DNA from: Candidatus Micrarchaeota archaeon
GTDB lineage: Archaea; Micrarchaeota; Micrarchaeia; Micrarchaeales; CABMGC01
DNA length: 64,000 nt
Direction of reading: 5' to 3'
Assembly: GCA_021801225.1 (NCBI GenBank)
Contig: JAJYYF010000012.1
Coordinates: 58,656-122,655, forward strand
Shown here: positions 1 through 64,000 of the stretch, one piece after another
Position numbering within the stretch: the stretch's first letter is position 1
How the letters are laid out: each line of letters opens with the position of its first letter
The notes under the pieces: model-generated
What the model saw: only the letters and a program-made list of their open reading frames with translations
Databases searched by the model: none
Told to the model about the DNA's origin: nothing
Position numbers and translations under genes: made by a program

Positions 1-423
1 TGGAACTTCATCAGTATCTCCTGCATGATAAACCCTTTTACCACCCATCTCTACAACATAACCTACCCACTTATTCTCCTTAGGGTGCATATTTAATCTC
101 TCCTTTGCAGTGTTGTATGCCGGTATTGTTGCTATCTTTACTCCTGAGTACTCATACTCTTTATTTGGCTCAACTCCTACAACATTTTTATTAGGTATTT
201 TTGCTACGCTATCTTTAGGAACAAAAATCTTCGTTGATGGTTTGGCAATCAATTCAATATCTTCTGGACTTAGATGATCAAAGTGTGGGTGGGTCACAAA
301 TATCATATCCGCTTTTTTAACAGGCTTTTTTAATTTATATGGGTCAATATAAATGTTTTTTCCTTCATAATCAAAAAGGAAACTTGCGTGTCCTAACCAT
401 CTTACAAAATCTATCTCCACCAT
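1..423 (-). CDS. MBL-fold metal-dependent hydrolase (N-terminal part; C-terminus lies outside the window)
   Basis: Own translation of the minus strand from ATG at 423..421: MVEIDFVRWLGHASFLFDYEGKNIYIDPY...ADMIFVTHPHFDHLSPEDI...VYHAGDTDEVP. It has a metallo-beta-lactamase-type THPHFDH motif and a downstream HAGDT. The frame is open to position 1. It is not in the ORF track because it is truncated. Confidence 0.7.
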   Translation of the reverse strand, partial: MVEIDFVRWLGHASFLFDYEGKNIYIDPYKLKKPVKKADMIFVTHPHFDHLSPEDIELIAKPSTKIFVPKDSVAKIPNKNVVGVEPNKEYEYSGVKIATIPAYNTAKERLNMHPKENKWVGYVVEMGGKRVYHAGDTDEVP

Positions 424-619
424 TTAATACACTTTTTTTACAATATTTATTTTATATAAAGTTATTTAAATATTCTTTATATTTTTTAGAAAAAGAATTT
501 TATACGCAAGATATATTAATCTGAAATTATTCAATACTTGATTATTTATTTTTAAAAAGACAAATTTAATTTTTTAAATTAATTAATGAATAATTAATTT
601 TTTAATATTCTGTGGATTT

Positions 620-1141
620 ATGCAAAATAATAATATAAGGAAATTAAATTTAGAATTAAAGAGCATTTTAAAAACAATAGTCCCTACTAATACAAAAATA
701 GAAGTTGTAGAATCTGATCTCATAAGTATTTTAGGTAAAATAAAAAGAAATAATGCTGAAAAATTAGGATTTGTTTCTGGAATAATAAGTTCAGATGGTG
801 AAAGACATATTCCTGCAAACATGGAAGCCTTAAATTTGTATACTGAATTTTACAGAGATTATACGCCATTTCCAGTTTTTTCTGCATCTGATATTTTCCA
901 CCCTTGGACAGTTGGGAAGTTCAACTTAACTAAACATGAATGGTCAACTTTTTGGACTAATATACTTAAATCAGGAAATATAACTGATGTTTTTATGACG
1001 CCCCGCTGGAATTTTTCATTTGGCTCAATAGAAGAACAAAAAACTGCAAAGGAGTTAAAACTAAAATTACATTATCACCAAAATAAAACAATTTTAATTC
1101 AAATACTTCAAAGTGTCAGGAGAGACCTAGAAAAAATTTAA
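620..1141 (+). CDS. hypothetical protein
   Basis: 173-aa ORF with normal composition and no motif I can name. The overlapping antisense ORF 583..822 looks spurious. Confidence 0.4.
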   Translation: MQNNNIRKLNLELKSILKTIVPTNTKIEVVESDLISILGKIKRNNAEKLGFVSGIISSDGERHIPANMEALNLYTEFYRDYTPFPVFSASDIFHPWTVGKFNLTKHEWSTFWTNILKSGNITDVFMTPRWNFSFGSIEEQKTAKELKLKLHYHQNKTILIQILQSVRRDLEKI

Positions 1142-1182
1142 AGTATTCTTAAGTTTAGATTTACCTTTTTTATAACCTTCAA

Positions 1183-1253
1183 TGGGCCCGCGGAGAATCG
1201 GACTCCGTTCTTTACCGTGTGAAGGTAACGTCTTACCATTGGACTACGGGCCC
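1183..1253 (-). tRNA. tRNA-Val (anticodon CAC)
   Basis: Minus-strand cloverleaf of 71 nt. Acceptor GGGCCCG/CGGGCCC is a perfect 7 bp with discriminator A. Anticodon arm is TTACC-TTCACAC-GGTAA and T arm is CGGAG-TCCGATT-CTCCG. Confidence 0.85.
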
Positions 1254-1328
1254 CTTTCAAATAACTTCAATTAAAATACGATACACAATGTTTATATATC
1301 TAAAAAAAGATAAATATATGTGATATAT

Positions 1329-1838
1329 ATGGCAAATAATTTAAGTAAAACTCCTGAAGTAAAATCACCTGAAAAAACAAGTAAATCAACCTTATTCACA
1401 TCTTTACGTGATTTGTTCATAAATGGAAACACAACAACCTTAAAATATCAAGAAAAAGAAATTATTCCGATTAATAACAAAGGCAATAATACATCTAATG
1501 GAAGGTATGGCCCAACATCTTCAAAAGCCTTTAAGGACGGTACAACTGCAAATACTATTTTAGAAGAAGCACTATTAAAATCAGTAATAAGAGAACTGAA
1601 AAATTCAAATCTTAACTCCTATACTAAATATGGCCTTTCATTTAAAAGAGTAAATGGCATATGGATACAGGATACGGTTCAGATAAAAGGAGATTTAATA
1701 GCAAATATAGGTACTATAATAATGGGCAAAGTTATATTTGAAAATGTTACTCTCCCTTCTTTCGTATCAGTTTTTGGAAATCCTTTCGATAAGAACCATA
1801 ACGTTCCAACAGTAACATTTACAGGAAAAATCTACTGA
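1329..1838 (+). CDS. hypothetical protein
   Basis: ORF 1320..1838. I prefer the ATG at 1329 (MANNLSKTPE...) over the GTG at 1320. A TTTATATA box lies about 35 nt upstream. No recognisable domain. Confidence 0.45.
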   Translation: MANNLSKTPEVKSPEKTSKSTLFTSLRDLFINGNTTTLKYQEKEIIPINNKGNNTSNGRYGPTSSKAFKDGTTANTILEEALLKSVIRELKNSNLNSYTKYGLSFKRVNGIWIQDTVQIKGDLIANIGTIIMGKVIFENVTLPSFVSVFGNPFDKNHNVPTVTFTGKIY

Positions 1839-1841
1839 AAT

Positions 1842-2303
1842 TCAAACATTAAAATACTCTTTGAATTTTTCAGTAGTCATTATTTTTTTACTAGTTTTAA
1901 ATTTTTTAGAAGTTATAAAATCATTTTCTGTTAATTCTTTTATATGGTCATATGTAGAACTGCCAAAAATTTTTACTAGAGAACTTTGAAGGATACCCTC
2001 ATTCTTATTAACATACGCTAAAATTCTTAAGGCCCCCTTTGTGATATCAGGTCCTCCTGCTAAACTACTGACCTTTGAGGCGTATGGCTCTTTTAGACTA
2101 AACATATACTTATCTCCTATTTTAACTATCTCTAGAGAGGTATCGCTTGTTTTATACTTATTGATAAGTTCATCCATTATTTTTTCTATATTTATTTTAG
2201 TAGCTACTCCAGTTTGTTTTGATAACTCTTCTATGCTTATTGCTTTTGATGCCATAAACAAAGCAGCTTCTATTAATTTATTATAATCTATATTTGATTC
2301 CAT
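1842..2303 (-). CDS. scpB: segregation and condensation protein B (ScpB)
   Basis: 153 aa with an N-terminal winged-helix pattern (LIEAALFMASKAISIEELSKQTG...). It sits directly downstream of ScpA on the same strand with a 4-nt gap. Confidence 0.75.
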   Translation of the reverse strand: MESNIDYNKLIEAALFMASKAISIEELSKQTGVATKINIEKIMDELINKYKTSDTSLEIVKIGDKYMFSLKEPYASKVSSLAGGPDITKGALRILAYVNKNEGILQSSLVKIFGSSTYDHIKELTENDFITSKKFKTSKKIMTTEKFKEYFNV

Positions 2304-2307
2304 TCCT

Positions 2308-3024
2308 TCAACCTGCTAATTTTATTATTATTTCTCCAAAGAACTCTTCCTGCATTAAATAAATCTTTCCTTTATGGGCTAAAAACAATAATGGTATAAA
2401 TAATCCTACAATGATATCATTATTTCTTATAGATACTTCTTTAGATAAATATGAAAATGTGGTCATACTTTGATTATCTACATTTTTTTTAATTGTTTCA
2501 TGTAACTTTTCAATTTCTTTTTCCATGTCTATCTCTTCAAACTTCAAATCAAACTGTACTCCTTTAAGTAAACTTGCATTTGATTTTTTATCCTTAATCT
2601 TCATTGCTTCTTCAAGTGCATGTATAAGCTCAACTAAAGCAATTTTCCTTTTTATTGGAGGTCTTAATCTAAGTGATAACTCATCAATTAACACCGGTTC
2701 TCTTTTGAAAACATCTTCTTCAGGCATTTCTTGAAGCTCTTGCCTTTCGAATAAACTTAACATCTCACTCTTTAATCTTAAAAGGAGCGCAGCTGCAAGT
2801 ATTATATTTGCAGGAACTCTTAAATCCATAACTTTTAATTTCTTAATTGCATTTATGTACTTATCAACTATATCTACTATGTCTATATTCCAAGGATCTA
2901 ACTCATTATTTCTTACTAAATCAACTAAAATATCTTTCCATGTAGCGTCACTTACTAAAATAGAAAGATCTACCTTATTCGAATCTTTTTCTATACCTAA
3001 TGCTTCAAGTTCCTGAATCGCCAT
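2308..3024 (-). CDS. scpA: segregation and condensation protein A (ScpA, kleisin)
   Basis: 238 aa. The stretch DPWNIDIVDIVDKYINAIKKLKVMDLRVPANIILAAALLLRLKSEML is typical of ScpA, and it is paired with scpB. Confidence 0.8.
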   Translation of the reverse strand: MAIQELEALGIEKDSNKVDLSILVSDATWKDILVDLVRNNELDPWNIDIVDIVDKYINAIKKLKVMDLRVPANIILAAALLLRLKSEMLSLFERQELQEMPEEDVFKREPVLIDELSLRLRPPIKRKIALVELIHALEEAMKIKDKKSNASLLKGVQFDLKFEEIDMEKEIEKLHETIKKNVDNQSMTTFSYLSKEVSIRNNDIIVGLFIPLLFLAHKGKIYLMQEEFFGEIIIKLAG

Positions 3025-3132
3025 GATAAATATTCAATCAAGCATAAATAAATATCTTTTCAAGCTTCGATATAAATAAAAATACCAAGTAGATTTTAAT
3101 ACCTTTAATCTTTATTAATATTGGTGTAAAAC

Positions 3133-4752
3133 ATGCAGAGCTTCAAGAACGAATTTACTTATAGAAGTTTTCTAGATTCCGGAAAAGAGGAGGAGTTTGA
3201 TTCTTTATTTGATAACGCAGTTGAAAAAGTAAAAACAGAGTATTTTGGTAAAAAATATCCTATAATTATAAACGGAGAAGAAATATATTTAGAAAGCGAA
3301 TTAATTGAAAAATCTCCAATAAACGGATTAACATTGGGAATATTTCAAAAAGGCTCAAAAAGTGAGGCAGTAGCCGCAATAGAATCTGCAAACAATACCT
3401 TCGATGAATGGAGCCAAGTAGATTATAAAAAAAGGGTATCTATATTTAGAAAAGCAGCTAAAAATATATCTGAAAAAAAATTTGAGTTTGCAGCAGTTTT
3501 AAGTTTCGAAAATGGTAAAAGTAGATATGAATCAATGGGGGAGGTTGATGAAGCCATTGATTTTATAAATTATTACTCTAATGAATTGGAAAGAAATAAA
3601 GGTTTTATAAGGAAAAACATCATTTCAGGAACACAATCAAAAGTTGAATCAGGTTTTCAAGGAGCTCCAGGAAAGGAAGAAAAAATAAAAATAGTTATGA
3701 AACCCTATGGTGTTTTTGGAATAATAGCACCATTTAACTTTCCAGTTTCAATTTCTGCAGGCATGAGTACTGGAGCAATGATAACTGGAAATACAATAGT
3801 TTTCAAGCCATCCTCTACTGACAATATGACTATGCTTACTGGTTACCTACTGTATAAAGCATTTTCAAATGCTGGTCTTCCTCCTGGGGTCTTCAATTAC
3901 TTAACAGGTCCTGGTTCAGAAGTAGGTTCAGAATTATCTACAAATAAACTAGTACGAGGAATTGCATTTACTGGTTCAAGAACAGTTGGAATGTCAATGA
4001 TAACTCAAAGTTATTCTTTAGGAAATCAAATGGTATTTGTAGTAGAGATGGGTGGTAAAAATCCAGTAATAGTCTCTAAATATGCGAATATCGATTCTGC
4101 TGTTTCAGGAATCTCAAGTGCAGCTTTTGGCTATTCAGGTCAAAAATGTAGCGCAGCTTCAAGGGTTTATGTACATAATGAAATAAAAGATGAATTTATA
4201 AAAAAACTTTTAGAAAAAGTATCATTACTTAAAATAGGTGATCCTATTAAAAAAGAAAATTTTATAGGTCCATTAATAAGTGGCTCATCATTAATCCGTT
4301 ACAAAGAATCGGTAGATGAGGTTAAAAAATCTGGAAAGTTACATTTCGGAGGAAATATCTTAGATTTAGGCATGGGCGGTAATTATGTTGAACCTGTTGT
4401 TGCAGAAGTATCAAAAGACAATATTCTATTTAAAAATGAGTTATTCCTTCCATTTTTAGTAATAACTTCATATTCTGAACTTGAAGATGCACTCAAAGAA
4501 GCAAACAATACTCCTTATGGGCTTACTGCTGGTTTTTATAGCGAAAGAAGAGCAGAAATTAAATACTTCTTGAAAAATATAAAAGCAGGAGTAGTATACG
4601 TAAATAGAGAGATAAGTGCAACTACTGGAGCCATAGTAGGTTTTCATACATTTGTGGGTTGGAAAGGTAGTGGTTTTACAGGTAAAGGTACGGGAAGTAA
4701 GTTCTATTTAGAACAGTTCATGCGTGAACAAAGTCAAGCTGTAGTGGAGTAA
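3133..4752 (+). CDS. aldehyde dehydrogenase family, 1-pyrroline-5-carboxylate (glutamate semialdehyde) dehydrogenase-like
   Basis: 539 aa with ALDH motifs FTGS, EMGGKNPVIV (catalytic Glu) and GQKCSAASR (catalytic Cys). Length and N-terminal extension resemble RocA/PruA-type enzymes. Confidence 0.8.
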   Translation: MQSFKNEFTYRSFLDSGKEEEFDSLFDNAVEKVKTEYFGKKYPIIINGEEIYLESELIEKSPINGLTLGIFQKGSKSEAVAAIESANNTFDEWSQVDYKKRVSIFRKAAKNISEKKFEFAAVLSFENGKSRYESMGEVDEAIDFINYYSNELERNKGFIRKNIISGTQSKVESGFQGAPGKEEKIKIVMKPYGVFGIIAPFNFPVSISAGMSTGAMITGNTIVFKPSSTDNMTMLTGYLLYKAFSNAGLPPGVFNYLTGPGSEVGSELSTNKLVRGIAFTGSRTVGMSMITQSYSLGNQMVFVVEMGGKNPVIVSKYANIDSAVSGISSAAFGYSGQKCSAASRVYVHNEIKDEFIKKLLEKVSLLKIGDPIKKENFIGPLISGSSLIRYKESVDEVKKSGKLHFGGNILDLGMGGNYVEPVVAEVSKDNILFKNELFLPFLVITSYSELEDALKEANNTPYGLTAGFYSERRAEIKYFLKNIKAGVVYVNREISATTGAIVGFHTFVGWKGSGFTGKGTGSKFYLEQFMREQSQAVVE

Positions 4753-4756
4753 TAAA

Positions 4757-5161
4757 ATGTGTTTTACAAAATTTCTTTACAAAATATTAAGATTCAAGAC
4801 AAAAAAAATTAAGTTAGATAAAAAAACAATCAATGTTTTAATAGCAGATTCCTTCTTCAAGCAAATGCTTGGTTTAATGCATAGAACATCTTTAGGTAAA
4901 GACCAAGGTATGCTTTTTATTTTTGGAATACCCTCAAAATATGGAATTTGGATGTTAAATATGAAGTTCAGTATAGATATAATATGGATTGATAACAACT
5001 TCAAAATAACTGACTTTCTAGAAAATGTAAAACCTTGTAAATCTTTATTTAGTTGTAAAACCTTTTATCCAAAGACCTCATCTAAATACGTTTTAGAAGT
5101 AAATTCAGGGTTTATTAAAAATAATAAAATAACTAAATCGACAAAGATAAGCTTAATATAA
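4757..5161 (+). CDS. DUF192-domain protein
   Basis: 134 aa. The pattern ADSFFKQMLGLMHRTSLGKDQGMLFIF...IWMLNMKFSIDIIWID matches the DUF192 pattern as I remember it. Confidence 0.6.
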   Translation: MCFTKFLYKILRFKTKKIKLDKKTINVLIADSFFKQMLGLMHRTSLGKDQGMLFIFGIPSKYGIWMLNMKFSIDIIWIDNNFKITDFLENVKPCKSLFSCKTFYPKTSSKYVLEVNSGFIKNNKITKSTKISLI

Positions 5162-5187
5162 TTTTGATATAAATATTATTTGATTAA

Positions 5188-5556
5188 ATGGAAATAATAT
5201 ATAATCCTCCTAAAAAAATTGTACTTCATGAGATATATCATTTTAAAACTATAGAAGAGCTTGTTAAAACTCGTACATCAAATGATGGAACTAGAAATCT
5301 TTTCTGGGCAAACGGTTTACTTTTTGTAATGTATTTATCTAATTCAGATAAGTCAAAAGATCAAGAGCTAGACGGTATAATAAATATTCAATTTTTTGAC
5401 TATGTGGAAATGGATGAATATAAAGAAATAATTGAGTTTGAAGATAATTTTTTAAAATTAGTAAAAGCTAGAGTATTTAATTATGGGTTCATACCATTTT
5501 TTATGGAACTAACTCAATGGATAAAAAACAATGAATCAAAAAAACTTTGGGAATAA
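5188..5556 (+). CDS. hypothetical protein
   Basis: 122-aa ORF with ordinary composition and no recognised motif. Confidence 0.4.
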   Translation: MEIIYNPPKKIVLHEIYHFKTIEELVKTRTSNDGTRNLFWANGLLFVMYLSNSDKSKDQELDGIINIQFFDYVEMDEYKEIIEFEDNFLKLVKARVFNYGFIPFFMELTQWIKNNESKKLWE

Positions 5557-5603
5557 TCTCTACTTCAAAAAGCTTTAAAAATCTTTACTTCTATTGATAT
5601 ATA

Positions 5604-6209
5604 GTGATATTTGTGCCACGTAAAAGAGTAAATAGAAGAAAAAATTTATTCAAAAGATTAGAGTTTGGAAGTAAAGGAAAAGCACTTGAAACCTTCCTTT
5701 TAACTGAAATATTAATAATTTTAGTAGTTGGTATAGTAGGTTACTTCAGATTTCCAGTTTATATTCCTGTGCATTACTTTAATGGCATACCTAACGCATA
5801 TGGCCAAAGTATCTTCTTTCCCTTAACTGCTGTAATATTATCCATAGCGCCAATAATTGTGCTTCTAATCTCGAAGTTCAGATATACTCTTCTCAATAAA
5901 TATCCTTACTTCATTAATATGCCTGTTTTTTATTACTCAGAGATAAGTAGATTTAAAAGAGAAAAAAGAAGTTACTGGGTTAACAAATACTTTGAACTTG
6001 TTTTAGGAATAGGAGCATCAATAGGCGGTTTAATGTTAATCACAATATTTGACATATATGAAGGAACAGTAAATTACTTCTTCCCACCAAATATATCTAT
6101 TTTAATGATAATCTGGATCTTAGGTACAATATTGTTCCTATATATTTACTTGAAAAATTTATATAAACAAATAATCACTAATAAAGCAAAAAGTACTAAA
6201 TCAAAATAA
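5604..6209 (+). CDS. integral membrane protein, DUF1648-like
   Basis: 201 aa with a GTG start and about 4 TM helices. The IPVHYFNGIPNAYGQS motif resembles DUF1648/SdpI-type N-termini. Confidence 0.45.
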   Translation: MIFVPRKRVNRRKNLFKRLEFGSKGKALETFLLTEILIILVVGIVGYFRFPVYIPVHYFNGIPNAYGQSIFFPLTAVILSIAPIIVLLISKFRYTLLNKYPYFINMPVFYYSEISRFKREKRSYWVNKYFELVLGIGASIGGLMLITIFDIYEGTVNYFFPPNISILMIIWILGTILFLYIYLKNLYKQIITNKAKSTKSK

Positions 6210-6222
6210 ATAGGTCAAACTA

Positions 6223-6630
6223 ATGTCATTCATAAGTGAGTTCAAAGCATTCATGACAAAAGGCAATGTAATTGATCTTGCAGTTGCTGTAGTGATAGGC
6301 ACTGCGTTCAATGCTGTAATAACAGCTCTCGTAAATGATATAATAACTCCGTTAATCGGAGTTGCCGGAAATATTAATTTTGCTGGGATAACTTATACTG
6401 TTAATAATAGTACATTTCTAGTTGGTACATTTCTTAACGCAATAATAAGTTTTTTTACTATAGCTTTGGTAATATTTTTATTGTTAATAAAACCTGCAGA
6501 AAAGCTAAAAGAGAGATCAGCAAAGAACAAACCATTACCTATTGTTGATACTAAAGTATGTCCAGAATGTTTATCAACAATACCTCTGAAAGCAACTCGT
6601 TGCGCATTTTGTACATCTAAAGTAAAATAA
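6223..6630 (+). CDS. mscL: large-conductance mechanosensitive channel MscL with C-terminal CxxC...CxxC zinc-ribbon tail
   Basis: FKAFMTKGNVIDLAVAVVIGTAFNAVITALVNDIITPLIG is the MscL TM1 signature. A second TM follows, and the C-terminus reads CPECLSTIPLKATRCAFCTS. Confidence 0.85.
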   Translation: MSFISEFKAFMTKGNVIDLAVAVVIGTAFNAVITALVNDIITPLIGVAGNINFAGITYTVNNSTFLVGTFLNAIISFFTIALVIFLLLIKPAEKLKERSAKNKPLPIVDTKVCPECLSTIPLKATRCAFCTSKVK

Positions 6631-6631
6631 T

Positions 6632-7156
6632 CTATTTTATAAATTTTTTAAACTCTTTTTTAATTTTTTCAACCTTTGGCGTTATAACATAACTGCAATA
6701 TGGTTGTTCTTTGTTTTTAGAGTAGTATTTTTTATGATATTCTTCAGCAGGATAAAATTCATCCAGCTTTTTTACCTCAGTTACAATTTTTTTATCAAAT
6801 ATTCTCTGCTTTTGTTCTATAAACATCTCAATTTCTTTCTTCTGAACCTCATCATAATAATAAATTGCAGATCTATATTGAGTGCCTGCATCCGCTCCTT
6901 GTTTGTTTAGTGATGTTGGATCGTGCATCTCAAAAAATGCCTCTAAAAGGGTATTTAATGACAACTCTCGTTCTTCATACTCTATCATTAGAACTTCAGC
7001 ATGTCCTGTACCGTCATTGCAAACTTCTTCATAACTTGGGTTAGGTTTAATACCTCCTGCATATCCTGGAATTGTATTTTTTACACCTTTTAAAATATTG
7101 AAAACTGCTTCTGTACACCAAAAACAACCTCCTCCAAAAACAATTTTTTTAATCAT
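6632..7156 (-). CDS. msrA: peptide-methionine (S)-S-oxide reductase MsrA
   Basis: Has the GGGCFWCTEAVF active-site motif. 174 aa. Confidence 0.9.
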   Translation of the reverse strand: MIKKIVFGGGCFWCTEAVFNILKGVKNTIPGYAGGIKPNPSYEEVCNDGTGHAEVLMIEYEERELSLNTLLEAFFEMHDPTSLNKQGADAGTQYRSAIYYYDEVQKKEIEMFIEQKQRIFDKKIVTEVKKLDEFYPAEEYHKKYYSKNKEQPYCSYVITPKVEKIKKEFKKFIK

Positions 7157-7160
7157 GTAA

Positions 7161-7547
7161 TCAGTTTTTATCTTGTATAAATTTCATAGATATTGAGTTT
7201 ACACAATGCCGTGTATTTCTTTTTGTAAATCCTTCTCCCAAAAACACGTGGCCTAAATGTGCTCCACAATTGGCACATTGTATTTCTGTTCTCTCTCCGT
7301 CAGGATCAGGTACTTTTTTAACAGCTCCTTTAATCTCTTGATCAAAACTTGGCCAACCGCAATGTGCATCAAACTTATCCTCTGATTTATATAAAGGAGC
7401 ATTGCATCTTTTGCAAATATAAACTCCTTTTCTATTTTCGTGTTCATACTCTCCAGAAAAAGGCATTTCAGTACCTTTTTCTATTATCACATATTCTTCT
7501 TCTTTTGTTAGTTTATTATAATTATTTTTATTTTTTGAGTTATTCAT
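7161..7547 (-). CDS. msrB: peptide-methionine (R)-S-oxide reductase MsrB
   Basis: Has CxxC (CKRCNAPLY), CGWPSF, a second zinc-site CxxC (CANCGAHLGHVF) and RHCVNS. It lies directly upstream of msrA. Confidence 0.9.
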   Translation of the reverse strand: MNNSKNKNNYNKLTKEEEYVIIEKGTEMPFSGEYEHENRKGVYICKRCNAPLYKSEDKFDAHCGWPSFDQEIKGAVKKVPDPDGERTEIQCANCGAHLGHVFLGEGFTKRNTRHCVNSISMKFIQDKN

Positions 7548-7708
7548 ATTATCATCTCTTATTAACCTTATTTATCATTTAACACTATTAAACCAATACT
7601 TGCATAATTTTTTGTAATTCTATCTTAAAAGTTTCTTAACTTTTATATAAAAATATATAATGCAATTGTATAAATAGGTTTATTTACCAATAATTTATAG
7701 GTAATTAA

Positions 7709-8071
7709 ATGGCAACACAGAATCAAGCAGGAATTGAAGATATAGAAAAATTATTGAAGGATTACCAACTTCTTCAAGAGCAAATGAGAAGCATAGTTAT
7801 GCAAATAGAACAAATGCAATCTCAAAAAATTGAGTTAGAACGTGCAAAAGAAGAACTTGAAAAATCTTCAGGAAAGGTCTTTTTAACAGTAGGTAATGTA
7901 ATAATAGAGAGTTCAAAGGATAAAGCTAAAACAGATATAGAAGATAAGCATTCAATGGTAGAAATACGTTTACAATCTATGAATAAACAATATACAGAGA
8001 TGAAAAGTAAAGATAGGCAGCTTAATGAAAAACTAACTCAAATATACAAAAATGGTCAGGGACAGCAGTGA
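7709..8071 (+). CDS. pfdB: prefoldin beta subunit
   Basis: 120 aa with two coiled-coil arms flanking a short beta-hairpin region (KVFLTVGNVIIESSKD), which is the typical prefoldin-beta architecture. Confidence 0.7.
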   Translation: MATQNQAGIEDIEKLLKDYQLLQEQMRSIVMQIEQMQSQKIELERAKEELEKSSGKVFLTVGNVIIESSKDKAKTDIEDKHSMVEIRLQSMNKQYTEMKSKDRQLNEKLTQIYKNGQGQQ

Positions 8072-9072
8072 GAAGGCTAAAAAGCATAGAAGAATTAACT
8101 AAATTTATAACAGACAGAAAATATAAAAATACCTTAATAACATTTCATAGTATTGGTGATAGGGACTGTATAGGTTCTTCTATACCTCTAAGCAAAATAT
8201 TCAAAAATGTTCAAATAAGCACTCCTGATTTTATAACTAAAAACTCCTCAAAATTACTTGAAAATCTTCAATTAAATAATTTGATAAATACATTTTCTAA
8301 AATAGACGTGGATCTTATTATTGTACTAGACTCAAATAGGTTTGAGTTATTAAGCAATGCAAAAGAATTTATTATCTTATCAAAAGCAGAGGTATTATTC
8401 ATAGATCATCATGAACTGCCCTCTAAATCTGATTATTACTCAAATCAATTTATCTTTAATGATGAGGATTACAACTCTACATCAAGTATAATCTATGAAG
8501 TATTAAAGAAAATAGGCACAAACATCAATAATAATGATTCAATACTTCTTCTTAATGGCATAGTTTCTGATAGTGCAAACTTTGAAAACTCCTCCCCTTT
8601 AACATTTCTTCAAATTTCTGAACTTCTAAAAAATTCTGGTTTAAGATACTCAGAAGCAATCTCTGCACAACAATTAATGAGCCCTATTTCACGGAAAAAT
8701 ATCCTTACTGATTTATTAAATGCTAAGATAACTCAAAAAGGGAGGTACTTGATAATAAGTGGTATGGCATTGCATCATGCAAATCTTGCAGCAGAAGCTG
8801 CATTAAAATCAGGTGCAGATTTCTCAATTTTTTATTCTATACATGAAAATGAGGTTTCAATTTCAGCAAGACTGAGATCCTCTCTAGATAAAGAATTAGG
8901 TATTCATCTAGGGAGATTAATGGAGCCATTGGGTAGTATACTTGATGGTACAGGGGGTGGTCATCCATGCGCAGCTGGTGCTTATGGTAGTAAAAAAGTA
9001 GCAATAAAACTAGCTTTCAATAAAGTAATAGATGAAATATCAGAGAAATTCATTTTGAAAAGTAAAAAATAA
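8068..9072 (+). CDS. DHH/DHHA1-family phosphoesterase (NrnA/RecJ-like)
   Basis: Has DHH motif FIDHH and DHHA1 motif GGGHPCAAGA. The GTG start overlaps the pfdB stop (GTGA). Confidence 0.75.
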   Translation: MRRLKSIEELTKFITDRKYKNTLITFHSIGDRDCIGSSIPLSKIFKNVQISTPDFITKNSSKLLENLQLNNLINTFSKIDVDLIIVLDSNRFELLSNAKEFIILSKAEVLFIDHHELPSKSDYYSNQFIFNDEDYNSTSSIIYEVLKKIGTNINNNDSILLLNGIVSDSANFENSSPLTFLQISELLKNSGLRYSEAISAQQLMSPISRKNILTDLLNAKITQKGRYLIISGMALHHANLAAEAALKSGADFSIFYSIHENEVSISARLRSSLDKELGIHLGRLMEPLGSILDGTGGGHPCAAGAYGSKKVAIKLAFNKVIDEISEKFILKSKK

Positions 9073-9150
9073 TTTTATACTTTGAAGTACACTTAAATAA
9101 AAATAAACAAGTGTTTTTATTTGTTTTTAAACATATATTAGGCATGTCAT

Positions 9151-9225
9151 GGGTCCGTAACTCAGCTTGGCCAGAGTGGAAGGCTTTTAACCTTTAAGTC
9201 GTGGGTTCAAATCCCACCGGGCCCG
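9151..9225 (+). tRNA. tRNA-Lys (anticodon UUU)
   Basis: 75-nt cloverleaf. Acceptor is GGGTCCG/CGGGCCC, D arm ACTC...GAGT, anticodon arm GAAGG-CTTTTAA-CCTTT, T arm GTGGG-TTCAAAT-CCCAC, discriminator G. Confidence 0.9.
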
Positions 9226-9389
9226 TTATTTTAACATAAACTAACGTTGTTTAAATTTAAAACTGTGTTTTTAAAATAATTAGAGAAAAACTGCTATTTT
9301 TGAGTAATATCCAATCAACTTCTCATTTAATCAGCACTAGATAACTTTGATTGTAATTTATAATATACTAATTAATGAAAAAGTATCAT

Positions 9390-12300
9390 TTATTCTGAAT
9401 TGTCATTATCATCAATATCTGTTTTATAATCAGTTTCAGATTCTGAAATCTCTGTTTCTTCATCAGTGTTTTTGTAAGAATCATTATTGTTATCGTCTTC
9501 TGTTTTATAATCATACTCTTTATCTTTAACTTCTTCTTCTGATTGTAAATTTTCTTTATTATTCTCAGATATGCCTTTATTGGTTTTTACATCTTCATTA
9601 TCTACTTTTTTGTTAATGTTGAACTGTGTTTCATTGTTTTCTTTATCAGAAATTTCCTCATCACTCAACCATGTCTCATTATCTTTTTTATAAATCTTTT
9701 TATTTTTAATATCTTTTGAATAAACATTGAAAGTTTTTCTACCCTCTACTATTCTATACAACAAATAAATAATAGCTAATAATATAATTACGGTTATTAT
9801 AACTAAAATATTTCCGAATATTGTTTTTAAATTACTACTTGAACTACTGCTTGAATTTACAATAACTGTTGCATTACCTTTTTGCGTTATAGTTGTAAAC
9901 ACATTTTTAATTGTTGTAACTACTGTGGTTGTATTTTTAGATGTTGTATTCTCAAAAATTCCTATTATCGGATCTTTAGGTATGAAAACTGTTATTATAC
10001 AACGATTTGCATTTATTGAATAATTACTTAATTGTACCCATGTATTATTTTCAAAGATGTACGGCTTTATTCTATTATCAGAAATATTACATTGATAAGA
10101 CATATTTGTACTTACTATTAATGAACTTGAATTACTTTTTACAGTTAAGTTAAATATTGTTATTAATTTTTGATATCCTTTTGGTGTAGTATAATTTATT
10201 TTTGGAGTACTTACACTTACAGTTGCCTTAGTATTTGTTTTTGAGGATAGAACTATGTTTATTGATTTATAAATACTTCCTGTCTGGTAAATCGTTATTG
10301 GTGATTTAGCACTCAAATTAAAAGTAGAATTAAATGAATTCGCATTTGTTATTGAGAAGTTCTTTCCAGAGTTTTGTATTACTGTAAAGTTACTTGTTGA
10401 GATTTTTGTTTTATTTATTATATTAGGTATTCCTGTACTTGTATTCTTTGTACTATTTTGTAATTTTGTTGAATTTAAGTTATTTTTAGTGTATTCAAAG
10501 AACTTTATTGCTACTGTTTGTTGTAATGGTATATATGAAACATTGTAAAGTTGCATACTACATGTACTATTTCCTAATACCTCTATTGGTTGAGAATTTA
10601 AGTACAGTGTATATGGTATGTTATTTAAGGTGATTCCACTTGAATCTGGACTTATAAAGTTTAAGGTACTAAAAACGCTTTCTCCACAGAAATTAAATGT
10701 AAATGTTGCAGGAACTCCAAAATTAGTTACTAAATAACCGTAACTTGTACCTACTACTGTTGGATGTGGTAGTCCTCCTCCTCCAGCTCCTCCACCGCCT
10801 CCGCCACCTCCTCCACCACTTATCTGCTGTGTTGTTGTAGTTGAGGTAATTTGTTGTGTTCCTTGACCTCCAACTCCTATGGCCCAATTATTATCCGTAC
10901 TTATTCCTTGTAATGTTTCAGGAAGTTTTAGCCAAATACTTACATTATCAACTTCGTTAAGATTATTATACTGACTTTCGTTAGAAGCATTTCCTTGAAT
11001 CCATGTTGGAGAAGTAATTCCGGATGTTTTATTATACAAATAGATATTTTGAAGATTTGGAGATAAGTATGTTGAATAATTTAATGAATTAAATGATATC
11101 ATTAAATCTGATCCGCTACTCATGACAGCTGTTTGATTATTTTCAATGCTTATTGGTATGCAATACTCAGTTTCAGATTTTAATGTGTTTGGTATATTTC
11201 CACAAACATTATTCCCTGAATCATAAATTTTACCTGTTTTAACACTTGGCATTAAACCGTTTGGAGGATATGTTGCTACCCCTATAAAGTTCAATGTATA
11301 ATATTTAAACGAACTTTTATCATTTGATGTCAATATATCTATTGTATAGATTTTTTGATCCGCTCCAGCGGCATCGGAATATAAGTATACACTACCGTTT
11401 TTTACGTTTTCTGAAGGTCCACAGTAACCTCCTGTATGCAACCAACACCATATTACCGTTCCAGGTCCATTAACATTTTTAACATATGATACTATTATCC
11501 CATTATTGGGGGATGTTACTGGTGATGGAATTCCTTCATATTGATATAAACAGTATGATGTATTTACATTGAATCCATTATTAATTGCTATTCCATCTGG
11601 ACACGTTTGTAATATAGACGACCAAATACTACTTAATGTAGTTCCACTAAAGTTATCATAAAGACTAAAAACTTCCTTTCCATTGTCATATTCTCCATAC
11701 GTGCTTGTTAATTGCGGTGCAATTCCAATATTTGCATTTGAGTTTTGAAAGAAATTATTTAAATTAGAGGTAACTGTTTGAATTGTTGTAGTTGTCGGAT
11801 TTAGAATTTTTCCTATTGTTGTAGTAGGAATCGATGTCGATGTACTTGTTGATGTGCTTGTAGACGTTGTACTCTGAGTAGTCGGTACTGTTGTTAATAC
11901 AGTACTTGATGTTGATGTACTCGTACTTGTCGATGTTGTACTTTTAGTAGTCGGTACTGTTGTTAATACAGTACTTGATGTTGATGTACTTGTAGATGTT
12001 GTACTCTGAGTAGTCGGTACTGTTGTTAATACTGTAGTAGATGTTGATGTACTAGTACTTGTTGATGTACTTGTACTAGACGTACTTGGTGAGTTATAAT
12101 TTACTAAGACGGTGGGTGAATACTGAACTGGCCCATATATTACTTGTCCTGCTTGTTGACCGTATCCGTATTCTTGAACATAAAAACAGTAATAAGAGGT
12201 ACTTGTTGGTATTACGTTATAACTATAACTATATGTTCCAATACCTAGATCTGCTTTTCTGAAACCTTCGTCTGAGTAATTGCTATCCTGTGAACAAGAA

Positions 12301-13844
12301 CTATATGGTCCTGTTCTTAATGAAATCAAATAACTGACACGTGTTTGATTTACATAGTATACTGTTTCATTATATAATCTCAAAGTAACAGTTAAATTTT
12401 CATTAGGTCTTACATCATATGTTGAAACATTTGTCTTTAATGTTGCTAATATAGGCTGTGTGGCATTGAATGTAAATACATGTGCTTTAGGATCTCCTAT
12501 AATCACACTTTTCCATTCTAAACATGGCATTGCTGCATAAAATGCATCTCCTAATGTAAGTCCACCATAATATGCTGGAAGAAGTATATCAGGTACTTCT
12601 AAGCAAGCAGTAAAAGGTTCACTGACATACCCACTAACCCCCGTTATATTATCTAAAACCAAATCAGATATTAATGACTGTCCACCTGTCCAAGGATACT
12701 GTAAAAGGGTTCTTGCACTAGAAGAAACAAATGTTTCGCCTATCGCTCCCGGAACAAACCCATAATCCCATTTACTTGAGTTTTGACCATTATTACAACC
12801 ACAATTTGAACCCCAAGAATAGTAACCACTCAAACCCTTATTTCCTATTGGAAATGTATCTGTTATGTAAGTAGAATTTATTTGCATTTCTTGTAAAATA
12901 ATGTTAGCACTATACATCTGAGTTTCTAAAGTTGTACCTTGATATGTTGCACTTGTTGTATTACCTATTAATAATACATAACCCTTGTTATAAGCTGTTT
13001 TAGCATTTGATGCATCATTTATTAAATTATAAATGCTTTGTTGTGTAGGCCCATCTAATCTTGTAACTATATACATTCCTTTATAACTTGAATTTGAGTT
13101 GTTGAACACATTTTGCTCTAATATATACTCATTTATTGGATAGACTAGTCTTGATGCCAATCCATAAAAAGTATCATAATAAGGATTACTAACATCTCCA
13201 TAACACGTGCCACATAAATCACTCGGATCGTTTGTAAGGTTATCTGCAATTAATGAATCTATTGAAACTCCAATTCCTATATATGGGTTTGTATATGCAT
13301 TATCATCAAGAGGGACACCTACAGTCGTTACTATATACTGAATATTTGGAGTAACAGCTAATTTATTTTTTATTTGAAGTAATATTGAGTTTGTTACTGT
13401 GTTATTAACATATTCGGAATTTGGTATGTTACTTAAATTGAGTACATGTGATGTATTAAATCCCTCACTTATTCTTGCATTTTTAAAGTAATTACAAACG
13501 TTTTCACTCTCTTGACTTGCCGGGTTGCAAATAAGTAAAACATCATAATATGAATAGTATTTAGAATCAAATGATTGCAATTGAGCTTCAGTTTCAGCTT
13601 GTTTCTGTACTTTTAGTATTTTATTAGTTGTATTTGTATTTTTTGTAATATTTGTATTGTTTAAAATATTTTTATTTACTGCTGTTATAATTATGTTTGT
13701 ATTATTACTATTATTATTTATTGATTTATTTAAATTATAAATATACGGTATCAGAATAATTCCAATTAAAAAAACAAGTAAGATTTTGTTCAAAAACATT
13801 GTTTTTTGTTTATTTTGTTTTCTTTTAGAAAAACTCCTAACCAT
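9390..13844 (-). CDS. giant mosaic cell-surface protein (1,484 aa): N-terminal signal/anchor, S/T stalks, lectin-like and DUF2341-like modules, Gly linker, C-terminal TM helix plus ~120-aa acidic tail
   Basis: One uninterrupted ORF. The hydrophobic N-terminus is MFLNKILLVFLIGIILIPYIY (the real start may be this Met, at 13799). N-x-S/T sequons are very dense. Modules are shared with the proteins at 34748 and 41681. A TM helix ILVIITVIILLAIIYLLY is followed by a D/E/K/N-rich tail. Confidence 0.85.
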   Translation of the reverse strand: MVRSFSKRKQNKQKTMFLNKILLVFLIGIILIPYIYNLNKSINNNSNNTNIIITAVNKNILNNTNITKNTNTTNKILKVQKQAETEAQLQSFDSKYYSYYDVLLICNPASQESENVCNYFKNARISEGFNTSHVLNLSNIPNSEYVNNTVTNSILLQIKNKLAVTPNIQYIVTTVGVPLDDNAYTNPYIGIGVSIDSLIADNLTNDPSDLCGTCYGDVSNPYYDTFYGLASRLVYPINEYILEQNVFNNSNSSYKGMYIVTRLDGPTQQSIYNLINDASNAKTAYNKGYVLLIGNTTSATYQGTTLETQMYSANIILQEMQINSTYITDTFPIGNKGLSGYYSWGSNCGCNNGQNSSKWDYGFVPGAIGETFVSSSARTLLQYPWTGGQSLISDLVLDNITGVSGYVSEPFTACLEVPDILLPAYYGGLTLGDAFYAAMPCLEWKSVIIGDPKAHVFTFNATQPILATLKTNVSTYDVRPNENLTVTLRLYNETVYYVNQTRVSYLISLRTGPYSSCSQDSNYSDEGFRKADLGIGTYSYSYNVIPTSTSYYCFYVQEYGYGQQAGQVIYGPVQYSPTVLVNYNSPSTSSTSTSTSTSTSTSTTVLTTVPTTQSTTSTSTSTSSTVLTTVPTTKSTTSTSTSTSTSSTVLTTVPTTQSTTSTSTSTSTSTSIPTTTIGKILNPTTTTIQTVTSNLNNFFQNSNANIGIAPQLTSTYGEYDNGKEVFSLYDNFSGTTLSSIWSSILQTCPDGIAINNGFNVNTSYCLYQYEGIPSPVTSPNNGIIVSYVKNVNGPGTVIWCWLHTGGYCGPSENVKNGSVYLYSDAAGADQKIYTIDILTSNDKSSFKYYTLNFIGVATYPPNGLMPSVKTGKIYDSGNNVCGNIPNTLKSETEYCIPISIENNQTAVMSSGSDLMISFNSLNYSTYLSPNLQNIYLYNKTSGITSPTWIQGNASNESQYNNLNEVDNVSIWLKLPETLQGISTDNNWAIGVGGQGTQQITSTTTTQQISGGGGGGGGGGAGGGGLPHPTVVGTSYGYLVTNFGVPATFTFNFCGESVFSTLNFISPDSSGITLNNIPYTLYLNSQPIEVLGNSTCSMQLYNVSYIPLQQTVAIKFFEYTKNNLNSTKLQNSTKNTSTGIPNIINKTKISTSNFTVIQNSGKNFSITNANSFNSTFNLSAKSPITIYQTGSIYKSINIVLSSKTNTKATVSVSTPKINYTTPKGYQKLITIFNLTVKSNSSSLIVSTNMSYQCNISDNRIKPYIFENNTWVQLSNYSINANRCIITVFIPKDPIIGIFENTTSKNTTTVVTTIKNVFTTITQKGNATVIVNSSSSSSSNLKTIFGNILVIITVIILLAIIYLLYRIVEGRKTFNVYSKDIKNKKIYKKDNETWLSDEEISDKENNETQFNINKKVDNEDVKTNKGISENNKENLQSEEEVKDKEYDYKTEDDNNNDSYKNTDEETEISESETDYKTDIDDNDNSE
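11866..12075 (-). repeat. in-frame tandem repeat (periods 69 and 63 nt, about 3 copies) encoding the S/T-rich stalk TVLTTVPTTQSTTSTSTSTS
   Basis: The core AGTAGTCGGTACTGTTGTTAATA recurs at 11877, 11946 and 12009. Flanking sequence is nearly identical between copies. Confidence 0.85.
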
Positions 13845-13993
13845 TTTTTCATTCCTATTTTAGTAATATTCTACTTATTTGGTTATAAATATCTATACCT
13901 TGTGCTTAATTACTACCTATAATTTATTTTTAGCATTTATTCCATATAGCAGAATACCTACGATTATTGATATAATAACACTTAATGTAATTA

Positions 13994-14143
13994 TTATTGA
14001 GTAAGACTTTGAGTTATTAAACCTTTATTTAAAGCTATAACTGCGATTGCAATTCCAGGTAGATTTAATTGTTCAAATATTTCACCAGAAATTATTGCTG
14101 CTGTTAAAATTATTAATATGTCAAGTATTATCCCATATGTCAT
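13994..14143 (-). pseudogene. possible remnant of a cation/proton antiporter N-terminus (49-codon fragment)
   Basis: Own translation: MTYGIILDILIILTAAIISGEIFEQLNLPGIAIAVIALNKGLITQSLTQ**. It resembles the first TM helices of Kef/NhaP-type antiporters. A further TM-like segment (IITLSVIISIIVGILLYGINAKNKL) continues in another frame just downstream, suggesting frameshift decay. It sits in a 575-bp otherwise non-coding gap. Confidence 0.3.
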
Positions 14144-14419
14144 AAGGCTTCATTAGTAAATTAATTTAATAGTATATAAAACTTTTGAAGATTATTTAAA
14201 TAACATAAAGTAGCTCAGCATTCTTTACCGTTTAGATTGCACTTCTATGGCATTAGAAAAAAGCTATTGCATTTAAGAAATATAAAAAATAAATTCAAAT
14301 TGGACATTACAATTTTGTTTTCATTAATTTTTTCAAAAAATTTACTGGACTCTGCGATAGTCAGCCTTTAAGTGATGTGGCGAAAGTATATTGTTATATA
14401 TACAAAAATATACGCAAAT

Positions 14420-14815
14420 CTACTGCTGCCAACTACGTTCTACCAGATCAAATAGGTTGCCATACAGGTCTTCAAACACCACCTCCTTGCCCCATTGAAC
14501 TGCCTGTGGTGCTCCATGGAACTTGACGCCACCTTCCTTCATCTTCTTGTAGTCCCTCTCGATATTGTCTGTGTCAATCGTAATCAACACATGTCCTGGA
14601 GCCTGCTTGCCTATAGCTGCTTTCTTAGCGGGCGTATCCGCCTTTACAAATACAATCAGAGTTTCATTGCTCTTTTTAGGTGCCACTGATATCCATCGCA
14701 TATCAGGTCCAAATGCGTTATCAGCCAGCTTAACAAAGCCGAGCTTTTCGGTATAGAAGTTTGCAGCTTCATCATAGTCTTTAACAAGTATGCTGAAATG
14801 TCCAATTTTCATCAT
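14420..14815 (-). CDS. VOC-family (glyoxalase/bleomycin-resistance/dioxygenase fold) protein
   Basis: MMKIGHFSILVKDYDEAANFYTEKLGFVK...VVFEDLYGNLFDLVE is a typical single VOC module. The ORF-track start (14839) is a GTG, and I prefer the ATG at 14815 or 14812. The gene is visibly GC-richer than all of its neighbours. Confidence 0.8.
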   Translation of the reverse strand: MMKIGHFSILVKDYDEAANFYTEKLGFVKLADNAFGPDMRWISVAPKKSNETLIVFVKADTPAKKAAIGKQAPGHVLITIDTDNIERDYKKMKEGGVKFHGAPQAVQWGKEVVFEDLYGNLFDLVERSWQQ

Positions 14816-14915
14816 AGTATTACCTAACTTACTAGGCACTTAAAATATAAAAGACATACAGCAAGTATGAATCCCAGTGGGGGACTCACACTCTTAGTCG
14901 ACAAAAAGACAAGAG

Positions 14916-15027
14916 TGGACTCTGCGGGATTCGCACCCGCGACCTTTCCGTTTTCCGATTTTGATAAAACTTTTTTTAAAAAAAGTTTTTATGCGAACGG
15001 AACGCTCTGCTCCTGAGCTAAGAGCCC
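14916..15027 (-). tRNA. tRNA-Ala (anticodon CGC) with a 40-nt intron after position 37
   Basis: Acceptor GGGCTCT/AGAGTCC carries the Ala identity pair G3:U70 and discriminator A. D arm is GCTC...GAGC. Anticodon stem TTCCG/CGGAA encloses TTCGCA + 40 nt + A. T arm is GCGGG-TGCGAAT-CCCGC. The intron maps to 14952..14991. Confidence 0.75.
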
Positions 15028-15061
15028 ATGTTAAGATAATTAGTTTCTTAAAATATAAAGA

Positions 15062-16417
15062 TTAATGTTTTTGTACACTTGTTAAAATTTTATACTCATC
15101 TTCACTGTTACAAAACATTTTCATGAATTTTTCCTTATAAAAAGTTTTGTCAAGATACTCAGTTGCACTTCTTGTATACTTTAACGCTTCTTTTAAACAA
15201 GAACTAGCTCCTGGAGAGGGTGCCATAGAAAACTCAATGCCTTCTCCTCTCAAATCTACGACGCCTAATATTAATCGTCTCATTTTTTTATCTATTATCT
15301 GAGGCCTTATTCCGCCACCTTCTTTATAAAATTTTATATCATTATATTTTAAACTTGGGATTATTTTATTTACTTCTTCTTTAAGAAAATAATATTTTCC
15401 CAAATCCGGTATAGAATAAATAAAGTTCTTTTCAACTATTTTTTGTATATCCTTATCCTCTGATATATTAATTAAACTCTCAACAGTTTCTTTGTCAAGA
15501 CCCATTGCCTTTATGTACTTATAAGTTGACATCACATTAGTGTGTTCTAAAAATGGGACTATATTTACAGTTGGCCCATATCTTGTTATTTTCTTATTTG
15601 CAATATCAGCATCAGCATGTACCGCTGCAAAAGGTATCCCTCCTTTTTGAACTCTGTAAACCTTTCCTTTAATTACATTTCTAGAATAATAAAAATTACC
15701 TGCTACTGAAAGCATAGATAAATCCTTTCCATAACCTAATTTTTTTGCAAAGTATAAGCCATATCCTCCAGCAGCAAAAACAACAAATTTTCCTTTATAT
15801 GTTGATTTTTCAGTCCTTACAAAATAAAAACCATTTTTCCTTTCAATATCTATTGCTTCTTCTTTTAATCTCAATTTTATATTTTTCTTATTTTTTAAAG
15901 CAGACTCAACAAATGAAGTTGATAATAAACCAAAGTTTACTATATGTCCCTCTTTAGAATAAGCCGCAATTATCTCTTCATTAGGGCTTCTTCCCTTAAT
16001 TATATTCGGTTCAACTTTTAATATCTCCTTAGATTTTATAACTTTAATACTTGGGAAAAGAGAGATAAACTTTTCATCGTACCTTTTTATTATATTTTCT
16101 ACTTCTTCATTACCTACCCCAAGAACCATTTTCTGTACTTGCTTTATTAAATTATCTTTTTTAATTTTTTGTGTATACTTCAAAATTAGATGAGAAGCAG
16201 TTCTAGTTTCTATTATTTTTTCTGTATTATAATTTGTTTCAATATCTCCTACATGTAATGTTTGACTATTACTTTGACTATCAGAAGAACCCTCTCCTAT
16301 TTTTCTCTTTTCTATTAATAATATGTTTTTAATATCTGTAAACTCAGAAAGCATGTATAACAATGATGTACCTATGACTCCCCCTCCTACAATTATTACA
16401 TCATATTCATTTTCCAT
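15062..16417 (-). CDS. mqo: FAD-dependent malate:quinone oxidoreductase-like protein
   Basis: 451 aa with the N-terminal dinucleotide fold YDVIIVGGGVIGTSLLYML. SNSQTLHVGDIETNY resembles the Mqo NNAGTGHSALCELNYT region. An L-2-hydroxyglutarate oxidase-type enzyme is the alternative. Confidence 0.55.
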   Translation of the reverse strand: MENEYDVIIVGGGVIGTSLLYMLSEFTDIKNILLIEKRKIGEGSSDSQSNSQTLHVGDIETNYNTEKIIETRTASHLILKYTQKIKKDNLIKQVQKMVLGVGNEEVENIIKRYDEKFISLFPSIKVIKSKEILKVEPNIIKGRSPNEEIIAAYSKEGHIVNFGLLSTSFVESALKNKKNIKLRLKEEAIDIERKNGFYFVRTEKSTYKGKFVVFAAGGYGLYFAKKLGYGKDLSMLSVAGNFYYSRNVIKGKVYRVQKGGIPFAAVHADADIANKKITRYGPTVNIVPFLEHTNVMSTYKYIKAMGLDKETVESLINISEDKDIQKIVEKNFIYSIPDLGKYYFLKEEVNKIIPSLKYNDIKFYKEGGGIRPQIIDKKMRRLILGVVDLRGEGIEFSMAPSPGASSCLKEALKYTRSATEYLDKTFYKEKFMKMFCNSEDEYKILTSVQKH

Positions 16418-16560
16418 TTAAATACAATTATACCATAAACTAAGTCTATATTTAAATCTTACTTTTTATAATTTGTCTCAAAATATTTTACTATTAATTA
16501 ATAACTTAAATAAAACATTATTATTTAAAGTTTAGGTATCTATTATTTTTATGTGTTAAT

Positions 16561-17706
16561 ATGGGAAAAGTTAACAAAAAATTAAATGTTAAGGTAAAAG
16601 GTCTTGAAGGTGTTATAGCAGGGCAAACTAATATTTCTTATATTGATGGAATAAAAGGTAAATTATTTTATAGAGGTTACTCTATAGAGGACATAGCTCA
16701 AAATTGTAGTTTTGAAGAAACGTCCTATCTTTTAATATATGGTAAGCTTCCTAACAAAACTGAACTTAAAAATTTTGCTGAAAAACTTAAACGAAAAAGA
16801 TCCCTCCCACAACATACAATAAAAATGTTACATACATTTACTAAAAACATGAACTCTATGGAAGCATTAAGAACGGTAGTTAGTTCATTATCTTCTAATG
16901 ACAAAGATCCAAGAGTATCTTCATATAATGAAAAATTAGACATTGGGTTATCAATAATTGCAAAGATGCCTACTATAGTTGCTTATCATTACCGAATAAA
17001 AAATTCACTGGATCCGATACCTCCAAATTCAAAGTTATCTCACGCAGAAAATTTTTTATACATGTTAACTGGGAAAATTCCTGAGTCTGAAGGTGCAGAA
17101 GTTCTTGATAAAGACTTTGTTCTTCATGCAGAACACGGATTTAATGCATCATCTTTTTCAGTAAGAGTAACAGTCTCAACATTAAGTGATGTTCATTCAG
17201 CGTATACTACTGGAATCGGTACATTAAAGGGTCCGCTGCATGGCGGCGCAGCAACAGAAGTACTTTTAATGCTTAAAAGTATTAAAAAACCAGAAAATGT
17301 AACTTCTTACGTAGATAAAATACTATTATCACATGGCCGTGTAATGGGTTATGGCCATAGAATTTACAAAACATATGATCCCAGAGCAAAAATACTTAAA
17401 AAAATGGCTGAAAAATTAAGCATAAAAAACAACAACACAACATTTTTTGAAATAGGTCAAAAACTAGAAGTTATAATGTCTGATAAAAAGAAAATATACC
17501 CAAATGTTGATTTTTATTCAGCAATAGTTTACCATAATCTTAACCTTACACATGAGTTATACTCTCCAATATTTGCAATAGCAAGAAGTTCAGGATGGTT
17601 GGCACATATATTAGAACAGTATACTAATAATAGATTGATAAGGCCGCTTGAGGAGTACACCGGATCTATGAACCTTAAGTTTATACCAATATCAAAAAGA
17701 AAGTAG
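16561..17706 (+). CDS. gltA: citrate synthase (or 2-methylcitrate synthase)
   Basis: 381 aa with the GYGHRIYKTYDPRA signature, HAEHGFNAS, and a C-terminal ARSSGWLAHILEQ. Confidence 0.9.
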   Translation: MGKVNKKLNVKVKGLEGVIAGQTNISYIDGIKGKLFYRGYSIEDIAQNCSFEETSYLLIYGKLPNKTELKNFAEKLKRKRSLPQHTIKMLHTFTKNMNSMEALRTVVSSLSSNDKDPRVSSYNEKLDIGLSIIAKMPTIVAYHYRIKNSLDPIPPNSKLSHAENFLYMLTGKIPESEGAEVLDKDFVLHAEHGFNASSFSVRVTVSTLSDVHSAYTTGIGTLKGPLHGGAATEVLLMLKSIKKPENVTSYVDKILLSHGRVMGYGHRIYKTYDPRAKILKKMAEKLSIKNNNTTFFEIGQKLEVIMSDKKKIYPNVDFYSAIVYHNLNLTHELYSPIFAIARSSGWLAHILEQYTNNRLIRPLEEYTGSMNLKFIPISKRK

Positions 17707-17710
17707 TTTT

Positions 17711-18805
17711 ATGAAAAAATATACTATAAGTGTTATATCTGGAGATGGAATAGGCCCAGAGGTTGTAAACTCAGCTATCTCATGTATCGATGCAGTTTCG
17801 CATAAGTTTAATTTTTCAATAAAATGGGAGAAGGTGCCGGCAGGCGAAGAGGCATTAAATGAGTATGGATCACTTCTTCCAGAAGAAACATTAACTTCAA
17901 TTAAAAAAAATAAAGTTGCTTTGAAAGGACCGATAACTACTCCTTTAGGTAAAGGTTTCCGAAGTGTTAATGTAGATCTTAGGAAAAAATTAGAACTTTT
18001 TGCAAATTTAAGACCATCAAAAAATATACCAGGTGTAAAGAGTAGATTTTCAAATGTAAATTTAATAGTTATACGAGAAAACACAGAAGATCTTTATTCT
18101 GGCATAGAGTTCAAAGATACTTCCCAGTTATCAAAAAAATTAATACATCTTGTTGAGAACAACTCATCACTAAAGATACCAAAAGGCAGTGCAATTGCAT
18201 TAAAAACAATTTCAAAATCAGCTACAAAAAGAATAGCTGAGTTTGCATTTTTATATGCGCAAAAAAATAAAAGGAAAAAGATAACAATAATACACAAATC
18301 GAACATTTTAAAGTATACTGATGGCCTTTTTGTAAGCGAATCAGAAAATGTATCAAAAAAATTTAATTCTATAATCTGCGACAACTTAGTTGTAGATAAT
18401 GCATGTTCCAAATTAGTATCAAGACCTGAACTTTTTGATATTTTATTATGCCCTAATTTATATGGTGACATAATCTCTGATTTATGTTCTGGTCTTGTCG
18501 GTGGTCTTGGAGTTTCACCAAGCGCAAATATAGGTAATAAAGCAGCAGTTTTCGAACCTGTACATGGTTCTGCTCCAAAACATTCTGGTCTTAATGACGT
18601 TAATCCTTCAGCAGCTATACTTTCTGGAGCAATGCTTCTGAATCATTTAAACCAAACTGCCGCATCAAAAGCTCTAGAACTTGCTGTTTATTCTGTACTA
18701 AAGGAAAAAACACATGTTACCTATGATATTAATCCTAAAGCTCCAGCTTCAACTACTGAAATGACCAATGCAATTATTCAAAAAATAAAAAAGGTGAAAA
18801 AATGA
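17711..18805 (+). CDS. icd: isocitrate dehydrogenase (isocitrate/isopropylmalate dehydrogenase family)
   Basis: 364 aa with GDGIGPEV, GPITTPLGKGFRSVNVDLRKKLELFANLRP (the S-x-N...R substrate motif typical of IDH) and NLYGDIISDLCSGLVGGLG. Confidence 0.75.
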   Translation: MKKYTISVISGDGIGPEVVNSAISCIDAVSHKFNFSIKWEKVPAGEEALNEYGSLLPEETLTSIKKNKVALKGPITTPLGKGFRSVNVDLRKKLELFANLRPSKNIPGVKSRFSNVNLIVIRENTEDLYSGIEFKDTSQLSKKLIHLVENNSSLKIPKGSAIALKTISKSATKRIAEFAFLYAQKNKRKKITIIHKSNILKYTDGLFVSESENVSKKFNSIICDNLVVDNACSKLVSRPELFDILLCPNLYGDIISDLCSGLVGGLGVSPSANIGNKAAVFEPVHGSAPKHSGLNDVNPSAAILSGAMLLNHLNQTAASKALELAVYSVLKEKTHVTYDINPKAPASTTEMTNAIIQKIKKVKK

Positions 18806-20151
18806 CACTAGCAGAAGATATTAGCGAGTATGCAAATACGCTATCCTATAATGAAATTCCTAGTAAAACGATAAAAATAGCTATAGATTCTGTAATAGAT
18901 ACTTTTGGCTGTGCACTAGGAGCTCAAAAAGCTACACCAGTTATCATCGCAAAGAAGACCATTAAAAAAAGTAAAGAAGGAGCATCTATTCTATGCTCAA
19001 ATGAAAAAGCTACCTCTGAAGATGCGGGTTTTGTAAATGGGATAATGTCTAGATATCTAGATTATAACGATTCTTTTGAATCAAAGGAATTTGCGCATCC
19101 TAGCGATAACATACTACCTTTATTTGCAGTAGCCGAGGAGTACGATAGAACAGGCAAAGACCTAATTCTTGCAATAGTCCTAGCCTACGAAGTACAGTGT
19201 CGTCTTTCTAAAGCCGCGAGCTTATGGAAAAGAGGTTGGGATCACACTAGCTATGGCTTAGTAAGCGTCGCAACTGCATCATCAATTTTAATGGACTCTG
19301 GAATAAAAAAGACAACACAAGCTATAAACATAGCCTTAAACTCTCATATAGCCATGAGACAGGTTCGTGCAGGAGAGCTTTCAATGTGGAAAGCAATATC
19401 ATTTCCAAATGCAGCTAAGGATGCAATATTCTCTGCAAAATTAGCAAGCAATGGCATTACCGGTCCTTCTCCAATCTTTGAAGGAGAAATGGGTTTCTGG
19501 AAACAAGTAACAGGTAAGTTTACTTTAAATACAAAATCATTCGGGAACAAAAAGAATCCATTTTTAATAAATGAGCGAATAACAAAGTTTTACCCTGCAG
19601 AGATACGTTCTCAAAGCGCAATAACAGCAGCAATAACTGCTAAAAAAGAGTTAGAAAATATTAATGATATCAAAAAAATAGAGATACTTACTACAGAAAG
19701 TGGTTACAAAGTTTTAGGAAAGGATAAAGAAAAATGGAGCCCAAAAACAAAAGAGACTGCAGATCATAGCCTTCCTTTCATTGTTTGTTCTGCCTTGATT
19801 TATGGTAAGATAACTCCTGATTCTTACTCTCAAAAAAGATTATCTGATGATAAAATCAAAAGACTTCTTAAATTAACAACTGTTAAAGAAAAAAAAGAGT
19901 TAACTGCAAAGTATCCATCTTGTATATCTAATGAAGTAAAAATAACTACAAATACAAAAACAGTTGACAAAACAGTTTATTATCAAAAAGGCCATCCTAA
20001 AAATCCAATGAGCAAAGAAGAGTTAGAACAAAAATTCATGGAACTTGCTTCAGTATCATTGAGTAAAGAAAAATCAATTGTTTTATTAAATGAACTACAT
20101 AATCTTGAAAGTATTAAAAAGATATCCTGTCTATTTGATTTATGTATGTGA
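18802..20151 (+). CDS. MmgE/PrpD-family dehydratase (2-methylcitrate dehydratase-like)
   Basis: 449 aa, the typical PrpD family length. The N-terminus reads IAIDSVIDTFGCALGA...RYLDYNDS...HPSD. Its start overlaps the icd stop (ATGA). Confidence 0.7.
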   Translation: MTLAEDISEYANTLSYNEIPSKTIKIAIDSVIDTFGCALGAQKATPVIIAKKTIKKSKEGASILCSNEKATSEDAGFVNGIMSRYLDYNDSFESKEFAHPSDNILPLFAVAEEYDRTGKDLILAIVLAYEVQCRLSKAASLWKRGWDHTSYGLVSVATASSILMDSGIKKTTQAINIALNSHIAMRQVRAGELSMWKAISFPNAAKDAIFSAKLASNGITGPSPIFEGEMGFWKQVTGKFTLNTKSFGNKKNPFLINERITKFYPAEIRSQSAITAAITAKKELENINDIKKIEILTTESGYKVLGKDKEKWSPKTKETADHSLPFIVCSALIYGKITPDSYSQKRLSDDKIKRLLKLTTVKEKKELTAKYPSCISNEVKITTNTKTVDKTVYYQKGHPKNPMSKEELEQKFMELASVSLSKEKSIVLLNELHNLESIKKISCLFDLCM

Positions 20152-20155
20152 TTTT

Positions 20156-20995
20156 ATGGAAAAAAGAGCATTTGATTTTCTCAATATATATGAACTACCA
20201 AAAAAACCAAGAAAAAAAGGAATAATAGAGATTCGTGGCCCTTATTACTCATCTATAACTTATGACTACTTAAAAGGTCTTCTTCATGACTGGAGTGATT
20301 ATTTCGATGGGTATAAATTTGCAGGTGGTTCAGAACGTTTTCTCTCAAGAAAAACAGTAAAAGATATTCTCGATGCATGTCATGATCATGATGTTTATGT
20401 ATCTACTGGGGGTTTTGTCGAGCGTATAATTGTGCAAGGTCCAAAAGCAGTTGATCAATACATAAAAGAGTGCAAGTCATTAGGTTTTGATGTTGTCGAG
20501 GTATCTAGTGGTTTTGTGGATATATCATTAAAAGATAAAGTGGAGATAGTTAAACAGGTTCAGAAAATGGGGATGAAAGCAAAACCTGAGGTCTCATTTA
20601 TGTATGATGCAGGCGGAGGTACCCATAGGGTAGGTTATGAAGGAGAGATGAAAATGCGCAGAATAGACGATGTAATCTCCGAATTATCCGCACATATTAA
20701 AGCTGGCGTAGATGTAATAATGATTGAGTCAGAAGGCCTTACTGAAGATCTTCCTCCAAACAAATGGCGTTTAGATCTAATTAAAAAAATAACAAATGAG
20801 TTTGGTTTTGACAAATTCATGTTTGAAGCATCAGATCCTCCGGTATTCAAATGGTATCTTAAAAAGTTCGGCAGAGATGTAAATCTTTTCATAGATTACT
20901 CACAGTTAGTAGAATTTAACGCTTGGCGTGCAGGACTTTGGGGAGACGAAGATATTTGGAAAGGCAAAAAGTTTAGTTATAAACCTAGTAAATAA
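20156..20995 (+). CDS. comA: phosphosulfolactate synthase (ComA) family protein
   Basis: The pattern PKKPRKKGIIEIRGPYY...YFDGYKFAGGS...VYVSTGGFVERIIVQG...LGFDVVEVSSGFVDIS matches the ComA family pattern. I prefer the ATG at 20156 (MEKRAF...) because the track start 20090 overlaps the upstream gene. Confidence 0.7.
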   Translation: MEKRAFDFLNIYELPKKPRKKGIIEIRGPYYSSITYDYLKGLLHDWSDYFDGYKFAGGSERFLSRKTVKDILDACHDHDVYVSTGGFVERIIVQGPKAVDQYIKECKSLGFDVVEVSSGFVDISLKDKVEIVKQVQKMGMKAKPEVSFMYDAGGGTHRVGYEGEMKMRRIDDVISELSAHIKAGVDVIMIESEGLTEDLPPNKWRLDLIKKITNEFGFDKFMFEASDPPVFKWYLKKFGRDVNLFIDYSQLVEFNAWRAGLWGDEDIWKGKKFSYKPSK

Positions 20996-21009
20996 CTCTA
21001 TGTGAAAGA

Positions 21010-22425
21010 ATGAAAAACTCAAAAAATAAAAATAAAAACATAAATGATGCATCAATAAATGCAGAGTTTGATTGGGAACTTTATCCAGAAACCGAGAAGT
21101 TTCTTATTTCAATAATAGATGAGTTTCTTTCAAAAAACAAATTTGCAGCTGAATTATCTAAAAAAATGTCTTTACAAACATCTACAAAGTTTTTTAACTG
21201 GGTAGATTACGTAGTAATTCCAGAAAGCAAAGTAAAAGAATCAAATCTTTTAAAACTCGGTTTTAGCAAATTTATACCTACAGATAAAAAGTGCGAATCA
21301 GGAAAGCCTTTCAAACACAGCAGATCCTACTTCTTTCCAGTTATACTAGGGAAGAAAAATGAAACTGAAGTTGCATTAAAACCAGAAGAACTTGACAGTT
21401 TTATACAAGCTATTGGTATTAAAACAAATATTCAAGGTAAACCCTTTTCACGTTTTAGGAAAGCAGTTATCTCTAAAGAAGGAAAGTACACTTTATCAGC
21501 TGTAGAAAGACGAGGATATAATGGTTTCTCAATTGATTCAAAAAACAATACTGATGATACTTTACAATACCTAAATGTCTTGAGTATGTTCTTTTCAAGA
21601 CAACGTTACTTTAAAAATGACAATGAAGGAATAAAATTTACTGAAAAACTTATCTCTTCAGCACTTTCAGTATTAAATAATGCAAGAGTATCCGACGCGT
21701 TTTTTAGATCTGAGAGGAGTTACTGGCAAAGAAGAAATTTAGCTGGGCAGATACAAAAAGCTAGACAAGATAGATTGGGTTTAGGCTGGGGGAATCAAGA
21801 TCATCACACATATCGTTCTTCAAGACAAAACTTTTCAGAAATGATTCACATTTTTGAGTTAATGGGATATAAATGTAGAGAAAAATATTATGCAGGCGAT
21901 AAAGCACATTGGGGTGCACAGATAATGGAGCATGATGTTTGCGATATAGTTGTATTTACAGATGTGGATCTTTATTCTGAAGAAACAGATATTGATTTTC
22001 CACATGAGGGTTTAGTGCAAAAGCAAACATTGGGAACAGTTGGTTTGTGGGTAGGTCTTCACGGCGAAAGTATACTTCAAGCAGGAATGCATCATTTAGA
22101 AGCAAGATTTGATTTTAATGATTTAAAAGATCAGTTACCGAAGTTCGGTGTAAATGTAATGCCACCATTTTCTAACTTCGAGTTCTTAAAACAAGCATTT
22201 ACTGCAGGTGAGGTCTGGAGTGTAGAAAAATCAAGACTGGACTTACTACTTTCTAACTCATCAATAACCAAAGAACAGTATGATAATTTTATGAAAAATG
22301 GTGCCATAGGTAGCCATATGGAGAATCTCGAGAGAACAAAGGGATTTAAAGGCTTTAATAAAAGTTCAGTTACAAAAATTATAAGAGCAACAGATCCTAG
22401 ACTGCAAGAATCATCAATGGCATGA
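21010..22425 (+). CDS. conserved hypothetical protein (471 aa; possibly a VOC-fold/DUF1338-like metalloenzyme, very tentative)
   Basis: The ORF is embedded in the operon. His-rich motifs NQDHHTYRSS, GMHHLEARFDF and GSHMENLERTKGF suggest metal binding. The family assignment rests on vague recollection only. Confidence 0.5.
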   Translation: MKNSKNKNKNINDASINAEFDWELYPETEKFLISIIDEFLSKNKFAAELSKKMSLQTSTKFFNWVDYVVIPESKVKESNLLKLGFSKFIPTDKKCESGKPFKHSRSYFFPVILGKKNETEVALKPEELDSFIQAIGIKTNIQGKPFSRFRKAVISKEGKYTLSAVERRGYNGFSIDSKNNTDDTLQYLNVLSMFFSRQRYFKNDNEGIKFTEKLISSALSVLNNARVSDAFFRSERSYWQRRNLAGQIQKARQDRLGLGWGNQDHHTYRSSRQNFSEMIHIFELMGYKCREKYYAGDKAHWGAQIMEHDVCDIVVFTDVDLYSEETDIDFPHEGLVQKQTLGTVGLWVGLHGESILQAGMHHLEARFDFNDLKDQLPKFGVNVMPPFSNFEFLKQAFTAGEVWSVEKSRLDLLLSNSSITKEQYDNFMKNGAIGSHMENLERTKGFKGFNKSSVTKIIRATDPRLQESSMA

Positions 22426-23378
22426 AAAAAGCTTCAGTGTTTACAATGCAAAATAAAAAGTTACATATTTTAGTAAATAATCCAGAGTACTTTGATGAAG
22501 AAGCAATGAAAATACTCAATAGTATTGGAAATGTAACTGCAAAAAATATGACAAACAAGGAACTCTTGAAAAAAATAAACCTTTTTGATATACTAGTTAT
22601 ACGTGTAGATACAAAACTTACAAAAGAAATACTAGATAAAGCAACAAATTTAAAGTTAATAGGTTCTGCAACCACCGGTCTTAATCACATAGACATAAAC
22701 TACGCAAAAAAGAAAAAAATAAAGATATTAAATCTTCACGGTACACATACCTTGCCAACTGCACAACACACAATTGCTTTAATGCTATCTCTTTCACGTA
22801 ATATTCCTTGGGCATTTGAAAGTCTTAAAAATGGGAAATGGGAGAGATACAGGTTTATAGGAACTCAATTAGACGAAAAAACTCTTGGGATAATTGGCCT
22901 CGGAAGAATAGGCTCACAGGTCGCAAAGTATGCAAAGGCATTTGGAATGAATGTAATAGCGTATGATCCATTTATTAAAAAAAATAAATCAGTTTCGTTG
23001 GTCTCATTAAATACTCTTTTAAAAACATCCGACATAATATCCCTTCATCCTATGCTTACAGAGTCATCAAGAAATATGTTACAATTAAAACAATTAAAGT
23101 TAATGAAAAGAACAGCATTTTTAATTAATACCTCTAGAGGTGAGGTTATAAACTCAAAAGATCTTCTTGTAGCTTTGAAAAAGCATGTAATATCTGGTGC
23201 TGCTCTTGATGTTTTTCCTGAAGAACCTTTTCTTAAAAAAGGCAATAGATTTGTAAGTTATGCACAGAAAAATAAAAATCTTATAATAACACCACACATA
23301 GGTGCATCAACAAAAGAAGCAGTTCATATGGCAGGGTTCGAGATAGCAATGAAGATCAAAAAAGAATTAAAATTATAA
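22422..23378 (+). CDS. D-isomer-specific 2-hydroxyacid dehydrogenase (phosphoglycerate dehydrogenase-like)
   Basis: Has the NAD-binding motif GIIGLGRIGSQVAKYAKAFGMNVIAYDP and the catalytic region INTSRGEVI...LDVF..EP...TPHIGAST. Its start overlaps the previous stop (ATGA). Confidence 0.8.
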   Translation: MKKASVFTMQNKKLHILVNNPEYFDEEAMKILNSIGNVTAKNMTNKELLKKINLFDILVIRVDTKLTKEILDKATNLKLIGSATTGLNHIDINYAKKKKIKILNLHGTHTLPTAQHTIALMLSLSRNIPWAFESLKNGKWERYRFIGTQLDEKTLGIIGLGRIGSQVAKYAKAFGMNVIAYDPFIKKNKSVSLVSLNTLLKTSDIISLHPMLTESSRNMLQLKQLKLMKRTAFLINTSRGEVINSKDLLVALKKHVISGAALDVFPEEPFLKKGNRFVSYAQKNKNLIITPHIGASTKEAVHMAGFEIAMKIKKELKL

Positions 23379-23433
23379 TAATTAAAAAGCAAAATAATTT
23401 AATATAGTATACTCAATAAATTTTAGTGGTTAA

Positions 23434-23769
23434 ATGGGCTATAAAGGAGACGTATTGATTGTTTTAGGAGTTTTACTAATTGTTGTAGCATTTTTTATGG
23501 GCTATGGTCTTTATAACTCTGCAAGTAACTATTCATTATTACAATCATCAAATAAGATATCTGGGAATAATATTACAAACTCTTTCAACAGTTTAGCAAA
23601 TGACATATCGACAGTACTAACCGGTCCCACTTATGAAGTAATACAAATAATAATTCTATTCTTATTTGCAAGTATAGGTTACAAAATAGCTGATCTAGGT
23701 ATACGTTTGAATTCTATAACTCTTGATTTTACAACTACTGTTGAAGAAAAACAAAAAAACAAGAAATAA
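23434..23769 (+). CDS. small membrane protein (2 TM), hypothetical
   Basis: 111 aa with two clear hydrophobic helices (VLIVLGVLLIVVAFFMGYGLY and IIILFLFASIGYKIADLGI). Confidence 0.4.
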   Translation: MGYKGDVLIVLGVLLIVVAFFMGYGLYNSASNYSLLQSSNKISGNNITNSFNSLANDISTVLTGPTYEVIQIIILFLFASIGYKIADLGIRLNSITLDFTTTVEEKQKNKK

Positions 23770-23796
23770 GAAAAATTAAAACAAAAAATAAGTGTT

Positions 23797-24360
23797 TTAG
23801 CAGCAGGCCTGTCTATTTTCAGAGAAATCAAAAGTAGTTTCTGAAGTTATTTTACAAACTCCTAATGGTTGAACATTTACCACATCAAACTCTATGTTAA
23901 TTCCTAGCACAGGCATACTTATTTTATCTCCTTCTATAACTCCTTTATTTACCAACCTCTCTCTAAAGTATCTTTGCCAGTCTATCGGTACAGGTATAGT
24001 GTGAGGTATCTTTCCTTTAGGTCTAACTATTACTTCGTTAGCATCAAAGACCTGTGGCTTTGTTAAAGTTATCTCTTCACCTAGTATTATCCCTAAGTTA
24101 TCTCTAGTTCTTTTGTCTAATCTTACATAATTAGATTTTGAGTCTTTATTGTAACCTTCTATTACAGTTGCAACAGCTTTTTTATCATTAAAACTTAACT
24201 CTACTATATCTCCTGGGACTACATTAAGTTTTTTCTGAATGGTTTTTGTTAAAGGAACAACGCCTAAGTTGTTATCTCTATACATACCTTCTGCAACTAT
24301 TGCAGCAAACTCTCCAGTAATATTCTTTTTAATTTTTTTATCTGGTCGTTTCATTCTCAC
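23797..24360 (-). CDS. stand-alone CDC48/VAT N-terminal-domain protein (double-psi barrel plus beta-clam, no ATPase)
   Basis: 187 aa that aligns by eye with Thermoplasma VAT-N. IVAEGMYRDNNLGVVPL...VVPGDIVELS...KAVATV...NYVRLDKRTRDNLGIILGEEITLTK corresponds to LRVAEA...GDVVEIE...KTVGRV...GIVRIDSVMRNNCGASIGDKVKVRK. It ends after the beta-clam half. Confidence 0.6.
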   Translation of the reverse strand: MRMKRPDKKIKKNITGEFAAIVAEGMYRDNNLGVVPLTKTIQKKLNVVPGDIVELSFNDKKAVATVIEGYNKDSKSNYVRLDKRTRDNLGIILGEEITLTKPQVFDANEVIVRPKGKIPHTIPVPIDWQRYFRERLVNKGVIEGDKISMPVLGINIEFDVVNVQPLGVCKITSETTFDFSENRQACC

Positions 24361-24619
24361 ACCACTTTAATTTAATCATTAAAATATAAATATTGGAAGC
24401 AATTGTTAGTATATCAAAAGTACCTACGAGCAGTTTTTATTTCTTTACTTTTAATAGGTATATGATTAAAAATGATACTTGAAAACTCCACCTCATTTAC
24501 GAATGAGATGAAAATTAACTGGGCATATAAGGTATTGAAATGAAGCATATTACGCATAACATTAACTCAACTCCATTGATCCAAGGAAGTTCACACCTTT
24601 TATGTGTGAGATGATCTAT

Positions 24620-26005
24620 ATGTCAAACGAAACTGTTATAAATAAAATTTTAAATCATGTCTTGAAGGAGATAAAACCCTCTGATAAAGAGTACAAAGAC
24701 ACAATACTTAAAATAAACTTGATTATATCCTCTTTAAAAGAAATTGTTCCAAAAGACGTCGAGATAAAGGTTACCGGATCAGTTTCAAGAGGAACAAATT
24801 TAAAAGGCAACTCAGACATAGATATCTTCTTACTTTTTAAAACAGGTACCACAAAAGATTATTTAGAAAAGATGGGTTTAAAATATGGCAAGGCTCTTGT
24901 AAAAAATAAATCCGATTCATATAGTATAAAATATGCTGAACATCCTTATGTGAGGGTTTTTCTAAAGTCTTTAAATATAAAAGCTGATATAGTTCCAGCA
25001 TTAAAAATTGAGAACGCAGAACAACTTGCTACAGCTGTAGACAGAACACCTTTGCATACAATTTTCATAAATGAAAAATTAAATGAAAAACAAAAAGATC
25101 AAGTACGTTTGTTAAAGTACTTTTTAAAAAATCACTCCTTATATGGTGCTGAAACAAAAACTTCTGGTTTTTCCGGTTACCTGTGCGAGGTGCTTATCTA
25201 TCATTTTGGCACCTTCTTAAATGTACTGAGGTGGAGTTCTAATTTATCTAATAATGTAGTAATCCTTCTTAATAATAAAGAAGACGATAAAGCAACATTG
25301 AGTGAAAATGAGCTGATCAAAAAATTTAATTCTGAGTTTATAGTTGTAGATCCAATTGATAAAAATAGAAATGTTGCTGCTGTTCTATCAAAAGAATCAA
25401 TCTCACGTTTCATAGTAGTTTCAAGAAAATTTCTAGAAGCACCATCTTTGGATTACTTCTATGGTCTTAAATATTCAAATGCAAAATTGAAAAATTACTT
25501 GAAAACATTTATTGAAAAAAGTGGTTTGGATATCTTTTCTCTAACTGTAAATCTTCCTGACAAAAGCGAGGAGATACTTTGGCCGCAGCTTAAAAAATCT
25601 TCTACAATAATAGAGGAGCATTTAAAGAAAAATGAGTTTGACATTTATCTTTCATTACAATTCATATCAGATAAAAAAGGGGTCATTGTACTTCTAGCTC
25701 CAAAACAAGAGAAGAGAACCAGAATGTTTAAGGGACCTGGTGTTATCAATAAAAAAGGAACTGAACAGTTTATGTCGTCTCATTCAAAAACACTTGGTTT
25801 TACATTTTTAGATTCGCGAATCTATTCGTTAGACTATGTATATTATAAAAATATTTCAGAAGCATTGAGCTCAATAAAAAAGAATAGACAACTATACTTT
25901 CACAAAGACATTAATTTATCTAATATAAAAATATCAAAAAACAAGTTTTCTAGTAAAATTACCAATGAGATAGCTTACGAGTTAATGAAAAAATTTTACA
26001 TTTAA
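24620..26005 (+). CDS. cca: archaeal class-I CCA-adding enzyme (tRNA nucleotidyltransferase)
   Basis: Has GSVSRGTNLKGNSDIDIFLLF (the pol-beta NTase G[SG]...D.D motif), AEHPYV and RTPLHT. Start candidates are 24602, 24611 and 24620, and I prefer MSNETVINKIL at 24620. Confidence 0.85.
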   Translation: MSNETVINKILNHVLKEIKPSDKEYKDTILKINLIISSLKEIVPKDVEIKVTGSVSRGTNLKGNSDIDIFLLFKTGTTKDYLEKMGLKYGKALVKNKSDSYSIKYAEHPYVRVFLKSLNIKADIVPALKIENAEQLATAVDRTPLHTIFINEKLNEKQKDQVRLLKYFLKNHSLYGAETKTSGFSGYLCEVLIYHFGTFLNVLRWSSNLSNNVVILLNNKEDDKATLSENELIKKFNSEFIVVDPIDKNRNVAAVLSKESISRFIVVSRKFLEAPSLDYFYGLKYSNAKLKNYLKTFIEKSGLDIFSLTVNLPDKSEEILWPQLKKSSTIIEEHLKKNEFDIYLSLQFISDKKGVIVLLAPKQEKRTRMFKGPGVINKKGTEQFMSSHSKTLGFTFLDSRIYSLDYVYYKNISEALSSIKKNRQLYFHKDINLSNIKISKNKFSSKITNEIAYELMKKFYI

Positions 26006-26021
26006 TCTTTGTTGATATAAA

Positions 26022-27749
26022 ATGAATAATCAAAGAATTGCCGAGATTTTTAATGAAATTGCAGATATGTTGGAGCTATCAAAAGACTCTAATATTTTTG
26101 AGATTAGGGCTTATAAAAAAGCAGCACTTACTATTGAATCTTTATCGGAGGATGTATCTGAAATAATTGAAAAAGATGGGATTGAGGGCTTAACCGAGTT
26201 AAATGGAATAGGCAAGGCTCTCGCAGAAAAGATAAACGAGTTTATTAAAACTGGAAAAATTAAAAAGTATGAAGAACTCAAAAAAATATATCCTATTGAT
26301 TTTAAAAATCTTACACGAATACAAGGTCTTGGGCCTAAAAGGGCATACTCTCTTTATAAAAATCTGAATGTCAGTAACATCGAAGATTTAAAAAAAGTAT
26401 TAAGCGAAAAAAAAATACAAACACTTCCTGGTTTTGGGAAAAAAAGTGAAGAAGAATTAGAAAATGGGATAAAACTTCTTGAGTCTTCAAAAGGCAGAAT
26501 ACTTTTAGGGAAGGCGCTCCCAGAAGCTGAGTTGATAATTAAAAAATTGAAATCATCCGGATTTGTTGAAAAGGTTGTACTTGCCGGTTCTACTAGAAGA
26601 ATGAAAGAAACAGTCGGAGATTTAGATATTCTTGTAATCTCCATAACTCCTGAAAAAGTTATGGATTTTATTACAAAGTTACCTGAAGTGGAAAAGACAA
26701 TCGCTAAGGGCATAACAAAAACAACAGTTTGGCTTAAGATAGGCATAAGTTGTGACATACGCGTTGTTCCAAAAGAAAGTTTTGGCGCAGCACAACAATA
26801 CTTTATAGGAAGTAAGGATCATAATGTGAAGGTACGTCAGATTGCAGTTAAAAAAGGTTATAAATTAAATGAGTATGGTTTATACGATTTAAAGGGTAAA
26901 ATAATAGCTAATGAAGATGAAAGCAATATTTATGAAAAACTAGGCATGCAGTACCCTGAACCAGAAATGCGTGAAAATAGAGGAGAGATTGAGCTTGCAA
27001 AAGAAAATAAACTTCCAAAGCTAATTCGAATTGATGACATACTAGGGGATTTACATATCCACTCAAAATACAGTGATGGACTTAATACTATAGAAGAGAT
27101 GGCAATAGCAGCCGCAAGTTTAGGCAGATCCTATATTGGGATGACTGATCACTCAAAATCGGAGTATGTAGCTAACGGTATGGATGAAAAACGTGTCCTT
27201 AGATATTTCGATGAGATAGACAAAATAAATGAAAAATTAAAAAATAAAATTAAGATATTGAAAAGCGCAGAAACAGACATTTTAAAGGATGGTTCCTTAG
27301 ATTTTTCAGATAAAGTTTTAGAAAAGATGGATTATGTACTAGCAAGTATCCATACAAACTTAAATATGAATAGACAAGACATGACAAAAAGAATACTCAC
27401 TGCAATAAACTCCTACAAAATAAATATAATTGCACATCCTACAGCTCGTTTAATAAATCAAAGACAGCCGATTGAGTTTGATCTTGATAAAGTTTTTCAA
27501 GCGGCTAAAGATAATAATGTAGTTTTAGAAATTAACTCATACCCTGAAAGATTAGATTTAAATGATGAAAATATATTAAGGGCAAAGGAGTTCAATCTAC
27601 TATTTTCGATAAATACGGATTCTCATAGAACCTCTAACCTGGAGTTACTAAGGTATGGTATTGGTATGGCAAAACGCGGATGGTTAATTAAGAAAGACGT
27701 AATTAATACATTGCCATATGAAAATTTAATTAAATTATTCAAAAAATAA
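26022..27749 (+). CDS. polX: family X DNA polymerase with C-terminal PHP domain (PolX)
   Basis: 575 aa with N-terminal HhH motifs, AGSTRRMKETVGDLDILV (pol-beta catalytic Asp residues) and the PHP domain LHIHSKYSDG...TDHS. Confidence 0.85.
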   Translation: MNNQRIAEIFNEIADMLELSKDSNIFEIRAYKKAALTIESLSEDVSEIIEKDGIEGLTELNGIGKALAEKINEFIKTGKIKKYEELKKIYPIDFKNLTRIQGLGPKRAYSLYKNLNVSNIEDLKKVLSEKKIQTLPGFGKKSEEELENGIKLLESSKGRILLGKALPEAELIIKKLKSSGFVEKVVLAGSTRRMKETVGDLDILVISITPEKVMDFITKLPEVEKTIAKGITKTTVWLKIGISCDIRVVPKESFGAAQQYFIGSKDHNVKVRQIAVKKGYKLNEYGLYDLKGKIIANEDESNIYEKLGMQYPEPEMRENRGEIELAKENKLPKLIRIDDILGDLHIHSKYSDGLNTIEEMAIAAASLGRSYIGMTDHSKSEYVANGMDEKRVLRYFDEIDKINEKLKNKIKILKSAETDILKDGSLDFSDKVLEKMDYVLASIHTNLNMNRQDMTKRILTAINSYKINIIAHPTARLINQRQPIEFDLDKVFQAAKDNNVVLEINSYPERLDLNDENILRAKEFNLLFSINTDSHRTSNLELLRYGIGMAKRGWLIKKDVINTLPYENLIKLFKK

Positions 27750-27757
27750 CTGATTTT

Positions 27758-28561
27758 TTATTTACCTGCGTTAATTATAGTTCCTACTACTTTATTTCCT
27801 AATACTGCATCACTCAATCTTCCTATTTTTTGTAAATTTACAATTTGACAAATAGCTCCTGTTTCTTTTGATATATTGTATAAATATGAGACCTTGCTCT
27901 TCATTCCTCCAGTAACATCAATTTTTGTTGATTTTCCAGAGTAATTCAATACCTGATCTATATTATTTTTATTTACATTCTCAATAAGTTTTGCATCTGA
28001 ACTTAATTTCGGATCCTTGTCAAATATACCATCAACATCAGTCCCTATAATTAATTTATTTGGTTTTATTTTATTAGATAATGCTCTGAATACCTCTTCT
28101 GTAGAGGCAATACAAACTCCTTGTTTATTATCTAATACTACATCACCATATGTCATGGGCAAAAATCCTAAATCAAAAGCTTTTTCAATAGGGGAGGTAT
28201 CCCAATCGAAGATCCTACCACCTTCAGCCAAAGAAGCTGTAGATGGTGAAAAAGAAAAAGGTGATAATCCTTCTTCAATTGCACACTCTATTACTATTCT
28301 ATGCAATTTTGCAGCTGCATTCTGGGTTACTGCTGCTCCATAGGTGCTGTTTTTTTCTATAAGTCCTAAATTAACTTTGTATTTATGTGCAGGAACATGC
28401 GCAAAAGAACCGCTTCCATGTCCAATCAAAACCCTTTTTTTATCTAAACAAGGTTTTATTTCTTTTAATAAACGTTTTATCTCTTCTTTTTTTGCAGTTC
28501 CCTCCTTATTTATATCAGTTATCGCACTCCCTCCTATTTTAATAAATACAGTATCCATCAC
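27758..28561 (-). CDS. ipk: isopentenyl phosphate kinase (amino-acid-kinase fold)
   Basis: 267 aa with FIKIGGSAITDK, IGHGSGSFAH and GTDVDGIFDKDP. It lies adjacent to a mevalonate-pathway decarboxylase. Confidence 0.8.
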   Translation of the reverse strand: MMDTVFIKIGGSAITDINKEGTAKKEEIKRLLKEIKPCLDKKRVLIGHGSGSFAHVPAHKYKVNLGLIEKNSTYGAAVTQNAAAKLHRIVIECAIEEGLSPFSFSPSTASLAEGGRIFDWDTSPIEKAFDLGFLPMTYGDVVLDNKQGVCIASTEEVFRALSNKIKPNKLIIGTDVDGIFDKDPKLSSDAKLIENVNKNNIDQVLNYSGKSTKIDVTGGMKSKVSYLYNISKETGAICQIVNLQKIGRLSDAVLGNKVVGTIINAGK

Positions 28562-29655
28562 TTCATCTTTTTTGGAGTCAATGTACTCTCGTTTAATAAA
28601 GACTCATCTTTAGAAAGTATTCTAGGTCCTGCTCCTTGATGAGACTCAAGTATTTTTTTAATTCCTTTAACACCTTTCAAAGAATCTAGAACCTCATCTC
28701 TATGTTCCTCTGTAGTTATTATATGTGCATTTGGTCCCGCATCAAATGTATAACCTGCAATGTACTTTTCATTTTTCTGTGAGTCGTTTAACTCATGAAT
28801 ATTATAAATTATCTCTTTAGACGAGTCATTGAGATACATTATCGGTGGCCATGTATCAAGCATAGTCGCATGCATATTGTTGCTATCCTTCATTATTATT
28901 CTAGAAAGAAGGTCTATGTCCTTATTCTTGATAGCCTTTTCAATCTCTTCTATATTTCTTTCAGCAAAAGCAGGCCTTTCTTTATAAAGAGTGCTTGTTT
29001 TTACTGTTGCCTCATGGCCTATACTTGATGATATCTTTTTAGTTCCTGAGTCTACTATTGCTATTATATCTATGAGCTCTTTCCAATGTTCCTTCTTGAA
29101 TATTTGTTCAGCGTATGAGTCAGTACCATCATCTCTACTTCCTTTATGCCATTTAACTATGCCTCCATATAAACTTCTACATGCGCTTCCACTTATCTGC
29201 CTTGCCATTATTGAAAGTTCTTTGGTATTCATTTTCAAAGAAAGTGCTTCATTCAGTGCTATTACCAATGCAGCAGCACCAGAAGCGCTTGATGCTATCC
29301 CTGCTCCAGACGGAAAGTTGTTCTCTGAAACAATTAATGCATGATAGTTAATTTTAGAAAGTGATCTCATTTTATTTAATATTGCATTCATATACCTTGA
29401 TTTTTCAGACACTTCTTTAGCGAGTATACTATCTTCAACTCCGTTTATAAAAATAGTATCTTTTTTAATTTTACTAGAAAAGAAAACGCTTGTGGTGGTT
29501 TTTACAGTTTCATCCAGTGTCATACTAATACTTGAGTTGTTTGGTGTATTAAGGCCTGTATAATCTCGTTTACCCCAGTACTTAATAAAAGCTATGTTTG
29601 GGGTCGCTATACTTGTTACAATATTTGTTTCAGTCATATCTTCACTGTTATACAT
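28558..29655 (-). CDS. mevalonate (di)phosphate decarboxylase family protein (GHMP superfamily)
   Basis: 365 aa with NIAFIKYWGKRD, PSGAGIASSASGAAAL and GSACRSLYGG. It has a 4-nt overlap with ipk. Substrate (phospho- versus diphosphomevalonate) cannot be determined by eye. Confidence 0.8.
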   Translation of the reverse strand: MYNSEDMTETNIVTSIATPNIAFIKYWGKRDYTGLNTPNNSSISMTLDETVKTTTSVFFSSKIKKDTIFINGVEDSILAKEVSEKSRYMNAILNKMRSLSKINYHALIVSENNFPSGAGIASSASGAAALVIALNEALSLKMNTKELSIMARQISGSACRSLYGGIVKWHKGSRDDGTDSYAEQIFKKEHWKELIDIIAIVDSGTKKISSSIGHEATVKTSTLYKERPAFAERNIEEIEKAIKNKDIDLLSRIIMKDSNNMHATMLDTWPPIMYLNDSSKEIIYNIHELNDSQKNEKYIAGYTFDAGPNAHIITTEEHRDEVLDSLKGVKGIKKILESHQGAGPRILSKDESLLNESTLTPKKMK

Positions 29656-29846
29656 TAATGATATTATATACTTGATATAATTAATATAATTAAATACTAT
29701 TTAATTAATACATTGGCAAATTAAATAACTTTCGTTGTTGATGCTGTGTTCAATAATTCAGATTAAATAAATCGCAATTATGTCTCGCAACAATTAGATA
29801 CAAAATCTTATAAATATTTATATTATATACCTTTTATGGTTTTGGA

Positions 29847-31319
29847 ATGGCAGTTACAAAAAATAATCAGTCACCTCCTCTAATTAATCCTGAAATTAAT
29901 CCTGAAATAAAAGAAGCAGGCAGACTTGGATATAATGGTACAGCAGTCTGGATAGGCGGTTCTATAATTTTAGAAGTAATTTTCGTGGCAATTAATATTG
30001 CATTTTCGGTACCTATATTTTCATTATTAGTTCAGGGTATCCTTTCAATTATGGTTACATCTATAGGACTTTCTATTATAACCTCCGGAGTCCAGAAATT
30101 ATCTGTAGTTTACAAAGATCCTTCAATAAAAAAGAACTTTATGATAAGTTCCGGAATGATTATATTAACCTTAATGGTATCTACTTTTTTTAATGTTTAT
30201 GAAGCAATTAATTCTTATAATTATACTAATTTCGGAAGCACATTTACAGCAACTTCTAGTAGTACACCTGAATTGTATATAATTGCTTTAGTCTTAGGCT
30301 TTATACTTTCTATAGTATCTTATCTATTCATGTATAACTCTTACAATAAAATCTCAAAGCTTACTGGCAAAAATGAGTTTTATACTGCAGGAATTATCCT
30401 ATTAATAGGTGCATTTCTCAGTATAATTATAATAGGCGACATATTAATTTTAATAGGCGCTGCATATGCTGGTAGTACGTGGTATAAACTTAAGAGCGGC
30501 GAAGACGTTTCATCTCCAAAATCAAAATCAAAAACAACAAAAAGCACTTTAGTAATGGCCATGAACCAATCAAATCAAACATCAAGTATCTCTACTTCTA
30601 AACAAATAATTACCGACGCAGGTAGGCTTGGCTATTCAGGATCCTTAATCTGGATTTTAGGAAGTATTATAATAACTGTAATATTTCTTGCATTCGATTT
30701 TTTTCTTCCATATACTCTTACCCAGTTATATGGTCCTTTCTACATAATTCAAATAGCCGCTTCATTTATTATTCTATTTATCGGTTTAATCTTTATTTCA
30801 AAAGGCGTAAAAAATCTTTCTATTTTTTATAAGAATAATGAAATATACCGTAATTTTATTATATCAATGGTAATTATATTGGCTTCATTAATATTAATTC
30901 CTATTATTGATTATGCCATAGTAAATCAGGCAGGACTTGGATCTCTTTTTAACCTTGCATCTTCTAATAGTACTGCTTATAATATATCCTCCACTCCTAG
31001 TACTTTATCCTTTTCTAATATTTTTTTAATACCTATACTTTTAATAGCAATATCATTAGTAATATTATTATTAGGTTACGCCTTCATTTATCTTTCATAC
31101 AAAAAGATATCAAAACTTACGGGTATTACTGAATTCAACACTGGGGCTTTGATTATGATACTTGGAGTAGTTTTAAGTGTAGTAAGTATTGGGAACATAG
31201 TAATACTTATCGGTTTAATATATGCTGGTCTTGGTTGGAATAAACTTAAAAATGGAACAGCAGTAAATAATCCGATAATACCCTCTAAAAAGAAGGTAAA
31301 AGATAATGAAATGAAATAA
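29847..31319 (+). CDS. polytopic membrane protein made of two homologous halves (DUF973-like)
   Basis: 490 aa. Half 1 (EAGRLGYNGTAVWIGGSIILEV...YNKISKLTGKNEFYTAGIILLIGAFLSIIIIGDILILIGAAYAGSTWYKLKSG) and half 2 (DAGRLGYSGSLIWILGSIIITV...YKKISKLTGITEFNTGALIMILGVVLSVVSIGNIVILIGLIYAGLGWNKLKNG) are clearly related. Confidence 0.6.
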   Translation: MAVTKNNQSPPLINPEINPEIKEAGRLGYNGTAVWIGGSIILEVIFVAINIAFSVPIFSLLVQGILSIMVTSIGLSIITSGVQKLSVVYKDPSIKKNFMISSGMIILTLMVSTFFNVYEAINSYNYTNFGSTFTATSSSTPELYIIALVLGFILSIVSYLFMYNSYNKISKLTGKNEFYTAGIILLIGAFLSIIIIGDILILIGAAYAGSTWYKLKSGEDVSSPKSKSKTTKSTLVMAMNQSNQTSSISTSKQIITDAGRLGYSGSLIWILGSIIITVIFLAFDFFLPYTLTQLYGPFYIIQIAASFIILFIGLIFISKGVKNLSIFYKNNEIYRNFIISMVIILASLILIPIIDYAIVNQAGLGSLFNLASSNSTAYNISSTPSTLSFSNIFLIPILLIAISLVILLLGYAFIYLSYKKISKLTGITEFNTGALIMILGVVLSVVSIGNIVILIGLIYAGLGWNKLKNGTAVNNPIIPSKKKVKDNEMK

Positions 31320-31394
31320 GTCGTTTATACAGTTTCACTAAAAACCATTCGGTGTAAACTTAATTTTATCTAATAATAAATAAAAAAAAGTTTC

Positions 31395-32435
31395 TTATAC
31401 TGTTATTATCTCATACCCTTTTTCTGAGATATCTACTTTTATACATGAAAAGCCCTCATTCTCGAGTTCTTCTTCAAGTTTTTTATCATACTCCTCAAGA
31501 AGGGCTATGGCAATTCCTCCACCGCCTCCTCCGCTTAGCTTTGCTCCGTGAGCATTATGCTTTTTTGCTATATCTACTGCGTTATCTAAACCTTTGCTAG
31601 ATACCTCTAGCTGTTTTAGCAGTTCATGATCCTTATACATTAGTGTACCTAGTTCCTTCATTCTGTTGTTTGCAAGAGCCTCTAAGCCCTTAATCGAGCA
31701 CTCATTAATTTCTTCTAATATCTTTTCTGTGTGATTTTTATTTTCCTTTAAGAGCTCTGTTACTTTCCCTACTGTTTGTGATGTAGGTTTTTTTGGTCCT
31801 GTATTTATAATTAAAAACTTAGGCGATGTGTTAAAGTAATGTCTTATGAAGCCCTTTTGATTGCTAAAGCTTACATATCCTCCATAATAAGCTGTGCTAA
31901 CATCTATTCTTCCAGCTCCTTCATTCCTATGCGATACTCTTTCACCATCACGTGCAAGCTCTATTGCATCTGTATCATTAAGATTGATATTAGCTAGTTT
32001 GCATAAAAGCATTGTAAATGCTACGTAGCATGAAGCACTGCTAGCCAGTCCGCTTTGTTTTGGTATCTTTGAGCTTATTACTATACATCCATTATTTGGT
32101 ATAGCTCCAGCTCCATACTTTTTATAGAAAGTAGCTGCTATGGTAAGATAAGGCAGCATAGTTTCATCGATGTGTGAGTATTTTTTAATATACTCATCTA
32201 AGCTTGCTCTTTTTTCATATAACTCAGAAAGCTCGTTTAGCATTACCTTTTCAACTAATATCTTTTTGTTGTAATCCTTAAGTTCAATCTCAAGTCCTTC
32301 TTTTTGATTTGAGTTTATGAATGAAGCAGTAGCATAAAGCTTCAATGCAACTGCAACTGCTGTTTTTCCATGCACTACTGCATGCTCCCCTAACAACTTA
32401 ACTACGCAAGGAGCATTAACAACTATACTTTCCAT
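31395..32435 (-). CDS. mvk: mevalonate kinase
   Basis: 346 aa with the GHMP motifs KLLGEHAVVHG, PKQSGLASSAS and KLSGGGGGG. Confidence 0.85.
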   Translation of the reverse strand: MESIVVNAPCVVKLLGEHAVVHGKTAVAVALKLYATASFINSNQKEGLEIELKDYNKKILVEKVMLNELSELYEKRASLDEYIKKYSHIDETMLPYLTIAATFYKKYGAGAIPNNGCIVISSKIPKQSGLASSASCYVAFTMLLCKLANINLNDTDAIELARDGERVSHRNEGAGRIDVSTAYYGGYVSFSNQKGFIRHYFNTSPKFLIINTGPKKPTSQTVGKVTELLKENKNHTEKILEEINECSIKGLEALANNRMKELGTLMYKDHELLKQLEVSSKGLDNAVDIAKKHNAHGAKLSGGGGGGIAIALLEEYDKKLEEELENEGFSCIKVDISEKGYEIITV

Positions 32436-32451
32436 CTTTTCACATTATTTC

Positions 32452-33009
32452 TTACTTTCTTAAGATATCCTTACTTATATTTGTATATACTTTATTAGTT
32501 GTATAATCCTTGATATATACATATAAATCTGTCCAACCACTCATTCTTGCAACTGCTCTTGCGTCTAAATTTTCTTTATTCTTCAATGCTCTATCCGCAC
32601 CATTTTTTAATAAAATTGTAATATCCCTTCTTCTTCCGTATCTTGCAGCATACATCAAAGCTGACCAACCCTCTTTATCTAAAAAGTTTATACCTTTTTT
32701 ACCTATCTTGTTTGAACAAATTTCAGTTGTACACTCTGTATTTCCATTCTTAGCAGAGTACATTAATGGAGATACGCCATTTTTGTCACATACTAAAGGA
32801 TCAGCCTTCAAAGCCAAAGATAATTTAATAAGATTTAAATCTCCTCTTTCAGAGGCATAACTCAATATCGTTCTACCTTCTTTATCTACTTCGTTGATAA
32901 GTATTTGTTTAATATTATCTCTAATTAGTTGTTTAACAATATCGAACTCTCCTTTTCTTGCAAAATAAACAACTCCACTACTCAATATTTTTTCCACAGT
33001 CCTCCACAT
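32452..33009 (-). CDS. ankyrin-repeat protein
   Basis: 185 aa with about 4 ANK repeats (GRTILSYASERGDLNLIKLSL..ADP; GVSPLMYSAKNGNTEC; GWSALMYAARYGRRRDITILLKNGAD). It lies 16 nt upstream of mvk on the same strand. Confidence 0.8.
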   Translation of the reverse strand: MWRTVEKILSSGVVYFARKGEFDIVKQLIRDNIKQILINEVDKEGRTILSYASERGDLNLIKLSLALKADPLVCDKNGVSPLMYSAKNGNTECTTEICSNKIGKKGINFLDKEGWSALMYAARYGRRRDITILLKNGADRALKNKENLDARAVARMSGWTDLYVYIKDYTTNKVYTNISKDILRK

Positions 33010-33213
33010 TATAACTTTATATAAAAAGAGTTAAAGAACTTGTGTATATATACGTTTAAATATTAATTATTTAAATTAAAATTTATTTTTATTTTATATT
33101 CTATTTAATTACTATATAATATGTAAATTTTTTAATATTTTTTAATATATGAAAATATTAGAAAATACTAGTTAAGTATAAATATCTAAAAACTTTAATA
33201 AAATTTCGATTTT

Positions 33214-33600
33214 ATGGAAAAAACCCAAAAAACCGAAATCCAAAAAACCGAAATCAAACCTAGAACAATAACTGAAAATAAAACAACCACTGAAGATAAA
33301 ATTAAAGAAGAACAGAGAGTGAGTTTGTTGAAAGGAATTTTCTCAAGTAGAACTAATCCTACTATTAGCGATTTAACATTTGTCGCTTCTTCAGACTTAA
33401 ATTCTGGAGTTATGGATAGGATATATAGTTTCGCATTATTGCAAACACCTAACGTAAGAACTAAACTAGCACTATCTTTATTAGAAAACATAAACATAAC
33501 CTCACAACTTGCGGATAATATGCGTAACAACGAAAATCTAGATCCTATCGTAAGAAAAATGGCAAAAGAAATATTGGAAAAAAGAAGAAAGCATCATTAA
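33214..33600 (+). CDS. hypothetical protein (short KTEIQ tandem at N-terminus, HEAT-like C-terminal helices)
   Basis: 128-aa ORF flanked by about 200-bp extremely AT-rich spacers. A 15-nt tandem duplication (CAAAAAACCGAAATC x2) lies at its 5' end. Confidence 0.4.
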   Translation: MEKTQKTEIQKTEIKPRTITENKTTTEDKIKEEQRVSLLKGIFSSRTNPTISDLTFVASSDLNSGVMDRIYSFALLQTPNVRTKLALSLLENINITSQLADNMRNNENLDPIVRKMAKEILEKRRKHH

Positions 33601-33612
33601 ATACTTAAATAA

Positions 33613-33630
33613 CTTTTTTTATTTTTTTTA
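33613..33630 (+). terminator. oligo-T tracts (T7, T8) right after the 33214..33600 ORF; candidate archaeal intrinsic terminator
   Basis: The sequence AACTTTTTTTATTTTTTTTA starts 13 nt after the stop codon. Confidence 0.35.
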
Positions 33631-33838
33631 TTTATTTAAAATTTTAAATTTTAAAATGTTTATTTTATAAATTTATTTTATAAATATACTCACAAAAATA
33701 TCCTATTTTAATAATAAAAAACTATGTTGCTATATATTGGGATGAAAGACGGTTCAATATTTGTCAGTAATATATAAATTATAATTTATGAATATATTTA
33801 TATTAAATACTTAACATATCTCGAGATTTGGTAATTTA

Positions 33839-34477
33839 ATGAATGTTTTGGTAAAAAAATCTGAAAAAGAAATAAGAGAAGAAGTTGTATCTGCTACCAT
33901 TAGCCTTTATTCAAAAGGTCTAAACTCTACATTATCCGGTAATGTAAGTGCAAGACTAAGCGAAAATACAATGTTGCTCACTCCTACCGGTAGTACTGGA
34001 ATACTAAAGGGTAGTATAAGACCTGACCAGTTAAGCATTGTAACATTAGATGGTGAGTTAATAAGCGGACCTAAAAATTCTTCCGAATGGCGGATACATG
34101 TAAAGATATACAAAGAAATGCCAAAAATAAATGCAATAGTTCATCCTCACCCTATCGATTCAATTTTCTTTGCAATGAACAATGACATCTCTAAAACTCC
34201 TTTAATTCCTGAGATATTTGTAGAGTTGGGTGAAGCTAAATATTATTTAGGTTCTAGTAAAGCTCCTTATGTTGGCATTTCAAAAGGCACTTCAGGGTCG
34301 CAAGAACTTGCTGACGATGTTTTTTCAGAGATAAAAAGAAAAGAAGTCTCAATAGTTATAATGGAAGGACATGGTACAGTTGCAATAGGTACAAATATGG
34401 CTGAAGCATTAGGCAGAGCTGAACAATTAGAGTATTACGCAAAGATAAGCAATATGAAACTTGCTCAAAAAAGATAA
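33839..34477 (+). CDS. class II aldolase/adducin-family protein (fuculose-phosphate aldolase-like)
   Basis: 212 aa with SGNVSARL, NAIVHPHP (metal His residues) and MEGHGTVAIGTNMAEALGRAEQLEYYAKI. Confidence 0.75.
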   Translation: MNVLVKKSEKEIREEVVSATISLYSKGLNSTLSGNVSARLSENTMLLTPTGSTGILKGSIRPDQLSIVTLDGELISGPKNSSEWRIHVKIYKEMPKINAIVHPHPIDSIFFAMNNDISKTPLIPEIFVELGEAKYYLGSSKAPYVGISKGTSGSQELADDVFSEIKRKEVSIVIMEGHGTVAIGTNMAEALGRAEQLEYYAKISNMKLAQKR

Positions 34478-34493
34478 ATAAATTATTAAAATA

Positions 34494-34523
34494 TTTTTTT
34501 CATTTTTAAAATTTATTTTTTTT
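34494..34523 (+). terminator. oligo-T tracts downstream of the aldolase-family gene
   Basis: T7 (34494..34500), T5 and T8 (34516..34523) fall within 50 nt of the stop. A perfect 9-bp hairpin ACAAGCATT-TAAG-AATGCTTGT follows at about 34549..34570. Confidence 0.35.
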
Positions 34524-34734
34524 AAATTTTGTTTTATAACTAAAAAAACAAGCATTTAAGAATGCTTGTATTAAAAAATAGAAAAGTATATATATAACTT
34601 GATTCTAATCAATTTGTGATTTGGTATTAATCTAAAGGGTTTTGATGTGGAGATCAACCCTAAATTATTAATTTTCATCTACAGAAAACAAAAAATATCA
34701 AATTTATATTACATTTAAATGTTTGGAAAACCGT

Positions 34735-34740
34735 GGAGGT
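34735..34740 (+). promoter_or_regulatory. Shine-Dalgarno-like GGAGGT 7 nt upstream of the ATG at 34748
   Basis: The sequence is CCGTGGAGGTAAATTTAATGGAG. This supports ATG 34748 rather than GTG 34733 as the start of the giant ORF. Confidence 0.5.
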
Positions 34741-34747
34741 AAATTTA

Positions 34748-37700
34748 ATGGAGAATAAAGGAATTTTGAAGAATAAAGGAATATTTTTAGTAATGGCTCT
34801 TATGAGCATAATGTTCATTGGCTTTGTAAGCGCTAATTCAGTTTTATTTAGTTCTAACAGTCCAATCTCTAACTCATTTGAAGTTGGTCAAACCGTAAGC
34901 GGTATGATATCAATCTCCGGAAGCGCAATAACCGGAATTAATTCTTTTGCACCTCCAAATCTAACATTTACATCAAATTCTCCTGATGTAAATACTGCAA
35001 TAGAAACTTGTAACGCAAAAGGTTATTCAACATCTCCAACCTTCGTATCAAACACAGTTACTTTTTATTGTCCAGTAACATTTACAACTTCTGGAAGTTA
35101 TAATGCAGTGGTTTCTTATAAATTCAATGATTCTACTACAACATCTAATACAGTATCAAACACTATCGATTTTTATGTAAATCCTGCACCTTCCATATCA
35201 TTTAACTTATATCCATCACCATATCCAAACTCAACAAGTAACATATTCGATGAAGGTCAAACAGTAACTGCACAAATCTCATATCTTGGAACACCTGAAG
35301 AATTGAGTATATCAAATCTTATGTTTAAATCTGCTTCATCTGATTTATTCTCTTTAAATTCAAATGGTTGTTCAGTTATTCATACTATAATAATATGTCC
35401 TATAACTTTTAATTCAGTAAACTTCGCAACGCCATCTACCATAACTGCTTACTACACAGATGAATACGGTGTTTCTACATCTAACACAATATCATTGACC
35501 GTTGATCCACTATCAATATCTGCAACACCTACAAATCAGAATTTAGATGTAGGTCAAAATTCATTAATAGCATTGAATATTAATGAAGCAAGTGGTTCAG
35601 ATAACAGGTATGTAATAAGCAATTCATTATCTTATAATGGAGCTAATATAATCTCTAACTCTATATTAACAAACTCGTCTCCAACAAACTACATATTTAC
35701 TCCAAATCAACCTGGAACATACAACGCAATTTTTACTATTACTGATACAACTACTCATTACTCTGTATCTACTTCATCAAACTGGACAGTATACTCTAAA
35801 CCCGTTGTAAACATAGCAGTAAGCAATGCATTAAACTCTGATAATTCTTACTCAACAGACGCGGGACAGTTTCTTACATTCCATATTTCATCAACAGGTG
35901 GCACTGGCGCTCCGATAAAAGTATACTTAAATTGCGATCCAACAAGCATAGGTACATTCTTAGATTGTTATGGTTCTAATTTTTATTTTGATTCTACTTC
36001 ACATGGTCCTTACGCACTTGTGTTATTAAACAGTGTAAATGGATTTTCTAACACAATTTCATTACAAACTATCAACTCTCCTGCTAGCGATGTAAATATT
36101 ACTGGCACATTTAAAGATACAGGAACCTCATCTTCTGGAACTCCAAAAGAATTTGGTCTTAATCAGATAAACTTCAATACAGTTCAAACATTATTCGGAA
36201 CACCTACTCCAACAACTTCAAATACTGTACTAGATCAAGGTCAGTTTACTTATATCTCAACAATAGGCGCTGGTCAAGGTGGTGTACTTCCATATATATG
36301 GACTTGGTTTAATTCGTATAACAACAGTGCATATTCAAAAACTTCAACTACAATATGTCCAACAAACTCTGGAAAATCAACAACTACAAATACAAATATT
36401 CTAACTGCAACTTGTGGATTCCAAACCTCAACATCAACTTCACCTGGCAGTTACAACTTCAAAGTTAATACTACTGACGCAGCTAACTTCTCACTTTTCT
36501 CAGATCCAGTTTTGGTTACAGTTAACAAAGCACTTTCTATTTCCGCATCTGCATCTAACACTCAAATAGATGTGGGACAAAGTTCATTATTAACAAATAT
36601 AACTGAAGGAGGAACAGGGCCTTACTCCTATCAATGGTCAGAAGAAACCCCAGGCACAAATACATTTACTAATATAACTGGTGCTACATCAGCTACTTAT
36701 AACTTTGTAACTACTCCTACAACATCAATAGGCACATATAATTTTGAGCTTTTTGTAAAGGATAGCGCAACAACTCCAGTAACAAAAACATCAACACCAG
36801 TATCAATTATAGTGAATCCAGATCCTACTGTATCAATAACACCAAAAACAAATACAATAATGGATGTTGGTCAATCAGTTACATTCACAGCAACTGCAAC
36901 TTCTGGAACACCACCATACTCATATCAATGGTACTCAATAAGCGGCGGTTCAAACACAATTATACCGGGATCTACTTCATCTACCTACAAATATACTCCA
37001 GATCAAAGTACAGCAATAAGTCTGGGTGTTAAAATAACAGATAATGCAAACTTTATTACATACAGTACAAACATAGCTAATATAACTGTATACTCTATGC
37101 CAACTATCAGCGTACAATCTCCATCAAACACATTTATGGACGTAGGCCAATCTACAACATTGGTATCATCTGTTTCAAAAGGTACAGGTAAGTTTTCATA
37201 TTTGTGGACAGTGTCTCCACCAGGTAGTTTAATTCCATCCTGTTCTGGACTCGTATCTAGCGATTCAAATACTATAATATATACTCCATCAAGCGATACA
37301 TCTTGTACTGCACAAGTAGCTGTAACAGATATAGGTACATCTAGCTACGCAACACCAGTAATTACAGTAACTGGAATATTTACTCCAATAACAGTATATC
37401 CAACACCAACACTTTCAGAATTAACTCCAAGCAACGCAATAATAGATCTAGGTCAGTCTGAAACCTTCAATGTAATAATAAACGGAGGAAGCAACAAAGA
37501 CATGTCATTAGCATTATATCAATCACCAGAGAACAATGTTATAGGAAACGGAGTTACTGGTGCTGGAGATGGTGTTCAAACATTTCCAAATTTTGTACCA
37601 TCATTATCAGAAAATACATTCTATGTTAATGGTCTTGACGCAGGAGTAACTACACCATTCGATATTCCACCTACAAATTTAATACACATACAAATAAATC

Positions 37701-40700
37701 CTAAATTAAGTTCTACAATTTCAGCAAGTAATGACTCTATAGCTCCTAATCAAGAATCAACATTAACAAGTAGCATAACTGGTGGAACACAACCATACTC
37801 ATATCAATGGTATATGGAAACACCTGGAACAACAAACTTTGTTCCTATCAACGGCGGAACTTCAAATACTTTTAATTTCAACTTAAACTCAATGACCTCT
37901 TCTGGAAATTATGAGTTTATTTTATCAACTACAGATAGTGCATCAACACCAGAAACAGTCAACTCAATAAGCACTTCGATTACAGTAACTCAAGCCTTTA
38001 CATCACCAAAATTAGTTCTAGACATAAACGCTAGTATTAAAAATGATCCTGACAGCGGTAATATAGGTTACTGGGCTTTGGATAATATTACAAGAAACAT
38101 ACAAGTTTGGCAAACAACATTGAGAACTCCAACAACATACAACTCTTACACATCAAACATAATTGACAATGGCATAGCAACTACATTTGCGGGCGCAGTT
38201 AGTCCAGGAAGTTTAACTCCATACGAAACAAAAGAACCATATAATGGAGTAGCTACATTAAAAGGATTTGATCAAATAACATTTACTGGAACGTTTACTC
38301 CAGGTTCTTATCCTGTTTATACAAATGGCCAACAAGTAGCATCATTTAACAACGAAGGAACTGCTTCATATATACTTTTAGGCAACTATTCTAATCAAGG
38401 TAAATCTGCGTACACTCCAGCTTCAACATTTAATCATTATCTAAACGAGTACTTTACATTAGAACCATCAACAGGTTATAACTTCCAAATATGGGGTGAT
38501 ACATATACTTACTCAGTATATCCTCCAGGCAATCAAGTAATGACAGACAATAGCATATCAAACCCTGCAGTAACTGGCGATATAATAACATATCAAGTAC
38601 CTACAGTAACTATGTCATTAGCTAACGCAGAAATTATTGATTATGGTCAAACTGAGTCATACTCTGCCAGCATATATAATGGAATAGGAAACTTCCCTAA
38701 TACAATTTTATATCAATACGGTTCAAATACAATACCAACAACAATAGACTGTTCAAGATCCTTACTCGGAGTAGGTTGTTCTGGAGCAGGTACATTCATA
38801 CCTATAAATTCAGTTAACATAGGTGCCAATGGCTTAGGAAATATAAATGGAAATACAGTTTCATTTGGATCTTTTACGCCATCAATCGGAACAGATACAT
38901 ACTTTGTATCTGCTTTTGACGGTGGAACATCCCCTCCTAACACATACTCATTCATATCAAACACAAATACAATATATGTCTATCCAGATCCAACAGTTAC
39001 AACTAATATAAACAAACCAACATCTTTGGACTTAGGAAGCAGTATAACAGTATCTGCAGTAACATCTGGAGGAACTGGTAAGTTCTCTTACTCATGGAGT
39101 ACTACTGGAACATGTCCTGGATTTACTTCATCTACAAGTAACTCATTTACATACACACCAACTGGAGTAACAAATAACTGTGTAATTAATGTATTAGTCA
39201 CTGATATTGGAGTATCTCCTAATGCCTCACCATCTGAGTATTCAGTAGCAACAGCATCAACACAAACAATAACAGTCAATCCAGCATTATCCTCACCTCC
39301 AGTTTTAGTTAGTGGTAAAAGTTTTGATCAAGGAGAAACAGTAGAAATAACAACCGGTTCGGTACAAGGCGGAACACCACCTTATACTTACAACTTCCAA
39401 GTAGAGAATAAGAACCTATCAAAATTATTTTTCACATGTACACAAATAGCATCTGGAGTATGTACATTTACAGCAACTCAAACGGGAATTTATAATGGTA
39501 CTTTATCCATAACAGACAGCGCAACAATACCATCTACTGTATACAACTCAATTCCATCTTATGCAGTAAATCCTGATTTCGGATTAGAAGGAGCTTCAAC
39601 TTCCACAAATACTTTAATTGATTCTCAAATAACTCCAGTGCTAATCACTGCAAATATAATAGGAGAAGGTGGAACACCACCTTATACTTATGACTTTACA
39701 GTTCAAAATGCAACAACAGGTAAAACAGTTTTCACCGAACAAACTCAAAACTCAATGCTAGGAAATAGTATAGTGTTTAATCCACCAAATAATGGTATTT
39801 ACCAAGCAACAGCAATTATATATGATAATGCAACTCCTCAAGAATATATACAGTCCTCATACTCAAAAGCGTTCTTAGTAGGTTCTGCTGGCGCACCAAC
39901 AGCTGTAATAACACCTTCTAAGTATGTAGTTGATAGTGGTTACACCGACAATCTAACTGCACAAGTCTTTGGAGGCGTAGGTCCATTTAATGTTGAGTTC
40001 TATAACATATCTGGCCAAAAGCAAATAGGTTCTAATGTAACTATACAATCACCTGGAGGATCTAACTCAATAAGTTTCACTACAAACACTTCGTATTCAT
40101 TAGGTCTAAGTTTTAAGATAATAGTTACAGATGAACACACAGGTGTAACATTCAACTCACTTCCAAAAGAAGTAATAATAAACCCTGCATTAGGTTCAAA
40201 CCTTACATTATCAAACTCAACAATTGATATTGGACAACCGACTGTATTATCAGCAACAATACATGGAGGAACACCACCATACTCATTCACATATGAGATA
40301 AATGGCACAACTGCAGGAGAAAACAGCAATGTAATGGCAACCGATTCATCAAATGTATTAATCCCAACAATAAACACATTTGTATTATCTGGAAATATTA
40401 TAACAAAACCTGGTACATACCCTATAAATGTTCTCGTTCAAGATATTGCAGGTGGTTCAGAAGTATTATCAAATACATTAGTAGTGAATCCTGCAATGGA
40501 ACCTACGATATTAAGTATAACTCCAAACTCATTAACTACTGCACAATCAGTATCACTTTCAAGTACGAGCGAAACATACGGAACGTCACCTTATCTGTAT
40601 AACTTTGAAATAATAAATACAACTACAAACACAATACTCGTTTCTTCAGGTTATCAAACATCAAATACCTTTACTTCTTCAGCATCAAAACTAAAAGGAG

Positions 40701-41536
40701 GAAACAACGCAGTTGTTATAGTTAAGGATTCAGCAGGAACAACATCAACTTCAAATGTAATAAACTTTAATGTAAGTCAAGCAACTACTACAACAACCAC
40801 AACACCACAAAACACCGGAGGATCTCCAGGAGGAGGTGGTGGCGGTGGAGGAGCTTCAGGCGGAGGAGGCGCAGGAGGTGGAACACCACATCCAACAGTG
40901 CTTAACTTCACTAATGCAACAGATACAGGTTATGGGGTAACAAACTTTGCAGTTCCTGCTACAACTTCAGTCACTAAATTCAATGCAACATTTAACTTGC
41001 TTATGAACTTCATCTCACCAACGCAGGTAGGAGTATCAATAAATGGAAATCCATACACACTGCAGCTTAAAAACCAATCTGTATCAATAGGTACGATAGA
41101 TGGCAATGCATATTATGTAGAGTTATCTGCAATATCATACTTGCCATTGCAGAACACAGCAACAATTTACCTATACACCTCTACACCAAAGAGCCCTAAC
41201 ACAAACACAAAGTCTTCAAACAACACAGTTAATCCAAATACGCCATCGAACGTAACAACAAAATCAAATGTAACAAACAACACAAAATCTGTCAACACAA
41301 CAGTTAATACAACATCAATAAAAACTACAACAAAACAAAATACAACATCAAACACATCTAATCAATCTGCACAAACAAATAATACAAATACAACACAAGG
41401 TACTGCACCAACAAACATCAATGACAACTCTGGTTTGTACACCGCATTAGGAGCAATAATAGTAATCATAATAATTCTAGGTATACTTTACTACTTCTTT
41501 AGTAGTAAAAAGGTACCAATAAAGAATAAAAAATGA
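34748..41536 (+). CDS. giant cell-surface protein (~2,262 aa): signal peptide, about 20 Ig/PKD-like beta-sandwich repeats, one unique ~200-aa insert, Gly linker, PHPTV module, N/T stalk, C-terminal TM anchor
   Basis: Single ORF with signal GIFLVMALMSIMFIGFVSANS. Repeat hallmarks recur: (I/M/L)D(V/L/Y)GQ(S/N)... then GG(T)(P/Q)PY(S/T)Y(Q/N/D)(W/F). The C-terminus is SGLYTALGAIIVIIIILGILYYFFSSKKVPIKNKK. Confidence 0.9.
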   Translation: MENKGILKNKGIFLVMALMSIMFIGFVSANSVLFSSNSPISNSFEVGQTVSGMISISGSAITGINSFAPPNLTFTSNSPDVNTAIETCNAKGYSTSPTFVSNTVTFYCPVTFTTSGSYNAVVSYKFNDSTTTSNTVSNTIDFYVNPAPSISFNLYPSPYPNSTSNIFDEGQTVTAQISYLGTPEELSISNLMFKSASSDLFSLNSNGCSVIHTIIICPITFNSVNFATPSTITAYYTDEYGVSTSNTISLTVDPLSISATPTNQNLDVGQNSLIALNINEASGSDNRYVISNSLSYNGANIISNSILTNSSPTNYIFTPNQPGTYNAIFTITDTTTHYSVSTSSNWTVYSKPVVNIAVSNALNSDNSYSTDAGQFLTFHISSTGGTGAPIKVYLNCDPTSIGTFLDCYGSNFYFDSTSHGPYALVLLNSVNGFSNTISLQTINSPASDVNITGTFKDTGTSSSGTPKEFGLNQINFNTVQTLFGTPTPTTSNTVLDQGQFTYISTIGAGQGGVLPYIWTWFNSYNNSAYSKTSTTICPTNSGKSTTTNTNILTATCGFQTSTSTSPGSYNFKVNTTDAANFSLFSDPVLVTVNKALSISASASNTQIDVGQSSLLTNITEGGTGPYSYQWSEETPGTNTFTNITGATSATYNFVTTPTTSIGTYNFELFVKDSATTPVTKTSTPVSIIVNPDPTVSITPKTNTIMDVGQSVTFTATATSGTPPYSYQWYSISGGSNTIIPGSTSSTYKYTPDQSTAISLGVKITDNANFITYSTNIANITVYSMPTISVQSPSNTFMDVGQSTTLVSSVSKGTGKFSYLWTVSPPGSLIPSCSGLVSSDSNTIIYTPSSDTSCTAQVAVTDIGTSSYATPVITVTGIFTPITVYPTPTLSELTPSNAIIDLGQSETFNVIINGGSNKDMSLALYQSPENNVIGNGVTGAGDGVQTFPNFVPSLSENTFYVNGLDAGVTTPFDIPPTNLIHIQINPKLSSTISASNDSIAPNQESTLTSSITGGTQPYSYQWYMETPGTTNFVPINGGTSNTFNFNLNSMTSSGNYEFILSTTDSASTPETVNSISTSITVTQAFTSPKLVLDINASIKNDPDSGNIGYWALDNITRNIQVWQTTLRTPTTYNSYTSNIIDNGIATTFAGAVSPGSLTPYETKEPYNGVATLKGFDQITFTGTFTPGSYPVYTNGQQVASFNNEGTASYILLGNYSNQGKSAYTPASTFNHYLNEYFTLEPSTGYNFQIWGDTYTYSVYPPGNQVMTDNSISNPAVTGDIITYQVPTVTMSLANAEIIDYGQTESYSASIYNGIGNFPNTILYQYGSNTIPTTIDCSRSLLGVGCSGAGTFIPINSVNIGANGLGNINGNTVSFGSFTPSIGTDTYFVSAFDGGTSPPNTYSFISNTNTIYVYPDPTVTTNINKPTSLDLGSSITVSAVTSGGTGKFSYSWSTTGTCPGFTSSTSNSFTYTPTGVTNNCVINVLVTDIGVSPNASPSEYSVATASTQTITVNPALSSPPVLVSGKSFDQGETVEITTGSVQGGTPPYTYNFQVENKNLSKLFFTCTQIASGVCTFTATQTGIYNGTLSITDSATIPSTVYNSIPSYAVNPDFGLEGASTSTNTLIDSQITPVLITANIIGEGGTPPYTYDFTVQNATTGKTVFTEQTQNSMLGNSIVFNPPNNGIYQATAIIYDNATPQEYIQSSYSKAFLVGSAGAPTAVITPSKYVVDSGYTDNLTAQVFGGVGPFNVEFYNISGQKQIGSNVTIQSPGGSNSISFTTNTSYSLGLSFKIIVTDEHTGVTFNSLPKEVIINPALGSNLTLSNSTIDIGQPTVLSATIHGGTPPYSFTYEINGTTAGENSNVMATDSSNVLIPTINTFVLSGNIITKPGTYPINVLVQDIAGGSEVLSNTLVVNPAMEPTILSITPNSLTTAQSVSLSSTSETYGTSPYLYNFEIINTTTNTILVSSGYQTSNTFTSSASKLKGGNNAVVIVKDSAGTTSTSNVINFNVSQATTTTTTTPQNTGGSPGGGGGGGGASGGGGAGGGTPHPTVLNFTNATDTGYGVTNFAVPATTSVTKFNATFNLLMNFISPTQVGVSINGNPYTLQLKNQSVSIGTIDGNAYYVELSAISYLPLQNTATIYLYTSTPKSPNTNTKSSNNTVNPNTPSNVTTKSNVTNNTKSVNTTVNTTSIKTTTKQNTTSNTSNQSAQTNNTNTTQGTAPTNINDNSGLYTALGAIIVIIIILGILYYFFSSKKVPIKNKK

Positions 41537-41603
41537 TTAATATTTAATAGTTTATTTTCTTTTATTTTTAATTTTTAAAATTTTACTATTTAATTTTTTT
41601 CCA

Positions 41604-41620
41604 AGCAAAACCTTATATAT
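41604..41620 (+). promoter_or_regulatory. candidate BRE/TATA promoter (AGCAAAA-CC-TTATATAT) for the 41681 gene
   Basis: A purine-rich element followed by a TATA-like octamer lies about 60 nt upstream of ATG 41681. A similar CAAGCAAA element precedes the 44271 gene. Confidence 0.3.
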
Positions 41621-41680
41621 CTGATTAATTAAAGATAATTGTGGATATTGGGTTTACTCAATAATATTTTAGGTTGTAAG

Positions 41681-44134
41681 ATGAAATCGAATATATTTTT
41701 TATGTCTGTTTTGACGAGCATTTTTGTAATGTTTGTCTTTTTGTTTAATGTTGGTTATGTAGGAGCTGCTTCTGTAGTTTCTCCTAACGTAGTGCCATCA
41801 AATGTTTTATACTATGTTCCAATAACTGTAACAGCTAATGGTCCAGTAGTCGCTAACGCACAAGTAATGTTTACCTTCCTAAAAAATAACTATTTAAGTT
41901 ATGAAAGTCACAACCTACAAAATATAGAATTCTTTTACTCAAATGGAACTATAATTCCATCTTGGCTTGAAGGAGAATCTCTTAGTCCTTCATTAAGCTC
42001 TTTATCCGTATCCTACTGGTTAAAAATAGTAAATCCAAACTTCTTACCTTCAACAGGATCTACAAATACTGTTTATATGGGATTTGGTTCAACATCAACA
42101 AACTTCTTTAATGGTAATACAGTTGGTGAATCACCTATACTATCATCATCTTATGGAGAGTATGATAACGGAGCAAACGTTTTCAGTTATTATCAATCAT
42201 TCGGAGGTTTATCTGGAAACTCTTTGCCTACCGGATGGACAAGTGTTAATAATAAAACAGGTGGCCAGACAAGCGGTTTAGCTTTAAATACAACTGTCGT
42301 AAATAATCCTTCAAATACAGTAATTTATGTTTCTGGAAATGAAAATGGTTGCGGTTGTGGTATCTTTGAAAACGCGTTACCATCAATGAGTCCTGGAAAC
42401 ACAATAGAATGGTATGGTAATATATTCAATAATCAGCCAGCAGGTACCTTTGCAGGTTTAGAATCAATTCCATCTGGACTTCCTGTTCCTTTATATACTT
42501 GGAACTACGAAACCGGCGATGGAACAACAAAACAAAATATAGCTGCGTTTAGTTTAGGTGAGTACTTAACAACTCCAAATCAACCTGGAAACTTATCAAC
42601 AGGTCCTTATCTAGACGGTGGTCAACTTACTTCATTTACAGATTCAAATACAAATAAAATATACGGAATACAGATAAACTCAGCAACATCTTTCAATGCG
42701 CTTGTTAATTACATTAGTTATGGTCAAGATACCTCTGAAAGTTTAGGATCTCCTTCATTGTTCGTGTTTTCAGTTGGACTTAACCCAGCAGGCGTAGTTC
42801 ATTCATCACCTCAAAGTATATACTGGTTAAGAACAAGAACAAATACTAAAATGCCTACACTTTCATTCGGTTCTGTATATCCATCTCCAATGGAAGCAAA
42901 TATAGTAGAATCACCAACATTAGTATACGATGGATCTACAATTTCACTAAATGCAACTGTATCAGGGGGAGTATCTCCTTATACATACAACTTTATAATA
43001 TACAATGCAACCTCTGGTAATGTATTAATTAATACGCCTACGGGACAAAATAACAATACACTTGCTAATCCAATAAAGATATCTAATACTGGAAATTATT
43101 TAGCACAAGTCGAAGTAACAGACTCAAGTTATCCAGCAAATCAAGTTGTGTACTCTGCAAATGTTCCATTCAATGCAATTCCATTTAATGGAATAGTTAT
43201 AACAACAAATACGCCTATCATAGATTTTGGTCAAACAGTATATCTTACTGTAAACGACATAAATCCATTGAATAATGGTAAAAACAACAACTTCGATTTA
43301 TTCATAAACGGAAATAACATTAATTCCGGTGCTTCATACTCAAACTTTCCAATATCAAATACAGTAGTTCCAACAACAACCGGCAACATAGTATACACTG
43401 CTCATGGAATTATGGTATCACCTTTTGAGTATCCTACATTCTCGAATAGTGTTGTAGTTACTGTAAATCCAGCATTAAGTATTTCAGCAGCAAACTCTGG
43501 ATCATCAATAACTACTGGTTCTAGTGAGACATTAACAGCTACAGTTTCTGGAGGAACACAACCATACTCATATCAATGGTACTCAATAAGCGGTAGTTCA
43601 AACACAATTATATCTGGAGCAACTTCAAGTACATATACTCCAAGCACATCAACAACCGGAAGCTTCAGTTTTGGAGTAAATGTAATAGATGCAGCAAATG
43701 CAGTAGCATATAGTAATCCTATATCCTTTACAGTAACATCTCCTCCTACAACTACCGTCAGCAGTGGAGGATTTATTCCAACTGGAGGTCCAGCACCAAC
43801 AACATCATTAACAACAATTCCTCCTGCAGTACCACCATCAACAACACCTCCGACAACAACTACAAAAACTATTGTAAATACACAGCCTTCTAATACACTA
43901 AATACAAACACAACGAACAAAACAAAAACATCAACAAACGCATTAAACACAACAAACAAAACAAAGAACGTAACTCCTGTAGTCACAACTACCGTGGCAA
44001 AGGTAGTAAACAATACGGGTTTCCCATGGTGGATTATTTTATTAATAATCATAATCATAGTCCTGTTATTGTTGTACTGGTACATGAGAAAGAAAAAACA
44101 CGCAAAGCATCATTCTGCAAAGCATAACTCCTAA
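41681..44134 (+). CDS. cell-surface protein (~817 aa): signal peptide, DUF2341-like module, YGEYDNG lectin/LamG-like module, Ig/PKD-like repeats, P/T stalk, C-terminal TM anchor
   Basis: I prefer the start MKSNIFFMSVLTSIFVMFVFLF (ATG 41681) over GTG 41639. Motifs are YYVPITVTANG...VSYWLKIVNP, SSYGEYDNGANVFSYYQSFGG, IYWLRTRTNTKMPTLSFG and GGTQPYSYQWYSISG. The C-terminus is TGFPWWIILLIIIIIVLLLLYWYMRKKKH. Confidence 0.85.
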   Translation: MKSNIFFMSVLTSIFVMFVFLFNVGYVGAASVVSPNVVPSNVLYYVPITVTANGPVVANAQVMFTFLKNNYLSYESHNLQNIEFFYSNGTIIPSWLEGESLSPSLSSLSVSYWLKIVNPNFLPSTGSTNTVYMGFGSTSTNFFNGNTVGESPILSSSYGEYDNGANVFSYYQSFGGLSGNSLPTGWTSVNNKTGGQTSGLALNTTVVNNPSNTVIYVSGNENGCGCGIFENALPSMSPGNTIEWYGNIFNNQPAGTFAGLESIPSGLPVPLYTWNYETGDGTTKQNIAAFSLGEYLTTPNQPGNLSTGPYLDGGQLTSFTDSNTNKIYGIQINSATSFNALVNYISYGQDTSESLGSPSLFVFSVGLNPAGVVHSSPQSIYWLRTRTNTKMPTLSFGSVYPSPMEANIVESPTLVYDGSTISLNATVSGGVSPYTYNFIIYNATSGNVLINTPTGQNNNTLANPIKISNTGNYLAQVEVTDSSYPANQVVYSANVPFNAIPFNGIVITTNTPIIDFGQTVYLTVNDINPLNNGKNNNFDLFINGNNINSGASYSNFPISNTVVPTTTGNIVYTAHGIMVSPFEYPTFSNSVVVTVNPALSISAANSGSSITTGSSETLTATVSGGTQPYSYQWYSISGSSNTIISGATSSTYTPSTSTTGSFSFGVNVIDAANAVAYSNPISFTVTSPPTTTVSSGGFIPTGGPAPTTSLTTIPPAVPPSTTPPTTTTKTIVNTQPSNTLNTNTTNKTKTSTNALNTTNKTKNVTPVVTTTVAKVVNNTGFPWWIILLIIIIIVLLLLYWYMRKKKHAKHHSAKHNS

Positions 44135-44143
44135 TTAATTGGA

Positions 44144-44195
44144 TTTTATTTTTTTTATTTAGTATTTTTCTTATTTTTTCTTATTTTTTACTTTT
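44144..44195 (+). terminator. cluster of oligo-T tracts after the 41681..44134 gene
   Basis: The sequence is GATTTTATTTTTTTTATTTAGTATTTTTCTTATTTTTTCTTATTTTTTAC, with four runs of T5-T8. Confidence 0.4.
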
Positions 44196-44233
44196 AATCT
44201 ATATATAAAATTTATTAGAATAATTTTTATTCA

Positions 44234-44250
44234 AGCAAATTAATAAAATA
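44234..44250 (+). promoter_or_regulatory. candidate BRE/TATA (AGCAAAT-TAATAAAATA) about 25-30 nt upstream of ATG 44271, implying a leaderless or near-leaderless transcript
   Basis: Called from spacing to the start codon and similarity of the CAAGCAAA element to the one at 41602..41610. Confidence 0.3.
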
Positions 44251-44270
44251 CTTTATATTAAATTTACCTT

Positions 44271-46439
44271 ATGCATAAAAATAAAATTAAGAAAAAGGAG
44301 GTCCATGGCCAATCAGCAATGGAGTACTTGATGACATATGGTTGGTCAATTCTTATAGTTGCTATTGCTCTTGTTGCACTATTTGAGCTAGGCTACTTCA
44401 ACGCAAATAACTTTTCACCAAGTGCTTGTTTATCACAAGTAGGATTTTTATGCACTAATCCAATTTTAAACTCTACTGGTAATCTTACTCTTACTGTTGG
44501 AAATAACGGCGGCCAAGATCTTGTCATAACGGGTTTGGGCTGTTCAAATTCTTCAACAGTACCAACAACATACTCTCCTGTTTTACTTACATTAGGACAA
44601 GCTCAATCAAAACAAATTACTTTTGAGTGCCAATTAAATTCACAAAGTATTGGTTCTTCATTCAAAGGATCACTTTGGCTTCAATTAAATAATGGTCAAC
44701 AAGAAATGTTAGGCACAGTATCTGCTACTGCATCAACAGGTACGCCTGTCGGTCAACCTGGTAGCAATGGCAACGGTATTTTTTATTTAGTCAATACTGA
44801 AGGTGGGAATTCTGATTTCGGAAATATAATAAAAATAAATATAAATAACGGAACTATACTTAGTGCTATAGATTCGCAGAAATCACCATTTGATGATGAT
44901 CCAGTCGGTATAGCTTTATCTGGTTCATATGCATATGTTTCAAATAAATATGGTGAAAATATTCCTGTAATAAATATAAATACAAATCAAGTAATTAATA
45001 ATATCACATCGTCTTCTTTTGGTAATTTATATGGTATTGCAATGTCTGGCAATTATATTTACGTTTTAAACAGGTACGGAAATCAAGGAGCTGGAAACAT
45101 TTTAATAATAAATAAAGCAACTAATCAAATAGTAAATAGTATTTCATCATCATCTTTTCATTATCCTTTTAGTATTGCTACATCGAATCAATACTCTTAC
45201 GTGGTAAATAGATTAGCTGACAATGTAATTATTTTAAATAATGAAACAAATACTATAATTGGTAGTATTACTTCACCTTTTTTCGATTCACCTACTGGAA
45301 TTGCTGTATCTGGTAATTATGCATATCTACTAAACTCAAATGGAGGTTCAGAATCTACTGGAAATCTACTAATAATCAATACTGCAACAAATACAGTTGT
45401 AAACAGCATCTCTTCTCCTGATTTTTATTATCCAGATGGCATTTCAATATCTGGTCAATATGCGTATGTATCAAATTTTCAATCAGGACCTTCAGGATCT
45501 TCGGCAACAACTAGTAATATTATAATAATAAATATACCAACAAACACAGTTGTTGGTAGTATATCTTCAAATTCTTTAACAGTCGGTTCTACTGGAATCG
45601 CTATCTCTGGTAATACAGGATATATCGCAAATATTAATGGAGGTTCTTATAATACTGGAAATATTTTAATATTTAATACTCAAAGTAATAGTATTTTTGG
45701 AAATATAGGGCCATTAGATCAATTAAACAGTCCTACTAGCATAACTATCGAAGGATCAACTGCTTATTTGTCAGGATCTTTTGCAGATAATAACAACATC
45801 TATGTCATAAACCTCCTTAATAACAATATTAAAACAATTGAATCTTCATTTTTAGACGATACGATGTCAATTGCATCGGATAATGGAAATCTCTATGTAA
45901 CAAATTATAAAGGAGGAACTTATGGGGATGGTAATGTTATCATATTAAATTCTAGTACTTATACTCCAGTAAATTCTATTGACTCTCAGTTATTTTTTAA
46001 TCCGACTGGGGTAGCAATATCTGGCCAATACATGTATGTGTTAAATCAATATGGTAACGGAGGTACAAATGGTAACTTATTAATAATAAATACAAAAACA
46101 AATCAAATAATAAAAAGTATTGATTCACAATTATTTCAAAATCCAATAAGTATTACTATTAATTCTAATTATGCTTATATCGTAAATCAGTATGGTGGTA
46201 TTTCTAACTCCGGAAACATTATAATAATGAATATTTCTACAGATCAATTTACCAATAATGGCATATCAAGTCCATTCTTTTCTCCAAAGCAAATTGTAAT
46301 ATCTGGTACCTATGGTTACGTAACAACAACGTCAACAAATCCAGGTAATATTGTTATTATTAATACAACTACCGATCAAATAATAAATTCATTAACTGAA
46401 AATTATTTTGATTTTCCTTTTGGAATAACTTCATCTTAA
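44271..46439 (+). CDS. class III (archaeal prepilin-type) signal-peptide protein fused to an Ig-like domain and an ~11-12-blade YVTN-type beta-propeller (722 aa)
   Basis: The N-terminus is MHKNKIKKKEVHG|QSAMEYLMTYGWSILIVAIALVALFEL: a basic stretch, G|Q cleavage context, then a hydrophobic helix. About 11-12 repeats of roughly 45 aa follow, with the core G(I/V)A(I/V)SG.YAYV.N...G...II(I)N..TN.(I/V). Confidence 0.8.
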   Translation: MHKNKIKKKEVHGQSAMEYLMTYGWSILIVAIALVALFELGYFNANNFSPSACLSQVGFLCTNPILNSTGNLTLTVGNNGGQDLVITGLGCSNSSTVPTTYSPVLLTLGQAQSKQITFECQLNSQSIGSSFKGSLWLQLNNGQQEMLGTVSATASTGTPVGQPGSNGNGIFYLVNTEGGNSDFGNIIKININNGTILSAIDSQKSPFDDDPVGIALSGSYAYVSNKYGENIPVININTNQVINNITSSSFGNLYGIAMSGNYIYVLNRYGNQGAGNILIINKATNQIVNSISSSSFHYPFSIATSNQYSYVVNRLADNVIILNNETNTIIGSITSPFFDSPTGIAVSGNYAYLLNSNGGSESTGNLLIINTATNTVVNSISSPDFYYPDGISISGQYAYVSNFQSGPSGSSATTSNIIIINIPTNTVVGSISSNSLTVGSTGIAISGNTGYIANINGGSYNTGNILIFNTQSNSIFGNIGPLDQLNSPTSITIEGSTAYLSGSFADNNNIYVINLLNNNIKTIESSFLDDTMSIASDNGNLYVTNYKGGTYGDGNVIILNSSTYTPVNSIDSQLFFNPTGVAISGQYMYVLNQYGNGGTNGNLLIINTKTNQIIKSIDSQLFQNPISITINSNYAYIVNQYGGISNSGNIIIMNISTDQFTNNGISSPFFSPKQIVISGTYGYVTTTSTNPGNIVIINTTTDQIINSLTENYFDFPFGITSS

Positions 46440-46491
46440 TTGTTTAGTATTTTTCCAATAGTTTATTATTTTTATATTCCAAAGTAATATT

Positions 46492-47718
46492 ATGTGGTTT
46501 TTTAAGAAAAATTCTCCGACACCACCAGAGGAGGAATATACATTAAGTAATTTAACACCATTACTTATATCTTTATTAGATACATCACTTAATGAGTTTT
46601 ACTCAAGCTGTAGTGGTTTTGTTACTTTATTTAACAACTCAAAAAAAGAGTTTATTGAAGAGTGCAAAGTTCTTGAAAAGTACAATGGAGAACCAAATGT
46701 AGAGGACATGTGGGCTCCTAATATAAACTCAATTAAAACACAAAAAAATTCATATACAAAAACATTAATCCGAATACTTGAAAAAGAGTACGAAAGCACA
46801 TTTGATACACAATATGGGAAATACAAGGCTGAGCTTTCAATAATGGATGATACAATAGGGGAGATGCTTCGTATCAACAGTATGTTCAAGGTTGTTGTCC
46901 TTTCTTACTCTAACGAGTTAAATAAGTTCAAAAAAATATTTGCAAATATGGAAAAATCAAGAGATAAATTGAGATTATCTATTGACACAATACAACCTGA
47001 ATATAAAAAATACGAAGAGATAAGAAATAAAATAGAAAACCTTTATGGTATGATTGAAGAAGATAAATTAATGGATAGTAACATATCCTCAATAAATTCA
47101 GAGTTAAGTGTATTATTGACAAAAGATGAGTTGTCAACAAAGGAAAAATTAAAAAATATCCTTAATGAAAAAAATGAAGAGTTATCATCAGCAAAGGAAA
47201 AAATACACAACATGAAGGTAAAAATTTCTAGTTCTCTTATGCAATTAGAAAGAGCCGCAAGAAAGATGGACTACTCATATAAGGGTAAAAGAAGCCTTGT
47301 ATCATTTATTGAAAATCCTGAAGAAAACTTTAATGATGAATCAGACTATAAGGACTTCGAAAAGTTACTGGATGATATGGTTTCTTTGCTAAATATGGAT
47401 AAAATACAGATAAAAGGAAAAGAGGCAATTTTTCCAAGTATACAAAAATTAAAAACATCTGAATTTAGAGATCAAATTAAACAGCTTTCTGAGTTGAATG
47501 AACAAAAGAAATTTTTATTTGACGAAATAAACAACTTAGAAAATGAAGTTTTATCTAAAGAATCAAAGTCTAAAATCATTCAGGAAAAAGAAAAGGAAAA
47601 ACAACAGATGTTTTTGAGAAAAGAGCAGTTAAAACAACTTACAACCTCAACTAAATCAGAATTAATTGAGTTATTTCTAAAATACTATAATAGAAAAATA
47701 AAAGTTATCGGAGAATAG
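46492..47718 (+). CDS. coiled-coil protein, no signal peptide (408 aa), hypothetical
   Basis: Rich in K/E/L/N with long heptad-like stretches (KLRLSIDTIQPEYKKYEEIRNKIENLYGMIEE...; LSELNEQKKFLFDEINNLENEV...). Same strand, 52 nt after the pilin-like gene. Confidence 0.5.
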   Translation: MWFFKKNSPTPPEEEYTLSNLTPLLISLLDTSLNEFYSSCSGFVTLFNNSKKEFIEECKVLEKYNGEPNVEDMWAPNINSIKTQKNSYTKTLIRILEKEYESTFDTQYGKYKAELSIMDDTIGEMLRINSMFKVVVLSYSNELNKFKKIFANMEKSRDKLRLSIDTIQPEYKKYEEIRNKIENLYGMIEEDKLMDSNISSINSELSVLLTKDELSTKEKLKNILNEKNEELSSAKEKIHNMKVKISSSLMQLERAARKMDYSYKGKRSLVSFIENPEENFNDESDYKDFEKLLDDMVSLLNMDKIQIKGKEAIFPSIQKLKTSEFRDQIKQLSELNEQKKFLFDEINNLENEVLSKESKSKIIQEKEKEKQQMFLRKEQLKQLTTSTKSELIELFLKYYNRKIKVIGE

Positions 47719-47754
47719 TAAAACTTATAAGTATTAATAATGTAGTAAAGTATT

Positions 47755-49506
47755 ATGAATAAACTAAGAGATATGGAGTACTTTGAGAAGTGGCTTATTC
47801 TCGGGATATTAATAGGTATAGCTGCAGGTATAGGCGCTACTATTTTCTACTTTGCAATAAAGTTTTCAGAGTCATTTTTCTTAGGAAATATCTTAGGAAT
47901 GTCTATTCCATTACCTGCTGGCGAAGCTGTAGTTCAAACAAATTATACATTTTCAGTAGCTAATTACCTCTTAATACCAATAGTACTAATTATTGGAGGT
48001 GCAATCTCAGGTTTTTTAGTTTATAAATTTGCCCCAGAAGCAGAAGGTCACGGAACCGATGCTGCAATCAATGCATTTCATAATAAAGATGGAAAGATTA
48101 GACCAAGAGTTCCTTTAATAAAAACAATAGCTTCTGCTATAACAATAGGTTCAGGTGGCAGTGCAGGAAGAGAGGGTCCTACTGCACAGATAGCTGCAGG
48201 TATCGGTTCATATTTAGTAGATTTTTTCAGATTAAGCGATGAGGATAGAAGAACAGCCGTAGTTGTTGGTATAGGTTCTGGAATAGGAACAATCTTCAAG
48301 GCACCGATAGGTGGTGCTATTTTTGCAATTGAGGTTCCATATAAAAGAGACTTTGAAACTAGGGCAATATTTCCGGCGATAGTAGCAAGTGCAGTCGGTT
48401 ACTCAATCTTTGGTTCTATAGTTGGCTTTACACCAATTTTTGGTTATCTTACCACTACATTTGATCCGTTGAGATTGCCATTTTACGCAATATTGGGCCT
48501 AATTGCTGGTTTACTAGCTATATTCTATATCTGGTTCTTCTATAAAGTCCATGATGGTTTCAAAAAATTAAAGATAAGCAACTACTACAAGCCAATCCTA
48601 GGTGCAGCTGTAGCTGGGGTCATTGCCTTACTATTTCCAGAGATTATGTCAGTAGGTTACGGCTGGGTACAGCTTCTAATAAATAATAACGCACTAGCTA
48701 TACCTACATTCGGTTTGCCCATACTCCTTATTCTAGTAATGTTACCAATAGCTAAGATAATAGCTACATCATTCACTATAGGTTCAGGAGGGAGCGGAGG
48801 CGTCTATGCTCCAGGAATCTTTGTAGGCGCCTCACTAGGTTTTGTTTATGCAATACTTCTACACTCATTACTTCCAGTACTGTTCCCTAGCGTAGCTCCT
48901 TTAGTAATAGTCGGAATGCTTGCCTTTTTCGGTGCTGCTGGAAAGGTCCCAATCTCAGTTCTTCTTATGGTCATAGAGATGACTGGAAGCTTACAGCTAC
49001 TTCCTGCGGCTATGATTGCAGTTGCATTTTCATATCTCGCTTCTGGAAGCAAAACTATCTATAAATCTCAGGTTATGTCTAGGGAGTTCTCTCCAGCTCA
49101 CTTAAGTGAATATAAAAAACCAATAATGCTATCGATGGATGTCAGTAGTATTCCATTAAGAGATGTCTCTATTAATAGGAAAACATCTCAAAAGAAGGTA
49201 CTGGCATTAATGCGTTCTTTAAATGTTAGTTCATTGCCAATAGTTGAAAAAGGTATTTATTTAGGAAGTATAACGGCCTCAGAGCTAGCTAAAAATGGAA
49301 TGCCCAACTCTAATTTATGGGTTGATGGAAGTAGGAAATCGTTAGACCCTAGCGATAGTATAGCAAAAGCCTTGAACTTCATGGCAAAAACTAACTCATT
49401 AACATTACCTGTAGAAAAAGATGGTAGATATTTAGGGAATATTTTCTTAAATGATATAATGAAGGCTTATGATTTACGAGCAAAGGTATTTACAAAAGAC
49501 ATTTAG
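47755..49506 (+). CDS. ClC-family chloride channel/transporter with C-terminal CBS pair
   Basis: 583 aa with GSGGSAGREGP, GIGTIFKAPIGGAIFAIEV and GSGGSGGVYAPGIFVG. The C-terminal ~130 aa are CBS-like. Confidence 0.85.
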   Translation: MNKLRDMEYFEKWLILGILIGIAAGIGATIFYFAIKFSESFFLGNILGMSIPLPAGEAVVQTNYTFSVANYLLIPIVLIIGGAISGFLVYKFAPEAEGHGTDAAINAFHNKDGKIRPRVPLIKTIASAITIGSGGSAGREGPTAQIAAGIGSYLVDFFRLSDEDRRTAVVVGIGSGIGTIFKAPIGGAIFAIEVPYKRDFETRAIFPAIVASAVGYSIFGSIVGFTPIFGYLTTTFDPLRLPFYAILGLIAGLLAIFYIWFFYKVHDGFKKLKISNYYKPILGAAVAGVIALLFPEIMSVGYGWVQLLINNNALAIPTFGLPILLILVMLPIAKIIATSFTIGSGGSGGVYAPGIFVGASLGFVYAILLHSLLPVLFPSVAPLVIVGMLAFFGAAGKVPISVLLMVIEMTGSLQLLPAAMIAVAFSYLASGSKTIYKSQVMSREFSPAHLSEYKKPIMLSMDVSSIPLRDVSINRKTSQKKVLALMRSLNVSSLPIVEKGIYLGSITASELAKNGMPNSNLWVDGSRKSLDPSDSIAKALNFMAKTNSLTLPVEKDGRYLGNIFLNDIMKAYDLRAKVFTKDI

Positions 49507-49538
49507 TAATTAATGTCTTAATTTAAATGTGTGATGTA

Positions 49539-49859
49539 ATGGACTTTAAAGAATACCAAAAAAATACAAAGAAAACTGCAATTTACCCAAATAATATGGA
49601 GGGTGGTTTTTATTATCCTGCATTAGGTTTAGCCGGAGAGGTAGGAGAGCTTCTAAATAAAATCAAGAAAATAGCTAGGGATAAAAAAACTCCGGATTTA
49701 GAGGATATAAAGGGCGAGATTGGAGATGTACTATGGTATTTATCACAATTATCAAATGAGTTTGGAATAGATTTAGAGCAGGTTGCAACTGAAAATATTA
49801 AAAAATTAGAAAGTAGACAGAAACGTGGAGTATTATCTGGAAATGGCGATAATAGATGA
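49539..49859 (+). CDS. MazG-like nucleotide pyrophosphohydrolase (small, single domain)
   Basis: LGLAGEVGELLNKIKKIARD...EIGDVLWYLSQLSNEFGIDLEQV...NIKKLESRQKRG carries the EExxE/D-type MazG motifs. An alternative start is at 49527. Confidence 0.75.
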   Translation: MDFKEYQKNTKKTAIYPNNMEGGFYYPALGLAGEVGELLNKIKKIARDKKTPDLEDIKGEIGDVLWYLSQLSNEFGIDLEQVATENIKKLESRQKRGVLSGNGDNR

Positions 49860-50461
49860 AAAAAGTAAATCCCTATTATCATAAAATAGACGAAAGAATA
49901 GAGTCATTGACTGACCTTATCTTTGGTCTTGCTTTATCAATAGGCGCTGTACTTCTTGCTTCTAACACAGTTACTAACAGTTCACAACTATTAAGTAATC
50001 TTTTAAGTTATGGCTTCGGTTTTTTTATTTTAGTATTTGTATGGTTTAGATATACCGCAATAATCTCAAGAATTAAATTCAGTACAAGAGCAATTGTTTT
50101 TCTAAACTTACTACTTTTATTTTTTGTATCATTAGAACCTTACTTATTCAATATAATGAAGTCCACAATCTCAAATTTATTGTTAAATACAATATCTTCA
50201 TTATTTGCATTTGATATGGGAGCTATAATGCTTATACTCGCCATACTCACATTCATTGTAATCAAGCAAAAAGCAATTTCAAAATTGAATCATTATATTC
50301 AATTGGTAATTGCAAATGTAGTTGTTGCAGCAGTATTTTTTGTTTCAACGCTTCCGTTATTTTGGAATATTATTATATTTGGACTAGAGGCAAGATTCTT
50401 TGTATGGATATTTAGTTTTCCATTAACTTATTTAATATTTAGAATATCGAGTTCACGTTGA
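49856..50461 (+). CDS. TMEM175/DUF1211-family membrane protein (putative K+ channel)
   Basis: 201 aa with about 6 TM helices. The N-terminal RIESLTDLIFGLALSIGA resembles the R-x-x-x-F-S-D motif of DUF1211. Its start overlaps the MazG stop (ATGA). Confidence 0.55.
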   Translation: MKKVNPYYHKIDERIESLTDLIFGLALSIGAVLLASNTVTNSSQLLSNLLSYGFGFFILVFVWFRYTAIISRIKFSTRAIVFLNLLLLFFVSLEPYLFNIMKSTISNLLLNTISSLFAFDMGAIMLILAILTFIVIKQKAISKLNHYIQLVIANVVVAAVFFVSTLPLFWNIIIFGLEARFFVWIFSFPLTYLIFRISSSR

Positions 50462-50465
50462 TAAA

Positions 50466-51077
50466 ATGAATACCTCAAATATCCGTATTAAAAATATAGA
50501 AAAAGAAGAACTTCTTAAAAATCTGAAGTTAGCTAAGGCCAGATTTCTAGGAAGCACATTAGAAAAACAATTAAGATTTAAAATAGATCAATCTGAGAAG
50601 TTCCAAAACAAAAATTCAAGCAATTTTAAGGGAAGTTCATGGTTAAGTATAAACTATAAAAATGGGGTTTCTACTATTGAAATAGAGGAAAGCGATTTTG
50701 AAGGAAAACAAAAGGACCATAATCTATTAAATGTAGATGATTTTCTACAAGCAACAAAGATGATTCTTACTATGATGCCTAAAAATGATTATGATTACTT
50801 AGAGATTTATAAAGAAATATACTGGTTTGAAGGAGCAACAATAGTAATTGAGGACATTCCAGCTTTAAAAACAACTGTGATCCTCTCAGGAAGTTCTAAA
50901 AAGAGTCTTCTTGAAGTAAAAAAGAAACTTAAGATAAACGGAACAATTGAACCTAATTTTAATCTTAATACAGTAGAGCGCTATTATACTGTAAGAGGAG
51001 TAGAGTATGATATAATAAAAACTGTATTAAAAAAGAAATTCCAAAATACACTTAAAAAACATATACCTAAAAAGTAA
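50466..51077 (+). CDS. hypothetical protein (weak CYTH/CyaB-like resemblance, catalytic ExExK not conserved)
   Basis: 203 aa. The C-terminal YKEIYWFEGATIVIEDIPALKTTVILSG resembles the CYTH K.R..y...g..v.lD.v.glG pattern, but the N-terminus reads NIRIK instead of ExExK. Confidence 0.3.
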   Translation: MNTSNIRIKNIEKEELLKNLKLAKARFLGSTLEKQLRFKIDQSEKFQNKNSSNFKGSSWLSINYKNGVSTIEIEESDFEGKQKDHNLLNVDDFLQATKMILTMMPKNDYDYLEIYKEIYWFEGATIVIEDIPALKTTVILSGSSKKSLLEVKKKLKINGTIEPNFNLNTVERYYTVRGVEYDIIKTVLKKKFQNTLKKHIPKK

Positions 51078-51145
51078 TTTTTATATTTTTTTTAAAAAAA
51101 TAAATTAAAACGTAAGTATTAAATATATGTTATCCTATATATTAT

Positions 51146-51712
51146 ATGATTTCTATGGACAAAAAAATAAAAATACTAGGAATAGTGGGCAGTTTAAGGA
51201 AGGATTCATTTAACAAGGCCTTGATGAATTATGCAATGTCTATTCATCTAAAAGATGCAGAGATTGAGCTTGCTGATATCTCTGAGATACCTATATTCAA
51301 TCAGGATTTAGAATCATCTGTTCCTGAATCTGTAAAAACATTTAAATCAAAGATAAAGAACTCAAACGCTATTTTAATATCCACACCAGAATACAACTAC
51401 TCAATACCTGGTGGACTTAAAAACGCAATAGACTGGGCATCTAGACCTTATGGTGATAACTCATTTGATGGTAAAATAGTTGGAATGATGTCTGGTTCAG
51501 GCGGGTATATGGGAGGAGCAAGAGCACAGTATCATCTAAGACAAGTATTTGTTTTTTTAAATATGCATCCGATAAACAAACCAGAGGTAATGGTACCTAT
51601 GGTTCATCAAAAGATAAATGAAAATGGAATTTTAACAGATGAAACAACAAAAAAGAAAATAGAAGAGCTTTTACAAGCCTTAATCAATCATGCAAAAAAA
51701 CTAACTGATTAA
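51146..51712 (+). CDS. NADPH-dependent FMN reductase family protein
   Basis: Has ILGIVGSLRKDSFN (flavodoxin-like P-loop) and ISTPEYNYSIPGGLKNAIDWASR. An alternative start is at 51155. Confidence 0.8.
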   Translation: MISMDKKIKILGIVGSLRKDSFNKALMNYAMSIHLKDAEIELADISEIPIFNQDLESSVPESVKTFKSKIKNSNAILISTPEYNYSIPGGLKNAIDWASRPYGDNSFDGKIVGMMSGSGGYMGGARAQYHLRQVFVFLNMHPINKPEVMVPMVHQKINENGILTDETTKKKIEELLQALINHAKKLTD

Positions 51713-51720
51713 AGAATAGA

Positions 51721-52947
51721 TTATTTTTTAATTTTTTGTTCTATTCTTATCAGTTCATTGTGCTTTGCAGTTCTTTCTCCACCTACTGTGCCTGTTTTTA
51801 TGTATCCAATTCCCAAACCTACTGCTAAATGTGCAATGCTCGTATCTTCTGTCTCTCCACTTCTATGGGATATTACGCATTCATAATTATTTTGTTTTGC
51901 CAACATGACTGTATCTATCATATCTGACAATGTACCTATCTGATTTGGTTTTATTAATATTGCATTTCCTGATTTAAGAGAAATTCCTTTTTTAAGTCTT
52001 TCTTTATTTGTTACAAAAAGATCATCTCCCATTATCAATGTATTTTTACCTATCTTTTCAGTGAGCTTTGCAAATCCCTCAAAATCTTCTTCATCAAGAG
52101 GATCCTCAAGAATCTTTATATTAAATTGATTAGCTAACTGAGCTACAAAATCAATTTGTTCATCTGTACTCAACAACTTATCTTTATATTGGTACTTTGC
52201 ATTATCATGGAACTCTGAAGCAGCTAAATCTACAGCTATTCCAATATCAACGCCTGTGCTTTCAGAAACATTTTTTATTGCATCAGAAAGCATCTGAAGT
52301 GCTTCCATATCTTTTAATGGAGCAACCCATGCCTTTTCATCTCCTAATCCTAATGACAATTCAGGAAACTTAGCCTTCAAAAGTTCTCCAACTTTTTTAT
52401 GTACTTTGACATTTGCAAAAGCTGAACTTTCATAATCCTTTCCTGAAGATACAGCTAAAAATTCCTGCATAACTGTGCCATTTATTGCGTGTTTGCCTCC
52501 ACCTATAATATTTCCTAAAGGCTTAGGTAATTTAAAGTTCTGATTGTTTTTGCCTATGTACTCAAAAAGCCAAAGATTTTGTGACTTTGCAGAAGCCTTA
52601 GCATATGCTAAAGAAGCCGCTATTGCAATGTTACCTCCTATATTGCTAAAGTTATTTGACATATCTATTTCGTGAAGTTTTTTATCAAAACTTTCTTGAT
52701 CTGCTAACTCCATTCCAACAAGTTTACTTGAAACTTCTATATTAAACTTTGAAATTCCTTCGTCTATTTTGTTATTTGGGTAATCCTGTACCTCAAATTT
52801 TCCTTTGCTTGCACCACTAGGCGCAGCTGCCAGTCCTAATAATGTTCCACCATCATAAACCTCTACTTCTACTGTTGGATTTCCCCTAGAATCTATTATT
52901 TTTCTTGCAACTATCTTAGACATTTTTGGCATAAAATAACCTATCAA
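51721..52947 (-). CDS. eno: enolase (phosphopyruvate hydratase)
   Basis: Has ARKIIDSRGNPTVEVEV, IKPNQIGTLS and SHRSGETEDTSIAHLAV. The true start is probably MSKIV at 52923. Confidence 0.9.
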   Translation of the reverse strand: MIGYFMPKMSKIVARKIIDSRGNPTVEVEVYDGGTLLGLAAAPSGASKGKFEVQDYPNNKIDEGISKFNIEVSSKLVGMELADQESFDKKLHEIDMSNNFSNIGGNIAIAASLAYAKASAKSQNLWLFEYIGKNNQNFKLPKPLGNIIGGGKHAINGTVMQEFLAVSSGKDYESSAFANVKVHKKVGELLKAKFPELSLGLGDEKAWVAPLKDMEALQMLSDAIKNVSESTGVDIGIAVDLAASEFHDNAKYQYKDKLLSTDEQIDFVAQLANQFNIKILEDPLDEEDFEGFAKLTEKIGKNTLIMGDDLFVTNKERLKKGISLKSGNAILIKPNQIGTLSDMIDTVMLAKQNNYECVISHRSGETEDTSIAHLAVGLGIGYIKTGTVGGERTAKHNELIRIEQKIKK

Positions 52948-53004
52948 TTTTCATATCTAATTTATATGAAAATAACTTAAATACTTTTGATTTTTTATGT
53001 TTAT

Positions 53005-53934
53005 CTAAAATGCGTCAAGTATGTCCTTTAAACCATTATTTACGTCTTGATCAAGTGTAATTAAAAAGTCTTCTTTCAGAAGTTTTTCAGTTCTATTATC
53101 TCTAATTAACTTTTTAAGAAAAGAATCAAGTACACTATAATACATATGAATCTTCTGAGTAACTCTTCCTGATTCATGTTTTAAAGTTCTAAGTTGTTTT
53201 ATAACTATCCTTCTGTTATCTTTAAATTTTTCTTTCTCTATCTTTAAATCAACAATACTTCCGTCATTTAAGAATACATCTGGGGTAATTTCAGAATTGT
53301 CTTTTAGTTTTTTAGAAGGCAGGGGTACATATATTTCTGCAAAGTTTGGAACTTCTCCATTACATGAGTTTACTAACTCCTCTCTTTGTAAATCTCCACA
53401 AAATACCATAAAATAATTTCTTCCGGAGATACAGTTGCTCCATTTTACAAGTTTCCTCTTTACATTACTTTTCCTTCTATCTGGATCTTTGACAGTAATC
53501 CTTTCTAACTCTAAAGCATGATATTCTACTACAGTTAACTTATTGTCTGTCATTAAATTAGTTACAAAATCTGGGAATATCACATCCCAATTTTTATTTT
53601 CATCTTGTTTAAATAATTTAAAATTTTCCCAACTAAAAGAAATTCCATTATTTACTAAAACCAATGCTGTTGTAATTTCAGGAGTCGAAACTATTCTTGA
53701 ACGTTCCTTTTTATATGTATTAATTCTAACCAAATCTTCAAAATTTTCTACATATGTATCTTTAATATGTCTTACTACTGCATCTACTGTTCTTCCCCTT
53801 CCGTTTGATCTTACTATAACTGCAAGTTCAGCAGGGGTAACATTTAGATAAGATTGTACTAATTTAGGATCGTTTTTTCTTGCCAATAATCCACTATAAG
53901 GTCTTAATTTAAGGGTTTGGGTAACTCTGTCCAT
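53005..53934 (-). CDS. hypothetical protein (309 aa), divergently paired with a HerA/FtsK-like ATPase
   Basis: Clean ORF with no family recognised. There is a weak PD...E-x-(K/H)-like stretch (FPDFV...VVEYHALE). Confidence 0.5.
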   Translation of the reverse strand: MDRVTQTLKLRPYSGLLARKNDPKLVQSYLNVTPAELAVIVRSNGRGRTVDAVVRHIKDTYVENFEDLVRINTYKKERSRIVSTPEITTALVLVNNGISFSWENFKLFKQDENKNWDVIFPDFVTNLMTDNKLTVVEYHALELERITVKDPDRRKSNVKRKLVKWSNCISGRNYFMVFCGDLQREELVNSCNGEVPNFAEIYVPLPSKKLKDNSEITPDVFLNDGSIVDLKIEKEKFKDNRRIVIKQLRTLKHESGRVTQKIHMYYSVLDSFLKKLIRDNRTEKLLKEDFLITLDQDVNNGLKDILDAF

Positions 53935-54052
53935 TCTATTCAGTTATACTTTGATTTTTTTGATATTTATACTTATATTGTTGTTAAAGATTATATTTAT
54001 TGTCAAATACTCAAAAACCTTAATTTAAATACTTATTTACTGAATAAAAATT

Positions 54053-55651
54053 ATGGAATTAAGTATTTCAGAAAATGTCAATGTTCAATTACAATCAATT
54101 ATGACTGGAAGGGGCTGTATAATAGGTCAAAGTGGCTCTGGAAAGTCATTTTTAATGGGCATTGTAGCTGAAGGTATAGGAAGTAAAAGGCTTCCGTTCT
54201 GTATAATCGATACTGAAGGAGAATATGCATCATTAAAATCATCAATTCCTTATGTTTTAGTTGTTGGTGGGGAAAGTTCAGATATATCATTAGATGTTGA
54301 TCTGCAGGATCTATTTACAAAATCTATACTTGACTCAATACCTATAGTATTAGATGTTTCAGAAGTTGTTAAAAAACAAGATTATGTTTATAAAGCATTA
54401 AGCACTCTCTATAAAGTTGAAGAAAAACTTAGAAAACCCTTTCTTGTTCTAATAGAAGAAGCCGATAAGTTCGCTCCACAAGTAGTCCATCAAAATATTA
54501 ACATAATAGAAGAGCTCAGCGTTCGTGGTAGAAAGCGAGGCATAGGTCTACTTATAGCTACACAACGACCTAGTAATATAAGCAAAAATGTATTGTCTCA
54601 ATGTTCATATGGGTTTATTGGAAAACTTACTATTGAAAATGATTTAAACGCAATAAGCCAACTTTTTAGTAGCAGATCTTATCTTGATGAAATAGTTAAT
54701 TTAAAAACTGGGGAGTTCATGCCTTTTGGCATAGAATTCAAGGAAAAATTCAGGGTAAAACCCAGGACCTCTTTTCATATGGGCTCTACGCCTCAAATAA
54801 ATGAGGATCAGCTTAATACAACTGTAGAACTTAACTCTATAATTAATGAATTAAATAATAAAAAAGTAATAAACAAATCAAATTTATCACAACAAGAATC
54901 TAAAGAAACAAAAACTAAATCTGAAAGTTCTAAATTAAAAAATATAACTTCAAAAATATTCTCATCAAATATCTCTGAAGATTCAGCAAGAGTTTTCGCT
55001 GAAAAATCAGCCCATAAAATTTTTGGTTTATTTGGTAAAAAAATAGAAAATGTCAGTGATATATCTATTAAATATCTTCCAGTAACATTATGTGATATTA
55101 GAATACCTACTATGAAAAAAAGAGAGTTTGAAGTTTATCAAATACCTCTTACAAAAGATGGAAATCTTATAAAAATATCTAATAAAATTACAGTTATTAA
55201 AACAAACTTAAATTACAAAAAGTTAACCTCTTCTGAGGAAAAACTTCTTTACTTAATAAAACTAGCAAAATCTATCAAAAAATCAGATTTATTTAAAAAT
55301 CAGGATTTTAAACCAAGCACAATTACTCCATCAATACGTGGATTAATATCAAAAAATCTAATCACTATAAAAAATGATAAGTTATACTCAAAAACATTCT
55401 ATGATTTTAACCTTAAAACAAAACTTTCAATAGAGACTACCAACATCCCTGAAAATAAATTGAGTGATTTATTTCTAAAACAAAATGAAATTGAATTATA
55501 TCTAAAAACATTATTCCCCTGTTCTATTTTGGATAATATTTCAGAGGTTTATCTACCATTTTATGAAATAACATTAAAGCATAAAAATAAAATAAGAGTT
55601 TTTAAGGTAGACTCAATTTTTGGAAAAGAAATTCTTCAAAAATCCTTATAA
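54053..55651 (+). CDS. HerA/FtsK-superfamily (DUF87-type) P-loop ATPase with ~270-aa C-terminal extension containing a winged-helix-like segment
   Basis: Walker A is IIGQSGSGKSFLMG, followed by CIIDTEGEYASL. Walker B is FLVLIEEADKFAP, followed by GRKRGIGLLIATQRPSNISKNVLSQC. The C-terminal LTSSEEKLLYLIKLAKSIKKSDL...ITPSIRGLISKNLITIKNDKLY looks MarR/wHTH-like. Confidence 0.7.
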   Translation: MELSISENVNVQLQSIMTGRGCIIGQSGSGKSFLMGIVAEGIGSKRLPFCIIDTEGEYASLKSSIPYVLVVGGESSDISLDVDLQDLFTKSILDSIPIVLDVSEVVKKQDYVYKALSTLYKVEEKLRKPFLVLIEEADKFAPQVVHQNINIIEELSVRGRKRGIGLLIATQRPSNISKNVLSQCSYGFIGKLTIENDLNAISQLFSSRSYLDEIVNLKTGEFMPFGIEFKEKFRVKPRTSFHMGSTPQINEDQLNTTVELNSIINELNNKKVINKSNLSQQESKETKTKSESSKLKNITSKIFSSNISEDSARVFAEKSAHKIFGLFGKKIENVSDISIKYLPVTLCDIRIPTMKKREFEVYQIPLTKDGNLIKISNKITVIKTNLNYKKLTSSEEKLLYLIKLAKSIKKSDLFKNQDFKPSTITPSIRGLISKNLITIKNDKLYSKTFYDFNLKTKLSIETTNIPENKLSDLFLKQNEIELYLKTLFPCSILDNISEVYLPFYEITLKHKNKIRVFKVDSIFGKEILQKSL

Positions 55652-55747
55652 TTTTTGTTCTTTACCTCTTTCTTTTTTTCTTTCTCCACAAGTACAGCCA
55701 CATATGCAATTTTCTTTACATACACAACCTCCAAAACATCCACACAT
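55646..55747 (-). CDS. unannotated Cys-rich mini-protein (33 aa from ATG; frame open for 60 codons), metallothionein-like
   Basis: Own codon-by-codon translation: (SIYTIEIIGEIIANQGAGGGCECGGAC)MCGCFGGCVCKENCICGCTCGERKKERGKEQKL*. GGAGGA lies 6 nt upstream of the ATG at 55747. The stop overlaps the 3' end of the convergent ATPase gene. It is absent from the ORF track because the ATG-to-stop length is under 60 aa. Confidence 0.4.
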   Translation of the reverse strand: MCGCFGGCVCKENCICGCTCGERKKERGKEQKL

Positions 55748-56021
55748 GCAAGCTCCTCCACACTCACATCCTCCTCCTGCTCCTTGATTTGCTATAATCT
55801 CACCAATTATCTCTATTGTATATATTGATCACTAAAAAGCTATATAATACTATCAAATATCTAATATTTAAATTTTTAAACACAAATAGCTAGAAGTACC
55901 TCATTATTTACTGGCTACAAGATATCCTATAACTTATCTAACTACTTAAAAAATAATATAAAATAAATAAAAGAAAAAAACCAAACTGTTTTTCTTCAGA
56001 ATAATCTCCAAACTTGTGATT

Positions 56022-56759
56022 CTATGAAGGTATATCCGATGTTACTGCAGAGGCTAATTCAGTTTGAGCTATTTGCTTTCCACTTACAAGTACAATGGTT
56101 GCATAATCTCCTTTATAACCCTCTAATGCTGTAAATGAAAATTGACCGCTAACAGAACTTGCATAGTTATAAGTCAATCCATTCATCGTTGCGTTTGTAA
56201 CGTTATATTTACTTCCTAATAGTCCAAAAAACTTCAATGCTATTTTTGGAGTTGTACTTTTTACAATAATCTCTTCAATACTACTAATATTACCACTTGA
56301 TGTAGTGTTTTTATAAATAACATTCCATTCTTCTGTTCCATTTTTCAAGTAGTTATAATATGTACTATATGTATTTGTAGTATTAGCTATACTTTTATTT
56401 AATTGAGCTGCAAATGCAGATCCGGTGGTTGTTGTAATCGAATAGTTTCCAGAAACACCTAACAAAGTTTGCATCTGGTTATTTGAAAGAACTACACTAC
56501 TTGATGAGTTTTGCACAGTAGATGTATTTACAGTAGATGTATTAGTTGTCAAATTAGATGTCTTACTACTTGAGGTGTTTGCAATAACTGTGCTTTTTGC
56601 AGCACCACTACTATTGTTTGAAACAACCGTTGTAGCATTAGAAGTACTCTTATTGTTCAAAAGCAAGAATGCCCCTGCAATAATGACTACTATAATTATC
56701 ACTCCAATTCCTATTATTCCTTTTGATTTCATGAAATCATCAATATCTTTCTTTACCAA
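56022..56759 (-). CDS. membrane-anchored extracellular protein with S/T/N-rich linker, hypothetical
   Basis: 245 aa. An N-terminal signal-anchor (GIIGIGVIIIVVIIAGAFLLL) is followed by an S/T/N-rich region and then a ~130-aa globular part. Confidence 0.5.
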   Translation of the reverse strand: MVKKDIDDFMKSKGIIGIGVIIIVVIIAGAFLLLNNKSTSNATTVVSNNSSGAAKSTVIANTSSSKTSNLTTNTSTVNTSTVQNSSSSVVLSNNQMQTLLGVSGNYSITTTTGSAFAAQLNKSIANTTNTYSTYYNYLKNGTEEWNVIYKNTTSSGNISSIEEIIVKSTTPKIALKFFGLLGSKYNVTNATMNGLTYNYASSVSGQFSFTALEGYKGDYATIVLVSGKQIAQTELASAVTSDIPS

Positions 56760-56887
56760 ACATATAAAAACCTATTTTTTAACAAATCCTAACTCAAAAG
56801 TTTTTTATATTTTCATATAGATATTAGTTAGGAGTGTTATTTAACTAAAATTTCATGTAATAAGTAATAACCTGGAGAGAATTCATT

Positions 56888-58408
56888 ATGAAAAATAAGC
56901 CTATAATCATTATAATTAGAGATGGATGGGGATACAGAAAGGAAAAAGAGTTTAATGCTACTGAGATGGGTGAAAATCCTTATACAAGAATGCTTATGGA
57001 AAAATATCCTAATACCTTACTTGACGCTTCTGGAGAAGCCGTTGGTCTTCCTAAAGGTTATCAAGGCAACTCAGAAGTAGGGCATATGACTATAGGAGCC
57101 GGTAAAATATTTTTTCAATCACTCCCAAGAATTAATAAATCAATAGAAAGCGGTGAATTTTTTAAAAATCCAGAATTATCTAAGGCAATTGAAAATTGTA
57201 AAAAAAATAAAAGTACCTTTCATATACTCGGGTTATTACAAAAGGAAGGAGTACACGCACACATGGATCATTGTATCGCATTAATAGAATTATGTAAAAA
57301 AGAAAACATATCCGATGTGTTAATACACATAATATCTGATGGAAGAGACTCTCCAGTGGATCAAACTTTAAAAAATGTAAAAGAATTAGAAGAAATTATT
57401 AAAAAGATTGGAATTGGAAAGATAGCAACTATCTCCGGAAGATACTATGCAATGGATAGAGATAAAAAATGGGATAGAACTAAAGTCGCATTCGATTGTA
57501 TACAAAACGGAATCACCGATATAATATTCGATAATATTGATAAGAGTATTGAAGAAAGTTATTCTAAGGGAGAAACTGATGAATTTTTAAAACCAAGAAA
57601 GGCAATATGGTATCAAGGAATTAAAAATAATGATAGCGTAGTCTTTTTCAATTTTAGAACTGATAGAACAAGACAACTTACTATGGCTTTAATAGAAGAT
57701 AATTTTGAAGGTTGGGAAAGAAAACCCCTAAACATATTTTTTGTAGCAATGACGGAGTTCTATTCTCCAATGAATAATAGGGGTCACGTAGCTTTCCCTA
57801 CCGAACCGGTTGTAAACCTTTTAGGGGAGGTACTTTCAAAAAATAATCTTAAACAGTTGAGAATAAGTGAAACTGAAAAGTATGCACATGTAACATTTTT
57901 CTTTAATGGTCAAATGGAAAAAGCGTATGAAGGCGAGGAAAGAATTTTAGTTCCTAGCCCAAAAGTTTCAACTTATGACCTTAAACCAGAGATGTCGGTT
58001 TATGAACTTGGAGATAGAATAGTAGAAGAGATTAAAAAACAAAAATATGATGTGATAATAACAAATCTAGTAAATGCAGATATGGTTGGTCATACGGGAG
58101 TTTGGGAGGCAATTCTTAAGGCAGTAAAGGCTGTAGATGATAATCTTAAAAAAATAACCCAAGCCGGTCTACAACAAAATGGAGTAATTTTAATATTGGG
58201 GGATCATGGTTGTATTGAAGAAAAAACCCCTGAACTCAAAACAAGTCATACTAAAAATAAAATACCATTTATAATGGTAAGCAATGATCAAAAATTACTT
58301 TCAGTAAAATTAAAAGAAGGAAGAGGTTTGCAAGATGTTGCACCTACTGTACTGAAGTTGCTTGAAATAAATCAACCGTTAGAGATGACCGGTGAGCCTC
58401 TTTTTTAA
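56888..58408 (+). CDS. gpmI: 2,3-bisphosphoglycerate-independent phosphoglycerate mutase (GpmI type)
   Basis: 506 aa with RDGWGY, GNSEVGHMTIGAG, NLVNADMVGHTG and GDHG. Confidence 0.9.
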   Translation: MKNKPIIIIIRDGWGYRKEKEFNATEMGENPYTRMLMEKYPNTLLDASGEAVGLPKGYQGNSEVGHMTIGAGKIFFQSLPRINKSIESGEFFKNPELSKAIENCKKNKSTFHILGLLQKEGVHAHMDHCIALIELCKKENISDVLIHIISDGRDSPVDQTLKNVKELEEIIKKIGIGKIATISGRYYAMDRDKKWDRTKVAFDCIQNGITDIIFDNIDKSIEESYSKGETDEFLKPRKAIWYQGIKNNDSVVFFNFRTDRTRQLTMALIEDNFEGWERKPLNIFFVAMTEFYSPMNNRGHVAFPTEPVVNLLGEVLSKNNLKQLRISETEKYAHVTFFFNGQMEKAYEGEERILVPSPKVSTYDLKPEMSVYELGDRIVEEIKKQKYDVIITNLVNADMVGHTGVWEAILKAVKAVDDNLKKITQAGLQQNGVILILGDHGCIEEKTPELKTSHTKNKIPFIMVSNDQKLLSVKLKEGRGLQDVAPTVLKLLEINQPLEMTGEPLF

Positions 58409-59853
58409 CAAGAATAGCTACTTTTATTAACAAATAATGTAAAGTTTTCATTTTTGAATAAAACACTATCATTATATGTAGATATTGCATTTGGAGAAGT
58501 CCCAAAATAATTGAAAATTAACTTTGGATATTTCGAAGAATTTTTAATATAACCATATGGTGAAAATGCCGAAATATTATAATACCTCAAATATACCCAA
58601 TCATTAGATATGATACTACAATTTTGAAGATTATAACTTTGGAGAATATTCTGATTTTGATTAAAAATTCTAAAAAAACTTAAGTTCGATACTCCAATCA
58701 AATTAGAAATATTTATTGAAATTAATATTATTGTTCCTACCATGCAAATTAATGAAAATGCGTATAATGTATAAACCGATAATTTATATTTTTTACGTGT
58801 ATTCCCTTTTTCTTTTAATGTGGTGATATTTATCGCAATTAAAAGAGCTATTGATGTATATAGAAAATATGCATATCGTGTCTGATCAAATACGCTTTCA
58901 TGAAAACCTAAAATAACAAACAAAATTAAAGATAGTATTGAAAATATTATTGTAATGAAATAGGCTCTTTCTTTTAAATAAAAATTTCTTATCTTATATA
59001 TTGGTTTTTTTATCTTTTCCCTTAAGTTGTAATTTAATAAATTCTTTCTTTTTGCAATTGTTAGAATTATAATTCCAGGAATAAAGTTAATTATAATAAT
59101 TAATAATGAAATAACAGACGGCATGCTTATCGGACTGCTCTCAAGAGATACACTTATTGAAGAAAAATAACTGTAAAAAAAGTTACCAAAAAAAGCGTAA
59201 TTAAATATCAGCCATGGGAGAGTCACTAAGCCAAAACCTACATAGCTATATAATATTTTTTTCTTATCCGTTTGAAAAAGAAGCATCGGTAGAAATATTA
59301 ACGCTGTGTATTTTGATAAACCTGCAAGACCAAGAAATATTCCTGAGTACCATTTCCCTTTTATCTGAAGACCCAATGCAAAAAGCATAAAAATTAAGGA
59401 AAGTATCTCCTCACTATTTACAAAAAATGGAAAACTAAATAGATATGGGAGTATTAATAATGACGATATAACCATAAACTCTATTTTCATTGATTTCGAT
59501 ATGTAAAAAATAGACACGAACAGAAAAATAACCATGAGCAATAGGTAAATAATTAGTGCATAATTGACACTTACTAAATCAATTATTGAAAATAAAATAA
59601 TACTTAACGGAGCTCTGTAAATTTCGAAGTATAACTCCTTACTTTCCAATATACCAAACTTAATCGAGGTTTGATTATTTGAAATAATATTTGTTAAAAA
59701 ATTAGTAAAATTTTTTGAAAGAATCGCTTTAGAGCTTAAAAAATGAGCAACGAAATCCCAACCAACACCATATGTATAATATAATTGTGTTATCACTACT
59801 CCAAATAGTACAAACAATAAAAGAGTTAGAACAAGTTTTTGATTATTCTGCAT
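58405..59853 (-). CDS. polytopic membrane protein (about 12 TM), possibly a GT-C-fold glycosyltransferase
   Basis: 482 aa. The hydrophobic N-terminal 380 aa carry many TM helices, and a soluble C-terminal domain follows. This architecture resembles ArnT/PMT/AglB-like enzymes, but no motif is confirmed. Confidence 0.35.
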   Translation of the reverse strand: MQNNQKLVLTLLLFVLFGVVITQLYYTYGVGWDFVAHFLSSKAILSKNFTNFLTNIISNNQTSIKFGILESKELYFEIYRAPLSIILFSIIDLVSVNYALIIYLLLMVIFLFVSIFYISKSMKIEFMVISSLLILPYLFSFPFFVNSEEILSLIFMLFALGLQIKGKWYSGIFLGLAGLSKYTALIFLPMLLFQTDKKKILYSYVGFGLVTLPWLIFNYAFFGNFFYSYFSSISVSLESSPISMPSVISLLIIIINFIPGIIILTIAKRKNLLNYNLREKIKKPIYKIRNFYLKERAYFITIIFSILSLILFVILGFHESVFDQTRYAYFLYTSIALLIAINITTLKEKGNTRKKYKLSVYTLYAFSLICMVGTIILISINISNLIGVSNLSFFRIFNQNQNILQSYNLQNCSIISNDWVYLRYYNISAFSPYGYIKNSSKYPKLIFNYFGTSPNAISTYNDSVLFKNENFTLFVNKSSYSC

Positions 59854-59862
59854 TTATCTACC

Positions 59863-60966
59863 TTAAAAAATATCGAGTTTTTGAACAATTTTTTCTAAAT
59901 CAACATCTTCATTTTTTAGTAATGACTTATCTATATCCTTTAAGGATATTTTTTGATATTTTTCTTTAATCTGGTTTATTCTGTCAATTAATTTTTCAAA
60001 AAATAGTTTTTTAAGTTCTCCACTTAGTAATCTACCTTTTTTATAATCATCATAAATATCTTCTGATTCTTTTTTACTTAGGAAATAATTTTTTAAATAA
60101 ATATATGACACATCAACATCTGGATTTCCACCTAATTTTCTATGTTCTTCTATTGAAGATTGACCACCACTAAAAGCACTCATCACCTTTCTCTTTATTT
60201 CTTTTTCTTCTTCAAGAATGAATATGCTATTGTTCTTAGATTTAGACATTTTTTTACCATCAAGTCCAGGTAGAAATAATGTATGCAAAACAGAAGGTTT
60301 TTTGTAATCAAATTTATCTGCAAGATCTCTACAAACTCTAAGATGAGCATCTTCGTCAGGTCCTATAGGGACAATCACATTTTTAATTCCAAATTCCTGT
60401 GGCAATAATACATGAGCAGATTGTACAGCAGGATAAAAATGTAAACCTACATTTTGATCAGGGGTATGGCCATAGACTGCACGTATTTCAGATAGTGTTA
60501 TGCCTCTCGAAAGCTTCATCGAAAAATTGTATATATTTGTATATAACTGATCAATAATTATGTTTGTATTCTTTGGATCATAACCATAAGCAAGCATTAA
60601 TCTGGCAAGCTTTATCGAATTTTTAAGTGCTTCTTCCTGTGTCTTTACCTTTAATGATACATAACTTTCATCATCAGATATTGGAAGAAAAAGTTTTGCA
60701 TTAAATTTTTGTTGAAAAAATAAGTTAGTATCAAAAACAACCATATGTCCTATGTGCATTGTAGAACTTGCATTAAAACCAGAAACCACTGCACTTTTAA
60801 CACCTTTTCTAATTTCTGAATAAAAATTATTAAAGTCTCTATGAGAATATATAAGATTATTATTGAATGTATAAAAATTTGGCAAATCTTTTAAATCAGA
60901 AATCTTACTAGCTCCGAAGGTATCGACTAATTTTTTATTATCCTCCAATAATTCATTTTCTTTCAT
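59863..60966 (-). CDS. trpS: tryptophan--tRNA ligase (archaeal/eukaryotic type)
   Basis: SGFNASSTMHIGHMVVFDTNLFFQQKFNAKLFLPISDDESYV parallels human TrpRS [43 protein letters not shown]. A KMSKS motif is present (GKKMSKSK). Confidence 0.8.
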   Translation of the reverse strand: MKENELLEDNKKLVDTFGASKISDLKDLPNFYTFNNNLIYSHRDFNNFYSEIRKGVKSAVVSGFNASSTMHIGHMVVFDTNLFFQQKFNAKLFLPISDDESYVSLKVKTQEEALKNSIKLARLMLAYGYDPKNTNIIIDQLYTNIYNFSMKLSRGITLSEIRAVYGHTPDQNVGLHFYPAVQSAHVLLPQEFGIKNVIVPIGPDEDAHLRVCRDLADKFDYKKPSVLHTLFLPGLDGKKMSKSKNNSIFILEEEKEIKRKVMSAFSGGQSSIEEHRKLGGNPDVDVSYIYLKNYFLSKKESEDIYDDYKKGRLLSGELKKLFFEKLIDRINQIKEKYQKISLKDIDKSLLKNEDVDLEKIVQKLDIF

Positions 60967-61367
60967 GACTTAATATTATAAATATCCCTATAAAAGGTTT
61001 TCCTTAAATGCTAATAAACCTGTTATTAGGCTGTTTAATTTTATGTATGTAAAATGCAACCACCATATTTTGTGTTTATGTGTGTTTCAATCAATACGCA
61101 ATAAAGCAAGAAAATACAGGCATGTTCACTTAATTATGCTTATGTGTAATAATATCATAGAACATTGAATCCCTTATGGTATTGGCTAGGGACCTTACGA
61201 ATTTTAGTGGCATCTCAGATAAAATATATTAAAAATTGCTTAATTTTTTTAAGAATGTTTGTTTTTAAGTGATTTGCAGAGTAAAAAATGTTAAGCAATT
61301 AAAATATTCGCTTAATCTTGCTTAAATTTTACCTGAATCAAATAAAATATTTAAATCTATTAAGCAT

Positions 61368-63008
61368 TCATTTTTTACTACCTTTATTTTTACTTACCTT
61401 CATTTTATAATAGATTATAGCTATTACAACAATTATTACTAAAACTATCAAAACTATTGCTGATCCATTGCCTCCTGAGGAAGATTGTTGTTCTGTGTTG
61501 TTTGTTGATTTTCCAGATCCAGAGTTTGAAAATACTTCTGCATAGTAATCGGTAGATCCAAAGAACTGTTGATTTATTCCAGAATTTGGTTGTTTCCATT
61601 GTTCATATATTACAATTGGATAATTTCCCTGCTTTCCGTTAGGATCTATACTTACATAAAAAGTAACATTTACTGATTGATTAATACCTAAATAATTTAA
61701 GTACGCATCTCCAGATACTGGACTTATAGGATATATTGTTTGTAGTGATAAAGAAACATTATTTGCAGGTTCGTTACCTATATTTGTTATAGTTAAATTC
61801 AGTGGTGCATATGTTGCTCCAGGAGTTAAATTATCATTTATGTTTTTTATATTAAAAACTACACTTTTAGCTATACTTAATGGAATATATTCGGTAGAAT
61901 TCATTGTAGGGCCTAAATTTGCATTTTGGTAAGAAATATGTACCGGTATGGACTCGTTATTCTGTGTATTTGGTCCTGCTTGAATTGTTATCATCTCTGT
62001 TGTAGAACTCTCAGATCCCAGGGTTCCTACAAAAACCTTAGTATTTGAATTTGTTACAAAAATATTATTTCCATTTAAAAAGTTGAGTTGAAGATTCTGT
62101 GCATCTCCACTGCCAATATTTTGTACAAGTAACTCTAATGTTTGATTTCCTCCAGAATATAATATGCTAGGATTTGTTTTTATTATACTCAATTTTATTT
62201 CAGGATTATTTACTAATATAGACATAGATAAATTTCTGTAAATTTTAGACATACTTCCATTTTGATTCTGGTATGTTATTACTGTGCTTAGATTACTCAA
62301 GCCTTTTGTTATATTGCTTAACGTAAATAAGTCTGCATTTACTGTTTGTGAAGAGCCGGCCTGTATATTTCCTAAACTAAACTCATCTGGTCCAGATACT
62401 GTAAAGTACTTATTATTTAGTACCTGAATACTTGCATTATACGCTTCACCAGTTCCAGAATTTGTCACTGTAAGCTGAATATTACTTGTTTGCCCTGGTT
62501 GAATTGTAGTTCCTGAAGGTAAATAGCCATTAACATTCAATTCAGGCATACCGTAAATATAAATTGTTATTGGTATTGTAGAAGAACCTGTTATTGTTTG
62601 GGTTGAACCACTAGCTGTTGTTGTAGTTTGATACGTGGCTAAAACATCCATAGTATATGTACCCGAAGGTATATTTTTAGGTATATTTATGTCATATGTA
62701 AAGTAAGTGTTACTCCCACCATATATACCCTGAGACATCGAATTTATCAGAGTTGATTGTGTAGGTGAAAAATTAAGCAAAGGATAACTTCCTGAAAGCT
62801 GTATATTTACATTATTTAATGTTGATGAGTAAGAGTCATATATTTGGAAAGAAATTACTGCTTTAGAACCAGCATATAATGGATTTGGGCTAATCTGTAA
62901 ATTGGTTATAGATAACGCACCAGATACTGACTGCGCATATATGCTACTAACGCTACCTAAAAAAATAGCTACCGTAATTCCTAATAATATACAATTTATC
63001 CTGTTCAT
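61368..63008 (-). CDS. COG1361/CARDB-type repeat envelope protein (S-layer-domain-like) with C-terminal TM anchor
   Basis: 546 aa with a signal peptide. Four repeats have the pattern L.V.N.G.G.A.N..(I/L)... (for example LTVTNSGTGEAYNASIQVL, LLVQNIGSGDAQNLQLNFL, LTITNIGNEPANNVSLSLQ). The C-terminus is AIVLIVLVIIVVIAIIYYKMKVSKNKGSKK. Confidence 0.6.
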   Translation of the reverse strand: MNRINCILLGITVAIFLGSVSSIYAQSVSGALSITNLQISPNPLYAGSKAVISFQIYDSYSSTLNNVNIQLSGSYPLLNFSPTQSTLINSMSQGIYGGSNTYFTYDINIPKNIPSGTYTMDVLATYQTTTTASGSTQTITGSSTIPITIYIYGMPELNVNGYLPSGTTIQPGQTSNIQLTVTNSGTGEAYNASIQVLNNKYFTVSGPDEFSLGNIQAGSSQTVNADLFTLSNITKGLSNLSTVITYQNQNGSMSKIYRNLSMSILVNNPEIKLSIIKTNPSILYSGGNQTLELLVQNIGSGDAQNLQLNFLNGNNIFVTNSNTKVFVGTLGSESSTTEMITIQAGPNTQNNESIPVHISYQNANLGPTMNSTEYIPLSIAKSVVFNIKNINDNLTPGATYAPLNLTITNIGNEPANNVSLSLQTIYPISPVSGDAYLNYLGINQSVNVTFYVSIDPNGKQGNYPIVIYEQWKQPNSGINQQFFGSTDYYAEVFSNSGSGKSTNNTEQQSSSGGNGSAIVLIVLVIIVVIAIIYYKMKVSKNKGSKK

Positions 63009-63016
63009 TTTTTCAC

Positions 63017-64000
63017 CTAATTAATATTTTTTTTGAATAATATAAAACTTAATAAAATTCCAGCTAAAAGAAATATTCCAAAAACTGAAAAATCTATTAT
63101 TGTTGAAGATATTGGTAAATAGCCTACTAACATTATATCTCTTATCGCACTAACTGCATAAGATAATGGATTTACATTACTTATTAGATTTAAATATCCT
63201 GGGAAAGCTGTTGTTGGTAATAATGCTCCAGATATAAACCAAAGAGCCAGACCTATTAAAAATGCAAAAATAGTATATGCCTCTATTTTTTTAATTTTTG
63301 AGGCCATAAGAGTTGCTATACCACTAAATCCAATAGATATAACTATTGCAATTACAAAAATTAATAAAACTCCAAGCATACCCATTGCTATAGTAGCACC
63401 GTCTGCAAGACCTATAAGCAAAGCTAAAAATACATATAATACTGACTGAGTAGTTCCTGCAAGTATTTTTCCGACTATTATCGAATTTTTATTTATTGGA
63501 GCTATCAAAAAAGATTTTAGAGTTCCTAAATCCCTATCGTTTATTAATGATATTCCTCCACCAAATAATGCACCAAAAGCAGCTACAAGACCTAGAACAC
63601 CGGCTATCAAGAAACTTTTATAATTTGTACTTGCTCCATAAAGTTCAATATCCGAAACCGGTGATGCTTTATTTACTTCTTGATTTGAAAATGCCTGTTC
63701 TGCAAGATTTGTATTTCCGCCTAATGTGCTTATAGTTGACTGTACTGTTGATAGAACGCTGCCTATTGCACTAAAACCAGTTGCACTGTAATATATATCT
63801 ACTGTGGGGTTATTATTGTTTGTATTGGGAAATCCAGGTAATATAACTATTACTGCACTAGTCTGACTATTATGTAGTTGATTTATTGCTGAATTCTCAG
63901 AAGTTATATTGCTTATTAATAAGGTCTGAGTTTGAACTAAATCATTTATGAAAGCATAAGACTGGGGATTTTGTGCATAATTGACAACTAGCACATGGCT
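63017..64000 (-). CDS. ABC-2-type transporter permease (N-terminus probably outside the window)
   Basis: A large extracytoplasmic loop is followed by 5 TM helices (GVLGLVAAFGALFGGG..., ILAGTTQSVLYVFLALLIGL..., and others), which is typical ABC-2 topology. The first TM is apparently missing and the ORF is open to the window edge. Confidence 0.65.
   Translation of the reverse strand, partial: SHVLVVNYAQNPQSYAFINDLVQTQTLLISNITSENSAINQLHNSQTSAVIVILPGFPNTNNNNPTVDIYYSATGFSAIGSVLSTVQSTISTLGGNTNLAEQAFSNQEVNKASPVSDIELYGASTNYKSFLIAGVLGLVAAFGALFGGGISLINDRDLGTLKSFLIAPINKNSIIVGKILAGTTQSVLYVFLALLIGLADGATIAMGMLGVLLIFVIAIVISIGFSGIATLMASKIKKIEAYTIFAFLIGLALWFISGALLPTTAFPGYLNLISNVNPLSYAVSAIRDIMLVGYLPISSTIIDFSVFGIFLLAGILLSFILFKKNIN

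Follow-up and report, generated by a model that had tools for sequence, protein, structure and literature searches.

The locus described here lies in a 64,000-nt stretch of Micrarchaeota DNA (hereafter, the window) from a very small archaeon of acid-mine habitats and consists of a tRNA-Ala(CGC) gene, a gene of the VOC superfamily and two copies of an 11-nt direct repeat, placed between conserved genes for malate:quinone oxidoreductase (Mqo) and a surface-type protein (Table 1). The tRNA gene contains the G3:U70 pair and does not encode CCA; it was detected with the Rfam model, and ARAGORN does not call it at 14916..15027. It ends at position 14916 and the cassette begins at 14915, so that the insert sits directly 3′ of an intact tRNA gene and overlaps its end. 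As stated in the original prediction, the VOC gene abuts the 3′ end of tRNA-Ala, and an exact copy of the final 11 nt of the tRNA stands on the far side of the gene. The VOC start codon follows the tRNA end at a distance of 100 nt. The proposed search for further copies yielded none: TGGACTCTGCG is found at exactly two sites in 64 kb (14346 and 14916), also when one mismatch is allowed, as against 2.7e-5 copies per kb expected on the same strand from base composition. Between the two copies lie 559 bp (14357..14915), and the whole unit measures 570 bp. No degenerate extension of the repeat is significant, its length being exactly 11 nt, and no further degenerate copies occur near the locus. 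At the other two tRNA genes of the window 3′-end repeats were searched for and none was found, and no further RNA families were detected in 13700-15100.

Table 1. Features of the tRNA-Ala locus, with positions in the 64,000-nt window.
Feature	Position	Strand	Basis or remark
Surface-type protein gene, 1484 aa (flank)	9390..13844	-	conserved
Spacer, second repeat to surface-protein gene	13845..14345	-	GC 23%, strain- and species-variable
Repeat copy 2 (putative attR core), CGCAGAGTCCA	14346..14356	-	
Cassette right-end arm (P arm), CGCCACATCACTTAAAGGCTGACTAT, adjoining repeat copy 2 on its upstream side	14357..14382	-	L073 comparison
VOC (glyoxalase/bleomycin-resistance/dioxygenase superfamily) cargo gene, intact, single-domain, 131 aa	14420..14815	-	Pfam
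TATA-like box, TTTATATTTTAA, ~30 nt upstream of VOC start codon	14840..14851	-	sequence reading
Cassette left end, two adjacent hairpins directly after tRNA end	14868..14915	-	DNA fold
Repeat copy 1 (putative attL core), last 11 nt of tRNA, CGCAGAGTCCA	14916..14926	-	
tRNA-Ala(CGC), target gene	14916..15027	-	Rfam RF00005, 49.4 bits, E 1.4e-7
tRNA-Ala(CGC) exon 2	14916..14951	-	sequence reading
tRNA-Ala(CGC) intron, 40 nt	14952..14991	-	sequence reading
tRNA-Ala(CGC) exon 1	14992..15027	-	sequence reading
Mqo gene (flank)	15062..16417	-	Pfam Mqo, conserved

Residues 3-123 of the VOC protein match PF00903 (Glyoxalase; 3.8e-19) on profile positions 1-120 of 121, a match that spans the full paired beta-alpha-beta-beta-beta domain. 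VOC chains of the PDB match the protein down to 2.3e-14, the closest structures being uncharacterised structural-genomics proteins. The gene is the compositional outlier of the window. Its GC content, estimated by eye in the original prediction as mid-40s against about 30%, was computed as 44.7% (0.447), the highest in the window, against a mean of 30.6% (0.306; sd 0.029, maximum 0.376) for the 49 other ORFs. The suggested check of composition and codon usage gave a GC3 of 0.470 vs. 0.207 (sd 0.032, maximum 0.268; z = 8.1) for the same ORFs, a value reached by 0 of 1266 in-frame 132-codon windows of the host (maximum 0.341). The TATA-like box upstream of the start codon is the putative VOC promoter, and the protein is presumably expressed and functional, perhaps in a detoxification-type role. 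Every assembly carrying the cassette encodes the same VOC protein. The homologue search that had been proposed found the closest sequences outside the species at 66-69% identity in unrelated genomes, on archaeal-looking contigs of ~40% GC as well as on bacterial-looking contigs. In a neighbour-joining tree of 120 VOC homologues, the window protein groups with sequences of mixed context (an AraC neighbour, a 60% GC contig and, in the same ENA study, contigs of ~40% GC that carry Ta1207-family genes). The tree pins no donor, and a host-to-symbiont transfer of the VOC gene cannot be claimed.

No ORF other than VOC fits within the 559-bp cassette, and no integrase fragment was found there in any frame. 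According to precomputed Pfam lists, the ~4 kb to each side of the islet contain no recorded integrase family, in agreement with the prediction that no integrase remains, nor do the 3.5-6 kb around any site compared below. Ten otherwise unannotated ORFs of the window contain no recombinase family by Pfam, the remaining ORFs having been inspected by eye. An SSV-type split integrase was considered and rejected, as ORFs crossing both repeats stop within a few codons and share no joint frame (by eye). IMG/VR, queried with four patterns at the DNA level and with two proteins, yielded no virus or plasmid bearing the attP site, the 15-mer matches that it returned being attributable to chance. Since it has no integrase of its own, the unit is filed as a non-autonomous unit or a remnant rather than as an autonomous element.

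The spacer beyond the second repeat is without homology to the corresponding region of the closest available relative (L003) and is 99.4% identical in strain L002; it may represent the original trailer of the tRNA or what is left of an older cassette. Within it, the original prediction had recognized a frameshifted antiporter-like fragment and taken it as a sign of degradation. The 49-aa ORF in question (13994..14143) does exist and is conserved between strains, but the antiporter assignment is unsupported: no antiporter match was obtained in Pfam (E up to 10), in the PDB or by phmmer against 1.84 billion representatives, and no frameshifted continuation was seen in the other frames. BLASTP gave the one supporting match, a weak one, in which the ORF aligns with the N-terminal parts of two Na_H_Exchanger proteins from DPANN archaea (43 aa at 30% identity, E ~1e-3 in a search space of two sequences). 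The fragment taken as a sign of degradation is thus not verifiable.

Orthologous loci were compared using the Mqo gene as an anchor, with relatives at 59-100% identity. The tRNA-VOC-repeat arrangement is present in five independent assemblies from four sources (NCBI, JGI, ENA and two Logan assemblies) and is therefore not a chimera. In L003, the flanks are 73-84% identical and the VOC gene is absent from the locus; non-homologous DNA fills precisely the interval from the tRNA end to the surface-gene promoter, homology resuming ~30 nt upstream of the surface-protein start codon. The cargo of L003 consists of RHH and PIN_2 toxin-antitoxin genes (GC3 0.36-0.42 vs. 0.16 for the host), followed by a 23-nt copy of its own tRNA end. 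A homologous RHH/PIN operon follows tRNA-Ala(TGC) in an organism of 44% GC and is succeeded by a 52-nt partial tRNA-Ala copy, the coding stretch aligning at ~85% as estimated by eye. The orthologous locus is also differently occupied in strains of L003 and in L049. The conspecific strain L037 is identical to the window through VOC and the second repeat and diverges immediately 3′ of the repeat. This divergence and the alternative cargo of L003 both uphold the attL/attR geometry that had been predicted for integration into the tRNA 3′ end. The alignment with relatives that had been called for thus produced a differently occupied site, but no relative with an empty tRNA-Ala site: in the 82% relatives the contigs run out 126-332 nt beyond the Mqo stop codon, and the 66% relative lacks tRNA-Ala at the locus. 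An unoccupied ancestral state is therefore inferred rather than observed. Many contigs of relatives stop at or just after the tRNA, as is expected where populations differ.

In another species, represented by L073, four tandem units stand at tRNA-Ala with arm-core-arm junctions between them. Its sister strains L072 and L074 have an intact tRNA-Ala followed by a different first unit, and L072 is 99.9% identical to L073 from position 1039 onward. Two of the junction sites in the L073 array are identical, in register, to the right-end arm of the VOC cassette at 18 of 26 positions, and they are the only positions of 14,796 in L073 that score 18. At core position 4 (A in the window vs. C in L073) the core follows each host's own tRNA, and the arm-plus-core pattern common to both is CAYCACTTRAAGRCTGNNTAT-CGCMGAGTCCA. 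A profile of arm and core run over all fetched loci recovered the training species only; the right-arm homology links just these two species. The left end of the VOC cassette folds as DNA with z = -4.1 (0 of 200 shuffles fold as well), and the resemblance between this end and those of the L073 cassettes falls short of significance (p 0.04-0.35). The predicted first left-end stem also includes the last two tRNA bases (14916-14917).

Second copies of the tRNA end occur at tRNA-Ala in at least five other lineages. Three unrelated loci (L008, L010 and L015) have a second copy of the last 11-13 nt after tRNA-Ala, and L077, L082 and L083, which are mutually 99.4-99.5% identical, diverge inside a partial tRNA copy downstream of RHH/PIN. 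In four lineages a tRNA-Ala end copy closely follows a homologous RHH/PIN operon, and the cassettes at tRNA-Ala in five lineages are all small (0.06-2.9 kb) and all without integrase. The presence of other integrase-less cassettes at the same spot in related archaea marks the site as a hotspot. From these sequence comparisons, the tRNA-Ala 3′ end is best read as a site-specific gene-capture hotspot common to acidophilic DPANN archaea.

We consider it probable that the islet is a small non-autonomous integrative cassette that carries an intact VOC gene from outside the lineage and occupies this hotspot. The cassette would comprise the hairpin-rich left end, the TATA-like box, the foreign VOC gene and the conserved 26-nt right-end arm. 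It presumably arrived as a circle, whose site (right arm, core, left arm) would have recombined site-specifically with the last 11 nt of tRNA-Ala(CGC), restoring the tRNA 3′ end and duplicating the 11-nt core. A tyrosine recombinase is the most likely enzyme, as at other tRNA-targeting elements. Since it is not encoded in the cassette, the recombinase would either act in trans or have been lost; action in trans is suggested by parsimony, the small units being many and none having an integrase, rather than by an observed event. The predicted empty-site junction is …GAATCCCGCAGAGTCCA/GTAAATTTTTTG… (longer form …GTGCGAATCCCGCAGAGTCCA/GTAAATTTTTTGAAAAAATT…), and the predicted circle junction is …GGCTGACTAT/CGCAGAGTCCA/CTCTTGTC… (longer form …CTTAAAGGCTGACTAT/CGCAGAGTCCA/CTCTTGTCTTTTTGTC…). 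We counted several observations against the cassette reading: the 11-nt repeat is far shorter than the 23-52-nt partial tRNA copies elsewhere; no empty site, circular junction or recombinase was found; and the left-end similarity is not significant, the right-arm homology links only two species and IMG/VR returned no carrier. The original prediction had spoken of a decayed integration islet. Integration is supported, but "decayed" may mislead, as VOC is intact and has its own TATA-like box. Since the cassettes of five lineages are all small and integrase-less, small non-autonomous units may be the norm at this site rather than wreckage.

Among the alternatives, an integrase-bearing virus, plasmid or island could have entered at tRNA-Ala and been deleted in place down to VOC and two att sites. 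This would be the decayed islet of the original prediction taken strictly, and would correspond to a CIME that arose through decay. In bacteria, such deletion is the standard textbook origin of att-flanked elements that lack an integrase (PMC5704250), and remnants of this kind persist in tRNA-linked islands of Prochlorococcus (10.1101/2020.12.28.424599). It would fit the absence of an integrase, and the partial tRNA copies elsewhere are long (23-52 nt), as in classical attP sites. We nevertheless regard in-place decay as unlikely. It would have to leave 559 bp with no integrase fragment in any frame and a right-end arm still conserved across species, to have produced integrase-less cassettes of uniformly small size in five lineages, and, acting independently, to have spared the same RHH/PIN operon in four of them.

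Much less probable is an allelic replacement, in which the interval from the tRNA to the surface gene was swapped by homologous recombination in the conserved flanks and the 11-nt repeat is an older scar. It is true that the whole interval, beyond its repeat-bounded part, differs from L003, and that the cassette and spacer of L002 are ~99% identical while the adjacent surface gene is 94.4% identical, which is compatible with a recent sweep or transfer. However, such a swap leaves unexplained the core-exact breakpoints in L037 and in L077, L082 and L083, the tRNA-end repeat that bounds the cassette, and the conserved arm that abuts the core in a different species with different flanks.

Toxin-antitoxin and VOC-type genes, as found here, are typical cargo of integron cassettes. 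The cassettes are also co-oriented and hold one to three genes each, and arrays without integrase (CALINs) are common in archaeal MAGs (PMC9668308), so that capture of attC-bearing cassettes by IntI, as reported from archaeal MAGs, was considered. A classical integron array is nonetheless highly improbable: the precomputed Pfam lists show no intI-like gene within 3.5-6 kb of any array, the folding of the junction units does not surpass that of shuffled sequences (z -1.6, -0.2, +0.25, -0.25) and is not an attC-like hairpin, the initial site coincides with a tRNA gene end, with tRNA sequence rather than GTTRRRY forming the core, and at least the VOC cassette brings a TATA-like box of its own. 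Finally, a chance 11-mer beside a gene of unusual composition that was inherited vertically, or a chimera of assembly or binning, as a short repeat in metagenome-assembled host sequences might suggest, is hardly credible in view of the 2.7e-5 copies expected per kb, the recurrence in NCBI, JGI, ENA and two Logan assemblies, a closest available relative without VOC at the locus, and the second tRNA-end copies that at least five other lineages carry at tRNA-Ala.

SSV-type and pNOB8-type integrase elements and their remnants occupy tRNA genes in Sulfolobales and other archaea. Like these elements, the VOC cassette is inserted 3′ of a tRNA that it keeps intact, lies between direct repeats made of tRNA sequence, and is foreign in composition and variable among strains. 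Unlike them, it has no integrase or split int(N)/int(C) fragment, its repeat is 11 nt instead of the usual ~40-60 nt, and it is a single-gene unit of 0.57 kb in a DPANN host. We found no description of such tRNA islets in DPANN archaea in the literature searched. CIMEs of streptococcal ICE/IME systems keep attL and attR in the absence of integration and transfer genes, and successive site-specific integrations generate tandem arrays with attP-like internal junctions (PMC5704250). The VOC cassette similarly retains both att sites without recombination or transfer genes, the structure of the L073 array resembles CIME accretion, and the sequence after the second repeat in L037 fits it. In contrast, CIMEs are bacterial, usually several kb in size and defined by an ICE or IME whose integrase mobilises them, whereas the units here measure ~0.06 to 3 kb and our IMG/VR search found no integrase-bearing partner. 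The tycheposon islands of Prochlorococcus likewise combine a streamlined genome with specific tRNA anchors, partial tRNA copies between tandem elements or remnants, and niche or defence cargo; unlike the cassettes here, tycheposons have their own lineage-specific tyrosine or serine recombinase and often replication genes (10.1101/2020.12.28.424599). Integrons and CALINs are similar in their small co-oriented cassettes separated by recombination sites of ~40-100 nt (PMC9668308), and differ from the present locus, where IntI is absent, cassettes attach at the 3′ end of tRNA-Ala and VOC, at least, comes with a TATA-like box of its own. On the best reading, the locus joins known kinds, namely tRNA-targeted islets and accreted CIME-like elements.

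A broader form of the cassette reading, which we put forward tentatively as possible rather than probable, is that the tRNA-Ala 3′ end could be the primary attachment site of an integron-like platform in Micrarchaeota/Parvarchaeum-like acidophilic DPANN archaea. Promoter-bearing small cassettes would be inserted, stacked and exchanged there by an unlinked recombinase, each with a short arm-plus-core site mimicking the tRNA end. The cargo at tRNA-Ala sites so far comprises VOC, RHH/PIN, DUF4258/DUF2283 and Fic genes, and exchange might extend across species that occur together, with GC contents of 31-47%.

The genomes of DPANN archaea are very small, and the organisms are host-dependent. Horizontal transfer is thought to drive the expansion of these genomes, with no integration sites or mobile elements named (PMC12892359), and we found none described for these lineages in the literature searched. 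The locus offers a sequence-defined entry point, the last 11-13 nt of tRNA-Ala, at which accessory genes have demonstrably been gained and swapped between strains and species. Should the cassettes prove to be decayed remnants and no more, they would represent ordinary, well-documented tRNA-linked islands in a new lineage. If the recombinase is found, the tRNA-Ala site could become a landing pad for genetic work on co-cultured Micrarchaeota, and gene flow in acid-mine communities would become directly testable.

The VOC (glyoxalase-family) protein encoded between the two copies of the tRNA-Ala(CGC) 3′ end has a single domain, and its matches in the PDB, down to 2e-14, are uncharacterised VOC proteins. 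The original prediction had put the GC content of its gene, by eye, in the mid-40s against about 30% elsewhere; computation returned 44.7% against a mean of 30.6% for the 49 other ORFs (as fractions, sd 0.029 and maximum 0.376). Third-position GC (GC3) is 0.470, compared with a mean of 0.207 (sd 0.032, maximum 0.268), a z-score of 8.1, and not one of the 1266 equally long in-frame windows taken from the host matched it (their maximum being 0.341). Codon choice differs too, AAG standing at 73% vs. 23% for the host and CTG at 50% vs. 3%, for instance; composition and codon usage both fall outside the host range. Beyond the window species, the closest homologues are only 66-69% identical. Two of them lie on contigs of ~40% GC with Ta1207-family genes, from an ENA study that also contains the window species and that of the relative MAS3.bin57 (L003); their VOC genes have a GC3 of 0.45-0.47, similar to that of the window. 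On one such contig (L030) the gene forms an 800-bp unit between 182-nt direct repeats (5680-5861, 6480-6661, and 9347-9528) composed of the 5′ part of tRNA-Leu(TAA) together with the region upstream of it; fragments of PIN/MazE, Fic, and transposase genes occur near this unit. Other near homologues are found beside an AraC-type regulator or on a 60% GC contig, and a neighbour-joining tree singled out no single donor. A foreign origin of the VOC gene is well supported.

The VOC start lies 100 nt past the end of the tRNA, which is the third tRNA of the window and was detected by Rfam and missed by ARAGORN. Read directly from the sequence, it has the G3:U70 pair and no encoded CCA. Only the Rfam covariance model reports it, and ARAGORN-only tRNA counts for these genomes could miss intron-bearing genes. 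Its final 11 nt (CGCAGAGTCCA; TGGACTCTGCG on the plus strand) recur beyond the VOC gene as predicted, over exactly 11 nt. That the 11-mer might be common by chance was not borne out, since no third copy exists across the 64 kb with one mismatch tolerated, and base composition predicts 2.7e-5 copies/kb on that strand. The tRNA has no significant counterpart in the 45 nt lying upstream of the second copy, no additional degenerate copies lie between it and the next gene, and the window's other two tRNAs have no comparable 3′-end repeat.

Features of the tRNA-Ala locus in the window and in two related loci
Feature	Positions	Strand	Remarks
VOC gene	14420..14815	-	Pfam Glyoxalase 3.8e-19, full domain
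Putative TATA-like box preceding VOC gene	14840..14851	-	
tRNA-Ala(CGC)	14916..15027	-	Rfam, 49.4 bits
tRNA-Ala intron	14952..14991	-	40 nt, canonical 37/38 position
Second core copy	14346..14356	direct orientation	exact repeat of the tRNA-Ala final 11 nt
L003 insert: hairpin	L003 11499-11530		
L003 insert: RHH_12 antitoxin gene			GC3 0.42 vs. host 0.16
L003 insert: PIN_2 toxin gene			GC3 0.36 vs. host 0.16
L003 insert: 23-nt tRNA-end copy			two mismatches, last 13 nt exact
L003 insert: PhnB-like gene			frameshifted
L003 insert: 251-aa gene			host-like composition
L073 array			order: site (186), RHH/PIN, site (1011), two small ORFs, site (~1840), Fic + RHH/PIN, site (~4020)

The tRNA-VOC-repeat order also occurs in an NCBI MAG, a JGI metagenome, an ENA assembly, and two Logan assemblies, and this recurrence indicates that the arrangement is real. 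Judged by the sequence of its flanking malate:quinone oxidoreductase (Mqo), which is 90% identical to that of MAG MAS3.bin57 (labelled Candidatus Micrarchaeota archaeon) and 76% to a Candidatus Parvarchaeum sp. protein, the organism is placed among uncultured acidophilic DPANN archaea. Identity between L003 and the window is 81-84% in an alignment that runs from 26.5 kb to 14915, the exact tRNA 3′ end; homology restarts ~30 nt upstream of the start codon of the surface-protein gene and continues at 73-76% through it. Between these points L003 carries 2.5 kb of DNA unrelated to the window, whose content shows that the VOC gene is absent from this locus and that a different cassette, likewise bounded, takes its place. 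In a 76% relative the tRNA is followed by an MmeI-like methyltransferase gene, and in a 66% relative tRNA-Ala is absent from this position. In 82% relatives the contigs stop at or just after the tRNA, as do several from the window species; assemblers behave in this way where a population is heterogeneous. Comparison with relatives upheld the prediction: the locus is differently occupied in L003, with the boundary exactly at the tRNA end. No empty site was recovered among the relatives' loci compared.

Strains of the window species part at the same place. L037, with an Mqo protein 100% identical to the window's, has the same DNA from the tRNA through VOC to the second repeat (in its form CGCgGAGTCCA) and departs at the first base past it, where a hairpin follows (TAAAACTTCTTGGGAAGAAGTTTTATCAAGAAG) that is 96% identical over 26 nt to the post-tRNA-Ala sequence of L009, a 49% GC organism. 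In the window the first 30 nt past the repeat form an A/T hairpin, which could be a native tRNA trailer or a decayed form of the L037 hairpin. The tRNA-Ala intron resembles the post-core or post-tRNA hairpins of L003, L009, L037, and L073 in a common frame, AAAAC-stem-loop-stem-GTTTTATCA(A/G)(A/G)AA; this could be a coincidence of A/T-rich hairpins or reflect common origin. Three strains (L077, L082, and L083) of a species with 47% GC, 99.4-99.5% identical to one another, split within a partial tRNA-Ala copy downstream of an RHH/PIN operon.

The spacer behind the cassette (13845-14345) comprises 501 bp of 23% GC, is 99.4% conserved between strains, and shares no homology with its L003 counterpart. 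The frameshifted antiporter-like fragment predicted in this stretch gained little support: the 49-aa ORF (13994..14143) has no transporter match in Pfam, the PDB, or a representative library, no frameshifted continuation was seen, and the sole support is that two DPANN Na+/H+ exchangers match it weakly at their N-termini (30% identity across 43 aa, E ~1e-3 in a two-sequence search). A full Na_H_Exchanger gene lies at the far border of the cassette array in a 42% GC species (L072 4106-5311; also L073-L076), on the opposite relative strand to the 49-aa ORF. Between the window and strain L002, cassette and spacer are ~99% identical and the adjacent surface-protein gene 94.4%, so this gene evolves much faster than its surroundings. 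It encodes 1484 aa (9390-13844) with long Ser/Thr repeats, a run of ~10 glycines, and no Pfam match; a local GC peak (10600-10999) falls inside it and is not a second island.

A metagenome scan with the 23-nt tRNA end as query yielded 19 loci. At two unrelated loci, L008 and L015, exactly the last 11-13 nt of the tRNA appear again, 64 and 66 bp past it. There, inserts of 53-55 nt directly 3′ of tRNA-Ala (L008 630-693, L015 307-372), ending in a copy of the last 12-13 nt, each fold into a long imperfect hairpin in which the tRNA-end copy forms the 3′ strand (DNA fold z = -4.2); in L015 tRNA and insert sit within the 16S-23S spacer. Solo att scars are one possible explanation of these inserts, minihelix-like processing signals another. 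L010 has a 27-nt partial tRNA copy and, 1.44 kb on, a 12-nt copy, enclosing a DUF4258/DUF2283 gene pair and one unknown gene, and L011 and L020 have orphan partial copies. An operon homologous to RHH/PIN of L003, ~85% identical by eye in promoter and coding sequence and weaker in part of the left flank, lies directly 3′ of tRNA-Ala(TGC) in a 44% GC organism and has a 52-nt partial tRNA-Ala(CGC-type) copy behind it.

Look-ups of PIN_2 homologues led to the 42% GC species. In L072 and L074 tRNA-Ala is intact, ends in CGCCGAGTCCA, and is followed by one unit; L073, 99.9% identical to L072 from position 1039 on, differs upstream and has four tandem units. Two of its sites consist of a ~26-nt arm (GCAACCATCACTTRAAGACTGCNTAT), the core, and a downstream arm. 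In register, 18/26 positions of the 26-nt stretch directly before the second repeat of the window (CGCCACATCACTTAAAGGCTGACTAT) agree with these arms, a score reached at only those two of 14,796 L073 positions (null mean 6.6), and the core differs between the two species as their own tRNA-Ala genes do. Similarity between the left ends of the VOC and L073 cassettes was not significant, and a site profile over the fetched loci added no species. Tandem site-specific integrations leave internal arm-core-arm junctions, which are attP-like hybrids (PMC5704250). In the window half of such a unit sits past the VOC gene and the other end adjoins the tRNA, as predicted for a circular cassette recombining with a tRNA end and unlike a dispersed intergenic repeat. 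A CCA-adding enzyme gene lies close upstream of tRNA-Ala in L072 (1-107) and in most strains of the 47% GC species (L077, L079, L081, and L083; 1-692); that of the window (24602-26005) is ~10 kb away.

Site-specific recombination at the tRNA-Ala end is the best-supported mechanism. A cassette-borne site would recombine with the final 11 nt of the tRNA, restoring it and doubling the core. The crossover would have to lie within or adjoining those 11-13 nt, since exact identity stops there in the window, L003, L008, L010, and L015, the second-copy core equals each host's own tRNA, and strains part directly past it. By analogy with other tRNA-targeting elements, the enzyme is probably a tyrosine recombinase. 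As predicted, no integrase remains: the 559 bp between the repeats hold no second usable ORF, none of these loci has an integrase family recorded within 3.5-6 kb of it, and none of ten unannotated window ORFs has a recombinase domain, the remaining ORFs being housekeeping-like by eye. No IMG/VR contig carried the site or cargo. A 309-aa ORF without a Pfam match (53005-53934), divergent from a HerA-like (DUF87) ATPase gene (54053-55651), is not recognisable as a recombinase or NurA.

We favour the VOC unit as a non-autonomous cassette because all units seen are small and lack an integrase, in four lineages a tRNA-Ala end copy comes just downstream of homologous RHH/PIN operons, and the junction arm is conserved across species. 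Such a cassette may still be mobile via a recombinase encoded elsewhere; alternatively, the unit may be a fixed remnant. Among the closest described concepts are CIMEs, integrase-less elements accumulated by accretion (PMC5704250), and Prochlorococcus islands share the tRNA anchoring and partial tRNA copies (10.1101/2020.12.28.424599). Integron arrays (PMC9668308) are a looser likeness to the tRNA-Ala arrays, which have neither intI nearby nor an attC fold at their junctions. No account of islets of this type in Micrarchaeota or Parvarchaeales came up in the literature searches.

The finding is real, and the reading of the locus as a tRNA islet bounded by attL and attR was essentially right. 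Taken alone, a tRNA-linked islet is nothing out of the ordinary, here with an unusual host; the evidence for a common tRNA-Ala cassette hotspot adds moderately to its significance.

Follow-up and report, generated by a model that had tools for sequence, protein, structure and literature searches.

Four consecutive genes on one strand of a Micrarchaeota (DPANN) genome, at 34,748–47,718 of the stretch analysed here (the window, a 64-kb part of a MAG; GC content about 30%), raise the question of whether they encode one dedicated attachment apparatus, as the original prediction had it, or separate surface proteins beside an unrelated neighbour. The ORFs are present with the lengths given there, all on the + strand, at 34,748–41,536 (p1; 2,262 aa, counted from an ATG preceded by GGAGGT), 41,681–44,134 (p2; 817 aa), 44,271–46,439 (p3; 722 aa) and 46,492–47,718 (p4; 408 aa), the organism is archaeal, as had been surmised, and none of the four proteins shows an enzymatic signature at the level of curated cut-offs. 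Relatives carry the names Micrarchaeaceae, Micrarchaeia or Micrarchaeota, and those in cultivation live attached to host archaea. TCA and mevalonate genes are present in the window, as in the cultivated ARM-1 (PMC8784108). The reading that we favour, with moderate confidence, is that p1–p3 form a rapidly changing cluster of genes for adhesin-like surface proteins, next to the unrelated p4 and a conserved housekeeping block; their products, plausibly involved in host contact, would belong to known kinds of protein (fibrillar adhesin-like proteins and modular pilins) instead of making up, with p4, a new apparatus.

The p1-p2-p3-p4 order is kept in near-identical strains only. At 44–72% identity, one relative has only p2-p4 at the locus and another p1-p2-debris-p4, and p3 stands alone elsewhere, four relatives having its orthologue (44–48% identity) surrounded by housekeeping genes, so that the expected conservation of four-gene synteny is not seen. 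Proteins of the flanks are 82–87% identical where p2 is 55% and p1 54–57% identical, the p1 orthologue being in loci L012 and L014, while p2 orthologues were identified in L011 and L013 (55%) and, as a split ORF, in L012 and L014 (50–70%). A decayed transposase between the p2 and p4 orthologues of L014 was considered and rejected, as the stitched pseudo-protein has no Pfam match; this segment is called frameshifted gene debris only. To the right, the variable surface-gene cluster is bounded by a conserved block (ClC-MazG-TMEM175-...-enolase), starting with a gene for a ClC chloride channel with CBS domains (47,755–49,506, + strand). Horizontal transfer was rejected as the source of a GC bump (0.35, compared to about 0.30), which is probably due to Thr/Ser/Pro/Gly-rich amino-acid composition, since p3, with a GC content of 0.30, has no bump.

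As predicted, p4 is a helical, coiled-coil-like protein without a signal peptide. Its family, found throughout Micrarchaeota, consists of cytoplasmic proteins with coiled coils (about 188 representatives, ~400 aa), distant members of which adjoin SecDF, beta-oxidation, helicase or glycosyltransferase genes. A genome scan with a narrow p4 alignment found nine loci, Pfam searches with ten distant family members gave generic coiled-coil noise only, and a PDB sequence search with the family profile returned nothing meaningful. Because the ClC block always comes after p4 in close relatives, p4 groups with the conserved flank, and it is probably outside the surface system. These data bear directly on the idea that all four genes are co-expressed as one dedicated contact apparatus, with p4 as a cytoplasmic scaffold or anchor under the membrane. 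Co-directional genes separated by 37–145 nt, conservation of the order p1-p2-p4 in GCA_049964835.1, of p2-p4 in GCA_038730205.1 and of p3-p4 in one close strain, and a p2-p4 adjacency that recurs in three genomes of the clade all favour such an apparatus, while the separate location of p3 in four relatives, the distance between the p3 and p4 locus tags in the two genomes with named orthologues of both (QXD23_00720 vs 01550; ACP5M9_02260 vs 03290), the unrelated neighbours of a phylum-wide p4 family and the constant p4-ClC association argue against it. Oligo-T runs after every stop and TATA-like boxes before every start (p1–p4), weak evidence at 70% AT, also count against it, and the four genes are probably separate transcription units, not one machine. 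A joint apparatus is thus unlikely and, with a variable locus and p4 set apart, the 'dedicated attachment apparatus' of four genes is not upheld; the prediction of p1–p3 as surface proteins of adhesin-like architecture is.

The p1 protein consists of a Sec signal (residues 1–30), a divergent Ig-like N-region, Ig repeats with a GGTxPYxYxW motif (253–350, 484–1082 and 1415–2011), a Gly-rich linker, a membrane-proximal domain of ~90 aa (2048–2165), a sequon-rich S/T/N stalk, a TM helix and a Lys-rich tail. Ig repeats are present as claimed, their number being lower than the 'about 20' proposed: a search with a profile built from the repeats themselves detects 13 in p1 and two in p2, where repeats of the p1 type had also been predicted (E 1e-18 to 1e-30), and spacing suggests about 18 in p1. 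A curated SprB repeat profile gives 31 bits on p1 (cut-off 28) and a PDB sequence search with p1 returned nothing meaningful. The predicted unique insert of ~200 aa was located at 1083–1290 and matches no repeat profile. Strain-level variation in repeat number was not found, the 1,839-aa member of the p1 cluster being a contig-end truncation. The supposedly extreme density of N-x-S/T sequons did not survive comparison with composition-matched shuffles, as whole-protein counts are below those of the shuffles (45 vs 60.7±6.1, 13 vs 22.4 and 10 vs 20.7); globular parts have 1.1–1.5 sequons per 100 aa, compared to 1.02 in 30 other window ORFs, and only the membrane-proximal stalks are dense (13.1 and 6.6 per 100 aa).

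Module sharing with a 1,484-aa type I membrane surface protein (p5; 9,390–13,844, − strand) was confirmed for both p1 and p2. Residues 1027–1137 of p5 match the p1 membrane-proximal domain (37% identity, E 9e-13), while 679–744 and 885–951 match the p2 head. p5 has a TIGR03790-family domain in its N-terminal part, carries DUF2341-like pieces as in the p2 head and has a long acidic cytoplasmic tail, the length of which (120 aa) identifies it as a plain type I membrane protein.

In p2, a Sec signal is followed by a head (about 30–405) composed of a DUF2341-type beta-sandwich and a probable ConA-like jelly-roll, Ig repeats of the p1 type (402–501 and 597–687), an S/T/N/P stalk, a conserved GFPWW motif, a TM helix and a basic tail. 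The 'DUF2341-like' label comes from homologues: PF10102 is carried by 29 of the 67 p2 homologues listed (E down to 2e-47), several of them named DUF2341 domain-containing, while p2 itself (24–405) has no match at E≤1 and p5 a marginal one (E 0.12). 'Lectin-like' is hinted at by fold class, without profile support. The AF2 model of the head (pLDDT 71, pTM 0.76; half of the lectin-like domain at low confidence) matches galectin, GH16, LamG and PL7 jelly rolls with probability up to 0.97 but weakly, at E values of at least 5e-3. No LamG match exceeds the cut-off on the window proteins themselves (Pfam, NCBIfam), a K319L-like PKD match on p2 (22.4 bits) is below its cut-off of 27, and a PDB sequence search with the p2-head profile gave nothing meaningful. 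STEVOR/RIFIN matches on p2 were dismissed as spurious, being caused by low-complexity sequence and by the TM helix with its basic tail.

The C-terminal design described for p1 and p2 (S/T/N/P stalk, one TM helix, short basic tail, no PGF) is present in both, and the GFPWW of the TGFPWW noted in p2 is kept in its orthologues. PGF-CTERM does not match the last 75 aa of either protein at E≤10. The p2 tail scores 17.8 bits with LPXTG_anchor TIGR01167 (cut-off 15.9), though it has no LPXTG motif, and 15.6 bits with Loki-CTERM (below the cut-off of 19.9), short models of this kind scoring mostly the TM helix and basic tail. The likeness to sortase and archaeosortase signals (PGF-CTERM, Loki-CTERM, LPXTG) lies in a tripartite layout of short motif, TM helix and basic tail, but p1 and p2 have neither PGF nor LPXTG, and the window contains no sortase or archaeosortase gene.

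Several archaeal S-layer glycoproteins end in a Thr/Ser/Asn-rich, sequon-rich stalk and a C-terminal TM helix, a design resembled by that of p1 and p2, so that one or both could instead be structural envelope proteins (S-layer or S-layer-anchoring stalk) and not adhesins. The membrane-proximal domain common to p1 and p5, and the combination of YVTN and PKD modules in a Methanosarcina surface layer protein (1L0Q), are in keeping with this. However, the Micrarchaeota S-layer protein with experimental support is about 101 kDa, with PF05123/TIGR01567-type domains (bioRxiv 10.1101/2021.04.28.441871), no matches to which were found in p1–p3 or p5, and p1 is far above the usual size of S-layer proteins. 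One relative lacks p1 at the syntenic locus and another has p2 as a split ORF, so that neither is likely to be an essential lattice protein. We give a structural role little credence and continue to favour adhesin-like functions for p1 and p2.

p3 starts with KKKEVHG/QSAMEYL (slash, cleavage site) and matches the class III signal pattern (MHKNKIKKKEVHG before the cleavage site, QSAMEYLMTYGWSILIVAIALVALF after it), with a basic leader ending in G, Q at +1, E at +5 and a hydrophobic stretch. A hydrophobic helix (17–39), an eight-strand beta-sandwich with conserved Cys (52–155) and a short linker precede a YVTN-type propeller (171–722) of 12 blades with a Y-x-Y-V-x-N signature spaced at 42–52 aa. 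Across 43 homologues the pilin module keeps Q14, S15, A16, E18, Y19, L20, T22, Y23, G24, W25 and two Cys without exception. Neither PF04021 (Class_III_signal) nor any other Pfam model matches p3 1–175 at E≤1, and NCBIfam pilin models are also without a match, the sole hit being choice_anch_D (E 0.004, below cut-off). AF2 predicts the helix and all eight strands of the N-domain (pLDDT 74), and its best Foldseek PDB matches are all archaeal type IV pili (6nav, E 4.8e-4; 8fk7; 8q30; 8fj5), with low TM-scores (0.30–0.43) that are due to a different helix orientation. The propeller matches PDB 1L0Q (p3 219–521; phmmer E 4e-14), and p3 homologues are named YVTN family propeller. From signal motif, homologues and predicted fold, p3 is a putative modular type IV pilin, in agreement with the proposed prepilin-type signal and large beta-propeller. 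Direct Pfam and NCBIfam annotation of p1–p4 and of their separate modules yielded weak matches or none. Of the domains anticipated across the locus (PKD, DUF2341, LamG, Class_III_signal, YVTN), a profile search recovered the SprB repeat on p1, and YVTN was recovered by phmmer via 1L0Q, while DUF2341, LamG and Class_III_signal had no match above cut-off on the window proteins themselves; structure prediction linked the p3 N-domain to archaeal pilins and gave weak matches for the p2 head. The statement that none of the components looks like a characterised archaeal pilus, hamus or S-layer system does not hold for p3, given the archaeal type IV pilin fold and the Methanosarcina propeller, nor for the p2 head, as DUF2341 proteins are known parts of type IV pilus loci in archaea (PMC4858521, PMC10133366). 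No profile or PDB match hinted at the hamus of the SM1 euryarchaeon. The machinery itself is absent from the window, as had been stated: searches of the window ORFs of ≥120 aa gave no T2SS-E ATPase, FlaJ/TadC or A24 peptidase, and the 64 kb contain no PibD/FlaK/EppA-type peptidase and no FlaI/FlaJ-type ATPase or platform gene.

Another role envisaged for p3 is nutrient capture, with a ligand-binding or enzymatic (lactonase/PQQ-type) propeller anchored via the class III signal, as in the Sulfolobus bindosome, in place of adhesion. Class III signals do occur on Sulfolobales solute-binding proteins (PMC4858521), p3 itself weakly matches YncE and the PQQ-associated propeller model TIGR03866 (E 6e-10, well short of the cut-off), and faint matches to Lactonase, NHL and PQQ_2 are seen in homologues. 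This role appears improbable, as p3 stays below every family cut-off, its best match of solved structure is the propeller of a surface-layer protein, and the heads otherwise borne by the same pilin module (DUF2341, Kelch, LamG, Ig) are of types usual in adhesins; display of an adhesive propeller is the preferred interpretation.

The pilin module, DUF2341 head and Ig repeat recombine in other Micrarchaeota proteins. Among the 43 pilin-module proteins eight carry DUF2341, and Kelch, LamG_3, PKD and other propellers also occur; in some the pilin module is joined to a DUF2341 head without any intervening module, and one homologue (P0049) combines all three modules. The module family is spread over Micrarchaeota, Parvarchaeota and Marsarchaeota. 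As shown by these homologues, the predicted domains of p1–p3 come from a common Micrarchaeota set of modules (pilin anchor, DUF2341/lectin head, Ig repeat, propellers), recombined between two anchoring modes. A more speculative extension, for which we see perhaps a modest chance, is a combinatorial toolkit for host recognition, in which DUF2341/ConA-like, YVTN or Kelch, and Ig heads would be interchangeable on a Sec/stalk/TM or a pilin anchor, and recombination would be concentrated to the left of p4-ClC, with gain, loss, frameshifting or replacement of such genes (p3 here, debris in a relative). The lineage consists of episymbionts known to switch hosts and, if such a toolkit exists, the locus would act as a determinant of host range.

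For the favoured cluster of adhesin-like proteins, the sequences of p1 and p2 indicate Sec export and retention in the membrane by the C-terminal TM helix. The probably glycosylated S/T/N stalk and the Ig rod would project the N-terminal end outward, and a p1 rod of about 18 Ig domains might extend for several tens of nm, beyond the S-layer. The DUF2341 and ConA-like head of p2 is most likely a glycan- or protein-binding tip, judging by its fold class and by what DUF2341 proteins do in the pilus loci of archaea. A class III signal peptidase, with its gene outside the window, would cut p3 between G and Q, after which the N-terminal helix of p3 could insert it as a minor or tip subunit in a type IV pilus or serve as a membrane anchor, in either case displaying the 12-blade propeller as a putative binding module. 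The likely function of p1–p3 is attachment to host cells or to a biofilm matrix. Cryo-ET of cultivated Micrarchaeota has revealed contacts, filaments and nanotubes but no symbiont adhesin (PMC8975820, PMC11329633), and thin filaments, possibly pili, were seen in ARM-1 (PMC11329633). The locus offers testable candidates (a 12-blade-propeller pilin, a DUF2341/lectin-headed stalk protein and a giant Ig-repeat fibre), and the coiled-coil gene p4 and the 'four-gene apparatus' are removed as a false lead.

Bacterial Ig-repeat stalk adhesins and the SPEARE proteins of Nanohaloarchaeum antarcticus are giant surface proteins of host-dependent ultrasmall prokaryotes. Like them, p1 evolves rapidly, stems from an obligate episymbiont lineage and has an Ig rod that is anchored at one end and carries distal modules outside the repeats, but it differs in having the internal 200-aa insert and the membrane-proximal domain, with no enzymatic or pore-forming domains detected; to our knowledge, p1 has no sequence relationship to any characterised fibrillar adhesin. 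The Methanosarcina mazei surface-layer protein (1L0Q) has a YVTN propeller like that of p3 and the PKD/Ig modules found in neighbouring p1 and p2, although it is a Sec-type protein with 7 blades, compared to 12 blades on a pilin anchor. Large DUF2341 proteins (arCOG03508) of Methanococcales Epd type IV pilus loci have been proposed to be tip adhesins comparable to PilY1 (PMC4858521; PMC10133366), and the DUF2341 gene of the epd locus is required for transformation of M. maripaludis (PMC10133366); the p2 head is homologous to PF10102 proteins, but p2 itself is not matched by the Pfam model, combines a Sec signal with a C-terminal TM anchor and is not in a pilus locus. Compared to the modular type IV pilins of Streptococcus sanguinis (PilB, vWA; PilC, Ig-like and ConA-like lectin; PMC9934059), the predicted pilin of p3 is archaeal, unrelated in sequence and a beta-sandwich instead of an alpha/beta-roll, its cargo is a 550-aa, 12-blade YVTN propeller and no pil locus surrounds it, but all combine a class III signal and N-terminal pilin moiety with bulky C-terminal modules, and relatives of p3 share the DUF2341/ConA-like and Ig cargo.

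The open reading frames of four consecutive genes on the forward strand are present in the window (GC ~30%) with the sizes first reported, and products of the same 2,262, 817, 722 and 408 aa appear in public gene calls (DAHWVA010000019.1, GCA_027355205.1). They encode the giant Ig-repeat protein p1 (34733/34748-41536; GGAGGT upstream of the ATG at 34748), p2 (41639/41681-44134), p3 (44271-46439) and the coiled-coil protein p4 (46492-47718). MAGs yielding homologues are named Candidatus Micrarchaeaceae, Micrarchaeia or Micrarchaeota, and the TCA-cycle and mevalonate-pathway genes encoded in the window are similar to those of ARM-1, a cultivated thermoacidophilic Micrarchaeon (GC 34%, complete TCA cycle, eukaryote-type MVA pathway; PMC8784108); this places the source among the DPANN archaea, in a lineage that, in culture, lives attached to other archaea. 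Adjoining the citrate synthase/isocitrate dehydrogenase/PrpD cluster, between ComA-like and 2-hydroxyacid dehydrogenase genes, is a 471-aa ORF (21010-22425, +) with no match in a Pfam search. A third tRNA gene (14916-15027, -; Rfam, 49 bits), absent from ARAGORN output, spans 112 nt and probably contains an intron. Two genes upstream of the surface cluster lies a gene for a 185-aa ankyrin-repeat protein (32452-33009, -; Ank_2, E 1.6e-22); archaea seldom encode ankyrin proteins, which are often tied to host interaction.

The order p1-p4 is not kept in relatives. In close relatives the p4 orthologue is always followed by a ClC-MazG-TMEM175-FMN reductase-enolase block, and the arrangement upstream of p4 differs: p3 (93% identity) precedes p4 (88%) in a close strain, IF-2B and p2 (55%) precede p4 (72%) in GCA_038730205.1, without p1 and p3, and p1 (54-57%), a split p2 and 1.5 kb of frameshifted gene debris precede p4 (56%) in GCA_049964835.1. 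Flank proteins are 82-87% identical, vs 55% for p2 and 54-57% for p1. Full-length p3 orthologues (44-48% identity) were identified on four other Micrarchaeaceae contigs, amid ribosomal, tRNA-synthetase, primase or radical-SAM genes, with no p1, p2 or p4 found near them, and p3 and p4 homologues have locus tags far apart in both genomes with named orthologues. Thus p1 and p2 form a semi-conserved pair, p3 came to this site recently, p4 is part of the conserved flank and the junction to its left is a site of gene turnover. In every gap between genes of the window, the stop codon is followed by oligo-T runs and the next start is preceded, at 15-40 nt, by a TATA-like box; in this AT-rich genome, these signals hint weakly at separate transcription units.

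The debris in GCA_049964835.1 (L014, the same locus as L012; 8524-10000) occupies the position of p3 in the window, is multiply frameshifted and has the look of a decayed gene, perhaps one for a transposase; its stitched translation gave no match in a Pfam search. The p2 orthologue there is divided between a 140-aa ORF (6080-6502) and a 673-aa ORF (6502-8523), which points to a pseudogene with a frameshift or to an error in the assembly. Elsewhere, near p3 orthologues that sit close to ribosomal genes, a signal-anchored, Asn/Thr-rich protein of 700-709 aa (L005/L006, 7803-9905, -; L009, 2307-4436, -), with no match in a Pfam search, is a probable surface protein.

p4 defines a Micrarchaeota-restricted family of ~400-aa coiled-coil proteins. 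It is helical in prediction and, as originally noted, lacks a signal peptide. A generic coiled coil was rejected, since long blocks are invariant across seven close homologues: MWFFKK at the N-terminus, NINSIKxQK and ERAARKMD (ERAARKxD for the family). Searching 1.84 billion representatives with a profile of the family yielded 188 proteins (counted at 50% clustering), and nearly all have ~400 aa and align over their full length; ten sampled members had no real Pfam match, and the family profile found no relative in the PDB. Six distant Micrarchaeota homologues are 25-28% identical, and the neighbours identified at four of these loci (L016, L019, L020 and L021) include SecD/SecF, beta-oxidation genes, a Hel308-type helicase, a glycosyltransferase, GatD or an ABC ATPase. 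In three distant MAGs (within L016-L021) the p4 homologue lies beside SecD/SecF in divergent orientation.

p1 starts with a Sec-type signal. A profile of its own repeats detected 13 Ig-type repeats of ~95 aa each (GGTxPYxYxW signature; E 1e-18 to 1e-30) at residues 253-350, 484-1082 and 1415-2011, and the other stretches are of a length that fits ~5 further divergent Ig domains; 20 or so repeats had first been counted. The sole Pfam match is SprB repeat (31 bits vs a cut-off of 28). The predicted unique insert of ~200 aa corresponds to residues 1083-1290, which had no match in profile, PDB sequence or own-repeat searches and are kept in an orthologue from another MAG. A ~90-aa domain after a Gly-rich linker is 37% identical (E 9e-13) to part of p5, a 1,484-aa surface protein encoded 21 kb away, and the C-terminal part of p1 consists of an S/T/N stalk, a single TM helix and a Lys-rich tail.

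In p2, a Sec signal and a 380-aa head are followed by two Ig repeats of p1 type (402-501 and 597-687; residues 590-695 are 50% identical to p1 686-791), a stalk, a conserved GFPWW, a TM helix and a basic tail. The head, predicted to be DUF2341-like and lectin-like, gave no Pfam match to DUF2341 even at E ≤ 1, but PF10102 was identified in 29 of 67 head homologues among the matches listed (E down to 2e-47), several of them named DUF2341 proteins. These homologues come from Micrarchaeota, Parvarchaeota, Marsarchaeota and Conexivisphaerales. In the AlphaFold model of the head (pLDDT 71, pTM 0.76) the first beta-sandwich is confident and the second beta-rich half less so, and Foldseek gave weak PDB matches (best E 5e-3), mostly to galectins, GH16 glucanases, LamG and PL7 lyases, which are ConA-like jelly rolls. 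Transitive homology therefore supports assignment of the head to DUF2341, and the modelled fold makes a lectin-like character plausible.

No PGF motif or PGF-CTERM match was found in the p1 and p2 C-termini, as expected from the original prediction. The p2 tail marginally exceeded the cut-off of the short LPXTG_anchor model (17.8 vs 15.9 bits) without an LPXTG motif and fell below that of Loki-CTERM (15.6 vs 19.9 bits); both models mainly score a TM helix followed by a basic tail. N-x-S/T sequons, described as extremely dense, are so in the membrane-proximal stalks alone (13.1 and 6.6 per 100); p1-p3 as a whole have fewer than composition-matched shuffles, and the globular parts carry 1.1-1.5 per 100 aa vs a window background of 1.02. 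A GT87-like multi-pass membrane glycosyltransferase (58405-59853, -; E 5e-9) could take part in making surface glycans, which would bear on the sequon-rich stalks.

The N-terminus of p3 is MHKNKIKKKEVHG/QSAMEYLMTYGWSILIVAIALVALF, and Q14, S15, A16, E18, Y19, L20, T22, Y23, G24, W25 and two cysteines are invariant among aligned homologues (n=43). AlphaFold modelled residues 1-175 as a long N-terminal helix (17-39) and an eight-strand beta-sandwich (pLDDT 74), for which the closest PDB folds are archaeal type IV pilins (Sulfolobus islandicus pilus 6nav, E 4.8e-4, 26% identity; also Pyrobaculum 8fk7, S. acidocaldarius Aap pilus 8q30 and Haloferax pilus 8fj5). p3 thus has the motif and fold of an archaeal type IV pilin, while the curated profile failed, the Pfam Class_III_signal model giving no match. 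The rest consists of 12 blades of 42-52 aa each (Y-x-Y-V-x-N signature) and matches the YVTN propeller of Methanosarcina mazei surface-layer protein 1L0Q (E 4e-14). From the pilin-like fold and the 12 blades, p3 is a pilin moiety bearing a very large propeller, in agreement with the prepilin-type signal and propeller first recognised. Also as first noted, no pilus ATPase, platform protein or prepilin peptidase was found within the 64-kb window.

Sharing of modules with p5 had been predicted and holds; the p3 homologue P0049 and the cargo of other p3 homologues extend it well beyond the window. About half of 120 p3 homologues among the matches listed match only its first 11-26%; they keep the AQSAMEYLMTYGW signal and the sandwich with its cysteines but differ in the cargo behind it. 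This cargo is DUF2341 in 8 of 43, Kelch propellers in three, and otherwise includes Lactonase/NHL/PQQ-type propellers, LamG_3, PKD, InlB B-repeats and Big_3_5. P0049 unites the p3 pilin module (47%), the p2 DUF2341 head (33%, twice) and the p1/p2 Ig repeat (42-46%), and p5 carries the membrane-proximal domain of p1 plus parts of the p2 head. Two more pilin-module genes, on long contigs, stand alone amid housekeeping genes.

p5 (9390-13844, -) has an N-terminal match to NCBIfam TIGR03790 (88 vs cut-off 67 bits), three near-identical S/T-rich linker repeats, enriched sequons (55 vs 38±5 expected) and, after the TM helix, a ~120-aa cytoplasmic tail rich in Asp, Glu and Lys. Its DUF2341-like pieces are reversed relative to p2, 679-744 (~ p2 115-189) preceding 885-951 (~ p2 35-98). 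A 546-aa CARDB/NPCBM-associated Ig-domain protein (61368-63008, -) adjoins an ABC-2 permease (63017-63994, -), and this pair, with an ABC ATPase and a PadR regulator, is seen again on another Micrarchaeota contig (L022, 16475-20540) and is therefore a conserved surface-protein/exporter module.

p1 and p2 would be type I membrane proteins, with stalk and Ig rod keeping the N-terminal end off the cell surface and p2 displaying a DUF2341/ConA-like binding head. A class III peptidase encoded outside the window would cut p3 between G and Q, after which p3 might become a minor or tip subunit of a type IV pilus or stay in the membrane, displaying its propeller. The ligands would likely be biofilm matrix, or glycans or proteins of the host envelope. 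The first observation is confirmed in part, and its interpretation is supported in part: it is plausible that the proteins act at the surface or in attachment, as originally proposed; the results do not support an apparatus of four genes unlike any known system. What is somewhat novel is that the same heads apparently swap between two anchor types (pilin and C-terminal TM) and that genes turn over at this locus, although it seems doubtful that this amounts to a real host-range toolkit. p1-p3 belong to a phylum in which no symbiont adhesin has been identified so far.

The Micrarchaeota S-layer protein bears PF05123-type domains (bioRxiv 10.1101/2021.04.28.441871); p1 and p2, in which profile searches found no such domain, are not this protein. 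The Epd pilus loci of Methanococcales include genes for DUF2341 proteins, which have been compared to the PilY1 tip adhesin (PMC4858521), and transformation that depends on pili requires a DUF2341 gene of that locus (PMC10133366). [quoted passage not shown] Archaeal type IV filament systems are often accompanied by large adhesin-like proteins rich in Ig domains (bioRxiv 10.64898/2026.04.22.720090), and ARM-1 cells have thin filaments, maybe pili, and an 11-16 nm S-layer-to-S-layer gap to the host (PMC11329633). By analogy, p1 and p2 may work like fibrillar adhesins and p3 like a modular pilin; p1-p3 are uncharacterised additions to known kinds of system, not a new kind.

Follow-up and report, generated by a model that had tools for sequence, protein, structure and literature searches.

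A glycine-hinged beta module as the probable fixed base of variable surface proteins in Micrarchaeota-like archaea

Two giant surface proteins encoded on opposite strands of the window (the whole 64-kb stretch of DNA that was analyzed) share a domain of about 100 residues, here called module M, that probably provides a fixed base for variable surface proteins. The M domain is new; the kind of element it represents, the archaeal C-terminal surface anchor, is already known. We infer, with about even confidence, that the cassette formed by a poly-glycine run, M, a stalk and a transmembrane (TM) helix is a reusable anchor in which M acts as a pedestal at the level of the envelope, possibly docking to the S-layer.

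The module in proteins A and B

The features of the two proteins, A and B, are as follows.

34748..41536, plus strand: giant surface protein A, 2262 aa (ORF list, translation)
34748..34840, plus strand: N-terminal signal peptide of A
40817..40882, plus strand: glycine hinge of A, GGSPGGGGGGGGASGGGGAGGG, 17 Gly in 22 residues (translation)
40883..41182, plus strand: module M of A, TPHPTV...IYLYTS, about 100 residues, predicted all-beta (BLASTP, HMM, AlphaFold2)
41183..41434, plus strand: stalk of A, 84 residues (T 25, N 21, S 11; translation)
41435..41500, plus strand: TM helix of A (translation)
41435..41533, plus strand: TM helix of A with the basic tail SSKKVPIKNKK, the same ending as in ortholog P0001
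9390..13844, minus strand: surface protein B, 1484 aa (ORF list)
13731..13799, minus strand: N-terminal TM or signal segment of B
10773..10817, minus strand: glycine hinge of B, GGGGGGGGGGAGGGG, 14 Gly in 15 residues, mixed Gly codons
10491..10772, minus strand: module M of B, LPHPTV...IKFFEY (BLASTP, family HMM)
9945..10313, minus strand: domain X of B, ending ...CIITVFIPKDPIIGIF, between M and the membrane
9756..9821, minus strand: TM helix of B
9393..9755, minus strand: cytoplasmic tail of B, 121 residues, acidic and lysine-rich (E, K, N, D)

The earlier note had described a module common to two giant proteins on opposite strands and had made that claim depend on a significant pairwise alignment. 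It is borne out at the same coordinates, as BLASTP aligns the modules at 40883..41182 (+) and 10491..10772 (-) with 37/97 identities (38%) and an E-value of 2e-17. When full-length A and B are compared, the module is the sole significant segment (E 1e-13), everything else lying at E ≥ 5. The window holds exactly two copies of M by both tblastn and the family HMM, and its six-frame translation holds only two runs of Gly, Ala and Ser with at least six Gly, each directly before one module; the near-pure glycine run reported ahead of each copy is thus found as described.

The ORF of A occupies 34733..41536 (+) and opens at a GTG at 34733, with the ATG at 34748 being the probable start. Its passenger is a long array of SprB/PKD/Ig-like repeats, in which the Pfam matches are solely to the SprB repeat and Ig-like families; the hinge is encoded by mixed GGA/GGT/GGC codons, and N-x-S/T sequons are numerous in the stalk. 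The family HMM matches M of A with an i-E of 7e-31 and an envelope extending to 41188. Two orthologs of A are available: P0001, which is 90% identical, and P0002, a syntenic protein of 2877 aa in locus L003. The passenger of B carries a TIGR03790-family domain at aa 101-444 (NCBIfam, 88 bits vs a cutoff of 67), the rest consisting of Ser/Thr repeat linkers and other extracellular domains without assignment. M of B, whose HMM envelope runs to 10485, belongs to a subtype with a co-occurring Cys pair, and in a two-domain AlphaFold model its residues 1-97 have a block-mean pLDDT of ~81-97.

Fold and conservation of the module

Structure prediction, which had been suggested as a check, gives a confident beta domain of nine strands for M of A (AlphaFold2, pLDDT 90, pTM 0.80). 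On this model, M folds confidently as an independent extracellular domain built entirely of beta structure. The first reading of the sequence had not recognized it, and it likewise has no match in Pfam, NCBIfam or PDB sequences: Pfam-A gives no family at E ≤ 1 for the two window modules and, for 52 members of the family searched singly, no family matched by more than one member (best E 0.0013); NCBIfam gives solely TIGR03790 for full-length A and B and nothing consistent for the 52 modules (best E 0.0029); and the best E-value of the M profile against PDB sequences is 0.12. Foldseek searches with the model return no matches at E ≤ 1e-3, either in the PDB (best TM ~0.5) or in BFVD, where the best match is an uncharacterized protein (E 0.011, TM 0.55).

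Only eight columns of M, N, I, P, G, L, L, Y and P, are conserved in at least 90% of sequences, and the conserved core motif reads NF(I/V)(S/T)P...G and SY(L/I)P. The His of PHPTV is variable, the position being occupied by L, K or H. Cys pairs occur at alignment columns (37,89) in 10 and (20,110) in 9 of the 52 modules, both Cys of each pair always being present together, and 33 modules have neither pair. Two N-glycosylation sequons are conserved, with a median of four per module.

Size and distribution of the family

A profile built from the two copies, another check that had been proposed, was searched against 1.84 billion representatives and retrieved 264 clusters at E ≤ 1e-3, 42 of them at E ≤ 1e-10. 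The contigs bearing M range from 31 to 62% GC. A Candidatus Micrarchaeota MAG is the sole taxonomically labelled relative, and the taxonomic assignment of the family rests on that one. Loci were obtained from a metagenome scan with a tighter 8-sequence alignment (eight loci) and from a genome-contig scan with narrow patterns based on the two window copies (one locus), and no relative was found among the viral contigs scanned. A word-indexed homolog search returned nothing with the two-module alignment and two proteins with the 52-sequence alignment; this reflects insensitivity of the search and is no sign of rarity, because the 90% identical ortholog P0001 is in the same collection.

The passengers joined to M vary, including SprB/Ig repeats, TIGR03790, YDG/MBG/Big_3_5, or nothing recognizable. 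The module had been taken for an element of surface fibers; that limitation does not hold, as non-fiber passengers such as TIGR03790 occur and as mini-proteins of ~180-230 aa consist only of a signal peptide, M, a Thr-rich stalk and a C-terminal amphipathic helix. M-bearing genes can also adjoin one another: L001 has four copies of M across three adjacent genes, and in L002 a 3185-aa giant adjoins a 182-aa mini-protein. The 247-aa membrane protein encoded between these two was considered as an archaeosortase-like enzyme and rejected, having neither a Pfam match nor Cys.

The glycine run as a joint between passenger and module

The statistics on the glycine run and the TM helix refer to the best 150 of the 264 family clusters. 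Among these, 112 representatives have at least 45 residues upstream of M, and a run of Gly, Ser and Ala directly before M contains at least five Gly in 93/112 and at least eight in 64/112. In the remaining 19/112 there are fewer than five, so that the hinge is common and not obligatory. Co-occurrence of M with a preceding glycine run and a following TM anchor, which had been named as a point to check, is common but not invariable, the TM helix being found downstream of M in 133/150. At the loci with upstream sequence available the run is present, being short (GEGGG) in one L001 gene.

The placement of the run is highly specific. In 152 family proteins (123,416 residues) there are 106 runs of at least six Gly, of which 91 lie within -6 to +12 of the start of M; 103 are at its N-terminus, and the three located more than 22 residues from the start all belong to one protein. 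No run occurs between tandem copies of M, between M and domain X in protein B, or in the mini-proteins, where M follows straight after the signal peptide. The mini-proteins lack it, which identifies the glycine as the joint that connects cargo to module. It is not an artefact of composition, because it is present in cassette loci across 31-62% GC. Slippage-generated simple repeats were considered as its origin, and the mixed codons and the high-GC relatives speak against a purely mutational one. Among close orthologs the length of the run varies from 8 to 17.

Stalk, membrane anchor and domain X

M and the TM helix are separated by 40-59 residues, or by 140-199 where domain X intervenes. When M is the last domain, the median is 49.5 residues, with 58/90 proteins falling in the range 40-59. 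The spacer is rich in T (28%), S (13%), P (11%) and A (11%). The arrangement described at first, in which the module is followed by stalk and TM anchor, is seen in A; in B, a linker of ~60 residues and the folded domain X (~120 residues) come between M and the TM helix. Likewise, the fixed membrane-proximal position attributed to M agrees with the narrow spacing when M is last, but X lies between M and the membrane in 48/152 proteins, including B (M-X or X-M-X architecture), and the height of M is therefore not strictly fixed. Nor is M required for anchoring as such, since an 831-aa surface-protein ORF in the same window (41639..44134) has a stalk and TM anchor without M. The order of glycine run, M and stalk/TM is nevertheless kept in ~150 independent representatives, at loci of 31-62% GC, which argues that the unit is real and under selection.

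Domain X is a second new beta domain, of ~120 residues, folded in its AlphaFold model and present in 61/152 family proteins. It matches nothing in Pfam or NCBIfam, and a PDB-sequence search gave no usable match. The bimodal spacer lengths had raised the suspicion that X is a diverged copy of M, which was rejected as the two are unrelated by hhalign. Weak Foldseek matches of X are to a ZU5 domain (3kbu_D, E 7.8e-3, prob 1.00, TMt 0.50) and a GAIN domain (4dlo_B, prob 0.94), and an Asp-Pro precedes its last strand in 49/60 members.

Proposed role and alternatives

In the proposed mechanism, Micrarchaeota-like (DPANN) archaea would join a C-terminal cassette, consisting in order of a poly-Gly run, M, a stalk rich in Thr, Ser, Pro and Asn, a single TM helix and a short basic tail, to many different extracellular passengers. 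Assuming 0.25-0.35 nm per stalk residue, the stalk would hold M ~12-18 nm above the membrane, approximately the height of an S-layer, where M may act as a fixed pedestal with the S-layer, or other proteins bearing M, as its docking partner. The glycine run, which has no side chains and cannot be glycosylated, would be a free swivel that lets the passenger (adhesin repeats, enzymes) move independently of the fixed base. The mini-proteins, having no passenger, would be pedestals on their own and possibly struts of the S-layer. No S-layer gene was found in the 64-kb window. In Ca. Micrarchaeum harzensis, an S-layer covers a pseudoperiplasm of 20-25 nm, and for its anchorage the authors of that study propose a second protein, a stalk that carries a TM domain (10.1101/2021.04.28.441871).

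A bolder version of the pedestal, which we consider unlikely, is that M provides the connection still missing between membrane and S-layer in Micrarchaeota and their DPANN relatives and, with X, makes up a modular system for envelope docking that only these host-dependent archaea have. The struts that keep the S-layer at 20-25 nm from the membrane would then be the mini-proteins, whereas giant adhesins would plug into the lattice via M with the poly-Gly joint crossing or bending at the lattice plane, and X may be an archaeal ZU5/GAIN-like Asp-Pro self-cleaving module.

It is doubtful, to a similar degree, that M serves mainly for homo- or hetero-oligomerization, gathering M-bearing proteins by their stalks into dimers, trimers or patches without any part played by the S-layer, with the glycine letting bulky passengers splay. 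The several M-bearing genes per genome, adjoining one another, and the occurrence of tandem M-M copies are consistent with this, as are the amphipathic helices ending the mini-proteins, which could make coiled coils, and the core motif, which could give an edge-strand interface. However, there is no sequence pointer to oligomers, such as heptads inside M, and this possibility overlaps the pedestal role rather than excluding it.

That M is a lectin-like or ligand-binding domain for the cell's own glycocalyx, S-layer glycans or the host-cell surface, the glycine run being a mere linker, is quite unlikely. A small extracellular beta domain shown alone on a stalk in the mini-proteins would fit such a function, and among the weak structural neighbors of M are folds for carbohydrate binding or attachment, rotavirus VP8* for example, none with a TM above 0.3 and every one with E > 0.2; yet no fold or sequence match to a CBM or lectin is significant, conservation in M falls mainly on hydrophobic or structural residues (N, I, P, G, L, Y, P) and shows no aromatic platform pattern, and a membrane-proximal position under very long passengers is a poor site for host contact.

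Membrane-proximal autoproteolytic domains are common among giant eukaryotic surface proteins, and by this precedent the junction of glycine run and M could be a processing site, cut by a glycyl-glycine endopeptidase or in a sortase-like or autocatalytic event, at which the passenger is released and M left as a membrane stub, or M itself could be self-cleaving in the manner of SEA or GAIN domains. The tight coupling of the run to the N-terminus of M is compatible with processing, as is the partner domain X with its ZU5/GAIN-like matches and conserved Asp-Pro. We regard it as very unlikely, as M lacks any invariant residue that could be the nucleophile, be it Ser, Thr, Cys, His or Asp (even the PHPTV His varies), and has no fold match to SEA, GAIN or ZU5, no peptidase gene is consistently adjacent at the few loci available, and the variable length of the glycine run is as for a linker. 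Finally, there is practically no chance that biased composition, or a recent duplication in the genome, accounts for the similarity of A and B and leaves it without wider significance, an idea already refuted by E-value, family size, fold and GC range: A and B are strongly N/T/S-rich and the genome has 31% GC, but the E-value is composition-adjusted, the family HMM finds some of its clusters at loci of 45-62% GC, and near-invariant residues sit at specific alignment positions in a confidently predicted fold.

Comparison with known systems

In archaeal surface glycoproteins, such as the Halobacterium/Haloferax S-layer glycoprotein at its C-terminus and Sulfolobales surface or solute-binding proteins, an extracellular passenger is carried on a glycosylatable Thr/Ser-rich stalk next to the membrane, and the chain ends with one TM helix and a few basic residues in the cytoplasm. 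The cassette is alike in joining a passenger to a Thr/Ser-rich stalk, a single C-terminal TM helix and a short basic tail; it differs in the ~100-residue beta domain M that caps the stalk and in the near-pure glycine run ahead of it. To our knowledge, neither an M-like cap nor a glycine run is part of the known archaeal surface-glycoprotein anchors.

The pedestal role of M has a possible functional analogue in SlaB, the stalk protein of the Sulfolobales S-layer that is anchored in the membrane and uses a coiled coil. Mini-proteins with a SlaB-type layout (P0160, P0159, P0116, P0138, P0089 and P0100) resemble it in having a signal peptide, one or more beta domains, an elongated spacer and, at the C-terminus, a segment associated with the membrane, whereas their stalk is Thr-rich; the likeness is one of layout and not of homology, and S-layer binding by M is putative. 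The layout is that of the kind of second stalk protein sought in Ca. Micrarchaeum harzensis (10.1101/2021.04.28.441871).

The PGF-CTERM/archaeosortase signal with its PGF-pre-PGF domain (TIGR04126, TIGR04213) resembles M in placing a conserved domain just before a C-terminal TM helix and basic tail in many archaeal surface proteins that are otherwise unrelated. The PGF motif is absent before the TM helix in both A (...NDNSGLYTALGAIIVIIIILGILYYFFSSKK) and B (...NLKTIFGNILVIITVIILLAIIYLLYRIVEGRK); full-length A, B and the 52 modules have no NCBIfam match to TIGR04126 or TIGR04213 and no significant match to the S-layer models TIGR01564/TIGR01567, and no archaeosortase (ArtA) gene was seen among the ORFs scanned in the 64-kb window. 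Among the better Foldseek neighbors of M is a beta domain from an archaeal envelope, the DUF1608/TIGR01567 S-layer domain of Methanosarcina (PDB 3u2g), but this similarity falls short of significance (E 0.17, TMq 0.47, rmsd 7.9 Å, 9% identity) and there is no HMM match.

Small constant domains at the cell-proximal end of giant adhesins are also known from other domains of life, in the SEA domain of mucins, the GAIN domain of adhesion GPCRs and the retention module of LapA/MpIBP-type RTX adhesins, all of which set how long, variable, repeat-rich adhesins are held at the envelope. Unlike M's position, its sequence and fold have no similarity to these domains, and it has no candidate catalytic residue.

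Significance

Attachment to a host cell is the lifestyle of DPANN archaea such as Micrarchaeota, and the prime candidates for making that contact are the giant proteins on their surface. The M profile recognizes a domain found at the end nearest the cell in at least 264 clusters of such proteins, and it offers a means of listing part of the surface proteome in metagenome-assembled genomes. The long pure-glycine runs, nearly exclusive to one boundary across 31-62% GC, represent an unusually clean natural case of a selected linker. M is also a compact, well-folding target for studies of structure and binding, and the proteins that bear it are a concrete candidate for the S-layer stalk proposed for Micrarchaeum harzensis.

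Two giant surface proteins with a common module

The giant surface proteins A and B, encoded on opposite strands of the window, each carry a glycine run followed by a PHPTV-containing beta domain of about 100 residues (module M), as the earlier note had described, and the likeness of the two copies is significant in pairwise alignment (BLASTP with composition adjustment, 37/97 identities, E 2e-17). The module is the sole significant segment when the full-length proteins are compared. Exactly two copies are found in the 64 kb by tblastn and the family HMM, each directly preceded by a Gly-rich run; the six reading frames of the window contain no other such run.

Features of proteins A and B in the window
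34733..41536 (+), protein A ORF, 2267 codons, probable ATG at 34748, then a signal peptide
40817..40882 (+), protein A Gly run, GGSPGGGGGGGGASGGGGAGGG
40883..41182 (+), protein A module M, TPHPTV...IYLYTS
41435..41500 (+), protein A TM helix, then the tail SSKKVPIKNKK
9390..13844 (-), protein B ORF, 1484 codons
12513..13544 (-), protein B TIGR03790-family domain, aa 101-444, scoring 88 bits (cutoff 67)
10773..10817 (-), protein B Gly run, GGGGGGGGGGAGGGG
10491..10772 (-), protein B module M, LPHPTV...IKFFEY
9945..10313 (-), protein B domain X, aa 1178-1300, a second folded domain between M and the TM helix
9756..9821 (-), protein B TM helix, then a 121-residue tail rich in E, K, N and D

The placement of the module ahead of a stalk and TM anchor, also claimed in that note, holds for A, where the stalk comprises 84 residues that are for the most part T, N and S; it does not hold for B, where a linker and domain X precede the TM helix. 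After the TIGR03790 domain of B, for whose model NCBIfam has no specific functional name, come long (TS)n repeat linkers.

Family and genomic setting

A two-copy profile run against 1.84 billion cluster representatives recovered 264 proteins at E <= 1e-3 (42 at E <= 1e-10), the best 150 of which form the family analysis set. GTDB species representatives, scanned with narrow patterns from the two window copies, gave a single hit, contig L001, from a MAG labelled Candidatus Micrarchaeota. An ENA metagenome contig, L003, is syntenic with 29.8-44 kb of the window and encodes a 2877-aa ortholog of A, while a closer strain provides P0001, a 90% identical ortholog. The N-terminal ~400 residues of A (34748..36200, +) are far more diverged from P0001 than the remainder, where near-identity extends across more than 1000 residues, a pattern suggestive of diversifying change at the fibre's distal tip.

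M-bearing genes occur several to a genome, often adjacent to one another, and loci carrying the cassette (Gly run, M, stalk, TM helix and tail) range from 31 to 62% GC, with the window at 31%. The window also encodes a class I CCA-adding enzyme, mevalonate-pathway kinases, DUF996 and several TCA-cycle enzymes. A central-metabolism cluster at 15062..23378 holds an Mqo-like FAD oxidoreductase, citrate synthase, isocitrate dehydrogenase, MmgE/PrpD, a ComA-like phosphosulfolactate synthase and a 2-hydroxyacid dehydrogenase; so, even though it probably belongs to DPANN, the organism has kept enzymes of the TCA type. A 112-nt tRNA match by Rfam at 14916..15027 (-), uncalled by ARAGORN, would fit an archaeal tRNA with an intron. 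Together with the CCA-adding enzyme and the other genes named, this tRNA marks the window as archaeal, and judged by its one labelled relative (L001) the source is taken to be a Micrarchaeota-like DPANN archaeon.

Structure of module M

The module was not recognised when it was first noticed, and this stands: neither the two window copies nor 52 diverse members have a consistent match in Pfam-A or NCBIfam, and a profile search of PDB sequences gave nothing better than E 0.12. AlphaFold2, supplied with a 52-sequence alignment, predicts nine beta strands and no helix (pLDDT 90.1, pTM 0.80). Searching this model with Foldseek gave no match at E <= 1e-3 in the PDB (best TM ~0.5) or in BFVD (best E 0.011, TM 0.55, an uncharacterised protein); the non-significant PDB neighbours include the Methanosarcina S-layer DUF1608 domain (E 0.17) and dengue E domain I (E 0.47).

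Conservation is concentrated at N42, I44, P46, G50, L60, L81, Y86 and P88, giving the motifs NF(I/V)(S/T)P..G and SY(L/I)P. Among Ser, Thr, Cys, His and Asp the alignment has no conserved residue that could be catalytic; other members have L, K or H where PHPTV has its His. Of two alternative Cys pairs, one is found in 10/52 sequences and the other in 9/52, never in the same sequence and always with both Cys present, and sequons occupy two conserved positions, with a median of four per module. M fits a folded, glycosylated extracellular domain that is structural or binding, not an enzyme.

The glycine run

Among the 112 proteins of the best 150 with at least 45 residues upstream of M, the G/S/A run directly ahead of the module contains at least 5 Gly in 93 and at least 8 in 64. 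Across 152 proteins (123,416 residues) there are 106 runs of at least 6 Gly, 91 of them within -6 to +12 residues of the M start and only three, all in one protein, more than 22 residues away; other linkers in this set are ordinarily made of Ser/Thr repeats. No Gly run is seen between the tandem modules of L001, between M and X of protein B, or in the mini-proteins of ~180-230 aa, where M directly follows the signal peptide. As judged from these sequences, poly-Gly is reserved for the boundary between M and the passenger, the variable extracellular part N-terminal of the cassette.

Run length varies from 8 to 17 Gly among close orthologs, and the codons of both window runs are mixed GGA/GGT/GGC in an AT-rich window; selection is on the presence of the run, not on its exact length. 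The Gly-coding stretches at 40829..40882 (+) and 10773..10820 (-) have an identical 15-nt string, GGCGGTGGAGGAGCT, which could be chance in low-complexity GGN DNA or could hint at a role of the Gly-coding DNA as a recombination junction for swapping passengers onto the anchor cassette.

Stalk, anchor and domain X

The expectation that a TM anchor follows the module is borne out in 133 of the 150 proteins, where a hydrophobic helix lies downstream, usually followed by 10-30 mostly basic residues. The spacer from M to the helix is bimodal, at 40-59 residues in 58 proteins and 140-199 residues in 45, the long class arising because domain X intervenes. Architectures are M (90), M-X (45), X-M (13), X-M-X (3) and M-M (1), and the median stalk to the TM helix measures 49.5 residues with M last and 32 with X last (T 28%, S 13%, P 11%, A 11%). 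In one subclass a C-terminal amphipathic helix replaces the TM helix (e.g. ...GVIGSVFQQIISFLQSLLSHI). The mini-proteins P0160, P0159, P0116, P0138, P0089 and P0100 consist of a signal peptide, M, a Thr-rich stalk and a C-terminal amphipathic helix and nothing else, having neither TM helix nor Gly run; that of locus L002 (10001..10549) adjoins a 3185-aa giant also bearing M.

Domain X (~120 residues), a beta domain that is likewise undescribed, is present in 61/152 family proteins, before or after M, with an invariant Trp, two near-invariant Cys and the C-terminal end C-x-[IV]-x-F-x-[IV]-P-x-D-P-[IV]-[IV]-[GA]-[LI]-[FM]. AlphaFold models B residues 1023-1304 (pLDDT 84) as two independent beta domains, M and X, with a disordered linker between them; the best PDB matches of this model by Foldseek, with E-values that are not significant, are ankyrin ZU5 (E 7.8e-3, prob 1.00, TMt 0.50) and BAI3 GAIN (prob 0.94), and no HMM link of X to the ZU5 or GAIN families was found. 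Some ZU5-type and GAIN domains self-cleave at the turn before a late or the last strand, and Asp-Pro is an acid-labile bond. As these are the best fold matches and a conserved Asp-Pro stands exactly ahead of the last strand in 49/60 members, X may, as a hypothesis only, be a self-cleaving module.

Proposed role of the cassette

Passengers comprise SprB/Ig-like repeats in A, TIGR03790 in B, and YDG, MBG, Big_3_5 or nothing recognisable elsewhere, showing a modular cassette in which the C-terminal unit is constant and the passengers differ. Another arrangement is seen on L005, a 651-kb metagenome contig, where a 2916-aa giant (332..9082) is without any C-terminal anchor and a 499-aa gene (9092..10591) starting 10 nt past it encodes a signal peptide, Ig-like domain, X, poly-Gly, M, stalk and TM helix; the pair may be an unanchored giant with its anchored partner.

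Constant C-terminal anchoring units on variable surface proteins are familiar in archaea, as in Thr-rich stalks with TM anchors, PGF-CTERM with its pre-domain, and SlaB-type stalks. The cassette does not belong to PGF-CTERM, as it has no PGF motif and no match to the model. No description of module M or of poly-Gly in DPANN surface proteins was found in the literature; the Mia14 paper reports giant PKD, beta-propeller and CARDB surface proteins and describes no common C-terminal domain.

There is good confidence that the cassette anchors proteins at the surface and that its hinge is under selection. At 0.25-0.35 nm per residue, a glycosylated stalk of 50 residues would raise M to a height of ~12-18 nm over the membrane. 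In the cultured Ca. Micrarchaeum harzensis the S-layer is found 20-25 nm out, and a second protein with a TM domain has been suggested by the authors as its stalk (10.1101/2021.04.28.441871). This proposal and the estimated height favour M as a pedestal at the level of the envelope, which would dock either to the S-layer or to further copies of M, with the Gly run, not open to glycosylation, serving as a free swivel to the passenger. The mini-proteins would then be bare pedestals and are candidate S-layer struts. The pedestal reading as a whole is given about even chances, and docking to the S-layer specifically is rather unlikely.

Rival readings would make M purely an oligomerisation domain or a lectin-like binding domain. 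A third rival, a processing site at the Gly run, is weakened by the variable run length and by an M devoid of catalytic residues.

A universal anchoring role for M is countered by the neighbouring 831-aa PKD-like surface protein (41639..44134, +), where a T/N-rich stalk and TM helix occur with no M. Further surface proteins near the giant genes are a 722-aa LVIVD-repeat protein without an anchor (44271..46439, +) and a 546-aa protein with CARDB/NPCBM-associated domains (61368..63008, -). Only part of the surface proteome is thus marked by M. Its domain family, the function of which we infer, is real, sizeable and undescribed, with an unusual, obligate-looking poly-Gly joint.
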